A stretch of 63,293 nt of DNA, the filler included, from Reclinomonas americana ATCC 50394 (taxonomy: Eukaryota): the NCBI GenBank assembly GCA_048213135.1. It is 12 parts of 12 records of this genome, joined end to end, with 100 filler letters (N's around TTAATTAATTAA, not from the genome) between each part and the next. Parts side by side here need not be neighbours in the genome. Positions count along the whole stretch, not along the records: positions 31,225 to 44,465 come from AFZH01022462.1; 11 more parts are not named here. One strand, given 5' to 3'. The notes under the pieces were generated by a model. That model saw only the letters and a list, made by a program, of their open reading frames with translations, was not told where the DNA came from and made no database searches. Both the position numbers and the translations under genes were made by a program. Positions 1 through 63,293 of this stretch are shown one piece after another (within the stretch, counting starts at the first letter, position 1; each line of letters starts with the position of its first letter).

Positions 1-950
1 CTCATTTCGTCTCATTTCGTCTCCTCTCGTCTCCTCTCGTCTCCTCTCGTCTCCTCTCGTCTCCTCTCGTCTCATTTCGTCTCATCTCGTCTCGTCTCCT
101 TTTGTCTTATCTCGTCTCTCCTTCGTGTCTCCCTTCCATTGCCTGGTTGCTCGTCTCTGCCTCTCGTCTCCACTCCTCCTCTTCTCTCCGCTTCCTGGTC
201 TCCACTCCTGGTCTCCACGCCTGGTCTCCACTCCCTCGTCTCCACTCCCTCCCCTCGTGTCCACTCCTCCTCGTCTCCTGTCTCTCTTCGTCTCCACTCC
301 TCCTCATCTTCACTCCCTCCTCGTCTCCTGTCTCCCTTCGTCTCCACTCCCCCTCATCTCCACTTCCCCTCATCTCCACTTCCTCCATCTCCATTCCCCT
401 CGTCTCTCCCTTCCATTACCTGGCTGCTTGTCTCCACTCCCTTTTTCTCCACACCTCCTCGTCTCCACTCCCTCTTCGTCTCCACTCCTCCTCGTCTCCA
501 CTCCTCCTCGTCTCCACTCCTCCTCGTCTCCACTCCTCCTCGTCTCCACTCCGTTCGTCTCCTGTCTCCCTGCTTCTCCCTCCCTCGTCTCCACTCCCTC
601 CTCGTCTCCACTCGCCTTCGTCTCCACTCGCCTTCGTCTCCACTCGCCTTCGTCTCCACTCGCCTTCGTCTCCACTCGCCTTCGTCTCCACTCGCCCTCG
701 CCTCTACTCGCCCTCGTCTCCACTCGCCCTCGTCTCCTCTCGCCCTCGTCTCTCCACACCCTCGTCTCTCCACTCCCTCGTCTCTTCACTCCCTCGTCTC
801 TCTCTCATTTATTCTTCACCCCATTCCTCTGTTTCCCCTTTCTGTTTCCTCTCTTCTTTCCTTCATCTTCTCCCCCATCTTCATCTTCCCTTTCCCACCC
901 CTTCTCCCAATCTCCCCTCTCCCGATCTCACCTCCTCCTCCTTCCCCCAC
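1..950. repeat. Pyrimidine-rich degenerate minisatellite (units such as CTCCTCTCGT and CTCGTCTCCACTC...), probably intronic
   Basis: Visible 10-bp and ~21-bp tandem units ending at an AG acceptor at 953-954. ORFs here are low-complexity artefacts. Confidence 0.85.
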
Positions 951-954
951 CCAG

Positions 955-1290
955 CGACCTCGTCTCCGCGCTCAACCAAGTGGTGATGGAAGACGAGGAC
1001 GACGCCGTGGGCTTCAGCGACCCCGACGTGGACGAGGACCCCGTGTTTAAGATCAACCTCTCGGTAATACGCACACACACAAGCTGCATATTCTCACTCC
1101 TCTCCGCCGTGCTCACTTCTCGACCCCACAGGCACACATTTACCGCTTCATGACGCAATTCAACGCCGCCGCGAGTGAGAGTTTTGCGTCGTTGGTGAAC
1201 GCGTTGCCGGAGAGAATGGCGTCGGAGCTGCAGGAGGCACTGGCGCTGTGCGCGAGTGCCGAGGAGAGTGGCATGTTGGGCGACGCGTGA
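955..1290 (+). CDS. 3' end (last two exons) of an importin-9-like karyopherin
   Basis: Exons 955-1063 and 1132-1290 (GT..AG) give DLVSALNQVVMEDEDDAVGFSDPDVDEDPVFKINLS|AHIYRFMTQF...GDA*. This resembles the importin-9 C-terminal motif D-P-D-x3-D-P-x3-I-D/N-L-x2-Y/H-L-x2-F. Confidence 0.55.
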
Positions 1291-2118
1291 TGGAATAACG
1301 CCAGTACGAAATAGAGAATGAATGATCAACGGCTCGCCTAACGATGCGGTGTGGAGTGGAGTGGTGCGGCGACTCGCTTGTTTTTTATTCTCGGACGGTC
1401 CCTCTGGCACCGGAGACAGCACTGTCGGTGGAGGTTTATTGTCGAGGTCCCCGCAGGGGCGCCATTCATCAATTTGCAGACAATTTCTCTCACTCTCTGC
1501 GGCTGAGAAAGTTCTCACAGATTGCTGCGTTTCTACCTGATTTTTCTCTGGTGTGTGGCATATGGTGAGGAGGGAGATGGCCAGCAGTTTCATTATTGAG
1601 ATATTCTACGCAGGTCCGGACACCTTTCTACTTGCCTATTACGTCGAGTCGCTGCGAGTCTCGCTTCATGCCAGTGCCGTTCTGTCTTACCACTGATGCA
1701 CTCCACACTGAGGGAGAAGAGCGAGGAACTTGCACTGCAAATATAACAGCATGTGCGTGCTCAATGTCACGAATATGCGACAAACAGGTCAATTGAAATC
1801 GAATTCGAACGTGACATGAATGAGCTCATGCGACAGCCGGCACGAAACAGCACCAGCGACAGCACGCTACGCCTCCCAAGCATTGCGCATCGTTCACCTC
1901 CGCTTTCTCTCTCACGCACTCTCTCCCACTACTCCGTGGGGACGCATTTCCTTTTTCAGCGGGTCGCGAGCACATGCGCACCGCCCTGTCTGCTTCCTTG
2001 TCGCGAGTCGCTTGAAGAGAGGAGCAGTGGTGTGGTGGTGTGACACTCAGCAAACACCCTTTTCCCTATCACCCTCTCTCACTCCGAGTGCGCAGTGCAG
2101 TGGTGGTGGTTTCAATCC

Positions 2119-2945
2119 ATGACCGCCATCAATGCGACCAAGCTGCTCATCATCGCAATCACGATATCGTTAATGATTACAGCGGTGTACTCCACAACAG
2201 CAATAGAAACAGCAGCTCATGAATCACCATCGTCGCCACCCACATCGCCCGCAAACTGGTTACCGAGTGTGAGATCAGGAGCGAGTGCGGCCGTTGTGCC
2301 GTCGTCCACCGGCCATGTTCACCACCGATTCGCCACTCGCGCTGTCATTACACCACCAGCGTCGACTGCAGACACGTGTCAAGGTACACACACACACGCG
2401 CGCGCACACACAGAGAAAGAGAAAACAGAGAAGGATTGATTGATTTTGTCCGATTTTGTGTGTGTAGTGTATGTGTCGCCAGGAGGCACACTGGGCACTG
2501 ACGCGTGCGGGGAGGATGTGGATTCGCCCTGTACACTGGATCAGGCGGTGGATGCGTGTGTAGGCGCGCAGGGATTCAGTGTGGCGTCGGTGGGGACGAC
2601 GTGGACGACGATGAATGTGTGGTTGGTGGCGGGCGATTATGATTTGACGTCGGCCGGATCGCAGTTGGTGGTCACAGGTGGGTGGGGGGAGAGGGGGAGA
2701 GAGAAAGGGAGGGAGGGAGGGAGAGAAGAGAAGGGAGAGAGGGAGAGAGGGAGGGAGAGAGGTGCATTGGATATGCATTTCAGATACTGCATATCTATCT
2801 TTCTGCTGATCTTCTTTCTGTTTGTGTCTTCTTCTCTGGGTCTGTCTCTCTTTGTCTGCTCCTCTCCGCTCAGTCTGTTCTCTTCTCTCTTGCTCTCGCT
2901 CTTAGGATCTCTTGCTCTCTCCCTCTGTCTTTCTTTCCTGCTCTC

Positions 2946-2976
<31 letters not shown>

Positions 2977-5900
2977 NNNNNNNNNNNNNNNNNNNNNNNN
3001 NNNNNNNNNNNNNNNNNNNNTTAATTAATTAANNNNNNNNNNNNNNNNNNNNNNNNNNNNNNNNNNNNNNNNNNNNGATCCATGTGCGAGAGTGGGAGAG
3101 AGACGGAGAGAGAGTGAGTGAGTGAGTATGTGTGAGAGTGTATGAGAGAGAGAGACCAGAGGCAGGAGAGAGGATGCTGTGATTGACAAACACTGGCGGT
3201 GAGCTTTCGTCGTCTTTTTCTTCCTATTCTCTCTGCGCTCGATGCACTGTGACAGGGGAAGGGTCTCTCTCTCTCTCTCTCTACATCTCTCTCGACTCAC
3301 TCCTTTTCATCAATGCGCGTGCGCATGGTGTGCGTCTTAGAGAGACACATCGCTCTCCCTTTCATCTCCCTCCCTTCCCCTCCATCTCCCTTCCCCTCTT
3401 ATCCCCCTTCCCGTTACCCACCCTTCCCCTTTCGCAGGCCTCTCCATCTCCATCACCGCCCTCGACTCTTCCTCCCCCTGCACCTGGCACACCTCCGCCT
3501 CCGGCGCCCTCACCATTCTCCGCTCGCCACTCCTGCAAATCACGGGCGTCAGCATTGTGGGCGACAGCTCGGCCGTGGCCACCATCCGCTGGACGCCACC
3601 CATCGCCGGCACCTCGCCGGCCACGGTCACGGTCACCAACTGCACTCTGCAGGGTGCTGCACTGGTCGTCGATGCAACGGCCGCCAACTCACTGCGCGCA
3701 GTGCTGACGCTGCAGAATGTGGCGGTGAGCGGCTACTCGGTGGAGATGGCCGGTGCCTCGCTGTCGCCGGTGACGGTGTTGGGCGCTGTGAGTGCGGTGA
3801 ATGTGGTGCAGTCGTCGTTTGCCAACTGCGTCAAGCAGGGTGACGATGCGTCGGGCGCCGCCGTGTCCTTGTCGCAACTCACCGGCGCCGCCGCACTGAC
3901 CTTCACCAACTCGACGTTTACGGATAACAGTGTGGTGGGCTCGGGCTCCACCGTGTCGTCGCACGGCACAGCCGGTGGAGGTGCCGTCTTCGTGAGCAGC
4001 AGCGGTTCCGTGACGATGACGGTCTCCGGCTGTCAGTTTGTCCGCAACAGTGCCTCGCTTCTGGCCAAGAGCCAGACGGGCGGCGGCGCGCTGTACATGA
4101 ATGCGGCGGGCGGCACGGTCCTGGTCGACACCAACAATGTGTGGCTCAACAACACGGTGAGCAACTGCGGCAACGGTGACAGCGATCCTAACGGATTCGC
4201 GTCCGGCTCCAGCAATGTGGGCGGTGGTGCCGTTTATGTGAACAAGGCCACGACGCTGACATTCACTGGATCCATGTTCTCCGGCAATCTCGTGACCAGC
4301 AGCGCCAGTGGCCGCTTTTGCGAGGGCCAGTGGACCTACTGTGCGCTTCCCAGCGGGGTAACGTCGGCTGGTGGTGGCACCGTCAGCGGTGGTGGTGCTG
4401 TGTGGGCCACGACGTTCTCCAACGCTCCATCGTTGACGGTGAGTGCGGCGCGAGAGCCTCATGAGCGGGAAAGAAAGCATGGGAGTGGGAGGATTAGTTA
4501 AAGTATGCATTCCTTTTTCCTGTCGCCTCTCTCGTGCTCTCCTGTTTGTAGTGTGTCTCTTCTCATGTGTGCGCCGCTTGATTCTCACTCCAACCCTTCG
4601 CTTTGTTCTGCTGACCCCTGCTCACGCCCTCTCTGGACTCGCGCCTTCATCCTTCCTTCGCGCATGCTGTCTCGTTCCTGCTTTGTACCTTCTCCGTCTC
4701 CCTGTTCATGTCTCTCTGCTTTTTCTCGCGCCTTGCCCCTTCGTCCCTACTTTCGCCTTCCATTTTCGCGTCCTCGCAGACTCGCACCTTCCTCCTTCTC
4801 ACATGTTGTCCCGTTCCCGCCTAGTTCACGCTACTTCTCACGTCGAAGTCCCTTGTCCTCGTTCAGTGCATCTATGCTCTATAATCTACCGCCCCCTGTT
4901 TCTTTTCTCGTCGCTGTTTACTTTCACTTTCCTGCTCTTGCCTTCCTCTGCTCTAGCCTTCCTCTGTGTGCACCTCGCTGCTCAAGTGCCCTTTCTCTCC
5001 CTTTCGCTGCTATTTGTTTGTACTTCCCACCTACGTCTCCCTGTTCTCGCATCCTTTTTTCTGCCACATTCGCTCACGCCTTTTCCAGCCGTACTCTATT
5101 TTCACCTCGCTACGCATGTGTCCATTCTCATCGATGCTCTACACTCCCACCTTTCTTGCGCTGCTGTCTTATTTCGTCTCTCACCGACCTCCTGCTCACG
5201 CTTCCTCTCTCTTATCAACTGCTAATATCTCGTCCCCATTTTCTCCGTTTTTGGTGTCTCATTCCTTCCCCCATCGCTGTAATGTGTGTGCTAAAGAGTT
5301 CCTTCCTTATGTGTCGCATGCGCAACCCACTTGTCGTTCTCCGATCGTCCTTTTCTCACTTCCGCTCGTCCGCAATTCCCCGTTGACTCACTCTGTCTTC
5401 GCACCATCGCAGATCACATCATCAATGTTTACACGCAACAAATCTTACAGCGTGTGTGTTGGTGCCACAAACACCGACGGTAACGGCCCTGGCGGTGGAA
5501 CATGTGGAGGAGGAGCCATGTTTTACTACTCCGCCACAACCACGGCATTTCCGACAGCGACGGTCTGTTTCTACACACGTTTGTGACTTGTGTCTAACAA
5601 CCTTGTCCTGACATTTTTGCGTTGCACGTCAGATCACCAACTCTGTGTTCACGGAGAACAAGGCAGAGTTTAATGGCGCAGGCGGTGTGTGTGTGTGTGT
5701 TTATATGTGTGAATATGTGAACACTAGACAGTTGCTCTCGTGCTCATGTCGTATGTGTGTTTTTTTAATCGTGCATGTGTGTGTGTGCGTGTGCGTTTGT
5801 GCATGTGTAGGTGACTATAATGAGGGAACTGGGCCGAGCAACCTTGGTGACTCGGGAGGCGGTGCACTGTACATTTATCATTCCCGATATCAAGTTATGG

Positions 5901-8900
5901 TTGTATTGGTTGGCATTCTCCCGCGCCTTTATATTCTCACCTCGTTTTGTCACTCAGACCACATTTGTCGTAAACACGAGCACGTTTGTTGGCAACTTGG
6001 CGGGCAGCAATGGCCGTGGTGGTCTGCTTCTGTATTTCTGCTCAGTGACACTTGCTGTGGGCTGATATTTGTTTGTACAGGTTGGAACGGCAATGGTGCT
6101 GCTGATTCGTCCGCTTCGAGTTGCGGTGGTGGCGCAGTGTGGCTGCGCACCAGGACGGCAAGTCTATCTGTTTATGCTTGTTTGTGCCTTGCTTTTGGAC
6201 TCACAGAGCATGTGTGATTGACAGGCTACACTCCTGAACTCAACTTTTACCGGCAACACTGCACGAAACAACGGCAGCGGAGGTAAGTCGCAGTACGTGT
6301 GGGATTTGACTGCGCTGAGAGAGGTCGCAGAGCCGATCGCCTCACCACTACAAGCTGGTGGTGGTGGTGGCGCCATTGGCGACAGTGACACGCTGCGATT
6401 GCTCTTTCTCGCCGCGCACTTGTCACCGTTGTTGCCGGCGACCACGCCCGATCCTGTTCTGGAGGACGGCGTGAAAAACAGCTCATTTGTTTGGTATTTG
6501 CAGGTACCGATAGCTATGCTTCTTGTGCTGCTACCGGCGGCCATTTGGGTGGTGGCGGTCTGCTGATCGATGCGCTATATGTGAGTTGGACACCATGCAG
6601 AAATTTGAGTCGACCGACTCACTCTTGCACATTGCAGGATGTTGTCGTGACCAACTGCACCTTCGTGGGCAACACTGCGGACTCAAACGGCGCCGGCGGT
6701 AAATTCTCACGTCGTACCTGCCTGGGTAACGTATTTGTACAATTTCTCACTTGGTTGTTGCGCAGGCATCGACTGTTTGAATGATATGACGTCGGCTTCA
6801 TATCAAAGTGGTGGCGGAGCAGCAAAGATCTATTCGTCAATGGTGAGGTCCACCACTGTACTTTGTGAGCCTCACTGCAAGTGTTAACGTGACGGTCGCG
6901 GCAGGGCTCCGTAACCATCTCACAGACGTCATCCACCGGGAACACTGCTTCTGGAAATTGTAGTGGAGGTAAGCCGGAGTGATTGGAGAGTGCTGCGAGT
7001 GGGATGGGGTTTAGTGCACGAAGCGACAGTTCTGCGTATCCACCAAGTTTTGTCACTCCTTGTCGCTCTTGGTACTTTTTGTCACTCGTCATTGCATATG
7101 TCGTCGGCCGTTTGGTGAGTCAACAACATCCCTCCTTGCGATAATATCATGGTGTTGTTTATCATTCCTCGGCTTTGTATCGCGGCTGTCTTGCTCTCCC
7201 TGTCTTTCTGTGCCTGTCTCTGTCTCTATATATATATCTCTCTCCCCTTCATCACTTGAAAATGAGTAGAAGCCATTCATTTTTGTGTTGCTGTGGCCGA
7301 CTCATCTGTTCACTGCAGGGGACTATTCTTCGCTAGGTGGCGGTAACACTAGTGGTAAAAACTGCGGCGGTGGTTCCATGCACATCAACGTGCCACTGGT
7401 TCGGCTGTGCTGCCAGTAATATATGCTGTCAGTGTGATCTCATTGTGACTCACGCATTGCAACACAGACAGCGTCAATATCGAACAGCATGTTTACGGGC
7501 GACAAGGCAATTTCGAATGCTCACGGCGGTGAGTACATGTGTTGTGCCGATTGGATCACGCTCGATTTGCACACATGTTGACGGTGCATTGCAGGTGACG
7601 AAAACGCTACGGGTGGATGGAGCAGCGGTCAATTCGTAGGTGGTGGTGCCTTGTGGATCAACAGTGTTGGTGTTCGTAAAACTCCCGCACAAGTGTGCGC
7701 TTGTGCACAATAGATTGCTCACGCTGTACGACATTATTCAACCTCAGGGCACAACATTGACGAACTCTTCATTCGTGGGTACGAGTGCGGAAAATAATGG
7801 AAGTGGTGGTGCGTCGGTGTATCCGGAGCTCTCTATTCACTTCAGTCACTGATTGTGCCTTTCTGTGTAGGATCATACAATCAAGCGAGCGGCGGAAGTT
7901 CTGGTGTCCACCACGGCGGTGGAGCGATCTTGATGCAAGGGGTGAGCGTGTTGAACGTGCGATAGATAATGCACTTACAAATGCAAGTCCACGGTACTGT
8001 GCGTATAGTTGCATCTTTGTACAAAATAGTGCATCTCAGGTAGAGAGGTCCTCTGATGTCACTCGCGAGAGAATTGGCTCTCTCTCTCTCTCTCTCTCCC
8101 GCCCCCTCTTCTTTCTCTTTCACTGTGTGCTTGGAGTCAGCAACTCATCATCATGTACCGTTTCATCTCATCGCATATTCTGCAGCTGCTACTACAAGCC
8201 ACTGACACCAGATTTTCTCGCTGCTCTGCTGTCGGGAATGGCATCGCAGGTGTGTGTTATTTTCCAAGTGTGGGATTTCTGTATATCTGTCACACAGTGT
8301 GTCGTGCAGGCGACGAAAACGATGACGACGGTGCCAGCGAGGGCACCGGTCATGGTGGAGGTGCGATCCTTGCGTGGCTGCAGGTCTGTTTTCATCTTCG
8401 GCAATTCTTCTTCAGATTTCTTGAGCTGCCTTGTCGTGACGATGTTTTTTGTCGATTAAGAATCGAAATTATGCGACATTTGTGCAATGCTCGTTTGACG
8501 GCAACTCATCAATTGGGAATGGCAACGGCGGTACGAGATGTGTACAAACTCACTCGTGGATTTACAGTTAGGCTGTAACAATGCCTGTTGCCGCAGGGTT
8601 GGGAAACAAAGATTGCTCGACTTCAGGCGGCAATCATGGTGGTGGCGCCATTCGTATTGAAGCTCCACTGGTGAGTGCGCTTGGGTGAAGAGAGGTGGGG
8701 GAGAAGAGACAAGGCATGAGGGATGGCGGTGTTGTATCGGTAAAGGAGCACGCAGACGTAAGAGGAAGTAGGCAGGCTGAAGTACGACTTGAAGAGTGTC
8801 AGAAATCGTAAGGGTTGTTGGAGAGAAGCCACGAAGAGATGAATCAGTTGAGCGATATGTTGTTAGTGTCACGGTCAGTGTTGGCAAGGGATTTGTGGGG

Positions 8901-9366
8901 GGTCATGCGTCGCATTGTTGGAGTGTGGTGAACGAAGTGGTGGTCGGACATGTAGAAGAGTAATTGTGTGTCTATACATTGTTGACGTGCCACGGTTATT
9001 GTTGGCAAGGGATTTGTGGGGGACCATGTGTCGCATTGTTGGAGTGTGGAGAACGAAGTGGTGGTCGGAGAAGAAGAAGAGTAATTGTGTGTTTGTACAT
9101 TGCTGACGTGCCACGGTCACTGTCAGCGAGGGACTTGTTGGGGGCCATGTGTCGCATTGTTGGAGTGTGGAGAACGAAGTGGTGGTCGGAGAAGAAGAAG
9201 AGTAATTGTGTGTTTGTACATTGCTGACGTGCCACGGTCACTGTCAGTAAGGGACTTGTTGNNNNNNNNNNNNNNNNNNNNNNNNNNNNNNNNNNNNNNN
9301 NNNNNTTAATTAATTAANNNNNNNNNNNNNNNNNNNNNNNNNNNNNNNNNNNNNNNNNNNNGACGA

Positions 9367-9402
<36 letters not shown>

Positions 9403-12400
9403 TCTCTCTCTCTTTCTTTGCCTTCCTTCTGTCTGTGTCTGTAGATAAACGGAAGTCTTGCTCACACCGCGTCTCACTGCTGCAGCTGACAATCAGTTCT
9501 TGCACATTCACCAACAACACGGCCGTGATGAATGGCGTCGGCGGTCCGTGTTCTCAGACCCGCCGTCTCCCTCTCACTTGTCAGCGTTGTTTACTTCGTC
9601 TATGCGCAGGCAAAGGGTGCACCAGTGAGGCCACCAGCTCCCTTGGACAGAACGGCGGTGGTGCAGTGTGGTTTGCCGGCGCCACGGTGAGTGGCGTCAA
9701 AGATATGGAACAGGACTTCTCGTTTTCAAACAATTTTATTGTCTGTGCGTAGGTCTCTGTGTCGAGTTCAACATTTGCCACAAATGTCGCCAGTTTGAAC
9801 GGGGTGGGAGGTGAGCTTGTCAATTACTTTTGTTCCGAAAAAAAGTTTTCTTTAGTGTGCGGTTGTGTGGAGGTATTGACAGAGCGAAAGTGAGATACGG
9901 AAAATCGTGCTGTATCACTGGTGATGGTGTTGCTTCTTTCGCACGCTCTCACTTTCGCTCCTCTCCGGCTCACGAGTGTAAGCAGTGCTTGAACTTGGCA
10001 TCTCTTCATTAGGCGTCTTCTGTGCGGTTTTTTCTCTTGTCGGGTGTTCCCCGGCTCTCTTTCTCTTTCTCTCCCTCTCTCTCTCTCTTTCTGTCATATA
10101 CTCTCTTAGTTCGCCGCACTATCCCTCGACGACATTTTTTCGTCACTGGTCCCTTACCAACTCAGTCTTTCTTATCTTCGCCCATCTTACTTGTAGGTGC
10201 GTTTCTGGCGGCCAGTGGTGACGACGCATCAAGCACAGGCTCCCAGAATGGAGGCGGTGCCATGTTGCTATCAGCCATGGCGAAACAACATGGCGTCGAT
10301 ACGGTGTGTGTGTGTGAGAGAGAGACACGTACACACTTTTCCACACGCCCTGCCTTCTTTGAGGCTCATCCTGGCGTCTACTTCCCAGGGCTCTGTTACA
10401 TTAGTCGACTGCACATTTGTCAATAGCACGGCCAGTCGCAACGGAGCTGGCGGTAAGCCCGATGTTGCATTGCCGAGACTCTTGTTATTGTACGTTTACG
10501 CTGCTGCGCACCATCAACAGGCAGTTTCAGCAACTTGGGGAAGAGCACGGGGACGTACAATGGCGGTGGAGCGGCGAATATTTACACTGGCTTCGTTTCG
10601 TCGTCCTCCTTTGTGCTAAATTTTGCCGCCTGTTCACCACGATCAACCTCATTTCGTATTCTTGGCCAGTTGAATGTGACGAGAAGCTCATTCGTCGGTA
10701 ATGTGGCCGATGGCAATGGCAGCGGTGGTGCGCATCTCATTTTCATTCAACCAACACAGACGGATAATTTACATTCTCTCTCTGTTTCTCTCCTCTTCCT
10801 CTTTATTGTGTGCAGGTAGCGACGGTGGCGACGGGTCGGTCATGGACGGATTTCATGGTGGCGGTGCGATCTTGGCAGCCCTGTTCACTCGGCGTCTTGA
10901 TGCATCCGTATGTCTCCCATGAAAGGAAGCTAGGGGAAATTTATCGCATCGCTAACTAGCTACCCGCGCAGGTGATTGTGGACAGCACGTTCTCGAGCAA
11001 CACTGCGTCTAATAATGGGCAGGGCGGTTCGCGGAGTGCTCTTGGCGACTCGCTTGCGGCAAACAGCGGGGGCGGTGCTGTGCTCCTTGCGCCTGACCAA
11101 AAGTCGGGTGTGCTGGTGCGTGTACTCTTGTGTGCTGCTTACTGCTGTCGAGGTGAGATCCTTTACGTGTTGGTGTGTCGCCAGATCCGCAACTGCACCG
11201 TCACTGGCAATGCCGCCATTGGGAATGGTTAGAATACCAAACACTTCAGTGCTTCCTTCATTGTATGCACACGCTGACCAAGTGTGCTCTTCAGGGAGTG
11301 GAGGCGCCAATTGCACAGCATCTGGATCTTCGTTTGCCACGTATTGTGGCGGTGGCGGTTTCCTTGTGCCCACTACGTTTTCCGCGTCGGCCAATGTGGT
11401 GAGTGCACTGTGCTCCGAAAGAGAAAAGCACAAGAGTACCAATACGTTCTGAATATGTTTCTCCTCCTAAGACGGTGGACACGTGCCGTTTCACCTCCAA
11501 TGTGTCGTCGCGAAATGGAGCCGGCGGCGCAGGCTCTGTGCTGGGATACTCCGTCGGCGGATTCAATGGGGGTGGCGCGCTGCTTGTTTTCGGACCGGGC
11601 ATGCCTGCATCAAATACCGCACAGGCCGTGGTGAGGCACTCCAACTTTACGAACAACCAGTCGGTCGGCGATGGAGCCGGTGGCGATCGTACCGTGTCGC
11701 AGGGAGCGGGGAGTAGCTGGAATGGCGGTGGCGGGTTGCTGATGCTGAATCAGCCGTCGACTGTGTCCGACTGCACGTTTGTCGGCAACAGCGCCGTCGA
11801 TGCGGGCGTTGGCGGCCTGCGTGCACGCCGACGGCCGCGTTCGCTGGCCACACGCTTCGACTCGGGAGTGTTGTGTGGTGGTGGTGGCGCGCTGTTGCTG
11901 AGCGATGTGACACTCTCGTCGTCCAAGTTCTCGACCAACTCGGTGTCGTCGAGTGCGCCGCTAGTCAGCGCCGGTCGTGTGGGCGGCGGCGGCGGTCTCC
12001 TGCTGCACGATTCGAGTGTCGCCAGTGGGTGCGAATTCCGCTTCAATGCCGTGACGGGCCAGCTGGTCAGTGGCGGTGGTGCACTGCTGTCGGACGGTTC
12101 ACAGCTTTCCAGCAGTTCGGTGACGAGCTGCACCGCCGAGTACGGGGGCGGCGGCGTGTCGGCGAGCGGTGTCGATGTTGTGTTTACGACGGTTGATGTC
12201 GCTAGGAACACGGCGGCCAGCGGGTTCGGCGGTGGTGTGCTGGTGATCAATGTCGGTGCCTATGTGACACTCAGCGGTTGTCAAGTGCACTCCAACACGG
12301 CGCTGTACGGCGGTGGAGTGGCGGTGCAGAACGACCTCGCTGAGCTGGTGCTGGCGGCGCACACGACAGTCTCCGACAACACCGCCACCCACAACGGTGG

Positions 12401-15400
12401 CGGAGCACATCTCAGCAGCTCCTCTAAACTCACCGTCAACGATGAGCAAGTCGCCATCACGAACAACAGTGCAGTGCGCTTTGGTGGGGCCATATTTGCA
12501 GACTCGTCATCTTCCACAAATGTCAGTGGTGCGCTGGTGCAAGGCAACCGAGCGGCCTTTGGCAGTGGTCTGTACTCGACGGGCGAGACGTCGCACACGT
12601 GGAGCAAGGCGACGCTGTCGAGCAATTCTGCGGATCCGGCCGATGGTGGTGGTGTGTATGCCGATGGTGCATCGTCGATGCAAATGGCCAACTGCACGGC
12701 GTCCAGCAACAGCGCGGTGCTGGCCGGCGGTGCCATGCTGATTTCGCAACTCGCGACGGTGGTGACGTCGACAACACAGTTCACGGCCAACACGGCGAGC
12801 ACCGTCGGTGGACATGTGAGTGTCGGTGGTCGAGCACTGTGGACGGACAGTGGTAGCACGTTGAGCAGTGGCGGAGCGTTGTTGTGGGGCGGTGCAGTGG
12901 CGGTGGCCGGCAATGCCGGTGTGCAGCTGGTGCGCAGCCGAATTGTCGAGAATGCAGTGGACGGTGGCGGTGGCGGTGGTATCTCTATTATCGAGTCCGC
13001 CGCGGTGGCGCTGACCAATGTGGACATGATTGGCAACGAGGCGCAGCTGGGCGGCGGCGTGTATGTGGCGAATTCACCGTCGGTGTCCCTCAACGACACC
13101 AATCTGGTGGCGAATGTGGCGGATGCGGCTGGCGGCGGCCTGTTTGGCGGTGACGAGGCCGACATTACGTGCTCGCGATGTGTGTTCACGGGCAATGTGG
13201 CATCGACTGGCGACGGCGGCGGTGCCTCAGTGTCCAACAGTACCACGACGGCGTTTCTCAGCACGCGATTCGAGAACAATGTGTCGGGGGGTCGCGGCGG
13301 CGGTCTCGCTGTCAACATGACTGCCATACCGTCGACGGAGGCGGAGATAGCCGCCAATGCACTGGCCATTGGTGTGCGACTGGAGAGTGTGACGCTGACG
13401 GGCAATCGCGCCATGGCGCCGGTGAATGCCACGCACATGCTGGGTGAGGGTGCGGGTGGCGGCATCTATTGGAATGGTGGTGGAGATCCGGTGCACTTGA
13501 CAACGGTCGCGGCGGCGGTGGCGCAGAGTGGGGGGTTGGCGGCGTGGAGAGACGGGCATGGATTGCAGCTGTCGAATAACACGGCCACAAATGGGGCGGC
13601 GGCGGATTTGGGAAGCAGTTGAGTCGCGGAAGGGAAAGGGGGAGCGGGAAAAAGGGGAAGGGAGAAGGGAGAGGGAGAAGGGAGAGGGAGAAGGGAGAGG
13701 GGAGAAGGGAGAGGGGAGAAGGGAGAAGGGAGAAAGAGAAGGAGAAGGAGAGGAGAGGGAGAGGGAGAGGGAGAGGGAGAGAAGNNNNNNNNNNNNNNNN
13801 NNNNNNNNNNNNNNNNNNNNNNNNNNNNTTAATTAATTAANNNNNNNNNNNNNNNNNNNNNNNNNNNNNNNNNNNNNNNNNNNNGGGAGAGGGAGAGGGA
13901 GAGGGAGAGGGAGAGGGAGAGGGAGAGGAGAGGGGAAAGAAGAGAGATATAGAGATAGAGATAGAGAGTGAGGGCGAGATAGATAAAGCGAGAGTGCGGA
14001 AGAGTGAATTAGGGAGAGGTCGAGAGGAACTATCTCTCTGTTTGTCAAGTGTCTCTGCATTCTTGTCTTTTTTGAAACGAATGTGACGGAAGAACAAAGT
14101 ATCCTTGTTCTGACTGGTTGCTTGCGCTCTTTTTGTTTGTCGGTTGTTTGTAGTTTCTTTTACCTCTTTCTTTGAACCTTGGAGTCGTGTGTGACTTAGA
14201 AATCACAACGGTCTTTCTTGCTGACTTTCACCCGCGCAGGCCTGTTCAGCGTATTTGTGCGCACCGAGGCCGCCGAGGCCTCGGTATTCCCCTCTCCGAC
14301 GGTTCCACGCACTGTGTTTGTGGATGCTGCGGATGTGTTTGGCCAGTTCATGGCCACGCTGGACAACACCATGTTCTCGTTGTCGTGTTCTGGCTGCAGT
14401 GTTGGAGTGAGTGGATGTGGCATGTACTCCTTGCTGCTTATCCATTCGTCACTCACTCAAATCCTCCTTTCCCTTTTCGTGCGCAGAGTCAAGTGCAGTC
14501 GCGGTCCACGCTCGACGGCACAGCTCACTTCGACCTCCTCATTAACCAACGCGGCTCAGCCACCAACAGCACCTCTTCTGCTGCTTCATCACCATCGACC
14601 AACTCGACGCGGGAGTTGGTGATTGTGCGCGCCGCGTCGTCGTCGGATTTCGCCATTTCCGTGTCGGTGGCCAACGGCGGCACGTTTGCCAGCTCGGCCA
14701 CGCCGACGGTGGCCGTCAATGTGGCTCCGTGTCCGGCCGGTCTGCAGTACATTACTGATGTAGGGTGCGAGGCGTGCCCGACGGGCACGTACGCACTGCC
14801 GGCGGCCTCATTCAACCAGACCTGCTTGCCGTGCCCCCTCAATGTGGACTGTCAGGGTGGATCGTCGCTGGTGGTGGCCTCGCAGCACTGGACATTCCCA
14901 ATCAACTCCGAATGGTCGACGCAGCCGGTGCGCGCACGCGGCACAACTGGGAGCTGGGTGCAGCCGCCTGTCGATGGTTCGGTGGTGGCCTACATTTGTC
15001 CGTACGACTACTGCATCCGGCCGGATGTGTTGGTGAATGTGACCGACACGGATCCGGTGGCGTACTGCAACGATGGTGTGGATCGTGATCCGCTGTCGCC
15101 GTTGTGCGGGGCGTGTTTGGTGAGTCGGAGATGGGGAAAGAGGAGGAAGACAAGGGTAATGTTCTTTCTTGTGCGCTTGGTGATCAAGCTGCAGAGTCGC
15201 AATGAGGGAACTGGGGTGAGAGAGTGGCTCTACTGACGGATGTTAATGTTGTACTTGCGTTCTTCGTGCCGCACATGCCCTTTCACCGTCCCACTCACTA
15301 TTTGTCTCCTTCTCTCTTTCTCTCCCTCTTCTTGCACTCTCTTTCTCTCTCTCTCTCTGTCTTACTCCCTCTTGCTCGCTCGTGCTCGGCCCGTCTTCCT

Positions 15401-18400
15401 CGCTCTTCCTCGTTTCTCTCACTCTGAGCGGTTTGCTTCGCTCAAGTCGCTCTCCTCTTGACTCTCCTCCTCTTTTTCCCTCTTCCTACGCTCTTCGTCG
15501 CTCTTGTCGCTCCTTCACTCTGCTTTCCTCTTGCTTTCCCTCGCTCTTCTCTTTCTCGCTCATTCTCGCTCATTCTCGCTCGTTCCCCGCTCTTCCTCCC
15601 TTTTCCTCGCTCCTCCTCGCTCCTCCTTGCTCCTCCTTGCTCCTCCTCCTCTTCCTTGCTCCTCCTCCTCGCTCCTCCTCGCTCCTCCTCGCTCCTCCTC
15701 GCTCCTCCTCGCTCCTCCTCGCTCCTCCTCGCTCCTCCTCGCTCCTCCTCGCTCTTCCTCCTCGCTCTTCCTCCTCGCCCTCCTCGCTCTTCCTCCTCGC
15801 CCTCCTCGCTCCTTGTCGCTCTCACTGTCCCTTTTCCACTCTCCATCTCTCACTGTCTCTCCCCTCTCCTCTCTTACTCCTTCTTCCTCCCTCTCTGTCT
15901 CCCTTTCTCACTCTTTTCATCATCTCGCAGGACGGCTACTCCCAATTTAACGGCGAGTGCATCCCGTGCACAAAGACCTCGCGTTCCGCTCAGTTCTTTA
16001 CCATCGTGAAGATGTGGGGGGTGGTGCTGTTCACGCACGTGTTGTTCCACGCGAGCAGTGGGGGTGGTGAGTTGCATCCATTCCCCGAGCGCTGCCTTTT
16101 TTCGATGCTCACTTCCCCTACATTGCAGGCACCGCCGAGTCCATTATCTTCACCCTCCAAACCGCCGCCCTGCTATTCTACCCCAATGTGGAGCTGCTGT
16201 CGGTCGGCCGTCTCGTGTCGTTCTTTGTGCCGAATTTCTTCGCCAGCGGGTGCCCGCTGATGCTGGATGCGGTGGGCGACCTGATTATGCGCATCCTGTC
16301 GCCGGTGCTCTACGTGGCGCTGCTATGGGCCACCTTTGGCATGCAATGGTTGTTGTGTCGAATGATGGTCAAGTGGTGCCTGAAGGTGCCCTCGATTGAT
16401 GCGCTGGAGCACATTAGTGAGCGGCGACATCGCTGGATTCGCTTCCTCGAGTGGTTCGACCGCACGGGTGGCGTAAATCGCTTCGTGGCCACCACGGTGG
16501 TGCTGCTGCAGGGAGCGTATGAGGGACTGGCGGAGACGGCGATTGTGTTCTTCACGTGTACGCGGGTTGGGCAGTCGTCGATTATGCTGTTTTCGCCGAG
16601 CGTGGTGTGCTATGAGGGAATGTGAGTGGTTGGGGAAGGGAGGGCAAAAGGGGAAGGGAGAAAGGAGGGGGAGCGGAGAATTGAGGGGAAAGGGAGAGGG
16701 AGAGGGAGAGGGAGAGGGAGAGGGAGAGGGAGAGGGAGAGGGAGAGGGAGAGGGAGAGGGAGAGGGAGAGAGAGGGAGAGGGAGAGGGAGAGGGAGAGGG
16801 AGAAGGGAGAAGGGAGAAGGGAGAGGGAGAGGGAGAGTAATAAGGAAGAAAGAGAGAGGGATGACTGGTGGGCTGTTAGATCATTTGATCCCTACCCATC
16901 TTTTCTATACCTTGCCCTTATAGTGTGACTTTATAGTTGTTCTCTACTCCTTTACCCTTGACCCCTTCCCCTTTCTCCGTCGAGAAACCCGTCACCCGGT
17001 CACCAGGGGCCGTTCTTGTTGTGACCGTCAATGAGGAAATCTGGGTAGGGAACAAAAGTTCCAACAGGGCGAGAGGGATCTGGTGGGGAATTCAGTCGCC
17101 TGGGTGAGGGAAACAGGAAGAGGGGCGTGTGAGATATTGCGAAAAAGGGTGAGTGAGACAAGGAGGATGCATTAAGAAGAGTAGAAAATGTGAAACAGAG
17201 AGAGTGAGTGTGAGAAATAGACGGGAAGAATGGTGGATCTAACATACACACACACATTGAGAGAGATATAGAGGAAAGAAGAAAGAGAAAGAGAAGAGAG
17301 CAGAGCGAAGGCTGTGAGAAAAGAGCAGGCAACGAGGTAAATGAGAGAGAGTGAGAGTGAAGAGAGGGCGAGTGAAGGAAGAAGTGTGAAGCAGAGCGAG
17401 ATAGAAACACTGGGGAATGATGACGGGGAGGAGGAGAAGTACATGACCTGTACTTGGGTGAGAGATGAGAGAATGGGGGACTGGGAGAGGCGTTTTTAAA
17501 GTGCCTTTGTCTCTCTCGTTTGTCTGACCACTTTTTGTGGTGCTTGCAGATGGAATCGAGTCTCTCCGCTGTTTGCGATTGTTGCACTGGTGGTGCTGGT
17601 GACGCCGATATTGTTGGTGATCTGGGTCATGCGTCTGCGTCGGCAGGATCGACTGGAGGACGAGAAGGTTGCGTCACTCTGCCTATCCCTCGTGTGCGCA
17701 GTTGCTGATTGCACTGTTGTACAGGTGATGAGCATCTTTGGCGTGTTGTATGACGCATATCGCAAGCCGGTGGTGTGGTTCCTTGGTTGCGTCCCAGTGC
17801 ATGTTTGTTGTGCGCAGTTGATCGCTGCATCTTTGGTCGCTTCCCTTGCTCCTTTGATTCCTCTGTCCAGCCCTCCCGTCTCTGCCTTCCCTTCTCACAC
17901 ACTCACTTCTGTTCGCGTTTTAGGCTATCAACTGAGTCGGCGTCTCGTGCTGCTGGCGGTTCTGTTCCCCATGGCTGCCATTGGCGCGCTTGATGTGCTG
18001 CCGCTGGCGCTGTGGGTGGTGTGCATCGGGTTCTTGGCGGTGCAAATCTCTGTCATGCCGTACCACCATCGTGTGGAGAACATTATGGAAGTTGCGTTGG
18101 AGTCGGTTGTTTTAAATCAAGGCACGTGTGCCCTGCTGACACTCACACCTCTCTCTCTCTCTCTCTCTTTTGTGGCGTGTGCAGACCATCAGCCTGCTTG
18201 GTCTGGTGGTCATTTCCACCATCTTTGCCTCGCAGGCGTCGAACAAGTTCAAAGTCATCATCTGCATTGTGCTCCTCATTATCGTGATTTGCATCTTGGC
18301 GCTGCCGATTGCGTGGACGGTTTTCAAGGTGATCAAGAAGATGTGGCTCAAGCTCAGAGATTGCTGGCGACGGCGGCGTGGAGCAAAGGTCGCGTCCATT

Positions 18401-19511
18401 GATCAGGCGCTGATGGCAACCGAGTGTGGTACTGCTGGTGAGTTACACGATGGAGGGAAAGAAGAGAGAGGAGGGAGAGAGAGAGAGTGATAAGAGAGAG
18501 AAAGAGGGAGAGAAGGAGAGTGTTTGTGTCTCTCCCTCTGCATTCCTCATTCTCTTCGACTGCCGTCATCTCATTTAATTGCCTCTCTGTTTGCCCTCTC
18601 TCTCTCTCGTTCACACTGTCTGTCTTTCTGTCTGCCTGCTTGCTGTCTCTACGTCGTTTCGTTGACTTGCTTTTTCTCCACAATCTGCCTTTCTTCTTGT
18701 CTGTTTGTGTGGACGCGTTCTTTCGTACCTGTTGGTGCACGTCATGCTATGTTTTCTGTCTGTCTGTCTCTCTCTCTCCGCCTCTCTCTCTGTCTGTCTG
18801 TCTGCTTGTATTCTCTCCATCATTTCACTTGCTGCCTTCCTCGTACGTCTCCACCTTTCCACTTTCTCTCTGCCCTTGACTTACTGTCTATCTGTTTGTA
18901 TTCTCTCCTTGCATTTCCCTTTGGTCTCCCTCTCTCTCTCTCTGTATATCCGTCACTATTCACCTAACATGCTCCATCGCACTTTAGGCATCGAAATGGA
19001 CGTCCTCACACTACACTCGACGCGACGCGGACACCGTGCACGCACCAGTAACAACGCCGACGACGACGACGCTTCGTCATCCGTGTCGTCGGGCACTGGA
19101 TTCCTGGCTGTGTCGAAACCACCTTCTCGTCAACGCTCCTCCGCCTCGCTGACCGCCCCTCCCGACCTGCCACCACCACCGCCACCACCGTTGGCGGAGG
19201 AAGTCGAGTGGTACTTGAATCAACATCAGCACCACCAGCAGCAGGCCGACATGGAGAAGCATCTGGAGCAGGATGGACTCACATTGCCGGATGCCAAGGT
19301 GGTAGAGTTGCAGGGCTTCAATGTGTTTGCGGAGGCGACATCGGCGAGCACGGCGTCTTCCGCGCAAATACGTTCACCGTCAACCGTGCGCGTGGGAGTC
19401 GCATCGTCGCCGCCATCACGGTCATCGTATGAGGCGTCTGTTCCGCTTCCGGGGACACCATCTTTCGATGCGACTGTGACTGATGAGGGGCATGCTGATG
19501 CTGAGAGGTAA
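2119..19511 (+). CDS. Giant cell-surface protein: signal peptide, right-handed beta-helix (PMP-like FxxN/GGA repeats), Cys-rich stalk, multi-pass TM domain, Ser/Pro-rich tail; about 45 exons, spanning 3 gaps
   Basis: Signal [25 protein letters not shown]; cap motif VYVSPGG..DACG..PCTLDQA; many FxxNxA..GGGA repeats (ORFs 3557-4501 and 11403-13622 plus micro-exons); [24 protein letters not shown] region with [14 protein letters not shown] and [17 protein letters not shown]; stop at 19509-19511. Confidence 0.85.
2977..3076. other. Artificial scaffold spacer 44N-TTAATTAATTAA-44N (also at 9262, 13785, 22553, 28984, 31125, 44466, 48276, 51852, 56286, 61648)
   Basis: Identical 100-bp N block containing a six-frame stop linker, repeated 11 times. 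Confidence 0.98.
8785..9261. repeat. 121-bp tandem repeat (3+ units, running into a gap) inside an intron
   Basis: Unit starts G(T/TC)..GGGA(T/C)TTG recur at 8880, 9001, 9122 and 9243. Confidence 0.9.
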
Positions 19512-19767
19512 CGCCTGTGTGCCAGTGGCGTGTCGGCAGTGGATGAAGGACGGCAGGCGTATACGTATGGTGTGTATAGAGTGAAGAAGAACAGTGTATA
19601 TGTTTAGTGTCAACCGAGGCTCCAATTCATGCGCGACAAGATGCATGGTCTGCAGACAATATATTATACGTTTCTAGTGTTCACCAAGATGGTGATCCTC
19701 ATGTAGATGAGTTTATGTTTGGATAAGGAAAGTTGTTGCTGTTGTTGTTGATGAAGCTGCTTGCTTT

Positions 19768-22736
19768 TCACTCGTCGAGATGCCACTTGAGATTGCCAAA
19801 GTTGCACTCGTCCAGCACTGGTCGGCGTAGCGGGCTGCCTCGGCGAATGGCCAGTACATCTTGTACGCACTCTGTTGGAGAGGAAAGCAGAGGCAATCCG
19901 GCGCCGAGGCCGCAGAATTCGTACACGTCCTGCACACAACCAGCACACATCAGAAACTTTTACCGACCCGTCGTCTTCGAGTGACTGCCAACACGTGTCG
20001 TGTGCACGTCAGAAATACATTCTCTCTCTCCCTCTCTACTCGCACTCGTTCACGTGTACTCACTCACCTTTTCCGTCACTGTCACTCACTCTAGATTTCT
20101 CGCTCTCTCACTCCCTCAGCCACGCAGCGGAGTCCCGACAGCAGCGGTATCCCTCAGTGCTGCATCAGTAATATTAATCCCAACTGCGTGTCTTTCTCGA
20201 CTCGAATGTGCTCTATATCTCGCTCCCTCACCCACAGCAGGGTCATAATCTCGGCGATAGTGCGGTAACTGCAGTTGCCAAGCACCAAAGGCGTGTCATT
20301 CTGGTTCTTTCTCTCTCTCTCTCTCACTCTCTTGTCTGTCTCTTCTGCTTAACCCACTCCCTCAACCACATGGTCAACATCGCGACGATAAACTCGATAC
20401 GGTAACTGTATCGCCGAACTCTAACGGCGTCGCTATCTCGAACTTGATCTCTCTCTCTTCTCATTTCTCCTACACTCACTCCCTCGCCTGCAGCTAAGAG
20501 TCTTCATCGCGGCGATGGCAACTGAGTCACCGAACATATCGGCGCGTCTTTCTGGTTCTTACTCTTTCTTCTTCGTCTATCTCCCCATCCTCTCTCGCGA
20601 TCGCGCACCTGCCACCACTTCCCCGTCACAGGAATGCACACGCCGACACCAAGAATGAACACATCGAATCCCTTTTCATCCAGCCTCTTGACAACTGAAG
20701 AGAGGTTCGGCAAGGGGAGCGCCGCAGCAGATTTCGGAGGCACGTACGAGGAATTGAAGGTGGCGGCAAGGAACACTGCGCGACAAGCGGTAGTGAGAGG
20801 ACAATTCCGACCTTCCGTTTGCAGCCTATCCCATGCTCTTCGCTGATTCTCGGTGTGTTCCGTTCTCTCTGCTCCTCCTCTTCTTGCACCTCCATTCCTC
20901 TGCATTCCCTCTTCTCCCGTGCTCTTCATCGTTTCTCGGTGTTTTCCATTTCTCTCTCTCTCTCTCTGCATTTCCCACAGTTCTGTGCCCACTGTGTTCT
21001 GTTCTCTGCTTCTCGCTGTGTTCCGATTCTTCTCGTACGTAGCTGTTTCCTTTCGCTGCGTTTGTTACTCTCTTTATCTGTGTGTTCCGTTCTCTGTTCT
21101 TGCTCCTATGCTTCCCGCTTTGCCTCTCTCTCTCTCTCTCTCTCTCTCTCTTCACCACCACCACCACACACCATCGTTCCAATACGGTCCGTACTCGAAC
21201 GAGAACATGTCCACCTTGTCATACGACAGCAACTGATCCATGCCCTCAATCACTTGCGAGTCCCACCCTTCGAATTCCACGTCAATCTGCGTGCAATAAT
21301 CAGAGTGAGAAATGTGTGCAAAGGGCGCCGCAGTCCTCATGCGCTGCACACACGCACCTTGACGTAGAAGATCTTTCTTGTGCCCGAAATACCACCAAGT
21401 AGTGATCTCGCGACACCGTCGGTGGCCGCAAACGCATCAAGGGAGGTCACGGGCACTGTCTCCAACGGGTCAACGTCGAGACCAGTTTGAGTATCCAACT
21501 CAGTTGGAACGCGCAAGCTGCAGCGACAGAGGAGCCGTGATGAGCAAACACTTACAATGACGTCGATTTTCCCATCCCACTCTTTTCGCACCTGAACATG
21601 CACGGCATCGTATTCAAGCCCTGGAAGTATGATAAAGTCAGCACGCGGATTTCCACCAGTGACGAGCAGATGAGATGCTTCTTCTCACATTCTCTCGCTG
21701 CGCACAGGCGACATGGAGTAGAGCGGCAGGCCAAGGTGCGGGACGTTGCTGAGGCCCACTTGCATCGGCGTCAATCGGCCCTCCGGCATGGTGGCGGCGA
21801 CGCTCTCCAACCAGTTGAATGGCAGACCACTCGGCTCGAACGCAAACACTCGGACATCGTGCTTGGTCATCTGGTTGGCGAAGAAGAAGGCATCGGAGGC
21901 GTCGTTCAGGTTGTGGTTACAGTCATCGGCACCTTTTCGGACAGCCGGTGTGCGGTGAGAAGAAGCAAAGGCTCAGCAGGCGGCGAGTCGCACGCACCAA
22001 CATCGACAATGATCGGCGGCACAAATTGCTGTCGTTGAGCCTCCGTGAGACCGAGAGCGTCGTCATGCATCAGCCGACGCCACACGCGGCCGAGTTTGGC
22101 GTGGAGCGTCTTGAGCGACGCTCCATACAGAGACGCGGTTTTCTTGTGGTATGTGCACGCCCAGTGCTCCATGAAGAAGCGCCGCAGAATTGGTCGCCAC
22201 CGCGACATCGGCGACGGTATGTCCGGATTGAGTTGATGGTCGACTTCACCACAGAGTACAGTGAATTCGAACACGCAAGAGCAGGGCACTCTCGCATGCT
22301 ACACACTTACCATTGTCTGCGTCTTGCACAGTTGTGTCAATGTCGGTACAAGGTTTTGTCTCGTCCACCTGCAAGAGGAGGGCGGAGTGAGAGAGGGAGA
22401 GAGAAGGGAGGGAGAGGGAGAGGGGGAGGAGAGAGGAGATGGAGAGGGAGACAGTGGGACAGGGGGAGGAGAGGGAGAGGGAGAATGTGTGTGCGCTGCT
22501 CGAGCTCTCACTGCGTTGAAGCAGACCATCAGTTTGTGGTACAACTGCTCTGNNNNNNNNNNNNNNNNNNNNNNNNNNNNNNNNNNNNNNNNNNNNTTAA
22601 TTAATTAANNNNNNNNNNNNNNNNNNNNNNNNNNNNNNNNNNNNNNNNNNNNGAACGTACCGTGTGTCGCCTTAGCCTGCACACAGAGCGCGGAAAGGAC
22701 GAGAAGCGAGAGGATCACCACGATCGAGCGCTGCAT
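19768..22736 (-). CDS. FkbM-family (Methyltransf_21) SAM-dependent methyltransferase with N-terminal signal peptide, multi-exon, spanning a gap
   Basis: Motifs IIVDVGA, VFAFEP, VPVTSLDAF, YVK|IDVEFEGWD.QVIEG and FSFEYG. First exon MQRSIVVILSLLVLSALCVQA (ATG at 22736); last exon DVYEFC...WHLDE*. Confidence 0.8.
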
Positions 22737-23361
22737 TCACCAAGCGGAACGAATATCTTGGATATCTCAGCGGTATCGCGAGCAACAGCGACAATCCGTG
22801 AAGTCGCCCTTTCCGCTGACTCAGAACGCATTCCTGAGTGTCCAGCGCAGAGATGGCCACAGAGGAGATAATGCAAGACCATGTAAAGCCTGGCACGGCG
22901 GAGAGCATCAGCACATGTACATGACGTTTTACCCCATGCGTTCGAATTCAGCATGCGCACTTGATATGATCAATTTATTTTTGTCTTCTACGTGGTTGAA
23001 ACAGAAGAGAGCTTGTCGTGTTGTTGGCGAGGCTCATATCGGTGGCCTGTGTACGTGTGTGTGTTCGCGATCACCCTCGGAGCTTCGATATCAGCCATTC
23101 GAGCTCCCTGTTCCGTATAGACCTCCTGTCACACTAACGACAGGCGTATAAAAGATGCAGAACAGCGCTGTTTGCCACACCATGCACAGCGTACGGCAAT
23201 CCTGCAATTGCCGGTATATTTATTCAATATCACTCTCGACATCGGTTTTGAACATCCTTTCCACGCATTCCTGCCCCCGCATCCCTCGCACCTCCACTAT
23301 TACATTCTCCATCACCACCACCAACACCACCACCGCCGCCACCACGCGCATTGTCGCCGGA

Positions 23362-23904
23362 ATGCAGAACCGTTTTCACCGTTTCGTACATGCAAGCGCA
23401 AATTCGTTATCAGATTTCGTTTTTGTTTCGCCTTCACTCGCGGAGAGCTTGCGACGCTTTCCCCGACTCACACATATACACACGCATGTGGTTGCCCGCA
23501 TTCACTCCACCAGTGCGTCCCACTCTCACAATGTTTGCTGTGTGTGGTTTTTTCGCGCTCACACTCTCTCTCTCACTCTTTGTGTGTGTGCAGTCGGTGG
23601 ACTGGCGCAATGTCGCCTTCCAGCTGAAGCAGCCTGTGCAGACTGCATCGACGCCTCTGAAGAGCGGCAATGATGGTGCGCGTGTGCAAGAGTGGGAGAT
23701 GTGTGACACACACACTCACACACTCACACACACTCTCTCTCTCTCAGGCATGAATCCCACGGCCCCTGCCAAGCCACTTCCGTTCCACAAGAACCTGGTC
23801 GCTGGTGGTGTCGCTGGAACCTCTGAGATTCTGATCATGGTATGACATGATTGACACACAGTTGTCTGTCTGCCTCACTCTCTCTGACACACTCTTCTCT
23901 CTCT

Positions 23905-23942
<38 letters not shown>

Positions 23943-25028
23943 ACAGTACCCGCTCGACGTGGTCAAGACGCGCTTCCAGCTGTCGACTGACAAGACTGGC
24001 GGTCTGGTGCGTGCCTTTACGCACATGATCAAGACGGAAGGGTGAGTGAGTCTGCCACAGGAGACAAGATAATGACAACATGCTCACTGGGTGCTTCTTG
24101 TGTAGCTTTGGTATGTACCGTGGCATTCTGGCTCCGATCTGCGCCGAGGCACCAAAGCGAGCTGTCAAGTTCAGCAGCAATGAATTCTACAAGGTTCCTC
24201 CCGTGCCTTCCCTCGAGCACTCTTCCTCACCTAACTGTTCCTTTCTTTAGAAACTGTTTATGGACTCGAATGGCAAGGTCGGGCAGATGCGCTCGATTGC
24301 GGCTGGCGTGTGTGCCGGTCTCACGGAGGCCGTGGTCGTCGTGCCGTTTGAGCTCGTCAAGATCCGCATGCAGGCCAAGGATAATCAGGGCAAGTACAAG
24401 AGCACGCTCGACGCTGTCGGGAAGATCTTCCGCGAGGAGGGCTTGATGGCCTTCTCCAACGGCTTGGAGGCGACGCTGTGGCGACATGCGCTGTGGAACG
24501 GTGGATACTTTGGCTTGATCTTCTCGTTGCGCGAGAACACCTCGCCGGCCAAGACGGAGGGCGGTGAGACCTTCCGCAATTTTATCCTGGGTAGCATTGC
24601 GGGCACTTTTGGCACCATGTTGAACACGCCGCCGGATGTCGTCAAGGTTCCTTCATCTCCCTTGAGCGTGGTGTGTGCTACTGTGACTGACCACTCGCTG
24701 CACCACAGACGCGCATCCAGAACCAGCCCCGCACTCCCGGTGTTCCACTGAAGTACAACTGGACCATTCCGTCCATGATGTTGATCGCCAAGGAGGAAGG
24801 GTGTGTGTTTTTTTTCTCAGTACTGCTGTGCCACCGCTCATTGCTCTCCGTGTACAGTTTTGCCGCCCTCTACAAGGGTTTCCTGCCAAAGGTGCTCCGT
24901 CTCGGCCCCGGTGGTGGAGTTGCGTTTTTGATTTCGTGCCTGCGCAGCACCAATGCAGCCTTTGCTGACCCTGTCGGCCACAGATCCTGCTCGTCGTCTT
25001 CGACTTCATGGCCAAGATCTTGCAGTAA
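23362..25028 (+). CDS. SLC25A21: Mitochondrial 2-oxodicarboxylate carrier (ODC/SLC25A21-like); start uncertain, alternative Met near 23750
   Basis: PLPFHKNLVAGGVAGTSEILIM|YPLDVVKTRFQL, EAPKRAVKF, PFELVKIRMQ, RHALWNGGYFG, NTPPDVVK|, LYKGFLPKVLRLGPGGG|ILLVVFD. Three carrier repeats with ODC-specific motifs. Confidence 0.9.
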
Positions 25029-25206
25029 GACTGCTCGGCAAGATCCTTTCCGTGTCTCCCTCCCCCCATCCCCCCTCGTTCACAATCCCATTGAAAAAGA
25101 CGAGGAGTACTGTTGCATACACACACCATCGTCATCATTTTACACAGGTCAGAAGCGAGCAAGCGTGCCGTACATAAAAAGAGAAGCACGAAGATAGAGA
25201 GCTCGC

Positions 25207-28200
25207 CTACATGCTATCCCGTACACAGTGGAACATGCACTGTGCAGTGTGCACAAAGCCAAAGTCGCGCTGCTTATTCAGACCAAAGTCCTTGCGCTTC
25301 TTGAGCACCTTTTGGAACTCGTGCGCATTGAGCTTGCCGTCGCCGTCGGTGTCGAACACGTAGAACAGGATGTCGACCTGCACGTCCGAGAGGTGCACAC
25401 CGGCCACGGCGCGCGCCGCTCGCTTCAGGGTCGACTTGCTCAGCTCGCGACCGCAGTCGGTAAACGTCTTGACGGCCTGCACGGAATCAATAGTAGGTGA
25501 GGGGACGCGAACAGGATTCGTATTCCACAACAAAATATAACCTTGGTAATGTCGTCCACGTATCGCAGCATGTGATGGAACTCACGGAACTGGTCCCACG
25601 AAATGTTCTCCATGCCACTGCGCTCCGACTCGTCTCGCAGCTTCTCCAGACGATCCAAATACTTGGAGAAGAAGCGAGCCTCGACGGCGCCGACCAGCGA
25701 CAGGGCGAACGAGTGCGGTGAGATGAATCCCGACTTGTTCGTGTCGTGTGAGTCGAATTCCAGGCGCAGCACCTGCAGCGGGGAAGGGGATTAGAGGGGA
25801 AGGAGGGAAGGGGGGAAGGGGGAAGGGGGAAGGGGGAAGGAGGGAAGGGGGAAGGGGAATGGGAAGGGGAAGAGGATAAGGGGAAGGGGGGATGGGGGAG
25901 GTGGGAAGGGGGGAAGGGGGGAAGGAGGGAAGGGGGAAAGGGGGAAGGAGGGAAGGAGGGAAGGGGGAAGGGGGGAAGGAACAGGAGGAAGGAGGGGCAA
26001 GGAGAGGATATGAAGTGCGGAAGGGGAAAGAGGGAAGGGGAAGGGGAAGGAAGGGGAAGGAGGGGGAACAAAAGGAGAAGAAGAAAAAGAACGAGGAAGA
26101 GAGAAATGTGGGATGGATAAAAGAGAGAAAAACGAGAAGTGGAGGAGAGAATATGAGAAGGAGAAGGAAGAGAGGAAGAGTTGAACAGGACAGGGGTTCG
26201 AAATGGAATGGGAAGGGAGAGAGAGAACAACTGCAAAGCAGCGAGCGAAAAGGTAGACAGTGCCACACACGTAGAGGAAGAGAGGAAGAGAGCATATCAC
26301 AGCACCGCCCTCTAACCTCATTGTGCAAATCGCTGACGAAATTGAAGAACGTGTCAAACTTGAGTGGTTCGCCCTTGGGGAACAGCAGCTTGGAGATGTT
26401 GGCCGGCACCACATTCTTCGGCGCCAGATTGTTCATCTGACTCGCAGACGGGCTGCGTCGTCGCATGGCCGAGATAACAGCACGGAACTGCGAGGAGGAG
26501 GAGGAGTGAGACACACAGGCATGAGGGGGGGATCACTGTGCGAGTAAACGCACCTCATCGCGATCGACGACACCATTCCCATCGAGATCAAACATCTTGA
26601 AGGCGATGCTGAAATCGTCGAGCGGAATGCTTAGCAGGGTGATGAAGAACATGTACTCGTCGAACGACACGAGGCCATCGCCATCGTCGTCGATCAGACG
26701 GAAAAACGGTGATGATGACGCAATGAGCTCCTCGCGCGCCGGGCGCGGACGCTTGGCAGTGGTGCCACTCGTGGTTGATGGCTCGCGCTGCACATGAGGG
26801 GGAAGTGTGGGCGGAGTCTCAAGAATAGGGAAAGGAGAGTTGATGGTGGCGACGGCAGAGAAGGAGAGAGTGGACAAATATGGGGACTGGAAGGCACCAG
26901 ACTCGGAGAGCAACAGTCACAGAGAACGGGGAACAAAATGTGCAGATGACAGCAGATCAAGAGTGGCGATATACAAGGGAGTATGAAAGCAACTGCTGGT
27001 CTTTGGGAACGAACTGGAAGAGAACCAGCAATGCAGACACGCGGAAGGGAAGCAACAGTGCGTGGCGATGAGGCAGCAGATCGAGTGTGGAGATGAGGCA
27101 ATTTTAGGAACTGAGGAACGAAATGGAAGAGCACCAACAATAGAGACAGGTGGAACGGAAGCGAGTGATGACACCGAAAGACTGCATCTAATATGGAGAA
27201 CGCAGGTGAAAAGAGATTGATGGAAGAACGAGAGACTGCATGTGCAAACGAGTGAAGACAGAGAAGTTGAGCAGAAGCAAACAAACTGGAATAGAACCAC
27301 GCATGGAGCGACCATGGCGATGATAGAAAACTACTGCAAACACAACCTCCCTGCCTCTCTCATCACTCACCGCAGCCGCAGCAAACGGAATGATACTATG
27401 CACGAAATCCTGCGGCGTCATGTAATAGACGCCATTCTCCTCCACCGACGCAAAGTACTCGAACACCTTTTGCGGCGACGACATCTCCCGCACACGATTC
27501 TCATAGTTCAGCAGCACACGATCGCGCAATGAGGACTTGGAGTCACCCTGGAAAAAGCAAATCACAAAGAGATCAGTGGATAGAGCAGAGAGTGAGAAGG
27601 AAGAGAGGAGAATGAGAGGGAGAATGAGAGGGAAGAGGGGAGAATGAGAAGGAAGAGTGGAGAGAGAAGGAAGAGTGGAGAGCGAGAGGGAAGAGTGGAG
27701 AGAGAGAAGAGATGAGAGAAGGAAGAGTGGAGAGAGAGAGAGAGAGAAGGAAGATAGGAGTGTGACAAGGAAGAGTGGAGAAAGAGAGAAGGAAAAGAGG
27801 AGAGTGAGAAGGAAGAGAGGAGAGGGAGAAGGAAGAGTGGAGAGTGGGAGGGAAGAGATGAGAGCGAGAAGGAAGAGTGGAGAAAGAAGAGAGGAGAGTG
27901 AGAAGGAAGAGTGGAGAATCAGAGAAGGAAGAGTGGAGAATCAGAGAAGGAAGAGAGGAGAGAGAAGGAAGAGAGAGAAGGAAGAGATAGGAGTGAGAAG
28001 GAAGAGAGGAGAATGAGAAGGAAGAGTGGAGAAAGAGAGATGGAAGAGAGGAGAGCGAGAAGGAAGAGTGGGGGAGTGAGAAGGAAGAGAGGAGAGTGAG
28101 AAAAGAGAGGAGAGAGTGAGAAGGAAGAGAGGAGAGAGAGAGGGAGGAGCGTGAGAAGGAAGAGTGGAGTGCAATCAGTGAGAGAGTGATGAATGAATGA

Positions 28201-28467
28201 GTATGCGTGTGACCTGTGTGTCAGCGCGTGTCAGTGTATGTGTGCCCTTACCTTGTCGGGAGCAGGCACCGAGGCCGAGGGCGGAGCTTGCACAGAAGAG
28301 GACGACGAAGACGACGACTCACTTTCATCGGCCACCACCAAGTTGACAGCCAACACTCCTGCAGCAGTCGAGGCCACCGCAAGCACACCAGCAGTCGCTG
28401 CAGCAGTGGAACACGAGGGCTTCCTCCTGCGCAGAGAGAGAAGAGTGTGAGTGATTGCGCGCGACAT
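25207..28467 (-). CDS. MICU1: Mitochondrial calcium uptake protein (MICU family, EF-hand gatekeeper)
   Basis: LLNYENRVREMSSPQKVFEYFAS..MTPQDFVHSI; EF hands DDDGDGLVSFDEY, DLDGNGVVDRDE and DTDGDGKLNAHEF; LKRAARAVAGVHLSDVQVDILFYVF; presequence MSRAITHTLLSLRRRK. Confidence 0.92.
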
Positions 28468-28669
28468 CGCCACTCGTTGCGTTTGTGTGCGCGTAACTGC
28501 AGCGCAGGCAGCAGACGCGTGACAGCAGCTGCCACCAGCCCAACAAACCGCATCTCTTTGCGTCAAAAGAAAGCAAGAGAGAGAGTGCAAGTTTTCCCGC
28601 CAACGCGAGTCTGAAACGGCTCTCTTTGTTTTGTTTGTCTCTTTCTTAGTTTGTTTTGTTTTTTCTGTA
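28468..28669. promoter_or_regulatory. Putative bidirectional promoter between MICU and MCU
   Basis: 202 bp separate the two divergent ATGs, on a single contig. Confidence 0.6.
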
Positions 28670-28811
28670 ATGTTTTTGCGCTGTCGAGCAGTGCTGTCGG
28701 CGGCGAATGCGTTTCCGCGGTTGTTGCGGGCGGCGCCTACAGTAACGCTCAGGCAATCGTCGTCGGTGTTGTTGTTTTCGTCGCAAGCTGGTGTGTGAGA
28801 AGAGAGAGGAG

Positions 28812-28851
<40 letters not shown>

Positions 28852-29093
28852 GAGGGAGGAGGAGGAGAGAGGAGGTGTGTGTGTGTAGTAGAGTACGTAC
28901 GTTAGTTAGTACGTACGTAACGTTAACGGTTAACGTTACGTTACGTTACGTTACCGTTTACCGGTACCGGTAAGGTAAGGGTANNNNNNNNNNNNNNNNN
29001 NNNNNNNNNNNNNNNNNNNNNNNNNNNTTAATTAATTAANNNNNNNNNNNNNNNNNNNNNNNNNNNNNNNNNNNNNNNNNNNNCGTCGTGTGC

Positions 29094-29142
<49 letters not shown>

Positions 29143-31124
29143 AGAGGGAGAGAGAAGGGTGCTTGTGTGTGATGAGCATTTGATCAGTAAGTCATTGCAT
29201 TCGCAGAGAGTGAGGAGACTGAGTGGGCATGATTGTGTGTGTGTGTGTGTGAGAGAGGCACTCACAGAGAAAGCAGAGAGAGAGGGGAGAGTGTTTGTGT
29301 GTGATGAGCATTCTATCAAGTCGTTGCATTCTCCGTCGCATGATGAGTTTGAGTGGAGAGAGATTGAGATTGAGAGAGAGGGAGAGAGTGAGTGAGTGTG
29401 TGTGTGTGAGAGAGAGAGAGGCACACACATACGCACAGAGAGAGAGAGGGGAGAGTGTTTGTGTGTGATGAGCATTCGATCAGTCATTGCATTCTCCGTC
29501 GTTGATGTGTTGAGTGAGAGATTGCGTGCCTCCTCTCTCTCTCTCTCTCAGTGTTGCGCTCTTCCACTCGCTTGCTGCACTCGTTGACCTCTCAAACACT
29601 GTGTCATTCACTCGTCTCTTGCTTCTCCTCTCTCTCACTCACTCACCCATGTTGCTCTCATCCTTCCTTCCTCTCTTGCTCTCCTGGCACGCTGCCTCTT
29701 CTCACTCCACTCTCTCAGCTCTCACTTGCCTCTTTCCGTTTCGACCTCTTTACTCTCCTGCATGCACTCCTCTCCTTTCTCTCCTTCTCTCTTCTCACTC
29801 CACTGTCTCTCTCTCTCTCTCTCTCTCACTTGCTTCTTTCCTTTCGTCTTCTCCTGGCACTCTGCATCATTCGTTCATTCTCCACTCTCCTTTCCTTCCT
29901 CTCTCCTGCCTCTTTCTTCTTCTCTCACTCTCCTGCTACTCTGCTTCATTCGTTCATTCTCCACTCGTCTTCCCTCCTGTCACTCCCCTTCACTCTCTCT
30001 CACTCCCCTTCACTCACATTGCCTCCTTCCCACTTCGCACTCACTTTCCCTCATCGCTCTCTCTCCCTCCTTGCCTCCACAGCTCCTGCACCAGCAGCTG
30101 CCGCGGCGACGAACGGCGGTGGAGTCTCTCTGCAAGACCTCGACTTGCAGATGCTTGGACGCGGCAATCAGGCGCGCAAGGTTCGCGATGAACTGGCGGC
30201 ATCTCCGCGCTTCCGTCTTACCCTGGACGAGTATCATCACATTGCGGGTGAGTGGGTGTGGTGTGGCGAGAGAAAGAGAGAGAAAACTGCGACGAAAACC
30301 GCCGTTGGTGTTTTTGGTTTCAGTTGCTGTATCGTATCCTCCTCTCTCCTCTCTCTCTTTCCCCCCAATCCCTTCGCTTAACACGAGAGAACGAGAGAGA
30401 AAACTGCGACGAATACCGCGGTTTGTGTTTTTGTTTTAGTTCTTGTATCGTATCCTCCTCTCTCTCTCTCCCTCACTCCTCTTCTCTCTCTTTCCCCCCA
30501 GTCCCTTCGCTTAACGCCACCCTTCCCCTTTTCCCACCACAGCGGCCCACGGTTTCAACCGCACCGACGGCGAGCAACTGCTTCGCGCGCTGAACACCAT
30601 CGGCGACGTGCTGTTCGTGGCCGACGCCAAGGACGAGCGACTGCGCACGTCGGTGTACCTGCACCCGCAGGCCATCACCGATGAGGTGTTTGGACGACTG
30701 GGAGTCGGTGCGGATTTTGTGGAGCAGGAGCAGAAGCGAGTGACGGCGGCGCTGGAGGTGTTGCGTGGCGAGTTCAAGTCGTTGGATGCGCAGAAGCAGT
30801 TGTTGGATAACCGCGCACACCGTTACACCAAGCGCGTGCTGTGGGGTGGCATGGGATTGTTGCTGGCGCAGTTTGGCACATACGCGCATTTGACGTGGTT
30901 TGGTGCGTGCTCATGCCCTTGACCACGTGCATCCATGTCACTCAACATCTCCTTTCCTTTTAATCGCAGTGCTCTCCTGGGACGTCATGGAACCCGTCAC
31001 ATTCTTTGTGGGCCAGGCCTTTGTTATTGCGGCCTACTCGTATTTTGCGTTCACGAAACGAGATTACACGTTGCGTGCACTTTATGTACTGCATCGCTCT
31101 CATCTCAATAACTCACCGCCTCTT
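28670..31124 (+). CDS. MCU: Mitochondrial calcium uniporter pore subunit (3' end lost in gap)
   Basis: Exon 1 (28670-28790) encodes presequence MFLRCRAVLSAANAFPRLLR.. and is phase-1 compatible with the exon at 30083. Coiled coil followed by TM1-YAHLTWF|VLSWDVMEPVTFF-TM2 (DIME-type filter) and TKRDYT. Confidence 0.92.
29150..29510. repeat. Three diverged ~50-bp blocks (GTGTTTGTGTGTGATGAGCATT..TCATTGCATTC) separated by GA/GT microsatellite, in MCU intron 1
   Basis: Motif recurs near 29160, 29290 and 29455. Confidence 0.75.
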
Positions 31125-31224
31125 NNNNNNNNNNNNNNNNNNNNNNNNNNNNNNNNNNNNNNNNNNNNTTAATTAATTAANNNNNNNNNNNNNNNNNNNN
31201 NNNNNNNNNNNNNNNNNNNNNNNN

Positions 31225-32643
31225 CGTCGCGGAGTCAGCAGCAGGAGAGGCAAAAAGGGAAGGCTGAGTAGATTGAGGACCTTTTCGACAATGAACGCAG
31301 TGACTCCCTTGGAGCCGGCATTCGGGTCGGTCTTGGCGTACACAATCAGGACGTCGGCATCGGGGCCGTTGGTGATCCACATCTTGTTGCCGTTGAGGAT
31401 GTAGCGGTCGCCTGCGCGAGATGGTCAGTCGCCACACTGCGGCTGTGCGTGTGCATCTCTCTGCGTGCTCACCCTTCTTCACGGCACGAGTCTTCATCGA
31501 GCCAATGACATCGGAACCAGCACCGGGCTCACTCATCGCCAGTGCACCGACATGATCACCCGAAATGAGCTGCAGCGACGGTGAGGAGATCGAAAGAGCA
31601 AGAGAGCACAATCGATGCATGGTCACCTTTGGCAAGTACTTGTGTCGCTGTGCGTCATTGCCGACACGAGCCAACCGATCCACACACAGATTGCTGCACC
31701 AGTTGTCAGTATCACACGTCTACTTCGCACAGAAACACGCTCGCTGGCTCGCCTGTGAGCACCATAGCTGAGAGCCACAGAACCCGAGGCACGGCTCAGC
31801 TCCTCCACGACCAACGCATGCTCCAGCACGCCCAAACCCAGGCCACCAAACTCAGCTGCGCACACAACACACCAGCGTCAACACTCTCCTCCTCCACCAC
31901 TACAGATCGAGCAGGAAGCCTCGCAACGATCGACCGACAAGCCCAACAGTCCCATGTCACCAAAGCGCTTCCACATGTGCTGCAGATGCCACTGTGATTA
32001 GCCTTGAGTAGTAGAGAGTGAGAGATAGAGTTATGCATACCATCGGGAACTCATTCTTGCGATCGACCTCGTCGGCAATCGGCGCCAGCTCGGCTTGCGC
32101 GAACTTTTCGACGGTGCTTTTCAGCTGTAGGAGTGTGAGAATGTGAGAATCTCTCTCGAAAATGAAATCGAGTGTGACCGATCGTCTCCTTTTGCTCTCA
32201 CTATAGCAACATGTGTGTCTGTGTTGTTAGTATGTGTGCGGCATACCTCCTTTTGCTCGTCGGTGAGGCGGAACATGTCCATGTTCACTGCAAAGCCCAT
32301 TGACCGCGTGCTGATGCGCGTCAATGTGCTCACAGGCTGTGTGTGTATGTGTGAGAGAGTGAGCACAGAGAGCGAGTGTGAGAAGAGAATAAAAAGATGA
32401 GGAAAACGAACAAACAATGACATGATGATGACGGTGGATCATTCGTGAATGCGACTGAGTGTTTGACAGTGTGCAATGAATGATCACAGTGCACGCAGAG
32501 AGAGGAAGAGAGTGAGAGAGAGTGTGAGAGTGAGACTCCGCGCAGTCAATGACTGATCGTTCTCTCTTTTTTCTTTTCTTGCATGTGTCACTATTGTCTC
32601 TTGTGCACGCAACAGCAGTGTGCCGCAATGCTCGTTGCAACAT
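31225..32643 (-). CDS. IVD: Isovaleryl-CoA dehydrogenase, mitochondrial (5' half; remainder in gap)
   Basis: [84 protein letters not shown]; presequence [10 protein letters not shown]. Confidence 0.93.
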
Positions 32644-32876
32644 GATCGCAAAAAAAGAAGTGATGAGTGATCGTTTGCCCGTTGATTGCAATGGACGGTG
32701 AATCGCACATACTATTGCGCGCGCTTTCTTGCAACGCACACACGCCCCACTCGCCCGGTGAGTCGTCATGCACAGAGACACAGCGATACACACACGCACA
32801 CGCCTGCAAATCGAATGCACAGTCGCATAAGTGTGTCAACATGTCACTCACACAAGGACAACACACTCTCACACAG

Positions 32877-34211
32877 ATGGCTGCCTCCTCCGCGGCCTCT
32901 GCGGCCAAGGAGAGCGCGGACGAGTACACGCGCAGTTACCGCGTCCTGTGGCGCGTTCTCAACGAGTTGCACTTGCTCGACGACGATGACTTTCCTGCTG
33001 TGCGTTCTCCCCTGTCCCTCACTCACTCTCTCACTCACTCTCTCTCTCTCTCCTGACTCATGCTCACTTGCACGCCGACAAATAGGATCTCGTGGTTTCG
33101 CGAGTGAGCGAGGCCACAGTCAAGCACAGTCGTGGACTCTTTGGTGGATTGCAGAATGGAAGTGGAGCTGCTTCTTCTGCTCCAGCCACTGCAGCTGCTG
33201 CACCGTCTGCCTTGCGCACAACGACAACTGTGGTGACGAATGCAGGCGCATCGGAATTGCAGAAATCGTTCTATCGCGATCTCGGCGATGCTGCTGTGCG
33301 TCACTCTTGTGCGCTTGTCCGTGTGTGAAGTGGCCCACTTGTGACACACGCGTTTTAGGCGGTGGATGCGGCGCGTGCGGCTGAGCTGACCAAGACTTAC
33401 ATTCGGGAGACGCGAGCGTGGAGCTCGTTTCGTTTCAATGAGGATGGCAAGGTCAAGGTGCTGGAGTTTTACATGGAGGAGCGGCGCCTGATGGTGCAGT
33501 GTCTGGCGCGAATGGTGGATATGGTGGCGGATCTGCGTGGGGAGGGCATTTCGCGACACAGTGAGACCGTGGCGAAGGAGGCTGCGTCGTGGGTGACGGA
33601 GCACGGTCTGCTGCAGAAGGTGTTGAAGGAGCTGCGGCAGCTGACTGACGACGGCTTCCCGCCGTCGGTCAAGAAGGATGTGGGGCATCGTGCGCGCTGG
33701 TCGGTGCAGCGTGTGCGTGAACGACGCGAGCTGCTGCATTTGCTCATCACCATCATGCTGCGTCTGCCGGACCACATGACGAGTTCGCCAGTGTGCGACG
33801 TTGTGCGCCTCCTGCGCGACACGCAGTTTGGTTTGAAGCGGTCGCCCACGATTTTGCCCAATGCGGAAGGCTTCCTGCCGTCGCTGCAGCACCTGTCGAT
33901 CATTGCCGCGGTGGTGGCTATCGGGTTGCCGTTGATTGGCGTGGGCGATGAGGGGTTGCGTCTGCGAGCAAGCATGCGCAGTCGAGAGGTGCCCACCAGA
34001 GAGACTCATTCTTCTCCTCGATAGACCGCGGTGGCATCCGATCGCCGACAATGTGCAAGAGGTGGCCAAGGTCTACACGGAACCATCGACGGCTGCGGAC
34101 CAGGGCTTGCTGCGACTGACATATGTGGCCTTTGTCAAACTCGCCCGCGAGTTGGTGCCGTCGGATGAGCCGCTGCCGCCGTATGTCGTTGCGTTGGGAC
34201 GTGCTGACTCG

Positions 34212-34247
<36 letters not shown>

Positions 34248-37200
34248 CTGTATGTGTCTCAGTCATGCCATTTCTCGTGCGGCTATCTTGATTGTGCGCC
34301 CACTATAGCCTTTCTCGCTCCCACTAATGTCTCTCTGTCTCCCTTTCTTTCACCCCTACCTCTCTTTGTGTGCGTGCGTGTGTGTCAATCATACCGTGAT
34401 TCGTGCATCTCGCTCGTTGCTGTACCCACCTCGCTTTCCTCTCTCTCTCTCTGTGTCTCAGGCATGCCATTTCTCGTGCATCTATCTTGATTCCGCACCC
34501 GCAGCCCTCACTCTCCACTCATCCCTTCCTGCCTCCCTTCCCCTGTCCCTTTCTGTCTCCCTTTCCCTGCGCACCCTCAGCTCGAAGCCGCCGACCTGCA
34601 AGCCGGTCCTCTCGACTTTCTCCTCGAACTGCTGCGCAGCGAGGCCACGAACGGCAAGCCGGTGTGTGCATTCTGTGTGCAATGTTGATCGTCACTCTAT
34701 TCGCTCGCCCTGCTCACCGACGAGGAACAACAGTACGTAGTGGAGTGGGTGACGGCTGCGTACACCATCCTGCTCGCCGTGGTTACCATGCGAGCAAATC
34801 CCATGATCAATGCCGAGACCGAGGTGGAGCCTGTGGAGGCGGTGCAGTTGCAGGTCGACATTCTGTGCGAGACACTGAAGAGACCAGCCGTGTGTGCCAC
34901 ACTGTGGCTGCCCGACAACTTCGACATGAGTTTCGTGTGTGTCCGGTGGTGTCACACGTTTTGCTGTTGCAGTCGGCTGATAGTATCACGACACACACAC
35001 AGAGGTCATCGACACCTTGCTGCAGGAATTGAAAGTACGTGCTCCGTGGAACGGAGCACCTCTGTTGCAGCTGCTGAGTGGCATGTCGTGGGACGACAAG
35101 TCGGCTTCCACGATGTGCGTGTATCTCTCTGGTCATCGCCGCCACCTTGGTGTCTCTCTCTCTCTGTCTCACGCACATTCGCGTAGCATGCACATGATGC
35201 AGCAGCCGATGGCCAGTTTCACGACGCTGTGTCAGGGGCGCGATCTGAGGGCTCATTTTGACGGTCTCTTTTGCATTCCTCTCGCGCTGCTGGCTGTTCT
35301 GATGGCACTCATGTGTGTGTGTGTGTATGTGTGCAGTGGACAGCAAGTCCGACATGGTGTCGATCCGCAAGGACCGCGAGCACTTTGGCGGGTACCTGGA
35401 TGCGTACAACACGCGGTACGCCATTCCACAATTCACCTACGAAGCCGTTCGACGCCCGGTGGCGCAGCGCGCTGTTGCCGGAGAATACAGCTTGATGGAC
35501 GAGGCATGGTACCTGCTGACCTGGGCACCGATGCCAGTTGCGTGCGAGCGCGCCGAGTGTGCTGGGAGAGAATGGCAATCATTCCGTACTGACCTGGTAC
35601 ATTGCGCACGCAGCGCTGTGCCGGTTGCAAGTCCTTGCCGCCACTCAAGTTCTTCCTCCTGCCCGGCTGTCCAGCCGAGCATCCGCTGTGTGAGGATTGC
35701 TTTTACCGCGTGCTGAGTGAACCAGTGTCCAGCGCCATGGACATTGCGTGCCCGTTCTGCATGGTGAGTACCGTTCCCGTCGTCGCTTCAACGCTCCCGG
35801 TGCGCTCACCATTTGCGAATCATGGCTCGCAGTCGACATCACCAATGCCAAGACCACCGTACTCCTCTCTGGAGGTGAGTGCGTTTTCATTGAAGATCTG
35901 GTTTTCGCGAAACTCACTCCTGTGTGTTGGTCCACAGTTCTCGTCCGTGTCGCCCATCTTTTCACCAATTGCCTTGTACTTCCGCCAGTTGCACTTGCTG
36001 CTGCAGGCACTGAAGCCGCAAACAGAAGTCAATCCATATGTGCGCATGGAGATGTACAATGCGTGCACGCAGTTCCTCTCGCTGTTACACAAGTTCCTTG
36101 TTCGTTGCGTAAGGCCATCTGTTGACTGCACTGGTCGGTGAGTTCGTTGTGTTGACTTCCCACACAGACATGCCCTCGCGAGACACGGTGGCTGTACTGG
36201 ACATGTACATGGCACAGGAATTCCAGCAAGACCCCGAGCAGTCCAGGTTTGGCCGCTCTTGTCCCTACGATGTTCTTGTTTCATGCTGGTCTTGTGCGGC
36301 TTACAGTCGCTCGTCTGCACAGTGGCTCCTTCTGTGGTCTCGTGCTGCAGTTGATCTGCAGCTCGACGCAACAGGGCGTGGCACCACCACCGCCGCAGCT
36401 GTACGCCGAGTGCTTCAATTGTGTCGCTGCCATTGTCGGTGCGGGGCGGTGTGGCGGCAGCGAGTCCGTTCGAGAAAGAGTGTGGCTGCTGACACACTTT
36501 TGCGCAGACATCGACTTTGACATGGTGGACCAGCTGCTGCAGTGGGATTCGTTTATTGCCGGATTGTACTGCATCAATCAGTTGGAGCAGCAAGTGACTC
36601 TGTATCCAGCCACGCAGGCCTTTTTGCAGTTCTCTCGCACGATCATTGACGGGTGAGCATTCCGGCTGTCTGCTGTTGTCATTCAGTTTCGCTCACTGTC
36701 CCCACGACGACAGTTCATATCGACGACCGAATCGAGCCAGTGCCGTGCACTCGCGCATCGTGTTTTGCGTGCAACACGACATTCTCGGCGGCTTCAGTGG
36801 GTGGACGTATCAGCGTCTCTCGGAGCGGTGGACACTGGCGCTGGAGGTTACGCCGTGGAACTGCCTGCGTAGAATGAGATGACAACGCTGCTCACACGCG
36901 ACACATGCAACTCGCAGTGCGTCAAGTTCCTGTCGCGCGTGATCAGTTTCGCGCACCCAGCGCAGGTGCAGGCGCCGGAGAACACTGCGCTGTGGCGCAG
37001 CAATGTGCTTGCCGACGAGCTGCTGCACAATCCGGCGGCGCATGAATCCTTCTTGCAGCTGCTGGCCAGTGCCCTGTCTCACGTGCACAATGTGCGCAAA
37101 CTCGACCGGCTAGAGGAGACTGCGGTGTTGGAGGTTTTGATTGCAGAGGCGCTGCGCTTCGTGCAGACACTCTTTGTGTACCGTGTGAATGCCAGGGTGA

Positions 37201-38046
37201 GTGTGCCTGTGAGAAGAGTGTCACATGTGAACGGACACTAACTGTTTGTCATGGCGCCTGCACAGGATGCGCAAGGAGAACTGCGACTTGCATCGCCATT
37301 CGAAGAGGCGTTTGTGATGCTGGAGCATGGCAGGCAGCGAGCGCACCAGTTTTTGGTGGTGGATGTCATGCATTTGGCCTCCGAGTCCAGTCTGGTGCGT
37401 TTTTCTGTGCGATGATGCCCCTGCTCTCGTTCCGCAGATCTGACACTCTGTTGCTTGCTGGCCGCAGCCGTTGCAAGTATTGAGTACCGAAGTGACGAGT
37501 TTGGTGGCGCTGGCCATTGGAGACTTTAGAATACGACCGCCATCGCTGGTCGGCTACTTGGGACCTGAAGTGCGTGCAGCACGCTCACATGCACGCACAC
37601 TCTCTTGCGGGGATGCTCATCATGTCGTGCCACACAGATCGACACGTACGCACAATCCAATCTCAATTCCTTGTCGTACGAGGGCGAGGCTCCCGAGCTG
37701 CGCACGGCCATTGTCTTGCTGATCAATCGCTCTCTCGGATCGCAAGTGCGTCCTCTTCCGCGCGCTGCATGTGTGTACGAGACAATTTCTCACAACTGTA
37801 TCTGCCTTGTTTGCACATGCAGCCTGGTCTCGCGGGCTACTTCTTGCGTCCACCGGCCGACAACCAGCCGACGGGCCCAGCGACCAAGGCCGTGACTGCA
37901 GCCGCGTCGAGCGTGAAGCTTGCGTCATCATCAACCGCACCTTCGTCATCGGTACCAAAGAATGCCCTCGAAGCGGTTGAGGATTTGTTGGCCGACATTG
38001 CTGGTGCTCTGCGGCGACCGAGGTGCGTGCTGGTGGTGGTAGTCTC

Positions 38047-38098
<52 letters not shown>

Positions 38099-41000
38099 GA
38101 TGAGAGTTCGGCAGCTGATTCGATCATTCAGTTCGGCGCGCCTCGTGTGCGAAGTGTTGAGTCTGGTTCTGGAACTGTGGTCGGCCAGCGATTGCATGCA
38201 TTTTGTTGCGTGCGGGATTCGATTGCTTCGTTTCACCATTGTGCATCGTATTCCTCAATTGTGTGTCTCTTTCTGTCGTTGTACAGGTTGTGAAGCATCA
38301 ACGCGAGGACTCGACATTCTGGGCGAATGCACAGAGAGCACTGTCGCTTGTTGAGGTGCTGGCGAGTGAATCTGGTGCGAGTGGCAGCGGCAGTGCGCTG
38401 GATGAAAGCATGGAAGCAGACGTTGAGTCGCCGGAGCTGTCGGACACGCTGCAGACGGCATTCCGCTTGCGCGCCCTGGCGATTTTGTACCGGCTGGCTG
38501 CGCAGCAGCTGTTTGTCGACCAGGCCACAGCGAGTTGCGTGCAAGTCACGCTCTCTTGCAAGAGAAGTGCGTGTGTGTGTGTGTGCTGACTGGTGGTGCA
38601 CAGGCAAACCACAAACCACACAGGGTGCGTCAAAGAAGGCCGAGTTCCTCAAGCAGTTGCTGCAAGAGGAGCGGTTGCGGCAGTTGATCACGGTGTGCAT
38701 GGACGCATCGCACTTTGAGAAGGTGGCCGCCAGTCGTCGCGAGTGTCGCGAACTGCTGCGCCAGTACAACAACGAGTGGGACGGATCGCGACCGACTGTG
38801 GTGCGTATGTCTAAAGCGGTTGTGCAACAGCGGACCTCTGTTGACTCTTTTTCTTTGTTGAACAGACCATGGAGATGCTGACTGCAATGCAAGCGACGGC
38901 GGAGCGTGCCGAGTCCTCGTACGGACCCAACTACTTGTATCACGAAGAGAAGGGCTTTGTGCTCACTGGCAGCCGTGACTTGCAACGTTGCGTCCGAGAG
39001 AAAACGACGCGAGACTCCTCGCATCGTGCTCACGCGTTGTTGCATCACCAGGCGCCTTGCATCGTCTCAACTTTTACGAATCGCTGTCGGATGCACGCAT
39101 CCAGATGATGCAGTCGGTCTCGCGCGTGCTAATGGTTGTCTTCCCAGCCATGCAGTACCACAATCACACCCTCTCAGTTGTGTCTCATGATGGTGGTCGA
39201 TTGGTGGTGTTGCGCGCCTTTTCTCACGTTCGTGCACAGTCGGCGGTGACGGATGTTCTCAAGATGACGCGTAAGCTGGCCAGCACACTGGTCGAGTTGG
39301 CGAGTCCAACACTGCGTGAGTGCGGCGAATCCCGCGAGGCTCAGTTGCGTTTCTGTTGTGACCACATTCATGTCGGTTTCTGTTTTCTGACACGCGCAAA
39401 TGCAGGCTGCTAATGGAGGAGGTCTCGGGTATCTTCTTGTGCTTGGTGAATGCGTGGACGGATCGAGTTGGCGACGCGGGAGAAGCGGCTCTGGAGCACT
39501 ACGAGGGTGCGCGCTTTCCCGCCACGCACCGTCCTTTGTTTTTGCCATTGCGTGACTCACTGTATCTCCGTGCAGCTCTGCAACGGGTACACGATCGACT
39601 CACCGAGCTGTTGCTCTCTTTGCATCTCGGCAGCCACACCGTGCAGTTCAACATGCTCACTTCGCTGCTCCGTGTGCTGCCGTTTGCGCAGTTGCGAACT
39701 CCCAGACTCGTCTTACGTGTTGCTTCACTCTCACACACGCATATCCTCCCTCAGAGTCGACTCTGTCAGCGGCGACACACTGGTGTACGTGTACGAGCTG
39801 TTTTGCGATCCGGTGGTGCGACCGCTGGCCTCGGGCGTCGTGTGCCAGTACATTTGGCACACCCCGGATGCCACGCGACCGTCGTTGATTCACACCATTT
39901 TCACCCAACTGCCCATGTTGTCGACGGTGGCTGCTGGTGAGCGCATGTGCTTACGTAGGCGTCCCACGCTTGTGTCGTGCTCAATCTCTCGCGGCGTTGT
40001 AGACTTGAGCAGTGAGAGCCGCCAGCGGTCCACGGCTGCGTCGGCGCTTGTGCTTGCCGTGGCACGCACACGTGACGGTGCATTGGCACTGCTGAGTGAG
40101 GGCGTTCTTGCCGACATCATGTCGATGATCTCGCAGGATGCCGGCCCCATTGAGCCGTATCTCGACGACCATGGACACGTTGTGCGCCATCCGCGACATC
40201 GAGTTGCGTACTTGCTGCCGCGTTCGTCTCACTTTTCGCTTGCTGTGGCTGCTGACGTCGCAACGCAGTCATGGTGTGTCATTCTCATGACGATTGCGTC
40301 GATGCTCGAGCAAATTCCCGAGTCGACCGAGATGCAGCATCGTGTCATGTCGTTCTTCGACCTGTGGCAAGACCAGCTGCTGAGGGGCATGCTGGGCGTG
40401 TTTCAGTCGTCTCCATTCCGCCTGGCACGGCTGGAGGAGTGCTTGTGTGTGTGCCGCGTGATTCATGCGTTGTCGTACGTCACGCTGCCGCCACCGCTCT
40501 TTGTCAACAGCTGTCTCCACCTGTTTGCACAGGTCAGTCGTCGAGCCGCGCGGGGAGGGAGAGAGAAGGAATCGTTGTTGATGACCTTCTTCTTGCCCTT
40601 GTGCAGTTTGTGCAAGGCAGTCTGGAGAAGGGGCGCATGCTGGGCATTTTCACGCATCCGCGCGACTTTTTGAAAGCCTTCGACGCCAAGTCGGTGGCCG
40701 AGAAAGTGGCCTACTACGTCGGCAAGGAGAACACACTGGCGGCGCCGTCGGGCGATGAGGTCACTCCGCCCACCAACGGTCGCACCGGGCGTCGAATGAT
40801 GCACTCGCAACACTTCCCCGGATCACCGAGCTTCTCGCAACCGGCGGGGGCGTGGCCTACGTCCAGCATCCAGCTCAGCGGCGCAGCATCGTGAGTGCTG
40901 CATTGGTGGAGAGTTGCATGACTGTGGCTGCCGCCAACTCACTCTTTCGATAGAAAACCGGGCGGTGCCGTGGAGGACAGTCCGATCAACAATGCTGCGC

Positions 41001-41962
41001 TGATGGAGGGCGAGTTTGAAGTGTCCAAGGACGGTTTCGAGCCACTGGCCGAGCGGTACTCGCTGTCGGTGGTGCACACGCTTCTTGGCGTGTTCAACAA
41101 CCTCGCGCCACCGGCGTTCTCGTCGTCCTTCTCGGCTGAGGTGTGTGTCGATGCTGGGAGGGTGGGGCTGCATCATATACAAGTGAGTCATGGCACTCGT
41201 ACAGAGACATGGCCTTCTGTTCAAGCTGGAATCGTCGTCGGACGGCATGCCGAGTCTGCGCACGTTGCGCACGTGCATCCTTGGTGCGTCTGATGCGCTG
41301 CGCAATCGGGTGAAGAAGAACGACAAGGTGTGTGCCCGTCACCATATACTCTCTCTCTCTCTCTCTGTGTGTGCTCCTCACCCGCGAGAGCTTCGTTAAC
41401 AGGGTCGGCATCAGCGAGTGGTACGGACGTTGCTGTTGCAGATTCTCGAGCACAGTCTGTACGTGCTGTTGTGTGATACGGAGACGTACTATCGCAACTA
41501 CCGATCGCATGTTTCGTACGTTTTTATTCTCGCGCCGTGCTGGCACTTGCTGATGAACCTTGTGTGCAGGGCATGTTCTCGAATCAGAAGAACTTGGTGG
41601 TCAGTGTGGCCCGCGAGTTGTCGGCCGAGTTGGAAATGCTGCTCGGCAAGCTGACCGACTTGAGTGTCGACTCCAACCCCACTCCGCTGACACCAGCGCC
41701 GTCCCTCGAGCCTCCTCGAGTTGCGTCGCACTGCGTACCGCAAGAGAGAGAGAGAGAGACGCTCACGTTCGTTTCACTCGCACAGTTCGAGGCCGACGCT
41801 GGCTCGCCGTCTGCGGCCTCCGGTTCGCACTCGTTCGAGGGCGGCAGCGCCCCGCAATCGGGAGCCAAGATGCGCGAGTTCCTGGTCGAGACGCGTCAGT
41901 ACCTCATCTCGCGCATCGCCAAGCTGCAAGACACGGGTGGTAGTGTGCTGGGGATAGTATGA
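32877..41962 (+). CDS. NUP188: Nucleoporin Nup188-like scaffold protein (~40 exons) with an inserted RING finger
   Basis: Collinear matches to Nup188 motifs: YMEERRLMVQCL, WSVQRVRERRELL, APLLQLL, IPQFT..DEAWYLLTW, EQQVTLYPATQAFL, WTYQRLSERW, PPSLVGYLG, QPGLAGYFL, YGPNYLY, SLSDARIQ. Confidence 0.82.
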
Positions 41963-42047
41963 TTCAATCAATTGCAATGAAGGACGCGAGCTCCGTTATG
42001 TAAAATAGCTGAGTGGAATCATAACAAGCGCAGGGAGAGTGGGATCC

Positions 42048-42554
42048 ATGGGAGCCGCCTCCTCCAGGAGTTGCAGAACGCAAGGGGAGTTTGCCTCTCC
42101 ACATTCTTTCAGCGAAGCGCGTGGAATGCTGCGTATCGGAGGTGCCATTGTGATCACCGCACGAGGTGACGACGACGAGGTGAGTACGCGCGACAATCGG
42201 TGCGCGTGCTACTCACTATCGCGTCTTCCTTTTTATTGCCTCTTGGTGTTCTCGAGCTCAACATCATCCGTTCGCCCTACGCAGACAACTGTTGAACTCA
42301 AGTGCGCCTCCACTGAGGATGTTCACATGGATGCCACCGTTGGAGACGTGCACATCACCGCCTACGGCCGGGTTGTGAAGTCTGACGACACATGTTTGAC
42401 GATATTCGGGAAGTTCGAGGCGGCCGAGCCCGGGTCCCATCGTCGTGTTGCCAGCGCCGGGACCTGCTTCATTCGCATTTGCCGCGATCACCTCGAGCTG
42501 ACTGTGGAGGGTGTCGCCAGCCGGCCATTGATAGCTGCCCTTGAGTGGCGGTGA
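42048..42554 (+). CDS. Small hypothetical protein, two exons, possible N-myristoylation signal (MGAASS)
   Basis: ATG at 42048, GT-AG intron 42180-42284, coding-like composition; no recognisable family. Confidence 0.5.
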   Translation: MGAASSRSCRTQGEFASPHSFSEARGMLRIGGAIVITARGDDDEVSTRDNRCACYSLSRLPFYCLLVFSSSTSSVRPTQTTVELKCASTEDVHMDATVGDVHITAYGRVVKSDDTCLTIFGKFEAAEPGSHRRVASAGTCFIRICRDHLELTVEGVASRPLIAALEWR

Positions 42555-42621
42555 CGCTGTAGCTCCACGTGATCGCAGTGCGCACCATGTTGCCTTCATG
42601 CACTGACCAGCTCACGCAAAT

Positions 42622-44189
42622 CTACGACGATCCGAACGCGACGGCGAGATTCCACACCCGCACGCTGCCGGTCCGATCGGCGGAGACCACCTTGTCGCTC
42701 CCGACGAGCGTCGTGAAGTAAATCTGCTCCTTGTGGCCAGCCAGGAGCATAATGGTCTTTCCGGTTAACACATCCCACACGCGAATGTGGCCCTCTGCAC
42801 ACAACGCAAAAAGTTCAGCATCGACGGTGTGTGCACAGTCAGAAGCGGGGCAACGAGTCACCTGCGTCGGAAGACACGAGCCGCTTCCCGCTATCGGCAA
42901 GCACCAGGCACTGCAGGTTTCCGGCGTGCCCAGTGAAACGGCGCATCATTATGCGGTCGGCACTTGCCACTGTCATCTCGCACACATTGAAGCCTACTCC
43001 GCCAGTCCACAGCATGGAGGCACTGGAGAAGCACAGGGCCCACGAGTGCGCCGGGATCGGTATGCTCCTCAGGTACTCACCGCTTTGAGTTGAAAACAGA
43101 CTGATGACACCCTTTGAGGAGAAGTCGTCGGCCGTTTCGCTGGGCACATCGTGACTAACGGCCAGCAGCTGGTCGTCCGGCGAGAGTGCCATGCTGAAAA
43201 CACACACTTCGCCGGTGCACCGCAGAGGCGCCACCTCAACGCCGGTGAGTCCGTCCAGTTGCTCGATCGTGTCCACATGCATTGTGCCGACAAACACTTG
43301 TCGCTGATCGCGCGTTGCGCACATTCCGCGCAGATCGCGCTCCTTCTCGCGCGTGGCCCACACCAGCTGCGGCCGCTCGCCCAGCTCCCACAACTGCAGA
43401 GACGAGAAAGTGTCGTACTTCTCGTCGGTTCGTTCAGTTCCCACCAGCAATCGACTGTCGCTGATGAACTGCAGGCGGCCAACAGCGTGGCTGGCGACAA
43501 AGGAGCACACAGGCCGATAATCGCCGTCGGCCGAGAGCACCTCCACGCGACCAGTGTCGTAGCCGATGGCGAACACGGACGAGAATGGTGAGCCGACGGC
43601 TGTGTTGATGGATTCCGCCGACATGCTCCACTCTGCCTCGATTGCCGGCGGCAGCTCATGACTGGTCGCAGCGATGCAGCATTGAGTCTCACTCTCATGC
43701 ACTCTACTCTCACTCCCCCGCCTGCAGTTCACGCAACGTCGACACGGCGATCAACTCCAAGGTTACGGTCCTCTTGATTCCGAGATCCGCCAGCACCTTG
43801 CTGCGTGCACTCTTTGCTGCACACTTGGCCGGCTTCTTCACACCCGTGACAACCACGGTGGGATCGCCACTGAGCTCCCGCAGCTCCTCTTGAAAGCCGG
43901 TGAGCAGATCGTCGAGTGTGGCCGTGTTCGGCAGTGTGTCGACGCTGGCAAAGAACGACGAGGTGACGCCTTGACCAATGGGCAGCGTGGCTCGGGCGCC
44001 AGCGGAGACGAGCTGCGCACAGAGAGAGTGAGAAGGGAGCGAGAGAGACAACAAGCGAGGTTGTCTCTCTCACACCTGCTCCTTCTTGGCTCGCTTCTTT
44101 GGCGGCGCCTTGGACGCGGATGCAGCAGCCGCTCCAGAGGAAGAAGCGCCATCGTCGTCAGTGGCAGAGGTCTTGCGCGCGCGCTTCAT
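42622..44189 (-). CDS. WD40-repeat protein with an N-terminal bipartite NLS-like segment and an unknown ~100-aa domain
   Basis: MKRARK...PPKKRAKK; degenerate WD repeats (FTGHAGNLQCL..IRVWD, LAGHKEQI..VRVWN); 4 exons in consistent phases. Confidence 0.8.
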
Positions 44190-44249
44190 GGCGGAAAAAC
44201 TCGATCACTGGTCGCACGGATCGACGGACATCACTCACATAACAGCACA

Positions 44250-47200
44250 ATGAGCGACACCGCAGAGGTCTTCTGCTGCTGCCTGCCTGCCTGCCTGTGT
44301 GTCAACATACTCTCACTCTCTGTCTCTTGCGCAGGGACACGAGGCCGCAGCGCCCACAGACGCACCTCCCGATGTGAGCGTGGAGCCGCACGCGCAGGAG
44401 CCCAGTGAGAAGACGAGAGAAGAAGAAGAAGAGGAAGACGAGGCAGTAGCAAAGACACCGCCGCTNNNNNNNNNNNNNNNNNNNNNNNNNNNNNNNNNNN
44501 NNNNNNNNNTTAATTAATTAANNNNNNNNNNNNNNNNNNNNNNNNNNNNNNNNNNNNNNNNNNNNCTTCTTCTCTCTCTCTCTCCTCCTCTCTTCTCTCT
44601 CTCTCCTCTCTCTCTTCTCTCTCCTCCTCTCTCTCTCTCTCTCTCCTCCTCTCTCCTCCTCTCTCCTCCTCTCTCTCCTCCTCTCTCTCCCTCCTCTCTC
44701 TCTCTCTCACCCTGTGCATCACGCAGGCGCTGAGCGAAAAGCACCCGGCTCTGCGCGACATTGACTACGATTGGGTGATCAGTGAGCTCGTGCGGCTGCA
44801 GAACGAGTACCGGCAGCTGTTTGACGGCGATGACGCCTCGGTGCGCGAACGAGCAGAGGTGGCCATTTTCACTTCTGTGGTTCTCATGAGACCACTTCTC
44901 TCCCCATTTTGCAGCTGTCATCAATTGCCGCAGCGCGATCCGACGATGAGACATCGGCGGCGGCGGCGGCTTCGGCGCGCGACACGCAACCGCCGAGTGT
45001 ACGAGCATCGTTTCGTACACGCGCGTGCATGTTCTTATTTGTGTGACGCCGCGCTCACCTCTGTATGTGTCCACAGGCGACGGTACAGAGTGGCCACCGA
45101 GGACGTGTCACTTGGGGAGTTGTCGTCGGAGCGACTGCAGAAGAGCGTCAGTGGCGTCCTGAACGTGATTGAGAAGAAGCGTGACTTTGACGTGAAGCTG
45201 CGCTCGGTGCCGGAGCTGTGCGCGCCGTACTTTGTCGAGGCCGAGGCCCTGATGCGCGAGCTGCACACGTACTTTAACATTCCGGCCACCCTGCTGGCTC
45301 TCGAACTCGACGACGCTCCCGTCACTGCAGGTGCGTGTGGTTGAGTTTTCTTTGTATCCGCAGCTGATTGTCACTCACTCACACGCTCTCTGTCATCAGT
45401 GCCATTCACCGAGACCTCGGTCCTCACCATCGGCAGCACTCCGTTGATGAATTTCAACATGGAAGCGGAAGCGTTTCGTGTGACTCCTTTTCGTGACTCT
45501 TCCGTCAACCCATGCTGACGGTTGTGCAGTCGTGCGAGACACGGTCGACTGGACGGAGTGAGTGACGTGCGTCAGGCGCGATACTGTCGCACGCGGCAAT
45601 CGCGGCCGGTGAGTGCCGACACACTGCGATGCTGTAATATGCTGTCTCTCCCTCCCCTCACGCAATCACCGCTCGTCAGATTGTGCTGTTGCCCGGACGT
45701 CCGCCATCGCCCACGGGGCAGGAGTCGCGCTCGGCGGCAGCGCCGGCCGCCGGTAGCCAGCGGCCGAGCGCAACTGAGGATCGGTGTGTGCGGTGTGCGC
45801 CTGGACAACTGGTCTTCTTCCTCACTTGTCTATTTGTGTGTTCCCAGGTCGGAGGGAGCCAGTGGATCTCAAAGGCACGGCGACGAGGATGACTATGGTT
45901 TGCTGGATTTGCCACTTGTATGTGTGCGTGCATGTGCATCTGCTGAGCAGGGAATTCGTTGCCTCCTGCGCAGAGGATGAGGCATCCGAGTCGGGCGGAC
46001 GGGCGACGGCTGCCGGAGGCGACGGCACGGAATCGCAGACGGCCTCGGCTGCTGCTGCGTCGACCGCCACCGCCGCCGCTGCCGCTGTCCCACCCAACAA
46101 GCAATTCTTGCGGTGCGTTCTGTGACCACAGCTTGTCAACCACTGCCTTTCTCCTGAAAACTCTTCTTGCCCTTCTTGCAGCCTGCCGCGCCAGTCGTTC
46201 TTCCGCAGTCTCAGCGACGAGCTGCCGATGGGCTTCGGACTGCTGCGCTTCCAGCGCAACTGGCCCTGGGCAAAGCACATTTACTACAGCCTGCTTGTCG
46301 GCCGTCCGGTGATTGTGTACGCCAGCGACAAGATGGGAGAGTTGCGTGACATTGCGTGCATGCTGGTCACGTCGGTTATCTTGCTGCTGATAACGCTCCA
46401 CGCAGAACCGCACGCCGCATCGTGTACTTGCTGTCGACACTGGTCCCCATGCCCCTGGTCACGCCACATCCGTACGCTGGCGTAGTCGTGCCTGGTGTGC
46501 CGAGTGGCGAAGGGTACGTACTCGTACACACATCGTCTTGTTGTGAAGCGCGCGTCCTCACTGTTTCCGTGACAGATCTCGCGATCCGGCCTCGGCGCCG
46601 CTGCCAACCTGCGACGTGGAGTCGTGGCACACGTGCATCGAATTGTGGCGCACGTGTCCACTCACGGTGGCCGACCTCAATCGTGTGCGTCTGGTCGGTC
46701 TCTCCAAGCACGTGCAGTTGGCCAAGGCCGTGAGGGTTTGTTTGCAGCGCGCAGTGGCCCCTTTTTTCGGAGTGCAGTGGCTCATCCCGTCATACGCATA
46801 CAGAAATACGCCACCGTATACGACCTGGATCAACTGACGCTGGTGAGTCCCGAGTACAAGGGTCGCCTGCTGGACACGGTCACCAGCACGCGAAAACAGT
46901 GGCCGGTGCGTTTCCTTTTCCTTAGCCATTTCCACGGATGGCTTCTCACTGCTCTCCGTGCATCACAGAACGAGCACACGTTCCTTGCCTACTTGCACTC
47001 GCTGCTGTTTGAGACCACATTCAAATCCGTGCTGTACTACTACTTTCACAACCTGCGCGACGTACTGGACGATGCACCGCCCATACCGCAGTTGCCACCG
47101 GCGCTACTGGGTGCCGAGGGCCGGCGCTATCCGTACCAGAGCCTGGCGGCGTATGCCAAGCCGATGAAGGCGACTGGAAGGTAGCAAAAAATGTCGTGCA

Positions 47201-48275
47201 GCCGTTCCTCCACCACGTACTCACGGGCCAGCTGCTTGCAGTCCCGGCCGACCCACACGCGTCACAGCCAAGCAGAGCCGAAAGCACGCACCACAACGTG
47301 CCCCGCCGAGCCGACGACCGCTGTCCATGAACACGGGTGATGCGTCGGTCGCCTCCGAGGCCTCGAACGTCTCTCCGAATCCGTCGCCACAAATCACACC
47401 GCGTCGTGCCGCAGCCGACGACGAGTCGCCACGCACACCCGGCACAGTCGGCACCGCGTCGGGAGCCAACGCAGCGTCGTCCTCGTCCTCGTCGCTGCTG
47501 CCTCGAAGGCCAACACCAAACGCCACACCGCACGGCAGCGGTGAAGCGCCGACGTACATTGATTTCAACAGCAGCTTCCAGGACGACGATGAGGAGCTGG
47601 GCGAAGAGGAGGATGTGGACGACATGGATGAGGACGATTTCGAGTCGTCGACACACAGCGAATCGGTCGCCGGTGCATCTGGTTATCACGGGTGCGTTGT
47701 GCAATCAAGAGCGTTTTTGTTTTTGTCTCACGCCCACTCACTGTCTCATTTTTGTAGTGGCGGCGGTGGGGGTGGTGGCGGTGGTGGTGGCGGTGGTGCT
47801 GAGGGAGGACGCTCGTCGCCACCTGCTGCCTTTTCTCGTGTCCCGATTCGCTCCCAGTCAGTGGACGCGCTGATGCACGCCGAGGAGGCGGCCATGCAGG
47901 CGGGATCCGCAGCGGCTGGCGGCATGGGTGGCAATGGTGGATTGGGTTCCGAGAGCAGCAGCATTCGTGCCGCGGCTCCGGTTGTCGGTGGTGGTGGTGG
48001 TGGTGGTGGTGGTGGTGCAGGCGGTGGTGGCGGTGCGGTATCCTCGCCTGCACGGTCGACAGGCAGTCGGTCGTCTCGGCGGTCAGGTGAGCATGTTGCA
48101 TGCGATCGGTCTCGAGAATGTGTGTGGAGAGCTGACGGTGTTGTGTGTGGTAGGAGCGAGCGCTGCGGGCGCCCAACTGCCCGTGTTCACGCTCAACTTT
48201 GACGAGAAGGCGCTGTTTAACGATCTGGGCGTGGCGCACGGGGACAGCCAGATTGTGAAGGGCTTTTCGGAATTT
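44250..48275 (+). CDS. SMCR8: SMCR8-like DENN-family protein (partial, gaps at both ends; assignment of exons 44250-44465 uncertain)
   Basis: LLRFQRNWPWAKHIYYSLLVGRPVIV, RIVYLLSTLVP, PLTVADLNRVRLVGL, YDLDQLTLVSPEYKGRLL, FKSVLYY and LGVAHGDSQIV parallel the SMCR8 C-terminal DENN region. Confidence 0.75.
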
Positions 48276-48459
48276 NNNNNNNNNNNNNNNNNNNNNNNNN
48301 NNNNNNNNNNNNNNNNNNNTTAATTAATTAANNNNNNNNNNNNNNNNNNNNNNNNNNNNNNNNNNNNNNNNNNNNCCAACGAGCTCCGACACAAACAGCA
48401 GCAGCAGCAGCAAGCACAGATGGGGCATGACATTTCTACGACGTCGTCGCCACTTGATT

Positions 48460-50600
48460 TCAGCGAGCGCCGCGATGTTCACTGTCCGCACTCTTGTGAT
48501 TGTGGCCGCCTTGCAGCAGCACACGCGCCGTGCGCGGCCGCAGCATCATGACCGGATCGTGAGGCGTCGTCTTGCTGCCGTCCGCCGTCCGAGTAGTGGC
48601 GGTGATGACGGCTGCTTCCTCCGTGACGGTGGCAGAGGGAGCGCTCTTTGTTGGCGACTTGCCAGAACCCCTGCGTGGCGCACAACAGCGTCAGCATCGA
48701 GCACTGTGCGCGAGGAGGAATGATTCCGCACGACGAAACTTTTTCAGGCCCTGCAAAATCATGTTGAACCACATGAGATTGAGGAAGCACACGCCGGCGA
48801 TGCATCCGCCGACCACAATGGGACCGACCCAGCCGGCGACGCGGAGAAGGTCGGGGAAGCTGCTGATGACGCAGTAGACGAGCCACGGCATGCCGATAAT
48901 GCGCACAAGGAAGAACGAGATGCCCATGGCGTACGACGACCGCGTGAACCACACGCTCTCCTTGTGACCCGCTATTGGTGAAGAAGTGAGACGACGACGA
49001 TGCTGTGTGACTCAACGATCGGCGCCTGCACGCAACTCTCCAGCAAGAACCACCGAATATTGACAAACGGCGTCGACAACTCGGTGAACAGGAACAGGAG
49101 CACAACGCCCTCAGACGACGGTTTGTGCTGGACGGGGAATTTCTTGGCGATCAGCGCAAGCAAAAGTGTCACACAAGCATACGCAGCCGTCACTCACCAG
49201 GGAGATCATAAAGGCACCGGCGGCCATGGTGTGATGCAGCAGCGTACTGAGCACACTGGTAAAGTGGCGATGGAAGACGGCCACAATGGCGAAATCGGCC
49301 ACGAAGTAGCCAGCCGAGTACGCCGACACCAACTTGCCGATGAACGAGTGCGTGAAGCAGTACGAGCCCCACACATGCGGCATCTCCGTGGCAAACACGA
49401 ACACAGTGCCGAGGCCAGTGACAATCGCATGAATGGTCGACACAATGCTGCAAACGAGAGAGGGAGAGAATGAATAGTCACGAATTGCATGTTCCAACTC
49501 CGACGCGCGCGCGCTCCCCCCCTTCCTCTACAACAACCACAGCAACGCGACAAGCACGCGAGGGGGAGGCGCCGGAAGAGCAGCCACTTCCACTGTTGCA
49601 CATGCGGAAAATAATGGACTGCAGCACTCACTGCGTCTCAACTCCGACGCTGATCCACAATGGCAACGACACACGCCAGAAAAGAGAGAGAATCGAAGCT
49701 CGCACAGCACCAGCGGAGACACCAGATGCACACACACCAGCAAGCATGCACGTGTACACGCACAAGACACAGACACAGAGAGCACGCGGCGAGGGACAAG
49801 TATGCAGCAGATCACATAACACACAGATGCGCATCCCACATGGAGCCACAGAGATCACCTCTGCTCTCCCCTCTCTGTCTCCCTCCCTCTCCCTCCCTCT
49901 CTCTGTACGTCGCACTCACCGCGTATTCCACTCAATCTTGTGCTGCGATCGCTCTCCATACGACTCGGGCATCACCACGCGGAAGACCAGATGCGAGATG
50001 GCATTGAGCAGCAAGTGCGCCACGAATGACACAACAAGCAGAAGACTGTGAATCAAGGAGGGAGAGAGAGAGAGAGAAGAGAGAGGAACGCACAAAGAAA
50101 GTGTCAGTAAGTGGCCATGTGCATGTCGGGAAACGGACATAGCACTCTCTTCTGCGCGTCTCTCGCTCTCTCTGTGCCAGCGTGTGTGCCTTCTTCCGCT
50201 TGCTGTCACTGCTGTCATGCGTGTCACACCCGACAATAACAACAACACCGCGTGGAAAAGACAAGAGAGAGCGCGACACAGAAAGAGACAGACAATTCCG
50301 CGCTCTGTTCCTCAGCAACACGCTCTCCAGCAGCCAGTAGTGAGCACACAGCACACACGAGCGTGCGTGCGGCGAACACACGCACACAACATGCAAAAAG
50401 AATATTCACTTTTATCACGCGTGCACACACTCTCTGCGCACTCTCTCTCACCGATAAGGATTGTCGACAAGAAGCGCGGGAACGCCCCATTGACGCGCCG
50501 AGTCGGCCAGGTCGGTTTCCGTGAAGCCGAGCAGAGGGTGTGTGAAGCCGAGATCCGACGACGGAACCATGTGCATCACTTCAGTCACAACTGTCTCCAT
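48460..50600 (-). CDS. TLC (TRAM/LAG1/CLN8)-domain membrane protein, TMEM56/TLCD4-like
   Basis: KIEWNTR|IVSTIHA, SAGYFVAD, LLHH, TELSTPFVNIRWFL, FFLVRI, LNLMWFNMI. Frame of the last exon is less certain. Confidence 0.88.
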
Positions 50601-50894
50601 CTTTTTCAAGAGTGTGTGTATATGTGTGCGTAGAGGTAGTGGTACGGGTGGGTGGCAAGGAGGGAAAGGTGATTGTATCTTCTCACACGGTGATGAAAGT
50701 GGCTATTTTGAAAATGCGCGGGAAACAAATGTCCTTTCAAGCCCGAAGTGCATTCAACAAACAAGCAACAGCTGTCTTGATGATGACCATCAGCGCAAAC
50801 GCCAATCTCGAGGGCAATTGTAATTGTATAAGTTTTCTTGCGCGAACAAACACGAGAACTTCAATCTTCTGCGACGGTCGACGACCATTCACTT

Positions 50895-51817
50895 TTACTT
50901 ACTCGCCGACGCGGCGTCGTCTTCGCCGGGCCACAGGTGCAGAATTGGGCGCGCGCCTACCTTGTCCATGCATTGCAGCACGAGATCGATAATGACCTTT
51001 TCGACGTCGTCCATGGACCGCGACGCGTCAATCACCTCCCATTGCGTGCTGGTCGGCGACGAGATCGCTGCGTGGTGGTGTCGTGCGGCAAGTTCTGCAT
51101 ATGTGGCTTGCACGACGCGCTGCACTTCGAGCTTCTCGTAACGCTCTTCGCCGTATCCGCCGCGCTTGGTCGCTGCCTTCCCAGTCAACGACGACGGCAC
51201 GTGAGAGAGAAAGCGTGTGTCTTGCAGCTGCGTACCTTCTTCGACAGGCATGTCGAGCTGCAGCACGAGATCGGCTGCCGGCAGACCCGTCTCGCATCGC
51301 ATGCACCAATCGAGCGACACCACGCCCTTGGCCGCCGTAAACACCACTCCCGAGTACGAGTAACGATCGCAGATCACTGTCGAACCCGACTCCAACGCCC
51401 GTCGAATGTCATTGCTGCGGGCGTCGTGTAAGCGCCTGCATTGGATCGATGGCAAACCCCCTCTTCTTTTGACGCACACTCGCTCCCATCGATTGGCGGC
51501 AAACAGCAGGTGCACCGCGTGGTCCTCCACCTCTGAGCGATTGGCCAAGTAGGCGCCACACAGCTCACCAGCTGGCGTACTGCGATCGGGGAAGCGCATG
51601 TATGTCGGAGGAGCAGGCAGTGACTCCACTGCAGTGAGTGAGTGAGCAGAAGGCACAACGAGAGAGAAAGAGAGAGAGGGTGGGGGCGAACCCATGTCTC
51701 GCAGTCGCGTAAGCAGTCGCTGACACTGTGCGACGAGTGAGTGATGTGCGAGAGAGAAGGGAGAGAAGGGAGAGCATGAGACTTGCCTGCGTGCTCTTGC
51801 CGCATCGATCCACGCCC
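50895..51817 (-). CDS. DTYMK: Thymidylate (dTMP) kinase (first exon in gap)
   Basis: P-loop GVDRCGKSTQ, RFPDRST, HLLFAANRWE, DRYSYSGVVFTAAKG, GLPAADLV, RGGYGEERYE. Confidence 0.93.
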
Positions 51818-51980
51818 TGAACACCCGCGCAGTGAGCTCACGCACAGAGGGNNNNNNNNNNNNNNNNNNNNNNNNNNNNNNNNNNNNNNNNNNNNTTAAT
51901 TAATTAANNNNNNNNNNNNNNNNNNNNNNNNNNNNNNNNNNNNNNNNNNNNAACGAACGAACGAACGAACGAACGAAGAA

Positions 51981-52090
<110 letters not shown>

Positions 52091-52749
52091 AGAGAGAGAG
52101 AGAGTGGAAGACAAGAGGATGATGGAGAAGAAGACGAAGAAGCGAACAGTGGAGAAAGCAAGTGAGTGCATGAGCGAAACAGAGAGAGACTGAAAGAGTG
52201 CAGGAAGGAGCGGAGAACATGCCAGGGTGACTGTGAAAGGTGGGGGAGTGAGCTGAAGAGGAAGGAGCATGTGGCGGGCTTTCTTCTTCTTCATTGATTC
52301 TCTGCAGTTGTCTCCCTCCCTCTCTCTCCCTCTCCTCAGTCCTCGTCTGTTTGTCACAAACTCTCTCAACCCGTGTCTCTTTTCATTTGTCTGCCTCGCT
52401 GTCTCGCTCGTGGAGCAGGCTCTTCTTGTTGTTTTGTTGTTTTTGCCATCACTCTCTCCCTTAGACTCTCAGCAGTTGTAAACCTTTGCCTCCCTTCTCT
52501 CTTTTCCTGCTATCTTTCGCTTGTCTGTCTCAACGTTGCACTCCATCCAGGTCTCTGGCTCTCATTCCTTTTCCCCCTTCCTGTCTTTGTCACGCAACCA
52601 CTGACTCTCCTTTCCACACAGTTTTCTCCCTCTCCTCTCGTTCCCTCTCCACCCACTCTCGTTCCTGAAGCTGTGACCGTCCTCTCTTTCTCTCAACCCC
52701 TCTCCATCTCCCTCACTCTCCTTCTCCTCCTCCCTTCGCCCTCCACCAG

Positions 52750-54599
52750 ATTGCCACCTCTGCGACGACTCCATGCAACGCCTGTGCACGGCGCTCTCCG
52801 GCAACACCACGATCCACTCGCTGTGCCTTGCGCGTTGCGTTTCTCCCTTTCCTATCAACCTCCCCCCAATCGCGCTCTCACATCCGTCGTCTGCAGGCTG
52901 CGGCATCAGCGACACAGCACTGGCCTGCCTGTGCAAACTGCTAATAAGCAGCAGCTCTCGCATTCACTCGCTGGATCTGCGAGGTTTGTTTGCCACTCCC
53001 TCTGTGGTCTCCTCCTCTACGCTCACTTTCTCTACTCTTTCACTTTGTCTTCCATCTCTCCCCTTTCCACCTCCTCCCTTCCCTCCACTTCCCTCATCTC
53101 TCCTCCCTTTCCCTCCACCTCCATCTTCCCTTCTCCTCTCCCGTCCCCTTCCCCTTCCCGCTCCCTCTTCCCTTTCCCATTTCTCTCCCCCCTTCCCCCC
53201 TCTCCCCCTCACCTTTGCCACAGACAACAACATCACCGAGCTCGGCGTCCAATCACTCGCTCACGTACTGCGCGCCACAGCCGTGCTGCGGTACTTGGTG
53301 CTCAACGGTTTGCACTGTCCATTCCCTCTCACCCACTACTCACCCACTTCTAACTCCATCGCTGCTCAGGCAACAAGATTGGCGACTCTGGCCTCTCGTG
53401 CATCGCGGCGGCCGCCACAGAGCACAACTCACTCCGCACAGTGCTGTTGGAGGACACGGATGTGTCGTCGGCGGGGTTGGAGGACGTGGCCAGCGCCCTC
53501 GGCAACAACTTGTGGTCGTTGGTTGCGTGCTTCCACAGCCTCCTTTCACCCTCCCCTTTCTGCTTCATCTTGCTCTTCGACCTGCTCTCTCCTCCCTTGT
53601 TGGCGGTGCGACCCGTGCGCTCATATATCCTTTTTCCCATTTCGTGCAGCGGGTGCTTGGCCTCAGCAGTTACGCCTTGGCCCCCCCTCCCCATCTTTGT
53701 ATCACGCACGAGCCACTCACGAGTCTCACCATGCTGCTGCTCCCACAGAAAACATGCTGGTCATGGACGACGGTGCGGAGCACCTGGCCACTGCGCTGGA
53801 GTCCAACAAGTCGCTTCAAGTCCTCGACTTGTCATGTTGCGTGCACCAAATCACACCCTTTGCCCGTATGCATGTTTCTCACCGCACGCGCAGACACTGG
53901 CGTGGGCGACTCGGGCGCCGCCGCACTGCTGCAATCGCTGTGCGAGCGCAACTCATCGTTGGAGCGCCTCTTTTTGCGTCGTTGCGGACCTCGCTTAGTG
54001 CAAATGCATGTCTCCGTCTGCGTACACTCACGTGTACCGTCCGCAGACACATCGGCCGCCACCAACACAGCACAGGCGCTGGCCAAAGTCCTCGAGTCGC
54101 AGCACTGCGGCAGGCCGGTGACACGGGGTTGCGGATTGCAGTGGGTAGATGTGGCTGGCACGAGGATGCGCAGCGCCGATGGTTTGCAGAATGTTGTGCG
54201 GGTTTCCCACAGCTACTTGTACTAACATGGCGTGTTGTGCGCAGTCGAATTGCTGGCGGCGACGCTGAAACGGTGCGGCAATGCGAGTCGTCTACAGTCG
54301 CTCGGTACGTGCACCACATGCGCATGTGATGGACGAAGTCGCAGCGATCTGACGCTACACACAGACTTGCGTGACTTGTGGCGTGTCAAGGACGACGCTC
54401 TTCTGCATCTGGTGGAGGCTCTGGAATCGGGACGATCGATTCAGCACTTGCACGTCTCCTGTTTCGTTGTGATCGATTTCCTTCATCATGTGGTGCAGTT
54501 GCTCATTGTTTGCCCGCAGACTCACCGCAGCGACACGAGATTCTGGCGCGGATACAGCGGCTGATGGAGAGGAATCGCGGCGATTGTGACTTGTCATGA
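52750..54599 (+). CDS. RNI-like leucine-rich repeat protein (NLRC3/CARMIL-type repeats); 5' end not resolved
   Basis: Repeats such as IHSLDLR|DNNITELGVQSLA, LRYLVLN|GNKIGDSG and GAEHLATALESNKSLQVLDLS|YTGVGDSGA, mostly one repeat per exon; ends IQRLMERN..*. Confidence 0.85.
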
Positions 54600-54692
54600 G
54601 GCAGCAATGAAGGTCGATGTTGATGTTTCATTGGATGAACTAAGGGGAATTGGTTCACACTTAACTAGCACAGCATCATTCACGCGAACATA

Positions 54693-55824
54693 ATGGCTTC
54701 TATGGTGTGTGTATGCGCGCGTGTGTGTGTGTGAGAGAGAGAAAGGGCATCTGTCTCACCATGCGCAGCGCACGCAGATCTTGGAGGGGCACACTGCCGC
54801 TGTGTCGAGCGTGACCTTCACCCCCGATAGTCAGCACGTTGTGAGCGGCAGTCATGACAAAACAGTGCGAGTGTGGTGTGTAGCAAGTGGAGAGCAAGTG
54901 CGACTACTGGAAGGACACGAACATGATGTGTTGTCGGTCGCCGTCGCTCCCAATGGTGCGCACATTGTCAGTGGGGGTTACGATGAGACTGTGCGAGTGT
55001 GGTCAGTGGCGAGTGGCGAGGAGGTGCGACGGATTGGGGGAGACATAGGATGGGTGCTGTCTGTCGCTGTTACTCCCGACAGTGAGCATATTGTACATGG
55101 GAGTGATACCAGCATGAGTATGTGGTCACGGACGAGTGGGGAGGAGCTGCATCGGTTCGAGGGACACACTGACTGGGTGCGTTCTGTCGCTGTCACTCTC
55201 GATGGTCAGCACGTTGTGAGCGGAAGTGCTGACGGAAGTGCGCGAGTGTGGTCACTGGCAAATGGAAAGGAGGTGCAACGTTTGGAGGTGCAAACGGCTA
55301 TGGTGTGCGCTGTCGCTGTCACTCCCGATGGCCAGCACGTAGTGACTGGAGCTCGAGACAAGACCGTGTGTGTGTGGTCAGTGGCAAGTGGAGAAGAAGT
55401 GCGGCGAACGGGAGGTCACATACACACTGGGAGGGTGAACTCGGTCACCGTTACTCCCGACGGTCAGCACATTGTCAGCGGCGGTACTGACATGGTAGTG
55501 CGAGTGTGGTCGCTGGTGAGTGGTGAAGAAGTGCATCGGCTTGAAGGACACGCAGGCGAGGTCTTGTCTGTCGCCATCTCCCCAGATTCGAAATACATTG
55601 CGAGTGGCAGCGCCGACGATACAGTTCGAGTGTGGTCCTCGCCGCGAGGATTAGCTGGGCGGGAGGTCGCAGCCGCGCGATTGGCCGTGGAGGCTGTCAA
55701 TGAGTTGCTTTCCGAGGAGGAGGAGGAGGAAGAGGACCACGACTGGATCCTCGTTGATGTAGTGTTGCGGTGTTTTGTGTTGGAGGATGCAGAAGTAATT
55801 GAACGGGGAGCGTCGGGGTGGTAA
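54693..55824 (+). CDS. WD40 array copy 1: MASM micro-exon, 7 WD40 repeats, conserved helical tail
   Basis: Exon 54693-54704, intron, exon 54778-55824; repeat consensus LEGHTxxVxSVAVTPDGQHVVSGSxDxTVRVW. Confidence 0.92.
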
Positions 55825-56075
55825 AGTGCGAAGAATATGAATGCCAGACACATGTACATCGCGGTCGTCTCTTCATTTGTTGGCTCTTTACGAATGTTTG
55901 TGCAGTCTGAAGTCTGCAAGGAAGGTCCTCAGTGCAGCGCACTGTGATATGCACTCCTCCACGACAGCAAAGCTTGTCGGTGCTCCCCTCATTAACGACA
56001 ACTTCAAAGCGTCATGCAGGACAGCTCTCGTCGCATCATTGGCCATCATTCACACGCTCACACGCAAGGAACGGA

Positions 56076-56927
56076 ATGGCATCAATGGTGTGTGTATGTG
56101 CATGTGTTTGTGTGTGTTTGAGAGATCGTCTGTCTCATCATGCACACACAGATCTTGGAGGGGCACAATGCCTCGGTGTCGAGCGTAGCCTTCACCCCCG
56201 ACGGTCTACACGTTGTGAGCGGAAGTTATGACTCAACAGTGCGAGTGTGGTCTGTTGTAAGTGGAGAGCAAGTGCGGCGACTACANNNNNNNNNNNNNNN
56301 NNNNNNNNNNNNNNNNNNNNNNNNNNNNNTTAATTAATTAANNNNNNNNNNNNNNNNNNNNNNNNNNNNNNNNNNNNNNNNNNNNACGAGGTGCTGCGGT
56401 TGGAGGGACACACCGGGGCAGTCAGTTCCGTCGCTATCACCCCCGATGGCCAGTACATCGTAAGTGGAGCCCGAGACACGACCGTGCGAGTGTGGTCGCT
56501 TGCAAGTGGCAAGGAGATGCGACGGCTGGAGACTCGCACTGGGCGGGTGCACTCGGTTGCCGTCACTCCCGATGGACAGCACATTGTAGGGGGCGGTCCT
56601 GACATGAAAGTGCACGTGTGGTCGCTGGCAAGTGGTGAAGAGGTGCATCGGCTGGAGGGACACACAGGTGTGATCCTGTCCGTCGCCGTCTCCCCAGATG
56701 CGCAGCATATCGCGAGTGGGAGCACTGACATGACCGTGCGAGTGTGGTCCTCGCCGCGAGGATTAGCTGGGCGAGAGGTAACAGCTGCGCGACTGGCTGT
56801 GATGGCCGTCAACGAGTTGCTTGCCGAGGATGAGGAAGACCGCGACTGGATCCTCGTTGATGTAGTGTTGCGGTGTTTTGTGTTGGAGGATGCTGCTGTG
56901 ATTGAGCGACGAGCTCCAGGGTGGTGA
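56076..56927 (+). CDS. WD40 array copy 2 (interrupted by a gap; could be two genes)
   Basis: Same MASM|ILEGH start before the gap; WD40 repeats and tail after it. Confidence 0.85.
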
Positions 56928-56954
56928 GGGCGCTTACGTCAATTGATCAGTAAA

Positions 56955-57115
56955 CAGCGTGTCAGAGGATGACTGTTGGAGAAGGAATTATACAGTATGT
57001 TTGTATATTGTTGTTGTGCCAAGGTCATTGTCGGCAAGGGATTTGTGGGCCGCATCATAACCAGGAATGTGGTGAATGGTTTTGTTTGTTTGGTCGGCAT
57101 GAAGTAAATGTGTCG
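56955..57115. repeat. Solo diverged copy of the 121-bp repeat family seen at 8785-9261
   Basis: TGTTTGTATATTGTTGTTGTGCCAAGGTCATTGTCGGCAAGGGATTTGTGGG aligns with TGTTTGTACATTGCTGACGTGCCACGGTCACTGTC / GGCAAGGGATTTGTGGG. Confidence 0.75.
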
Positions 57116-57180
57116 CCGAGTCGTCCTGCACAAGTACTCTCTGTCCCCCCACCCTCTCTCTCCCTTGAGTCAAGAGCACC

Positions 57181-58254
57181 ATGGCGACTGCTGCTCTTTG
57201 CATCCCCCGCGTGCTTCATGGACACACCAACTTTGTGCGTTCCGTGGCCTTCGCCCCCGACTGTCAACACGCTGTGAGTGGCAGCGATGATGGAACTGTG
57301 CGGGTGTGGTCACTGGCAAGTGGAGAAGAGGTGCGACGACTGAAGGGACACACCAGAGGTGTCATGTGCGTGGCGGTGACGCCCAACAATGAGCACATTG
57401 TCAGTGGGAGCAGTGATACGACATTGAGAGTGTGGTCTCTGACGACCGGCGAGGAGGTGCGATGCTTGTTGGGACACACGTGGGCAGTGAACTGTGTCGC
57501 TGTCACTCCCGACGGGGAGTACGCTGTGAGCGGGAGCTCTGACAAAACAGTGCGTGTGTGGTCACTGGCGACGTGGAAAGAGGTTCGACGGATGAAAGGG
57601 CACACTGACTGGGTGATGTCGGTCGCTGTCACTCACAGTGGGAATGTGGTGAGTGGGGGCTATGACAGAACAGTGCGAATGTTGTCGTTGACGAGCAGAG
57701 AAGAGGTGCAAGCCTCAGAGGTGCGGCGAGTCGAGGGACACGCCGGAATGAATCACACAGTCTCTGTCACCCCCGATGGCCAGCACATTGTGGCTGGAGG
57801 TCGCGACAATGTCGTGCGAGTGTGGTCACTGCCAAGCGGAGAGGAAGTGCGGCAAATGGAGGGTCACAGTGGGTGGGTGAACTCGGTCGCCGTCACTTCC
57901 GATGGCGGGCACATTGTCAGTGGATCTTCGGACATGACAGTGCGCGTGTGGTCGCTGGCAAGTGGTGAGGAAGTGCGTCGGCTGGAGGGACACACGGGTG
58001 TGATCTTGTCCGTCGCCGTCTCCCCAGATGCGCAGCATATAGCGAGTGGCAGCGCAGACCATACCGTGCGAGTGTGGTCTTCTCCGCGTGCCCTGGCCGG
58101 GCGAGAGCTGTCTATTGCGAGACTGGCCGTGGAGGCCGTCAACGAGGTGCTTGCCGAAGACGAGGAGGAGGACTGGATCCTCGTCGATGTTGTGTTGCGG
58201 TGTTTTGTGTTGGAGGATGCAGAAGTGATTGAGCGGCGGGCGTCGGGGTGGTGA
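57181..58254 (+). CDS. WD40 array copy 3 (7 repeats plus tail, apparently intronless)
   Basis: 357-aa ORF with the same architecture. Confidence 0.92.
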   Translation: MATAALCIPRVLHGHTNFVRSVAFAPDCQHAVSGSDDGTVRVWSLASGEEVRRLKGHTRGVMCVAVTPNNEHIVSGSSDTTLRVWSLTTGEEVRCLLGHTWAVNCVAVTPDGEYAVSGSSDKTVRVWSLATWKEVRRMKGHTDWVMSVAVTHSGNVVSGGYDRTVRMLSLTSREEVQASEVRRVEGHAGMNHTVSVTPDGQHIVAGGRDNVVRVWSLPSGEEVRQMEGHSGWVNSVAVTSDGGHIVSGSSDMTVRVWSLASGEEVRRLEGHTGVILSVAVSPDAQHIASGSADHTVRVWSSPRALAGRELSIARLAVEAVNEVLAEDEEEDWILVDVVLRCFVLEDAEVIERRASGW

Positions 58255-58404
58255 GTTTGGCGGGGAATTCGAATGAGTGAAGTGTGGGGAATACAGTGCA
58301 ACTGTCGCACAACGCAGTTAGGAACAACCTGCGTTCGCTGTTCATTTGCATGCCATTCACAAGCCAAGGCTGACCGCCAAAGCCAGTAGATGATTTCACA
58401 CGAC

Positions 58405-59546
58405 ATGCAGGACATAGGTGTTGTTTATATATATGTGTGTGTGAGTGTGTTAGATCGTCTGCCTCACCATTCTTGATCATGCGCGCATGTATACAGATCT
58501 TGAGGGGACACACGTGGCCGGTGACCAGCGTTGCCCTCACTCCCGATGGCCAGCACGTTGTGAGCGGCAGTCAAGACACCACTGTACGTGTGTGGTCACT
58601 GGCGAGTGGAAGAGAAGTGCGACGACTGGAGGGTCACATCGACTGGGTGTTGTCAGTCGCTGTCACCCCTGATGGTCTGCATGTTGTGAGTGGGAGCAAG
58701 GACAAAACCGTGCGAGTGTGGTCGCTCGCGAGTGGGGAAGAGGTGCGGCGATTGATGCGCCATGGTTGGGATGTGAACTCGGTTGCTGTCACTCCCGATG
58801 GTCGGCACGTTGTGAGCGGAAGCACTGACAAGACAGTGCACGTGTGGTCACTGACGACTGAGGAGAAGGAGGTGCGACGGTTTGAGGGGCACACTGCCTG
58901 GGTCCGGTCGGTCGCCGTCTTCCCCGATGGCCAGCACGTGAGCGTGAGCTCTAACCATTCCGGGCATGTGTGGTCCATGTCGAGTGGAGATGAGGTGCGA
59001 CGTGTGGACGTGCACCCTGCTTTGATGCTCTCCGTTGCCGTCACTCCCGACGGCCAGCACGTTGTGAGTGGCTGCAGCGATGGGATAGTTCGAGTGTGGT
59101 CGCCGGCGAGTGGTGACGAGGTGCGACGGCTGGAGGGGCACACTGGGTGGGTGAACTCGGTCGCCGTCACTGCCGATGGCCAGCACGTTGTGAGTGGAGC
59201 TGCGGACAAGACGGTGCGTGTGTGGTCGCTGGCAAGTGGCGAGGAGGTGCGTCGGTTCGAGGGACACACTGGTGGGGTGTTGTCGGTTGCCGTCTCTCCC
59301 GACGCACATCATGTTGTGAGTGGAGCCGCGGACAAGACGATACGAGTGTGGTCCTCTCCTCGCGGGCTGGCCGGGCGAGAGCTGTCAGTCGCACGACTGG
59401 CCGTGGAGGCCGTCAACGAGGTGCTTGACGAGGGCGAGGAGGAGGACGACTGCGACTGGATCCTCGTCGATGTTGTGCTGCGGTGTTTTGTGTTGGAGGA
59501 TGCAGAAGTGATTGAGCGGCGGGCTCCGGGATGGCTTGATGAATAA
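58405..59546 (+). CDS. WD40 array copy 4 (7 repeats plus tail; first exon uncertain)
   Basis: Acceptor at 58496 precedes ILRGH; ORF runs to 59546. Confidence 0.9.
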
Positions 59547-59596
59547 GAACCGACTTTTGTTGCACCCTGCCCTCACTTTGCCTTTTCTACCCCGCT

Positions 59597-60676
59597 TCAC
59601 TCTCCACCTCGTGCAATACCCCCAGCCCCCGGCATGAGCTGCCTCTGCAGAAATCTCTTGCACAGCTTGCCCACGTGTTCCTCGAGCGCCTTGCCATCAG
59701 CGCCCGTCGCCGCCAGCTGCCACTCCTCGGCACACGACCGGCGCAGCTCGTCCATCACATCGTCGACAAACTCGCGCGCCAGCTCACGCCGATACTCCAC
59801 GCTGTCGAGCTGCAGCGGGCCCACCTTGCTCACGGCACACTGAATGCGCTCCGGAGTGAGATAGCACTCGGCCTCGTTCTCAAAGAACTGCAGCCACACC
59901 TCCAGCCCGAGCCCAGGCGGCGGCACACTCTTCGCCGCGTATCCGTTCTCCGCGAATCGACTCTCGCCAAACTCCTCAATCTTGTGCTTGGTCATGGCCT
60001 CGTGCGGGCCACGCATCGGGCGCACCACCACACCCTCGGCCTTGTTCGGTCGCGGTGCATCACTCGGCATCTCCGTCTCACCAACCAGCGCCGGAATCGT
60101 CGACTCAAAGCCCAACGGGTACTCCATGGCCTCCGCATACGTCTCACACACCGCCAACGGCACCGCATGCAACAAGCCGACCTCGCGAAACAGTGACAGT
60201 GCCTCTTCAAAGTCCAGAAATTGCTCCTCCAGCTCCTCGTCGACCACCACAGCCACATCGAAAGCGTAAAAGTGCAGCGCGTGCGAGTAAAAGATGCCAG
60301 CTTGCACCTGCACACCAGCGCCCCATCCACCAAACAGCTCCCCGTACACATGCACAGTCGACACTGTCAATGTTCTCTGCGCGCACAGTCGCTCACACAA
60401 GGCCTCCACCAGTGGCACAGTGCGTGCGAGCATGGGCGAGGTGCGGAAGCCGAAAAAGTCCTCATGTGCGCTCAACAGGCCTCGGCGTTTGGCAAAGGCA
60501 GTGACTCGCCACTGTTGTTGTTCCTCAGTGTTGAGTGTGCATATGATGCAAAAGTTTGCACCGTGCACCTTCTCAGTCACCGCCCATTGTGTGTGTTTGC
60601 TGTTGGGTTTGAAGTCGGCGCGTACGTTGCGCCAGTCGCTGCTGGAGAGAGAGATCTTGGGGTAGCCGCGGAACAT
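59597..60676 (-). CDS. ATP-dependent RNA ligase, T4 Rnl2 family, intronless
   Basis: Start MFRGYPKI; motif I TEKVHGANF, Ia AKRRGLL..EDFFGF, III VYGELFGG, IIIa FYAFDV, IV AEGVVVRP, V TKHK; Rnl2 C-domain YLTPERIQCAVSKVG..FVDDVMDEL. Confidence 0.92.
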   Translation of the reverse strand: MFRGYPKISLSSSDWRNVRADFKPNSKHTQWAVTEKVHGANFCIICTLNTEEQQQWRVTAFAKRRGLLSAHEDFFGFRTSPMLARTVPLVEALCERLCAQRTLTVSTVHVYGELFGGWGAGVQVQAGIFYSHALHFYAFDVAVVVDEELEEQFLDFEEALSLFREVGLLHAVPLAVCETYAEAMEYPLGFESTIPALVGETEMPSDAPRPNKAEGVVVRPMRGPHEAMTKHKIEEFGESRFAENGYAAKSVPPPGLGLEVWLQFFENEAECYLTPERIQCAVSKVGPLQLDSVEYRRELAREFVDDVMDELRRSCAEEWQLAATGADGKALEEHVGKLCKRFLQRQLMPGAGGIARGGE

Positions 60677-60870
60677 GACACAACGAGGGAGACAAGAGAC
60701 AAAGAGGGAAGAGTGAGTCACGTCTTTTGTGTACACGTGTTTCGTGCATGAAGAGAAAGGTGAGTGTGGTGTGTGTGTGTGAGAGAGAGAGAGAAAGCAG
60801 CTGAGTGAGTGTGCGAGAGAGAGAGACAGTGAGCGAGTGCGGAGTGTGTTCATCATCTCTCACGAATTCG

Positions 60871-60917
<47 letters not shown>

Positions 60918-60959
60918 CAACCAAGTGAGGAGTGAGTGAGGTGGAAGGAGGAGAGCTCT

Positions 60960-61647
60960 CATCTGTCTCTTGCTCACATTTTCTTCTTGTTCTTCTTGTT
61001 CTTCCTTCTTCTTCTTCCCATCGTCCTCCTCCTCCTCGACCCTCCCTCTCTTCCTGTGTCTCCTGTGTCTCCTGTGCGTCCCTCTACCTCCTCCTCCTCC
61101 TCGTCCTCGTACTCCTCGTCCTCCTCCTCCTCCCCTTGATCTATTCTTCTTCTCTTTCGCCTCCTTCTTCTTCGTGTCCTTCTTCCTCCTTCTCCTCCCC
61201 CTCCTGCTCCTCATCCTCCTTCTCCCTCTTTCTTGTTCTTCTTATTCTGCCTCTTCTTGTTCTTCTCATTCTTCCTTGTCTCCTCTTCTTCCTCCTCTTG
61301 TTCTTGCTCTTCCTCCTTCTCTTCCTCCTTCTTTCGCCTCCTTTCCCTCTTCTTGTTCTTCTCATTCTTCTTCTTCTTATCCTCTCCTCGCCCTTGTCCT
61401 CGTCCTCCTCCTCCTTCTTTCGCCTCCCCTTCCCTTCCCTTTCCCCTCCCCCAGCCCCCTTCCCTCCCCCCGTCCCTTCCTCTTTCTTGTTCTTCTCATT
61501 CTTCCCCTTCTCCTCTTCTCGCCCTCTTCCTCGTCCTCCTCCTCCTTCTTCTTCTTCTCCACCTCCTCCTTCTTTCGCCTCCTCCTTCTTCTTCTGTATG
61601 TCCTTCTCCTCCTCATCCTCCATCCTCTTCTGGTTCTTCTTTCTTTG
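60960..61647. repeat. CT-rich low-complexity tract
   Basis: Almost exclusively C/T, with CTT/CCT trinucleotide units. Confidence 0.85.
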
Positions 61648-61875
61648 NNNNNNNNNNNNNNNNNNNNNNNNNNNNNNNNNNNNNNNNNNNNTTAATTAAT
61701 TAANNNNNNNNNNNNNNNNNNNNNNNNNNNNNNNNNNNNNNNNNNNNCGTACTACGGTACGGACGGGTACGGTACGACGTGTAGTGGTACGTCGTCGTCT
61801 CCTCCTCGTCGTCGTTCGTTCGTTCGTTCGTTTCGTTTCCTTTCCTTTCGTTCGTTCGTTCTTCGTTCTTCTTCT

Positions 61876-61928
<53 letters not shown>

Positions 61929-62185
61929 GTCTGTCTGTCTCCCTGTACACGTCTCATCCTCGTCGCTCGTCGATCGCGATCAATGAATGCTGCAATTGTG
62001 AACCTCGACTGCCACGATGTCGACACGAGCACAGATCGCGCTCGAAAGAAGAAGCTACATGCGGGATGGAGAACTGCAGCAGAGCGTCGACAGAAAAAAG
62101 AGGAAAACATCGACGTCGACAGTCTCGGCATACATTGGTCCCACACTCACAGGTCACTCTCGACTCGACGTCGCGCGCAAGAAAG

Positions 62186-63293: not shown

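What the first reader, a model, noticed from the sequence alone, without database searches (positions are those of the whole stretch)
35614..35763. RING finger on a symmetric 150-nt exon inserted into Nup188
Seen: a phase 0-0 exon encodes RCAGC-x13-CPAEHPLCEDC-x16-CPFCM (C3HC4 pattern). It sits in frame between IPQFT..DEAWYLLTW and FSPIALYFRQLHLLL, which align by eye with the nearly adjacent Nup188 segments IPQGT..DDRAYLVRW and YSSWTLF..IEMLL at the end of the SH3-like insertion. Known: canonical Nup188 has no RING domain that I know of. Inference: an exon-shuffled, possibly skippable ubiquitin-ligase module built into the nuclear pore inner ring.
Basis: partly seen in the sequence, partly recalled or inferred. 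Interest (0 to 1): 0.8.

Follow-up and report, generated by a model that had tools for sequence, protein, structure and literature searches.

The report
RING finger exon inside Nup188 gene
A large scaffold protein of the nuclear pore (Nup188) in an unidentified protist-like eukaryote carries an extra small exon that spells a zinc-binding RING finger, a module usually used to dock ubiquitin-transfer enzymes. This combination was not seen in any of the other Nup188 proteins examined.

Summary
Bases 35614-35763 are bounded by CAG| and |GTGAGT. They encode 50 residues with an exact C3HC4 RING spacing. That pattern occurs once in the window's six frames and in 0 of 200 simulated windows.

The host gene is a Nup188 homologue. 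One exon's only hit among 1.84 billion proteins is a Nup188. A local Nup188 profile matches the spliced gene collinearly at 132-149 bits, against -0.5 bits or less for shuffles.

The RING lies between profile positions 508 and 635, the stretch that holds the Nup188-specific SH3-like insert. 0 of 83 other Nup188s carry such a pattern.

The in-frame upstream donor is GTTGCG. It looks weak, but it is a validated, recurrent donor in this genome.

Weak points:
- No RNA data and no orthologues were found.
- Pfam RING hits are below threshold.
- Structure prediction was uninformative.
- A rival splice pair would skip the RING frame.
- Ligase activity is untested, and two usual E2-contact features are missing.

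Verdict: a real, probably expressed, lineage-specific RING-type insertion in Nup188. It is a new variant of a known kind, of moderate interest.

The parts
32877..41962 (+). Nup188-homologous gene, about 35 exons and about 2,100-2,190 aa. This is my own reconstruction. The start ATG at 32877 and the 3' end (41962, or further to 42554) are tentative. The model is unresolved around 34188-34733 and 37570-38115.
   Evidence: Collinear hits of a local Nup188 HMM on + strand ORFs. The spliced model scores 131.6-149.4 bits, E 2e-42 to 9e-48, in four collinear domains at HMM 121-508, 635-1028, 1125-1400 and 1609-1779. The best of 100 shuffles scores -0.5 bits. N-terminal exons come and extend the match to HMM 83.
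33359..33954 (+). Large N-terminal exon of the Nup188 N-terminal domain.
   Evidence: Its only hit among 1,835,955,588 representative proteins is P0002 (E 5.7e-4). P0002 is a Nup188 by Pfam and PDB. The local HMM gives i-E 1.5e-13 at HMM 120-295.
34984..35114 (+). Last exon alignable to the Nup188 N-terminal domain (...APLLQLLSGMSWDDKSA). It is the upstream anchor of the insertion region.
   Evidence: The hmmsearch alignment ends at HMM 508.
35337..35536 (+). Exon A (..YAIPQFTYEAV..DEAWYLLTWAPMP). It is a candidate for the C-terminal part of the SH3-like insert.
   Evidence: Best coding score in its frame (+8.7). Position is between HMM anchors 508 and 635. By-eye resemblance to IPxGT...VxW of the homologues. 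Not alignable by HMMER or hhalign. The AF2 single-sequence model is uninformative.
35537..35613 (+). 77-nt intron before the RING exon: donor GTTGCG, branch-like TACTGAC at 35587-35593, acceptor CAG.
   Evidence: It has the only GT donor that joins exon A to the RING frame with an intron of 45 nt or more while keeping ..LLTW. The GTTGCG donor is validated elsewhere. Sequence.
35614..35763 (+). RING-type (C3HC4) zinc-finger exon, phase 0-0. It covers residues about 584-633 of the reconstructed protein.
   Evidence: pattern, chance control; three Pfam RING families only, below threshold; Atlas rows that carry families are all RING types; position in the protein.
35764..35832 (+). 69-nt intron, donor GTGAGT, acceptor CGCAG. 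It is in frame and stop-free if retained.
35833..35874 (+). 42-nt phase 0-0 micro-exon encoding a Pro/Ser-rich linker (STSPMPRPPYSSLE).
   Evidence: It is flanked by CAG| and |GTGAGT.
35875..35937 (+). 63-nt intron, donor GTGAGT, acceptor CACAG.
35938..36103 (+). Exon D (FSSVSPIFSPIALYFRQLHLLLQAL...ACTQFLSLLHKFLV). Its end is the downstream anchor, where the match to Nup188 subdomain III starts.
   Evidence: The hmmsearch domain starts at HMM 635 on ACTQFLSLLHKFLV. The donor GTTGCG at 36104 is the only GT donor that keeps the whole of exon D, uses the 36167 CAG acceptor and reaches the coding frame of the next exon; the GC start at 36107 does too. The alternative GTAAGG donor with frame 0 costs 3 bits.
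35542..35547 (+). Rival donor GTGCGA, 5 nt downstream of the GTTGCG donor. It would read the next exon in another frame.
   Evidence: With acceptor 35613 and donor GTGAGG at 35690 it gives ...APMPVAAVPVASPCRHSSSSSCPAVQPSIRC and no RING.
35690..35695 (+). Internal GTGAGG inside the RING exon (codons C-E-D). It is the second donor of the rival model and implies a 143-nt intron to 35832.

Best explanation
Bases 35614-35763 are a genuine coding exon of a Nup188 orthologue, the peripheral alpha-solenoid scaffold of the nuclear pore inner ring. The exon encodes a lineage-specific RING-type (C3HC4) zinc finger.

Splicing: the exon is joined in phase 0-0 through a 77-nt GTTGCG...TACTGAC...CAG intron upstream and a 69-nt GTGAGT...CAG intron downstream.

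Position in the protein: the module sits on proline-rich tethers (..APMP before it; STSPMPRPPYSSLE and FSSVSPI after it). It lies at the exit of the region that holds the Nup188-specific SH3-like insert, just before the helices of N-terminal subdomain III.

Inferred mechanism: eight ligands (7 Cys, 1 His) bind two zinc ions in a cross-brace. Each copy of Nup188 then displays one small, flexibly tethered docking domain on the outer face of the inner ring. In fungal pores, the SH3-like insert at that place braces a linker-binding cradle and approaches the neighbouring spoke.

I think it most likely works as a zinc-stabilised protein-docking module, for a partner RING, a linker nucleoporin or an E2. 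I think a strong stand-alone ubiquitin ligase is less likely.

Shown here: the pattern, the splice context, the host identity and the bracketed position. Inferred: translation, zinc binding, fold, exposure and function.
For: RING pattern:
- The exact RING-HC spacing occurs once in the window's six frames and in 0 of 200 simulations.
- The motif fills the exon to within one codon at each end.
- Frame 1 is the only open frame across the exon.
- Of 24,736 Pfam models, only three reach E<=10. All three are RING families and two of them match end to end (zf-RING_5 E 0.021, zf-RING_4 0.041, zf_RING-like 0.066).
- In the Atlas look-up, 6 of the 8 rows shown carry Pfam families, and all 6 are RING types. 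Scores are 0.83-0.87, so these are leads only.
- The residues that usually pack the RING core are present (H-x-L-C, C-x2-C-F-x2-V-L, C-P-F-C). This is by inspection; the rule is recalled.

Host gene:
- The exon at 33359-34021 has a single hit among 1.84 billion proteins. That hit is a Nup188.
- A local HMM built from 30 of 83 Nup188s hits 7 of its top 10 ORFs on the + strand in collinear order.
- The spliced model scores 131.6-149.4 bits, against -0.5 bits or less for 100 shuffles and the reverse.

Position:
- The RING lies between HMM anchors 508 and 635.
- That stretch is 41-189 aa with 0-3 Cys in 30 homologues. It is 189 aa with 7 Cys here, or 139 aa without the RING.

Splicing:
- A GTTGCG donor is confirmed by a gapless junction in the conserved isovaleryl-CoA dehydrogenase gene.
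- Removing the GTTGCG intron at 40203-40268 gains 17.8 bits against the Nup188 HMM.
- At the identical decamer GTTGCGTGCG at 38205, GTTGCG fits the frames and the canonical-looking donor 5 nt downstream does not.
- 14 GTTGCG lie on the sense strand of the gene and 5 on the antisense strand.

Context of the SH3-like insert comes from passages read in PMC3679522, PMC9061825 and bioRxiv 10.1101/2021.10.26.465796.
Against: - Pfam RING scores (15.2 bits at best) are far below the gathering cut-offs of 27-27.9 bits.
- No significant sequence match to any solved RING was found. The best is TRIM72 at E 3.8.
- The AlphaFold2 single-sequence model has pLDDT 52.9, with one helix only. It has no Foldseek match.
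- The codon-usage score of the exon in its frame is not positive (-5.4). The same holds for the HMM-supported neighbouring exon D (-4.7).
- A rival pair of canonical-looking donors (GTGCGA at 35542, GTGAGG at 35690) would give an in-frame product without the RING.
- No orthologue with the same exon could be found.
- The SH3-like stretch could not be aligned, so the exact insertion point within it is by eye only.
- Against strong ligase activity, by rules I recall: Gly stands where most active RINGs have Ile, Val or Leu between the first two Cys, and Met stands where many have a basic 'linchpin' after the last Cys.
Confidence: 0.55

Rival explanations
1. The module is a catalytically competent RING E3 built into the inner ring. 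It recruits an E2~ubiquitin (or a SUMO or NEDD8 E2) and modifies nucleoporins or passing cargo in situ.
For: All eight ligands and the C-P-x-C motif are intact. The central helix after the fifth and sixth ligands is the one element AlphaFold2 does predict (residues 24-35, low confidence). A hydrophobic helix face (F, V, L) is present. E2 docking is the commonest known role of RING fingers (recalled). A RING E3 anchored at the pore exists in plants: HOS1, from the title, abstract and reference titles of PMC7748013.
Against: Gly occupies the position between the first two Cys, where E2-contacting Ile, Val or Leu usually stands. No Arg or Lys follows the last Cys (by inspection; rule recalled). 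Pfam scores are below threshold. No relative with known activity was found.
Confidence: 0.25
2. The RING frame is not (or no longer) in the mature mRNA. Splicing uses GTGCGA at 35542 and GTGAGG at 35690. That gives a Ser/Pro-rich loop (..APMPVAAVPVASPCRHSSSSSCPAVQPSIRC-STSPMP..). Alternatively the exon is skipped, and the RING is a relic or minor isoform.
For: Both rival donors look closer to the textbook consensus, and the product stays in frame. The Nup188 HMM score does not discriminate between the models: 131.6, 131.7 and 131.8 bits. Codon usage does not favour frame 1 in 35614-35689 (-6.9 against -4.3 and -2.4). The site is a length-variable loop.
Against: The perfect RING pattern in the other frame would then be coincidence (0 of 200 simulated windows) or a very recent loss. 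The second intron would be 143 nt and would contain a strong GTGAGT 69 nt before its acceptor, whereas the 8 seed introns with a GT[AG]AG donor are 59-69 nt, one 105. At two other clusters where a canonical-looking donor lies 5 nt after GTTGCG (36104, 38205), frame, coding score or HMM favour GTTGCG.
Confidence: 0.12
3. The host is not Nup188 but the paralogous Nup192/Nup205, or another large solenoid.
For: The Pfam curated Nup188 models do not hit any single exon. No solved Nup188 is hit by single exons. The N-terminal region of the Nup188 reference P0002 also matches Pfam Nup192. No Nup192 profile was available for a head-to-head test.
Against: The strongest domain (60.4 bits) falls on the part that Pfam calls Nup188 N-terminal subdomain III in the homologues. 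The C-terminal domain also matches (32 bits). The only hit in 1.84 billion proteins is a Nup188. There are about 140-190 non-helical-repeat residues where Nup188, but not Nup192, has its SH3-like insert (PMC3679522 passages).
Confidence: 0.06
4. The Cys/His pattern is a chance product of GC-rich sequence in an intron.
For: There is no positive coding score and no homologue.
Against: 0 of 200 simulated windows hold any match, and the real window holds only this one. The match is framed by splice signals to within one codon on each side. All three Pfam hits are RING families.
Confidence: 0.02

Closest known systems
Canonical Nup188 (human NUP188, yeast Nup188, Chaetomium and Myceliophthora Nup188; Pfam PF10487, PF21093, PF18378)
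   Same: Collinear homology over the N-terminal domain, subdomain III and the C-terminal domain. A non-repeat stretch lies where the SH3-like insert sits. Size is about 2,100 aa, against 1,574-2,200 aa in the 83 homologues listed.
   Different: None of the 83 homologues examined has a RING pattern, and their equivalent stretch holds 0-3 Cys. Here a 50-residue RING-type module plus Pro-rich tethers is added on its own exon. The SH3-like stretch itself is too diverged to align.
HOS1 of Arabidopsis, a RING E3 ligase that resides at the nuclear pore
   Same: It is a RING finger physically associated with the pore scaffold (PMC7748013 title, abstract and reference titles).
   Different: HOS1 is a separate protein, anchored through Nup160 of the outer ring. 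It is not an insertion in an inner-ring solenoid. No sequence relationship was tested.
RING domains at the ends of coat-like scaffold proteins (GATOR2/SEA subunits; HOPS/CORVET Vps11, Vps18). Recalled, not looked up here.
   Same: RING fingers are embedded in large architectural assemblies related to the pore coat. There they are reported to act largely as assembly glue (recalled).
   Different: Those are C-terminal domains of beta-propeller/alpha-solenoid proteins. Here the RING is internal, in a karyopherin-like solenoid. No homology was tested.
RanBP2/Nup358 SUMO E3 region. Recalled.
   Same: It is a nucleoporin that itself carries a ubiquitin-like-modifier ligase activity.
   Different: It uses a non-RING mechanism, sits on the cytoplasmic filaments and is specific to metazoans.

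Membership tests
Nup188 | Homology to the Nup188 N-terminal domain | tested here: met
   The exon at 33359-34021 has one hit among 1,835,955,588 proteins, and that hit is a Pfam- and PDB-confirmed Nup188. The local HMM gives i-E 1.5e-13. The spliced domain covers HMM 121-508 at 55.8 bits.
Nup188 | Homology to N-terminal subdomain III (the region of Pfam PF21093 in the homologues) | tested here: met
   HMM 635-1028, 60.4 bits, i-E 7e-21, including ..GWTYQRLSERW.. aligned without a gap. The homologues used carry PF21093 there.
Nup188 | Homology to the Nup188 C-terminal domain | tested here: met
   HMM 1609-1779 scores 15.8 bits. This rises to 32.1 bits after removal of the 66-nt GTTGCG intron.
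Nup188 | Curated Pfam Nup188 models reach their gathering scores | tested here: inconclusive
   Only single exons could be handed to the Pfam tool, and none hit at E<=10. The spliced protein was scored only with my local HMM.
Nup188 | SH3-like beta insert in the N-terminal domain, the feature that separates Nup188 from Nup192 (PMC3679522 passages) | tested here: inconclusive
   A 139-aa non-aligned stretch (189 aa with the RING) lies at the right place, with a by-eye IPxxT...W resemblance. There is no HMMER or hhalign alignment. The AF2 model of exon A is low-confidence and all-helical (pLDDT 58.9).
Nup188 | Scores better as Nup188 than as Nup192/Nup205 | not testable with these tools
RING finger (C3HC4, RING-HC) | Eight zinc ligands spaced C-x2-C-x(9-39)-C-x(1-3)-H-x(2-3)-C-x2-C-x(4-48)-C-x2-C | tested here: met
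   C2, C5, C19, H23, C26, C29, C46, C49 of the exon peptide. Unique in the window, and 0 of 200 simulations match.
RING finger (C3HC4, RING-HC) | Reaches the gathering score of a Pfam RING family | tested here: not met
   The best is zf-RING_5 at 15.2 bits against a cut-off of 27.9. The others are zf-RING_4 at 14.1 and zf_RING-like at 13.6, both against 27. So I call it RING-type by pattern, not a scored member of a Pfam family.
RING finger (C3HC4, RING-HC) | Cross-brace fold binding two zinc ions | tested here: inconclusive
   AF2 single-sequence model: pLDDT 52.9, only the central helix (residues 24-35) predicted. No Foldseek match. Zinc binding is not testable here.
RING E3 ligase | E2-contact residues: hydrophobic between ligands 1 and 2, hydrophobic on the central helix, Pro after ligand 7, basic residue after ligand 8 (rule recalled) | tested here: inconclusive
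   By inspection. Pro after ligand 7 and the helix hydrophobics are present. Gly stands at the first position and Met after ligand 8.
RING E3 ligase | E2-dependent ubiquitin transfer | not testable with these tools
   This needs a biochemical assay.

The most novel reading that the evidence does not exclude
The inner ring of this organism's nuclear pore carries its own ubiquitin (or ubiquitin-like) ligase. Every Nup188 copy presents a tethered, active RING next to the linker-binding cradle and the spoke-spoke contact. Nucleoporins, stalled cargo or inner-membrane proteins passing the peripheral channels would then be modified in situ. The cassette (intron-exon-intron) may have arrived in one insertion event, leaving the 11-nt CACC(G/A)ATGCCA repeat at its borders.
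Probability: 0.2. Interest if true: 0.8.

Novelty: new variant of a known kind. Interest (0 to 1): 0.55.

Why it matters
Nup188 is regarded as a purely architectural, karyopherin-like scaffold. The role of its SH3-like insert is still described as open in the papers read (PMC3679522; PMC9061825 describes only a loose contact between spokes).

A zinc-finger docking or ligase module grafted at exactly that place would be a natural experiment. It marks the site as surface-exposed and tolerant of cargo. It also suggests that, in at least one lineage, the inner-ring periphery recruits ubiquitin-system or other partners directly.

It is also a clean example of a domain carried on its own symmetric exon. 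It further exposes an unusual but validated 5' splice-site hexamer (GTTGCG) that standard gene finders would miss. This matters for annotating this genome.

My two searches for Nup188 with a RING finger or RING domain listed no paper on a RING-bearing Nup188. I saw only titles and abstract starts for the top 10 of 17 and top 8 of 14 papers.

Tried and rejected
- RNA evidence: no RNA holder was listed for 33000-42000.
- No whole genome is held for the window.
- Earlier notes of the scan: nothing relevant.
- Word-index homologue searches with the RING exon (longer proteins, 89-2000 aa) and with the 221-aa exon (388-2000 aa) found nothing. Proteins over 2000 aa were not searched.
- Pfam on 14 and then 6 exon or ORF pieces: no Nup188 hit.
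- PDB sequence search with three exons: no Nup188 hit.
- ESM Atlas with the N-terminal exon: irrelevant bacterial rows at 0.87 or lower.
- Metagenome scans with the N-terminal exon (398 pattern matches, 0 confirmed) and with the RING exon (3 loci). On translation these loci are pattern artefacts, not RINGs.
- AF2 single-sequence models of the RING exon and of exon A are low-confidence. Foldseek of the RING model gave no match.
- A sub-HMM, hmmalign and hhalign of the SH3-like stretch gave no usable alignment.
- Rfam and tRNA scans of the window found nothing.
- tblastn of the RING exon against the window found no second copy.
- My two ab initio dynamic-programming gene models chose wrong frames around the RING and elsewhere, because the codon-usage signal is weak. 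I used them only as scaffolds and curated the RING region by hand.
- The long-intron variant 34188-34580 lowered the HMM score by 9 bits, so that part of the model stays unresolved.
- The 11-nt direct repeat at the cassette borders is not statistically distinctive. Three other repeats of 10-11 nt and 82-91% identity occur in the same 601 nt.
Full report
THE OBSERVATION

Bases 35614-35763 (+ strand) translate without a stop to RCAGCKSLPPLKFFLLPGCPAEHPLCEDCFYRVLSEPVSSAMDIACPFCM. The ligand spacing is C-x2-C-x13-C-x3-H-x2-C-x2-C-x16-C-x2-C, which satisfies the C3HC4 RING consensus. The stretch is bounded by ...cgcacgcag| and |GTGAGT. It is the only frame open over the 150 nt.

A regular expression for the consensus matches exactly once in the six frames of the 63,293-base window, at 35617-35760. 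It matches in 0 of 200 second-order Markov simulations of the window. The motif fills the exon to within one codon on each side.

WHAT KIND OF GENOME

The window is eukaryotic. GC is about 55%. The 8 seed introns with a GT[AG]AG donor are short, mostly 59-69 nt. CT and TG microsatellites are present. No whole genome, no RNA run and no earlier notes were available. I did not determine the organism.

THE HOST GENE

Single exons gave no Pfam Nup188 hit and no hit to solved Nup188 chains. An exhaustive phmmer search of the 221-residue exon at 33359-34021 against 1,835,955,588 representative proteins returned one protein with E<=0.001. This was P0002, with E 5.7e-4 and query 25-195 against residues 54-219.

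P0002 is a bona fide Nup188:
- Pfam Nup188_N at 2e-20 and Nup188_N-subdom_III at 1.5e-30.
- Human NUP188 chain 5ijo_J at 6.5e-37.

With P0002 I collected 83 Nup188 homologues. They are Mucorales, Basidiomycota and one green alga. I chose 30 of them for diversity and built a local HMM of 1,987 positions.

Against all 1,607 six-frame ORFs of the window, 7 of the 10 best hits lie on the + strand between 33.4 and 40.6 kb, in collinear order. They are HMM 120-295, 470-506, 808-835, 860-929, 969-1004, 1036-1094 and 1610-1764. The other 3 are weak minus-strand noise.

A spliced model scores 131.6-131.8 bits (E about 2e-42) in four collinear domains covering HMM 121-1779. The best of 100 composition-preserving shuffles scores -0.5 bits and the reversed sequence -2.4 bits. 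After one overlooked intron is removed, the score rises to 149.4 bits. The host is therefore a Nup188 homologue.

I could not run a head-to-head test against a Nup192/Nup205 profile. However, the strongest domain falls on the Nup188-specific subdomain III.

WHERE THE RING SITS

The N-terminal-domain alignment ends at HMM 508, on ...LLQLLSGMSWDDKSA near 35100. It resumes at HMM 635, on ACTQFLSLLHKFLV at the end of the exon at 35938-36103. The RING exon lies between these anchors.

In the 30 homologues this interval is 41-189 residues with 0-3 Cys. In 28 of them it holds the beta-rich SH3-like insert, followed by the helix ...YS-GWxLL.... In the window gene the interval is 189 residues with 7 Cys, or 139 residues without the RING exon.

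The exon before the RING (..YAIPQFTYEAV...DEAWYLLTWAPMP) resembles the ...IPxGTxG...VxW... end of the insert by eye. The residues after it (FSSVSPIFSPIALYFRQLHLLLQAL) resemble the following helix. Neither HMMER nor hhalign could align this stretch. A single-sequence AlphaFold2 model of that exon was uninformative.

It is not proven at residue level. None of the 83 homologues contains a RING pattern.

IS THE EXON IN FRAME?

This was the main doubt. To read the RING frame from the upstream exon, the donor must be GTTGCG at 35537 (77-nt intron) or a GC dinucleotide nearby. A textbook-like GTGCGA lies 5 nt further on, at 35542. Together with an internal GTGAGG at 35690, it would give an in-frame product without the RING.

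Four lines of evidence show that GTTGCG is a normal donor in this genome:

1. In the conserved isovaleryl-CoA dehydrogenase gene on the minus strand, the only GT donor that keeps the frame is GTTGCG at 31927 (72-nt intron). The two flanking exons map to residues ..64 and 66.. of the solved chain 4o5m_A. That leaves exactly the one split codon between them.

2. Inside the Nup188 gene, a 66-nt in-frame, stop-free stretch at 40203-40268 begins with GTTGCG. Removing it raises the HMM score by 17.8 bits.

3. At 38205 the identical decamer GTTGCGTGCG occurs. There, GTTGCG fits the upstream and downstream coding frames and the GTGCGG 5 nt downstream does not.

4. At 36104 (GTTGCGTAAGG), GTTGCG is the only GT donor that keeps the whole exon, uses the 36167 acceptor and leads into the frame with positive coding score. 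The adjacent GC start at 36107 fits too. The frame given by GTAAGG scores 3 bits less against the HMM.

In addition, the gene holds 14 GTTGCG on its sense strand against 5 on the antisense strand. Nearly all of the sense copies have a YAG 60-82 nt downstream.

The intron before the RING also carries a TACTGAC branch-like motif, with its branch A 21 nt before the acceptor G. Similar yTGAC or CTCAy motifs occur in the other candidate introns. The downstream intron has a GTGAGT donor and the modal length of 69 nt.

I therefore rate in-frame inclusion at about 0.8. The rival splice pair cannot be excluded without RNA data.

IS IT A RING?

By pattern, yes. By curated profiles, only weakly. Of 24,736 Pfam models, three reach E<=10, and all three are RING families: zf-RING_5 (0.021), zf-RING_4 (0.041) and zf_RING-like (0.066). 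Two of them match end to end. All are far below their gathering scores.

The protein-language-model Atlas gave an unnamed cluster at 0.91. Six of the eight rows shown carry Pfam families, and all six are RING types at 0.83-0.87, which the tool itself calls leads only.

No solved RING is significantly similar in sequence. AlphaFold2 without an alignment gave pLDDT 52.9, with only the expected central helix, and there was no Foldseek match. These are failures to test, not negative results.

By rules I recall rather than looked up:
- The core-packing positions (H-x-L-C, C-x2-C-F-x2-V-L, C-P-F-C) are as in typical RINGs.
- Two E2-contact features are missing. Gly stands between the first two Cys, and Met follows the last Cys.

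HOW IT LIKELY WORKS

This section is inference. The module is flanked by Pro-rich tethers: APMP before it, then STSPMPRPPYSSLE on its own 42-nt micro-exon, then FSSVSPI.

Passages I read describe the Nup188 SH3-like insert as follows:
- It is specific to Nup188 (PMC3679522).
- It is flexible, sits between the two N-terminal clamps and approaches the Nic96 N-terminus of the neighbouring spoke in yeast (PMC9061825).
- It braces the Nup145N linker cradle in Chaetomium (bioRxiv 10.1101/2021.10.26.465796).

A tethered two-zinc cross-brace domain at its exit would be exposed at the periphery of the inner ring. I favour a docking role, for a partner RING, a linker or an E2, over a strong autonomous ligase. 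I give about 0.25 to genuine E3 activity.

COMPARISON AND NOVELTY

The thing is a Nup188 with an added RING-type module. RING ligases are known at pores as separate proteins, for example plant HOS1 anchored by Nup160 (PMC7748013 title, abstract and reference titles).

Two literature searches, for Nup188 plus 'RING finger' and for nucleoporin plus 'RING domain', 'domain insertion' and 'inner ring', listed no paper describing a RING inside Nup188. I saw only listings there. Supplements and papers outside the library were not seen.

I class it as a new variant of a known kind.

LIMITS

- The gene model is my own and is unresolved in places (34188-34733, 37570-38115 and the 3' end).
- No orthologue, no transcript data and no confident fold were obtained.
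- The homologue set used for the profile and for the 'no RING elsewhere' count is almost entirely fungal.

Noticed in passing
window-wide; e.g. 31927 (-), 33955, 34188, 35537, 36104, 38205, 38987, 39344, 39691, 40203, 41720 (+): GTTGCG is a recurrent 5' splice-site hexamer in this genome. There are 37 copies on the + strand and 21 on the - strand of the window. In the Nup188 gene, 14 are sense and 5 antisense. It is validated in the isovaleryl-CoA dehydrogenase gene and in Nup188. A literature search for GTTGCG plus 'splice site' listed nothing relevant. Standard gene finders would miss these introns.
   Followed up: partly
40203-40268: A 66-nt intron that is in frame and free of stops. It reads as a 22-residue insertion if not removed. 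Removing it raises the Nup188 HMM score from 131.6 to 149.4 bits.
   Followed up: yes
31225-32226, minus strand: An isovaleryl-CoA dehydrogenase gene. One 33-residue exon matches human IVD chain 1ivh_A at E 1.6e-9. Read from the sequence by eye, the four junctions whose two flanking exons are both visible have donors GTATGC, GTTGCG, GCGAGC (a GC-AG intron at 31752) and GTGACC, GTGAGC. The gene runs into a masked N stretch.
   Followed up: partly
35526-35536 and 35840-35850: An 11-nt direct repeat, CACCGATGCCA and CACCAATGCCA, both encoding P-M-P. One copy abuts the donor before the RING exon and the other lies in the micro-exon after it. It could be a scar of a one-step insertion of the intron-exon-intron cassette. 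However, three other repeats of similar size and identity occur in the same 601 nt, so it is not significant.
   Followed up: partly
22 N runs, e.g. 2977-3020/3033-3076, 31125-31168/31181-31224, 44466-44509/44522-44565: The N runs come as 11 pairs of 44 N around a 12-base island, spaced 3.5-9 kb apart. This looks like deliberate masking or a scaffolding convention, not biology.
   Followed up: no
54694-63291, + strand: A tandem array of WD40-repeat ORFs (..HDKTVRVWSLASGEEVRRL.. type). At least three of them have a near-identical ...GT(A/T)GTGTTGCGGTGT near the ORF end (55764, 56867, 58194).
   Followed up: no
42839-43750, minus strand; 42009-42554, + strand: A 303-residue ORF on the minus strand lies just downstream of Nup188. 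A beta-looking ORF on the + strand was appended to Nup188 by my gene models but may be a separate gene.
   Followed up: no
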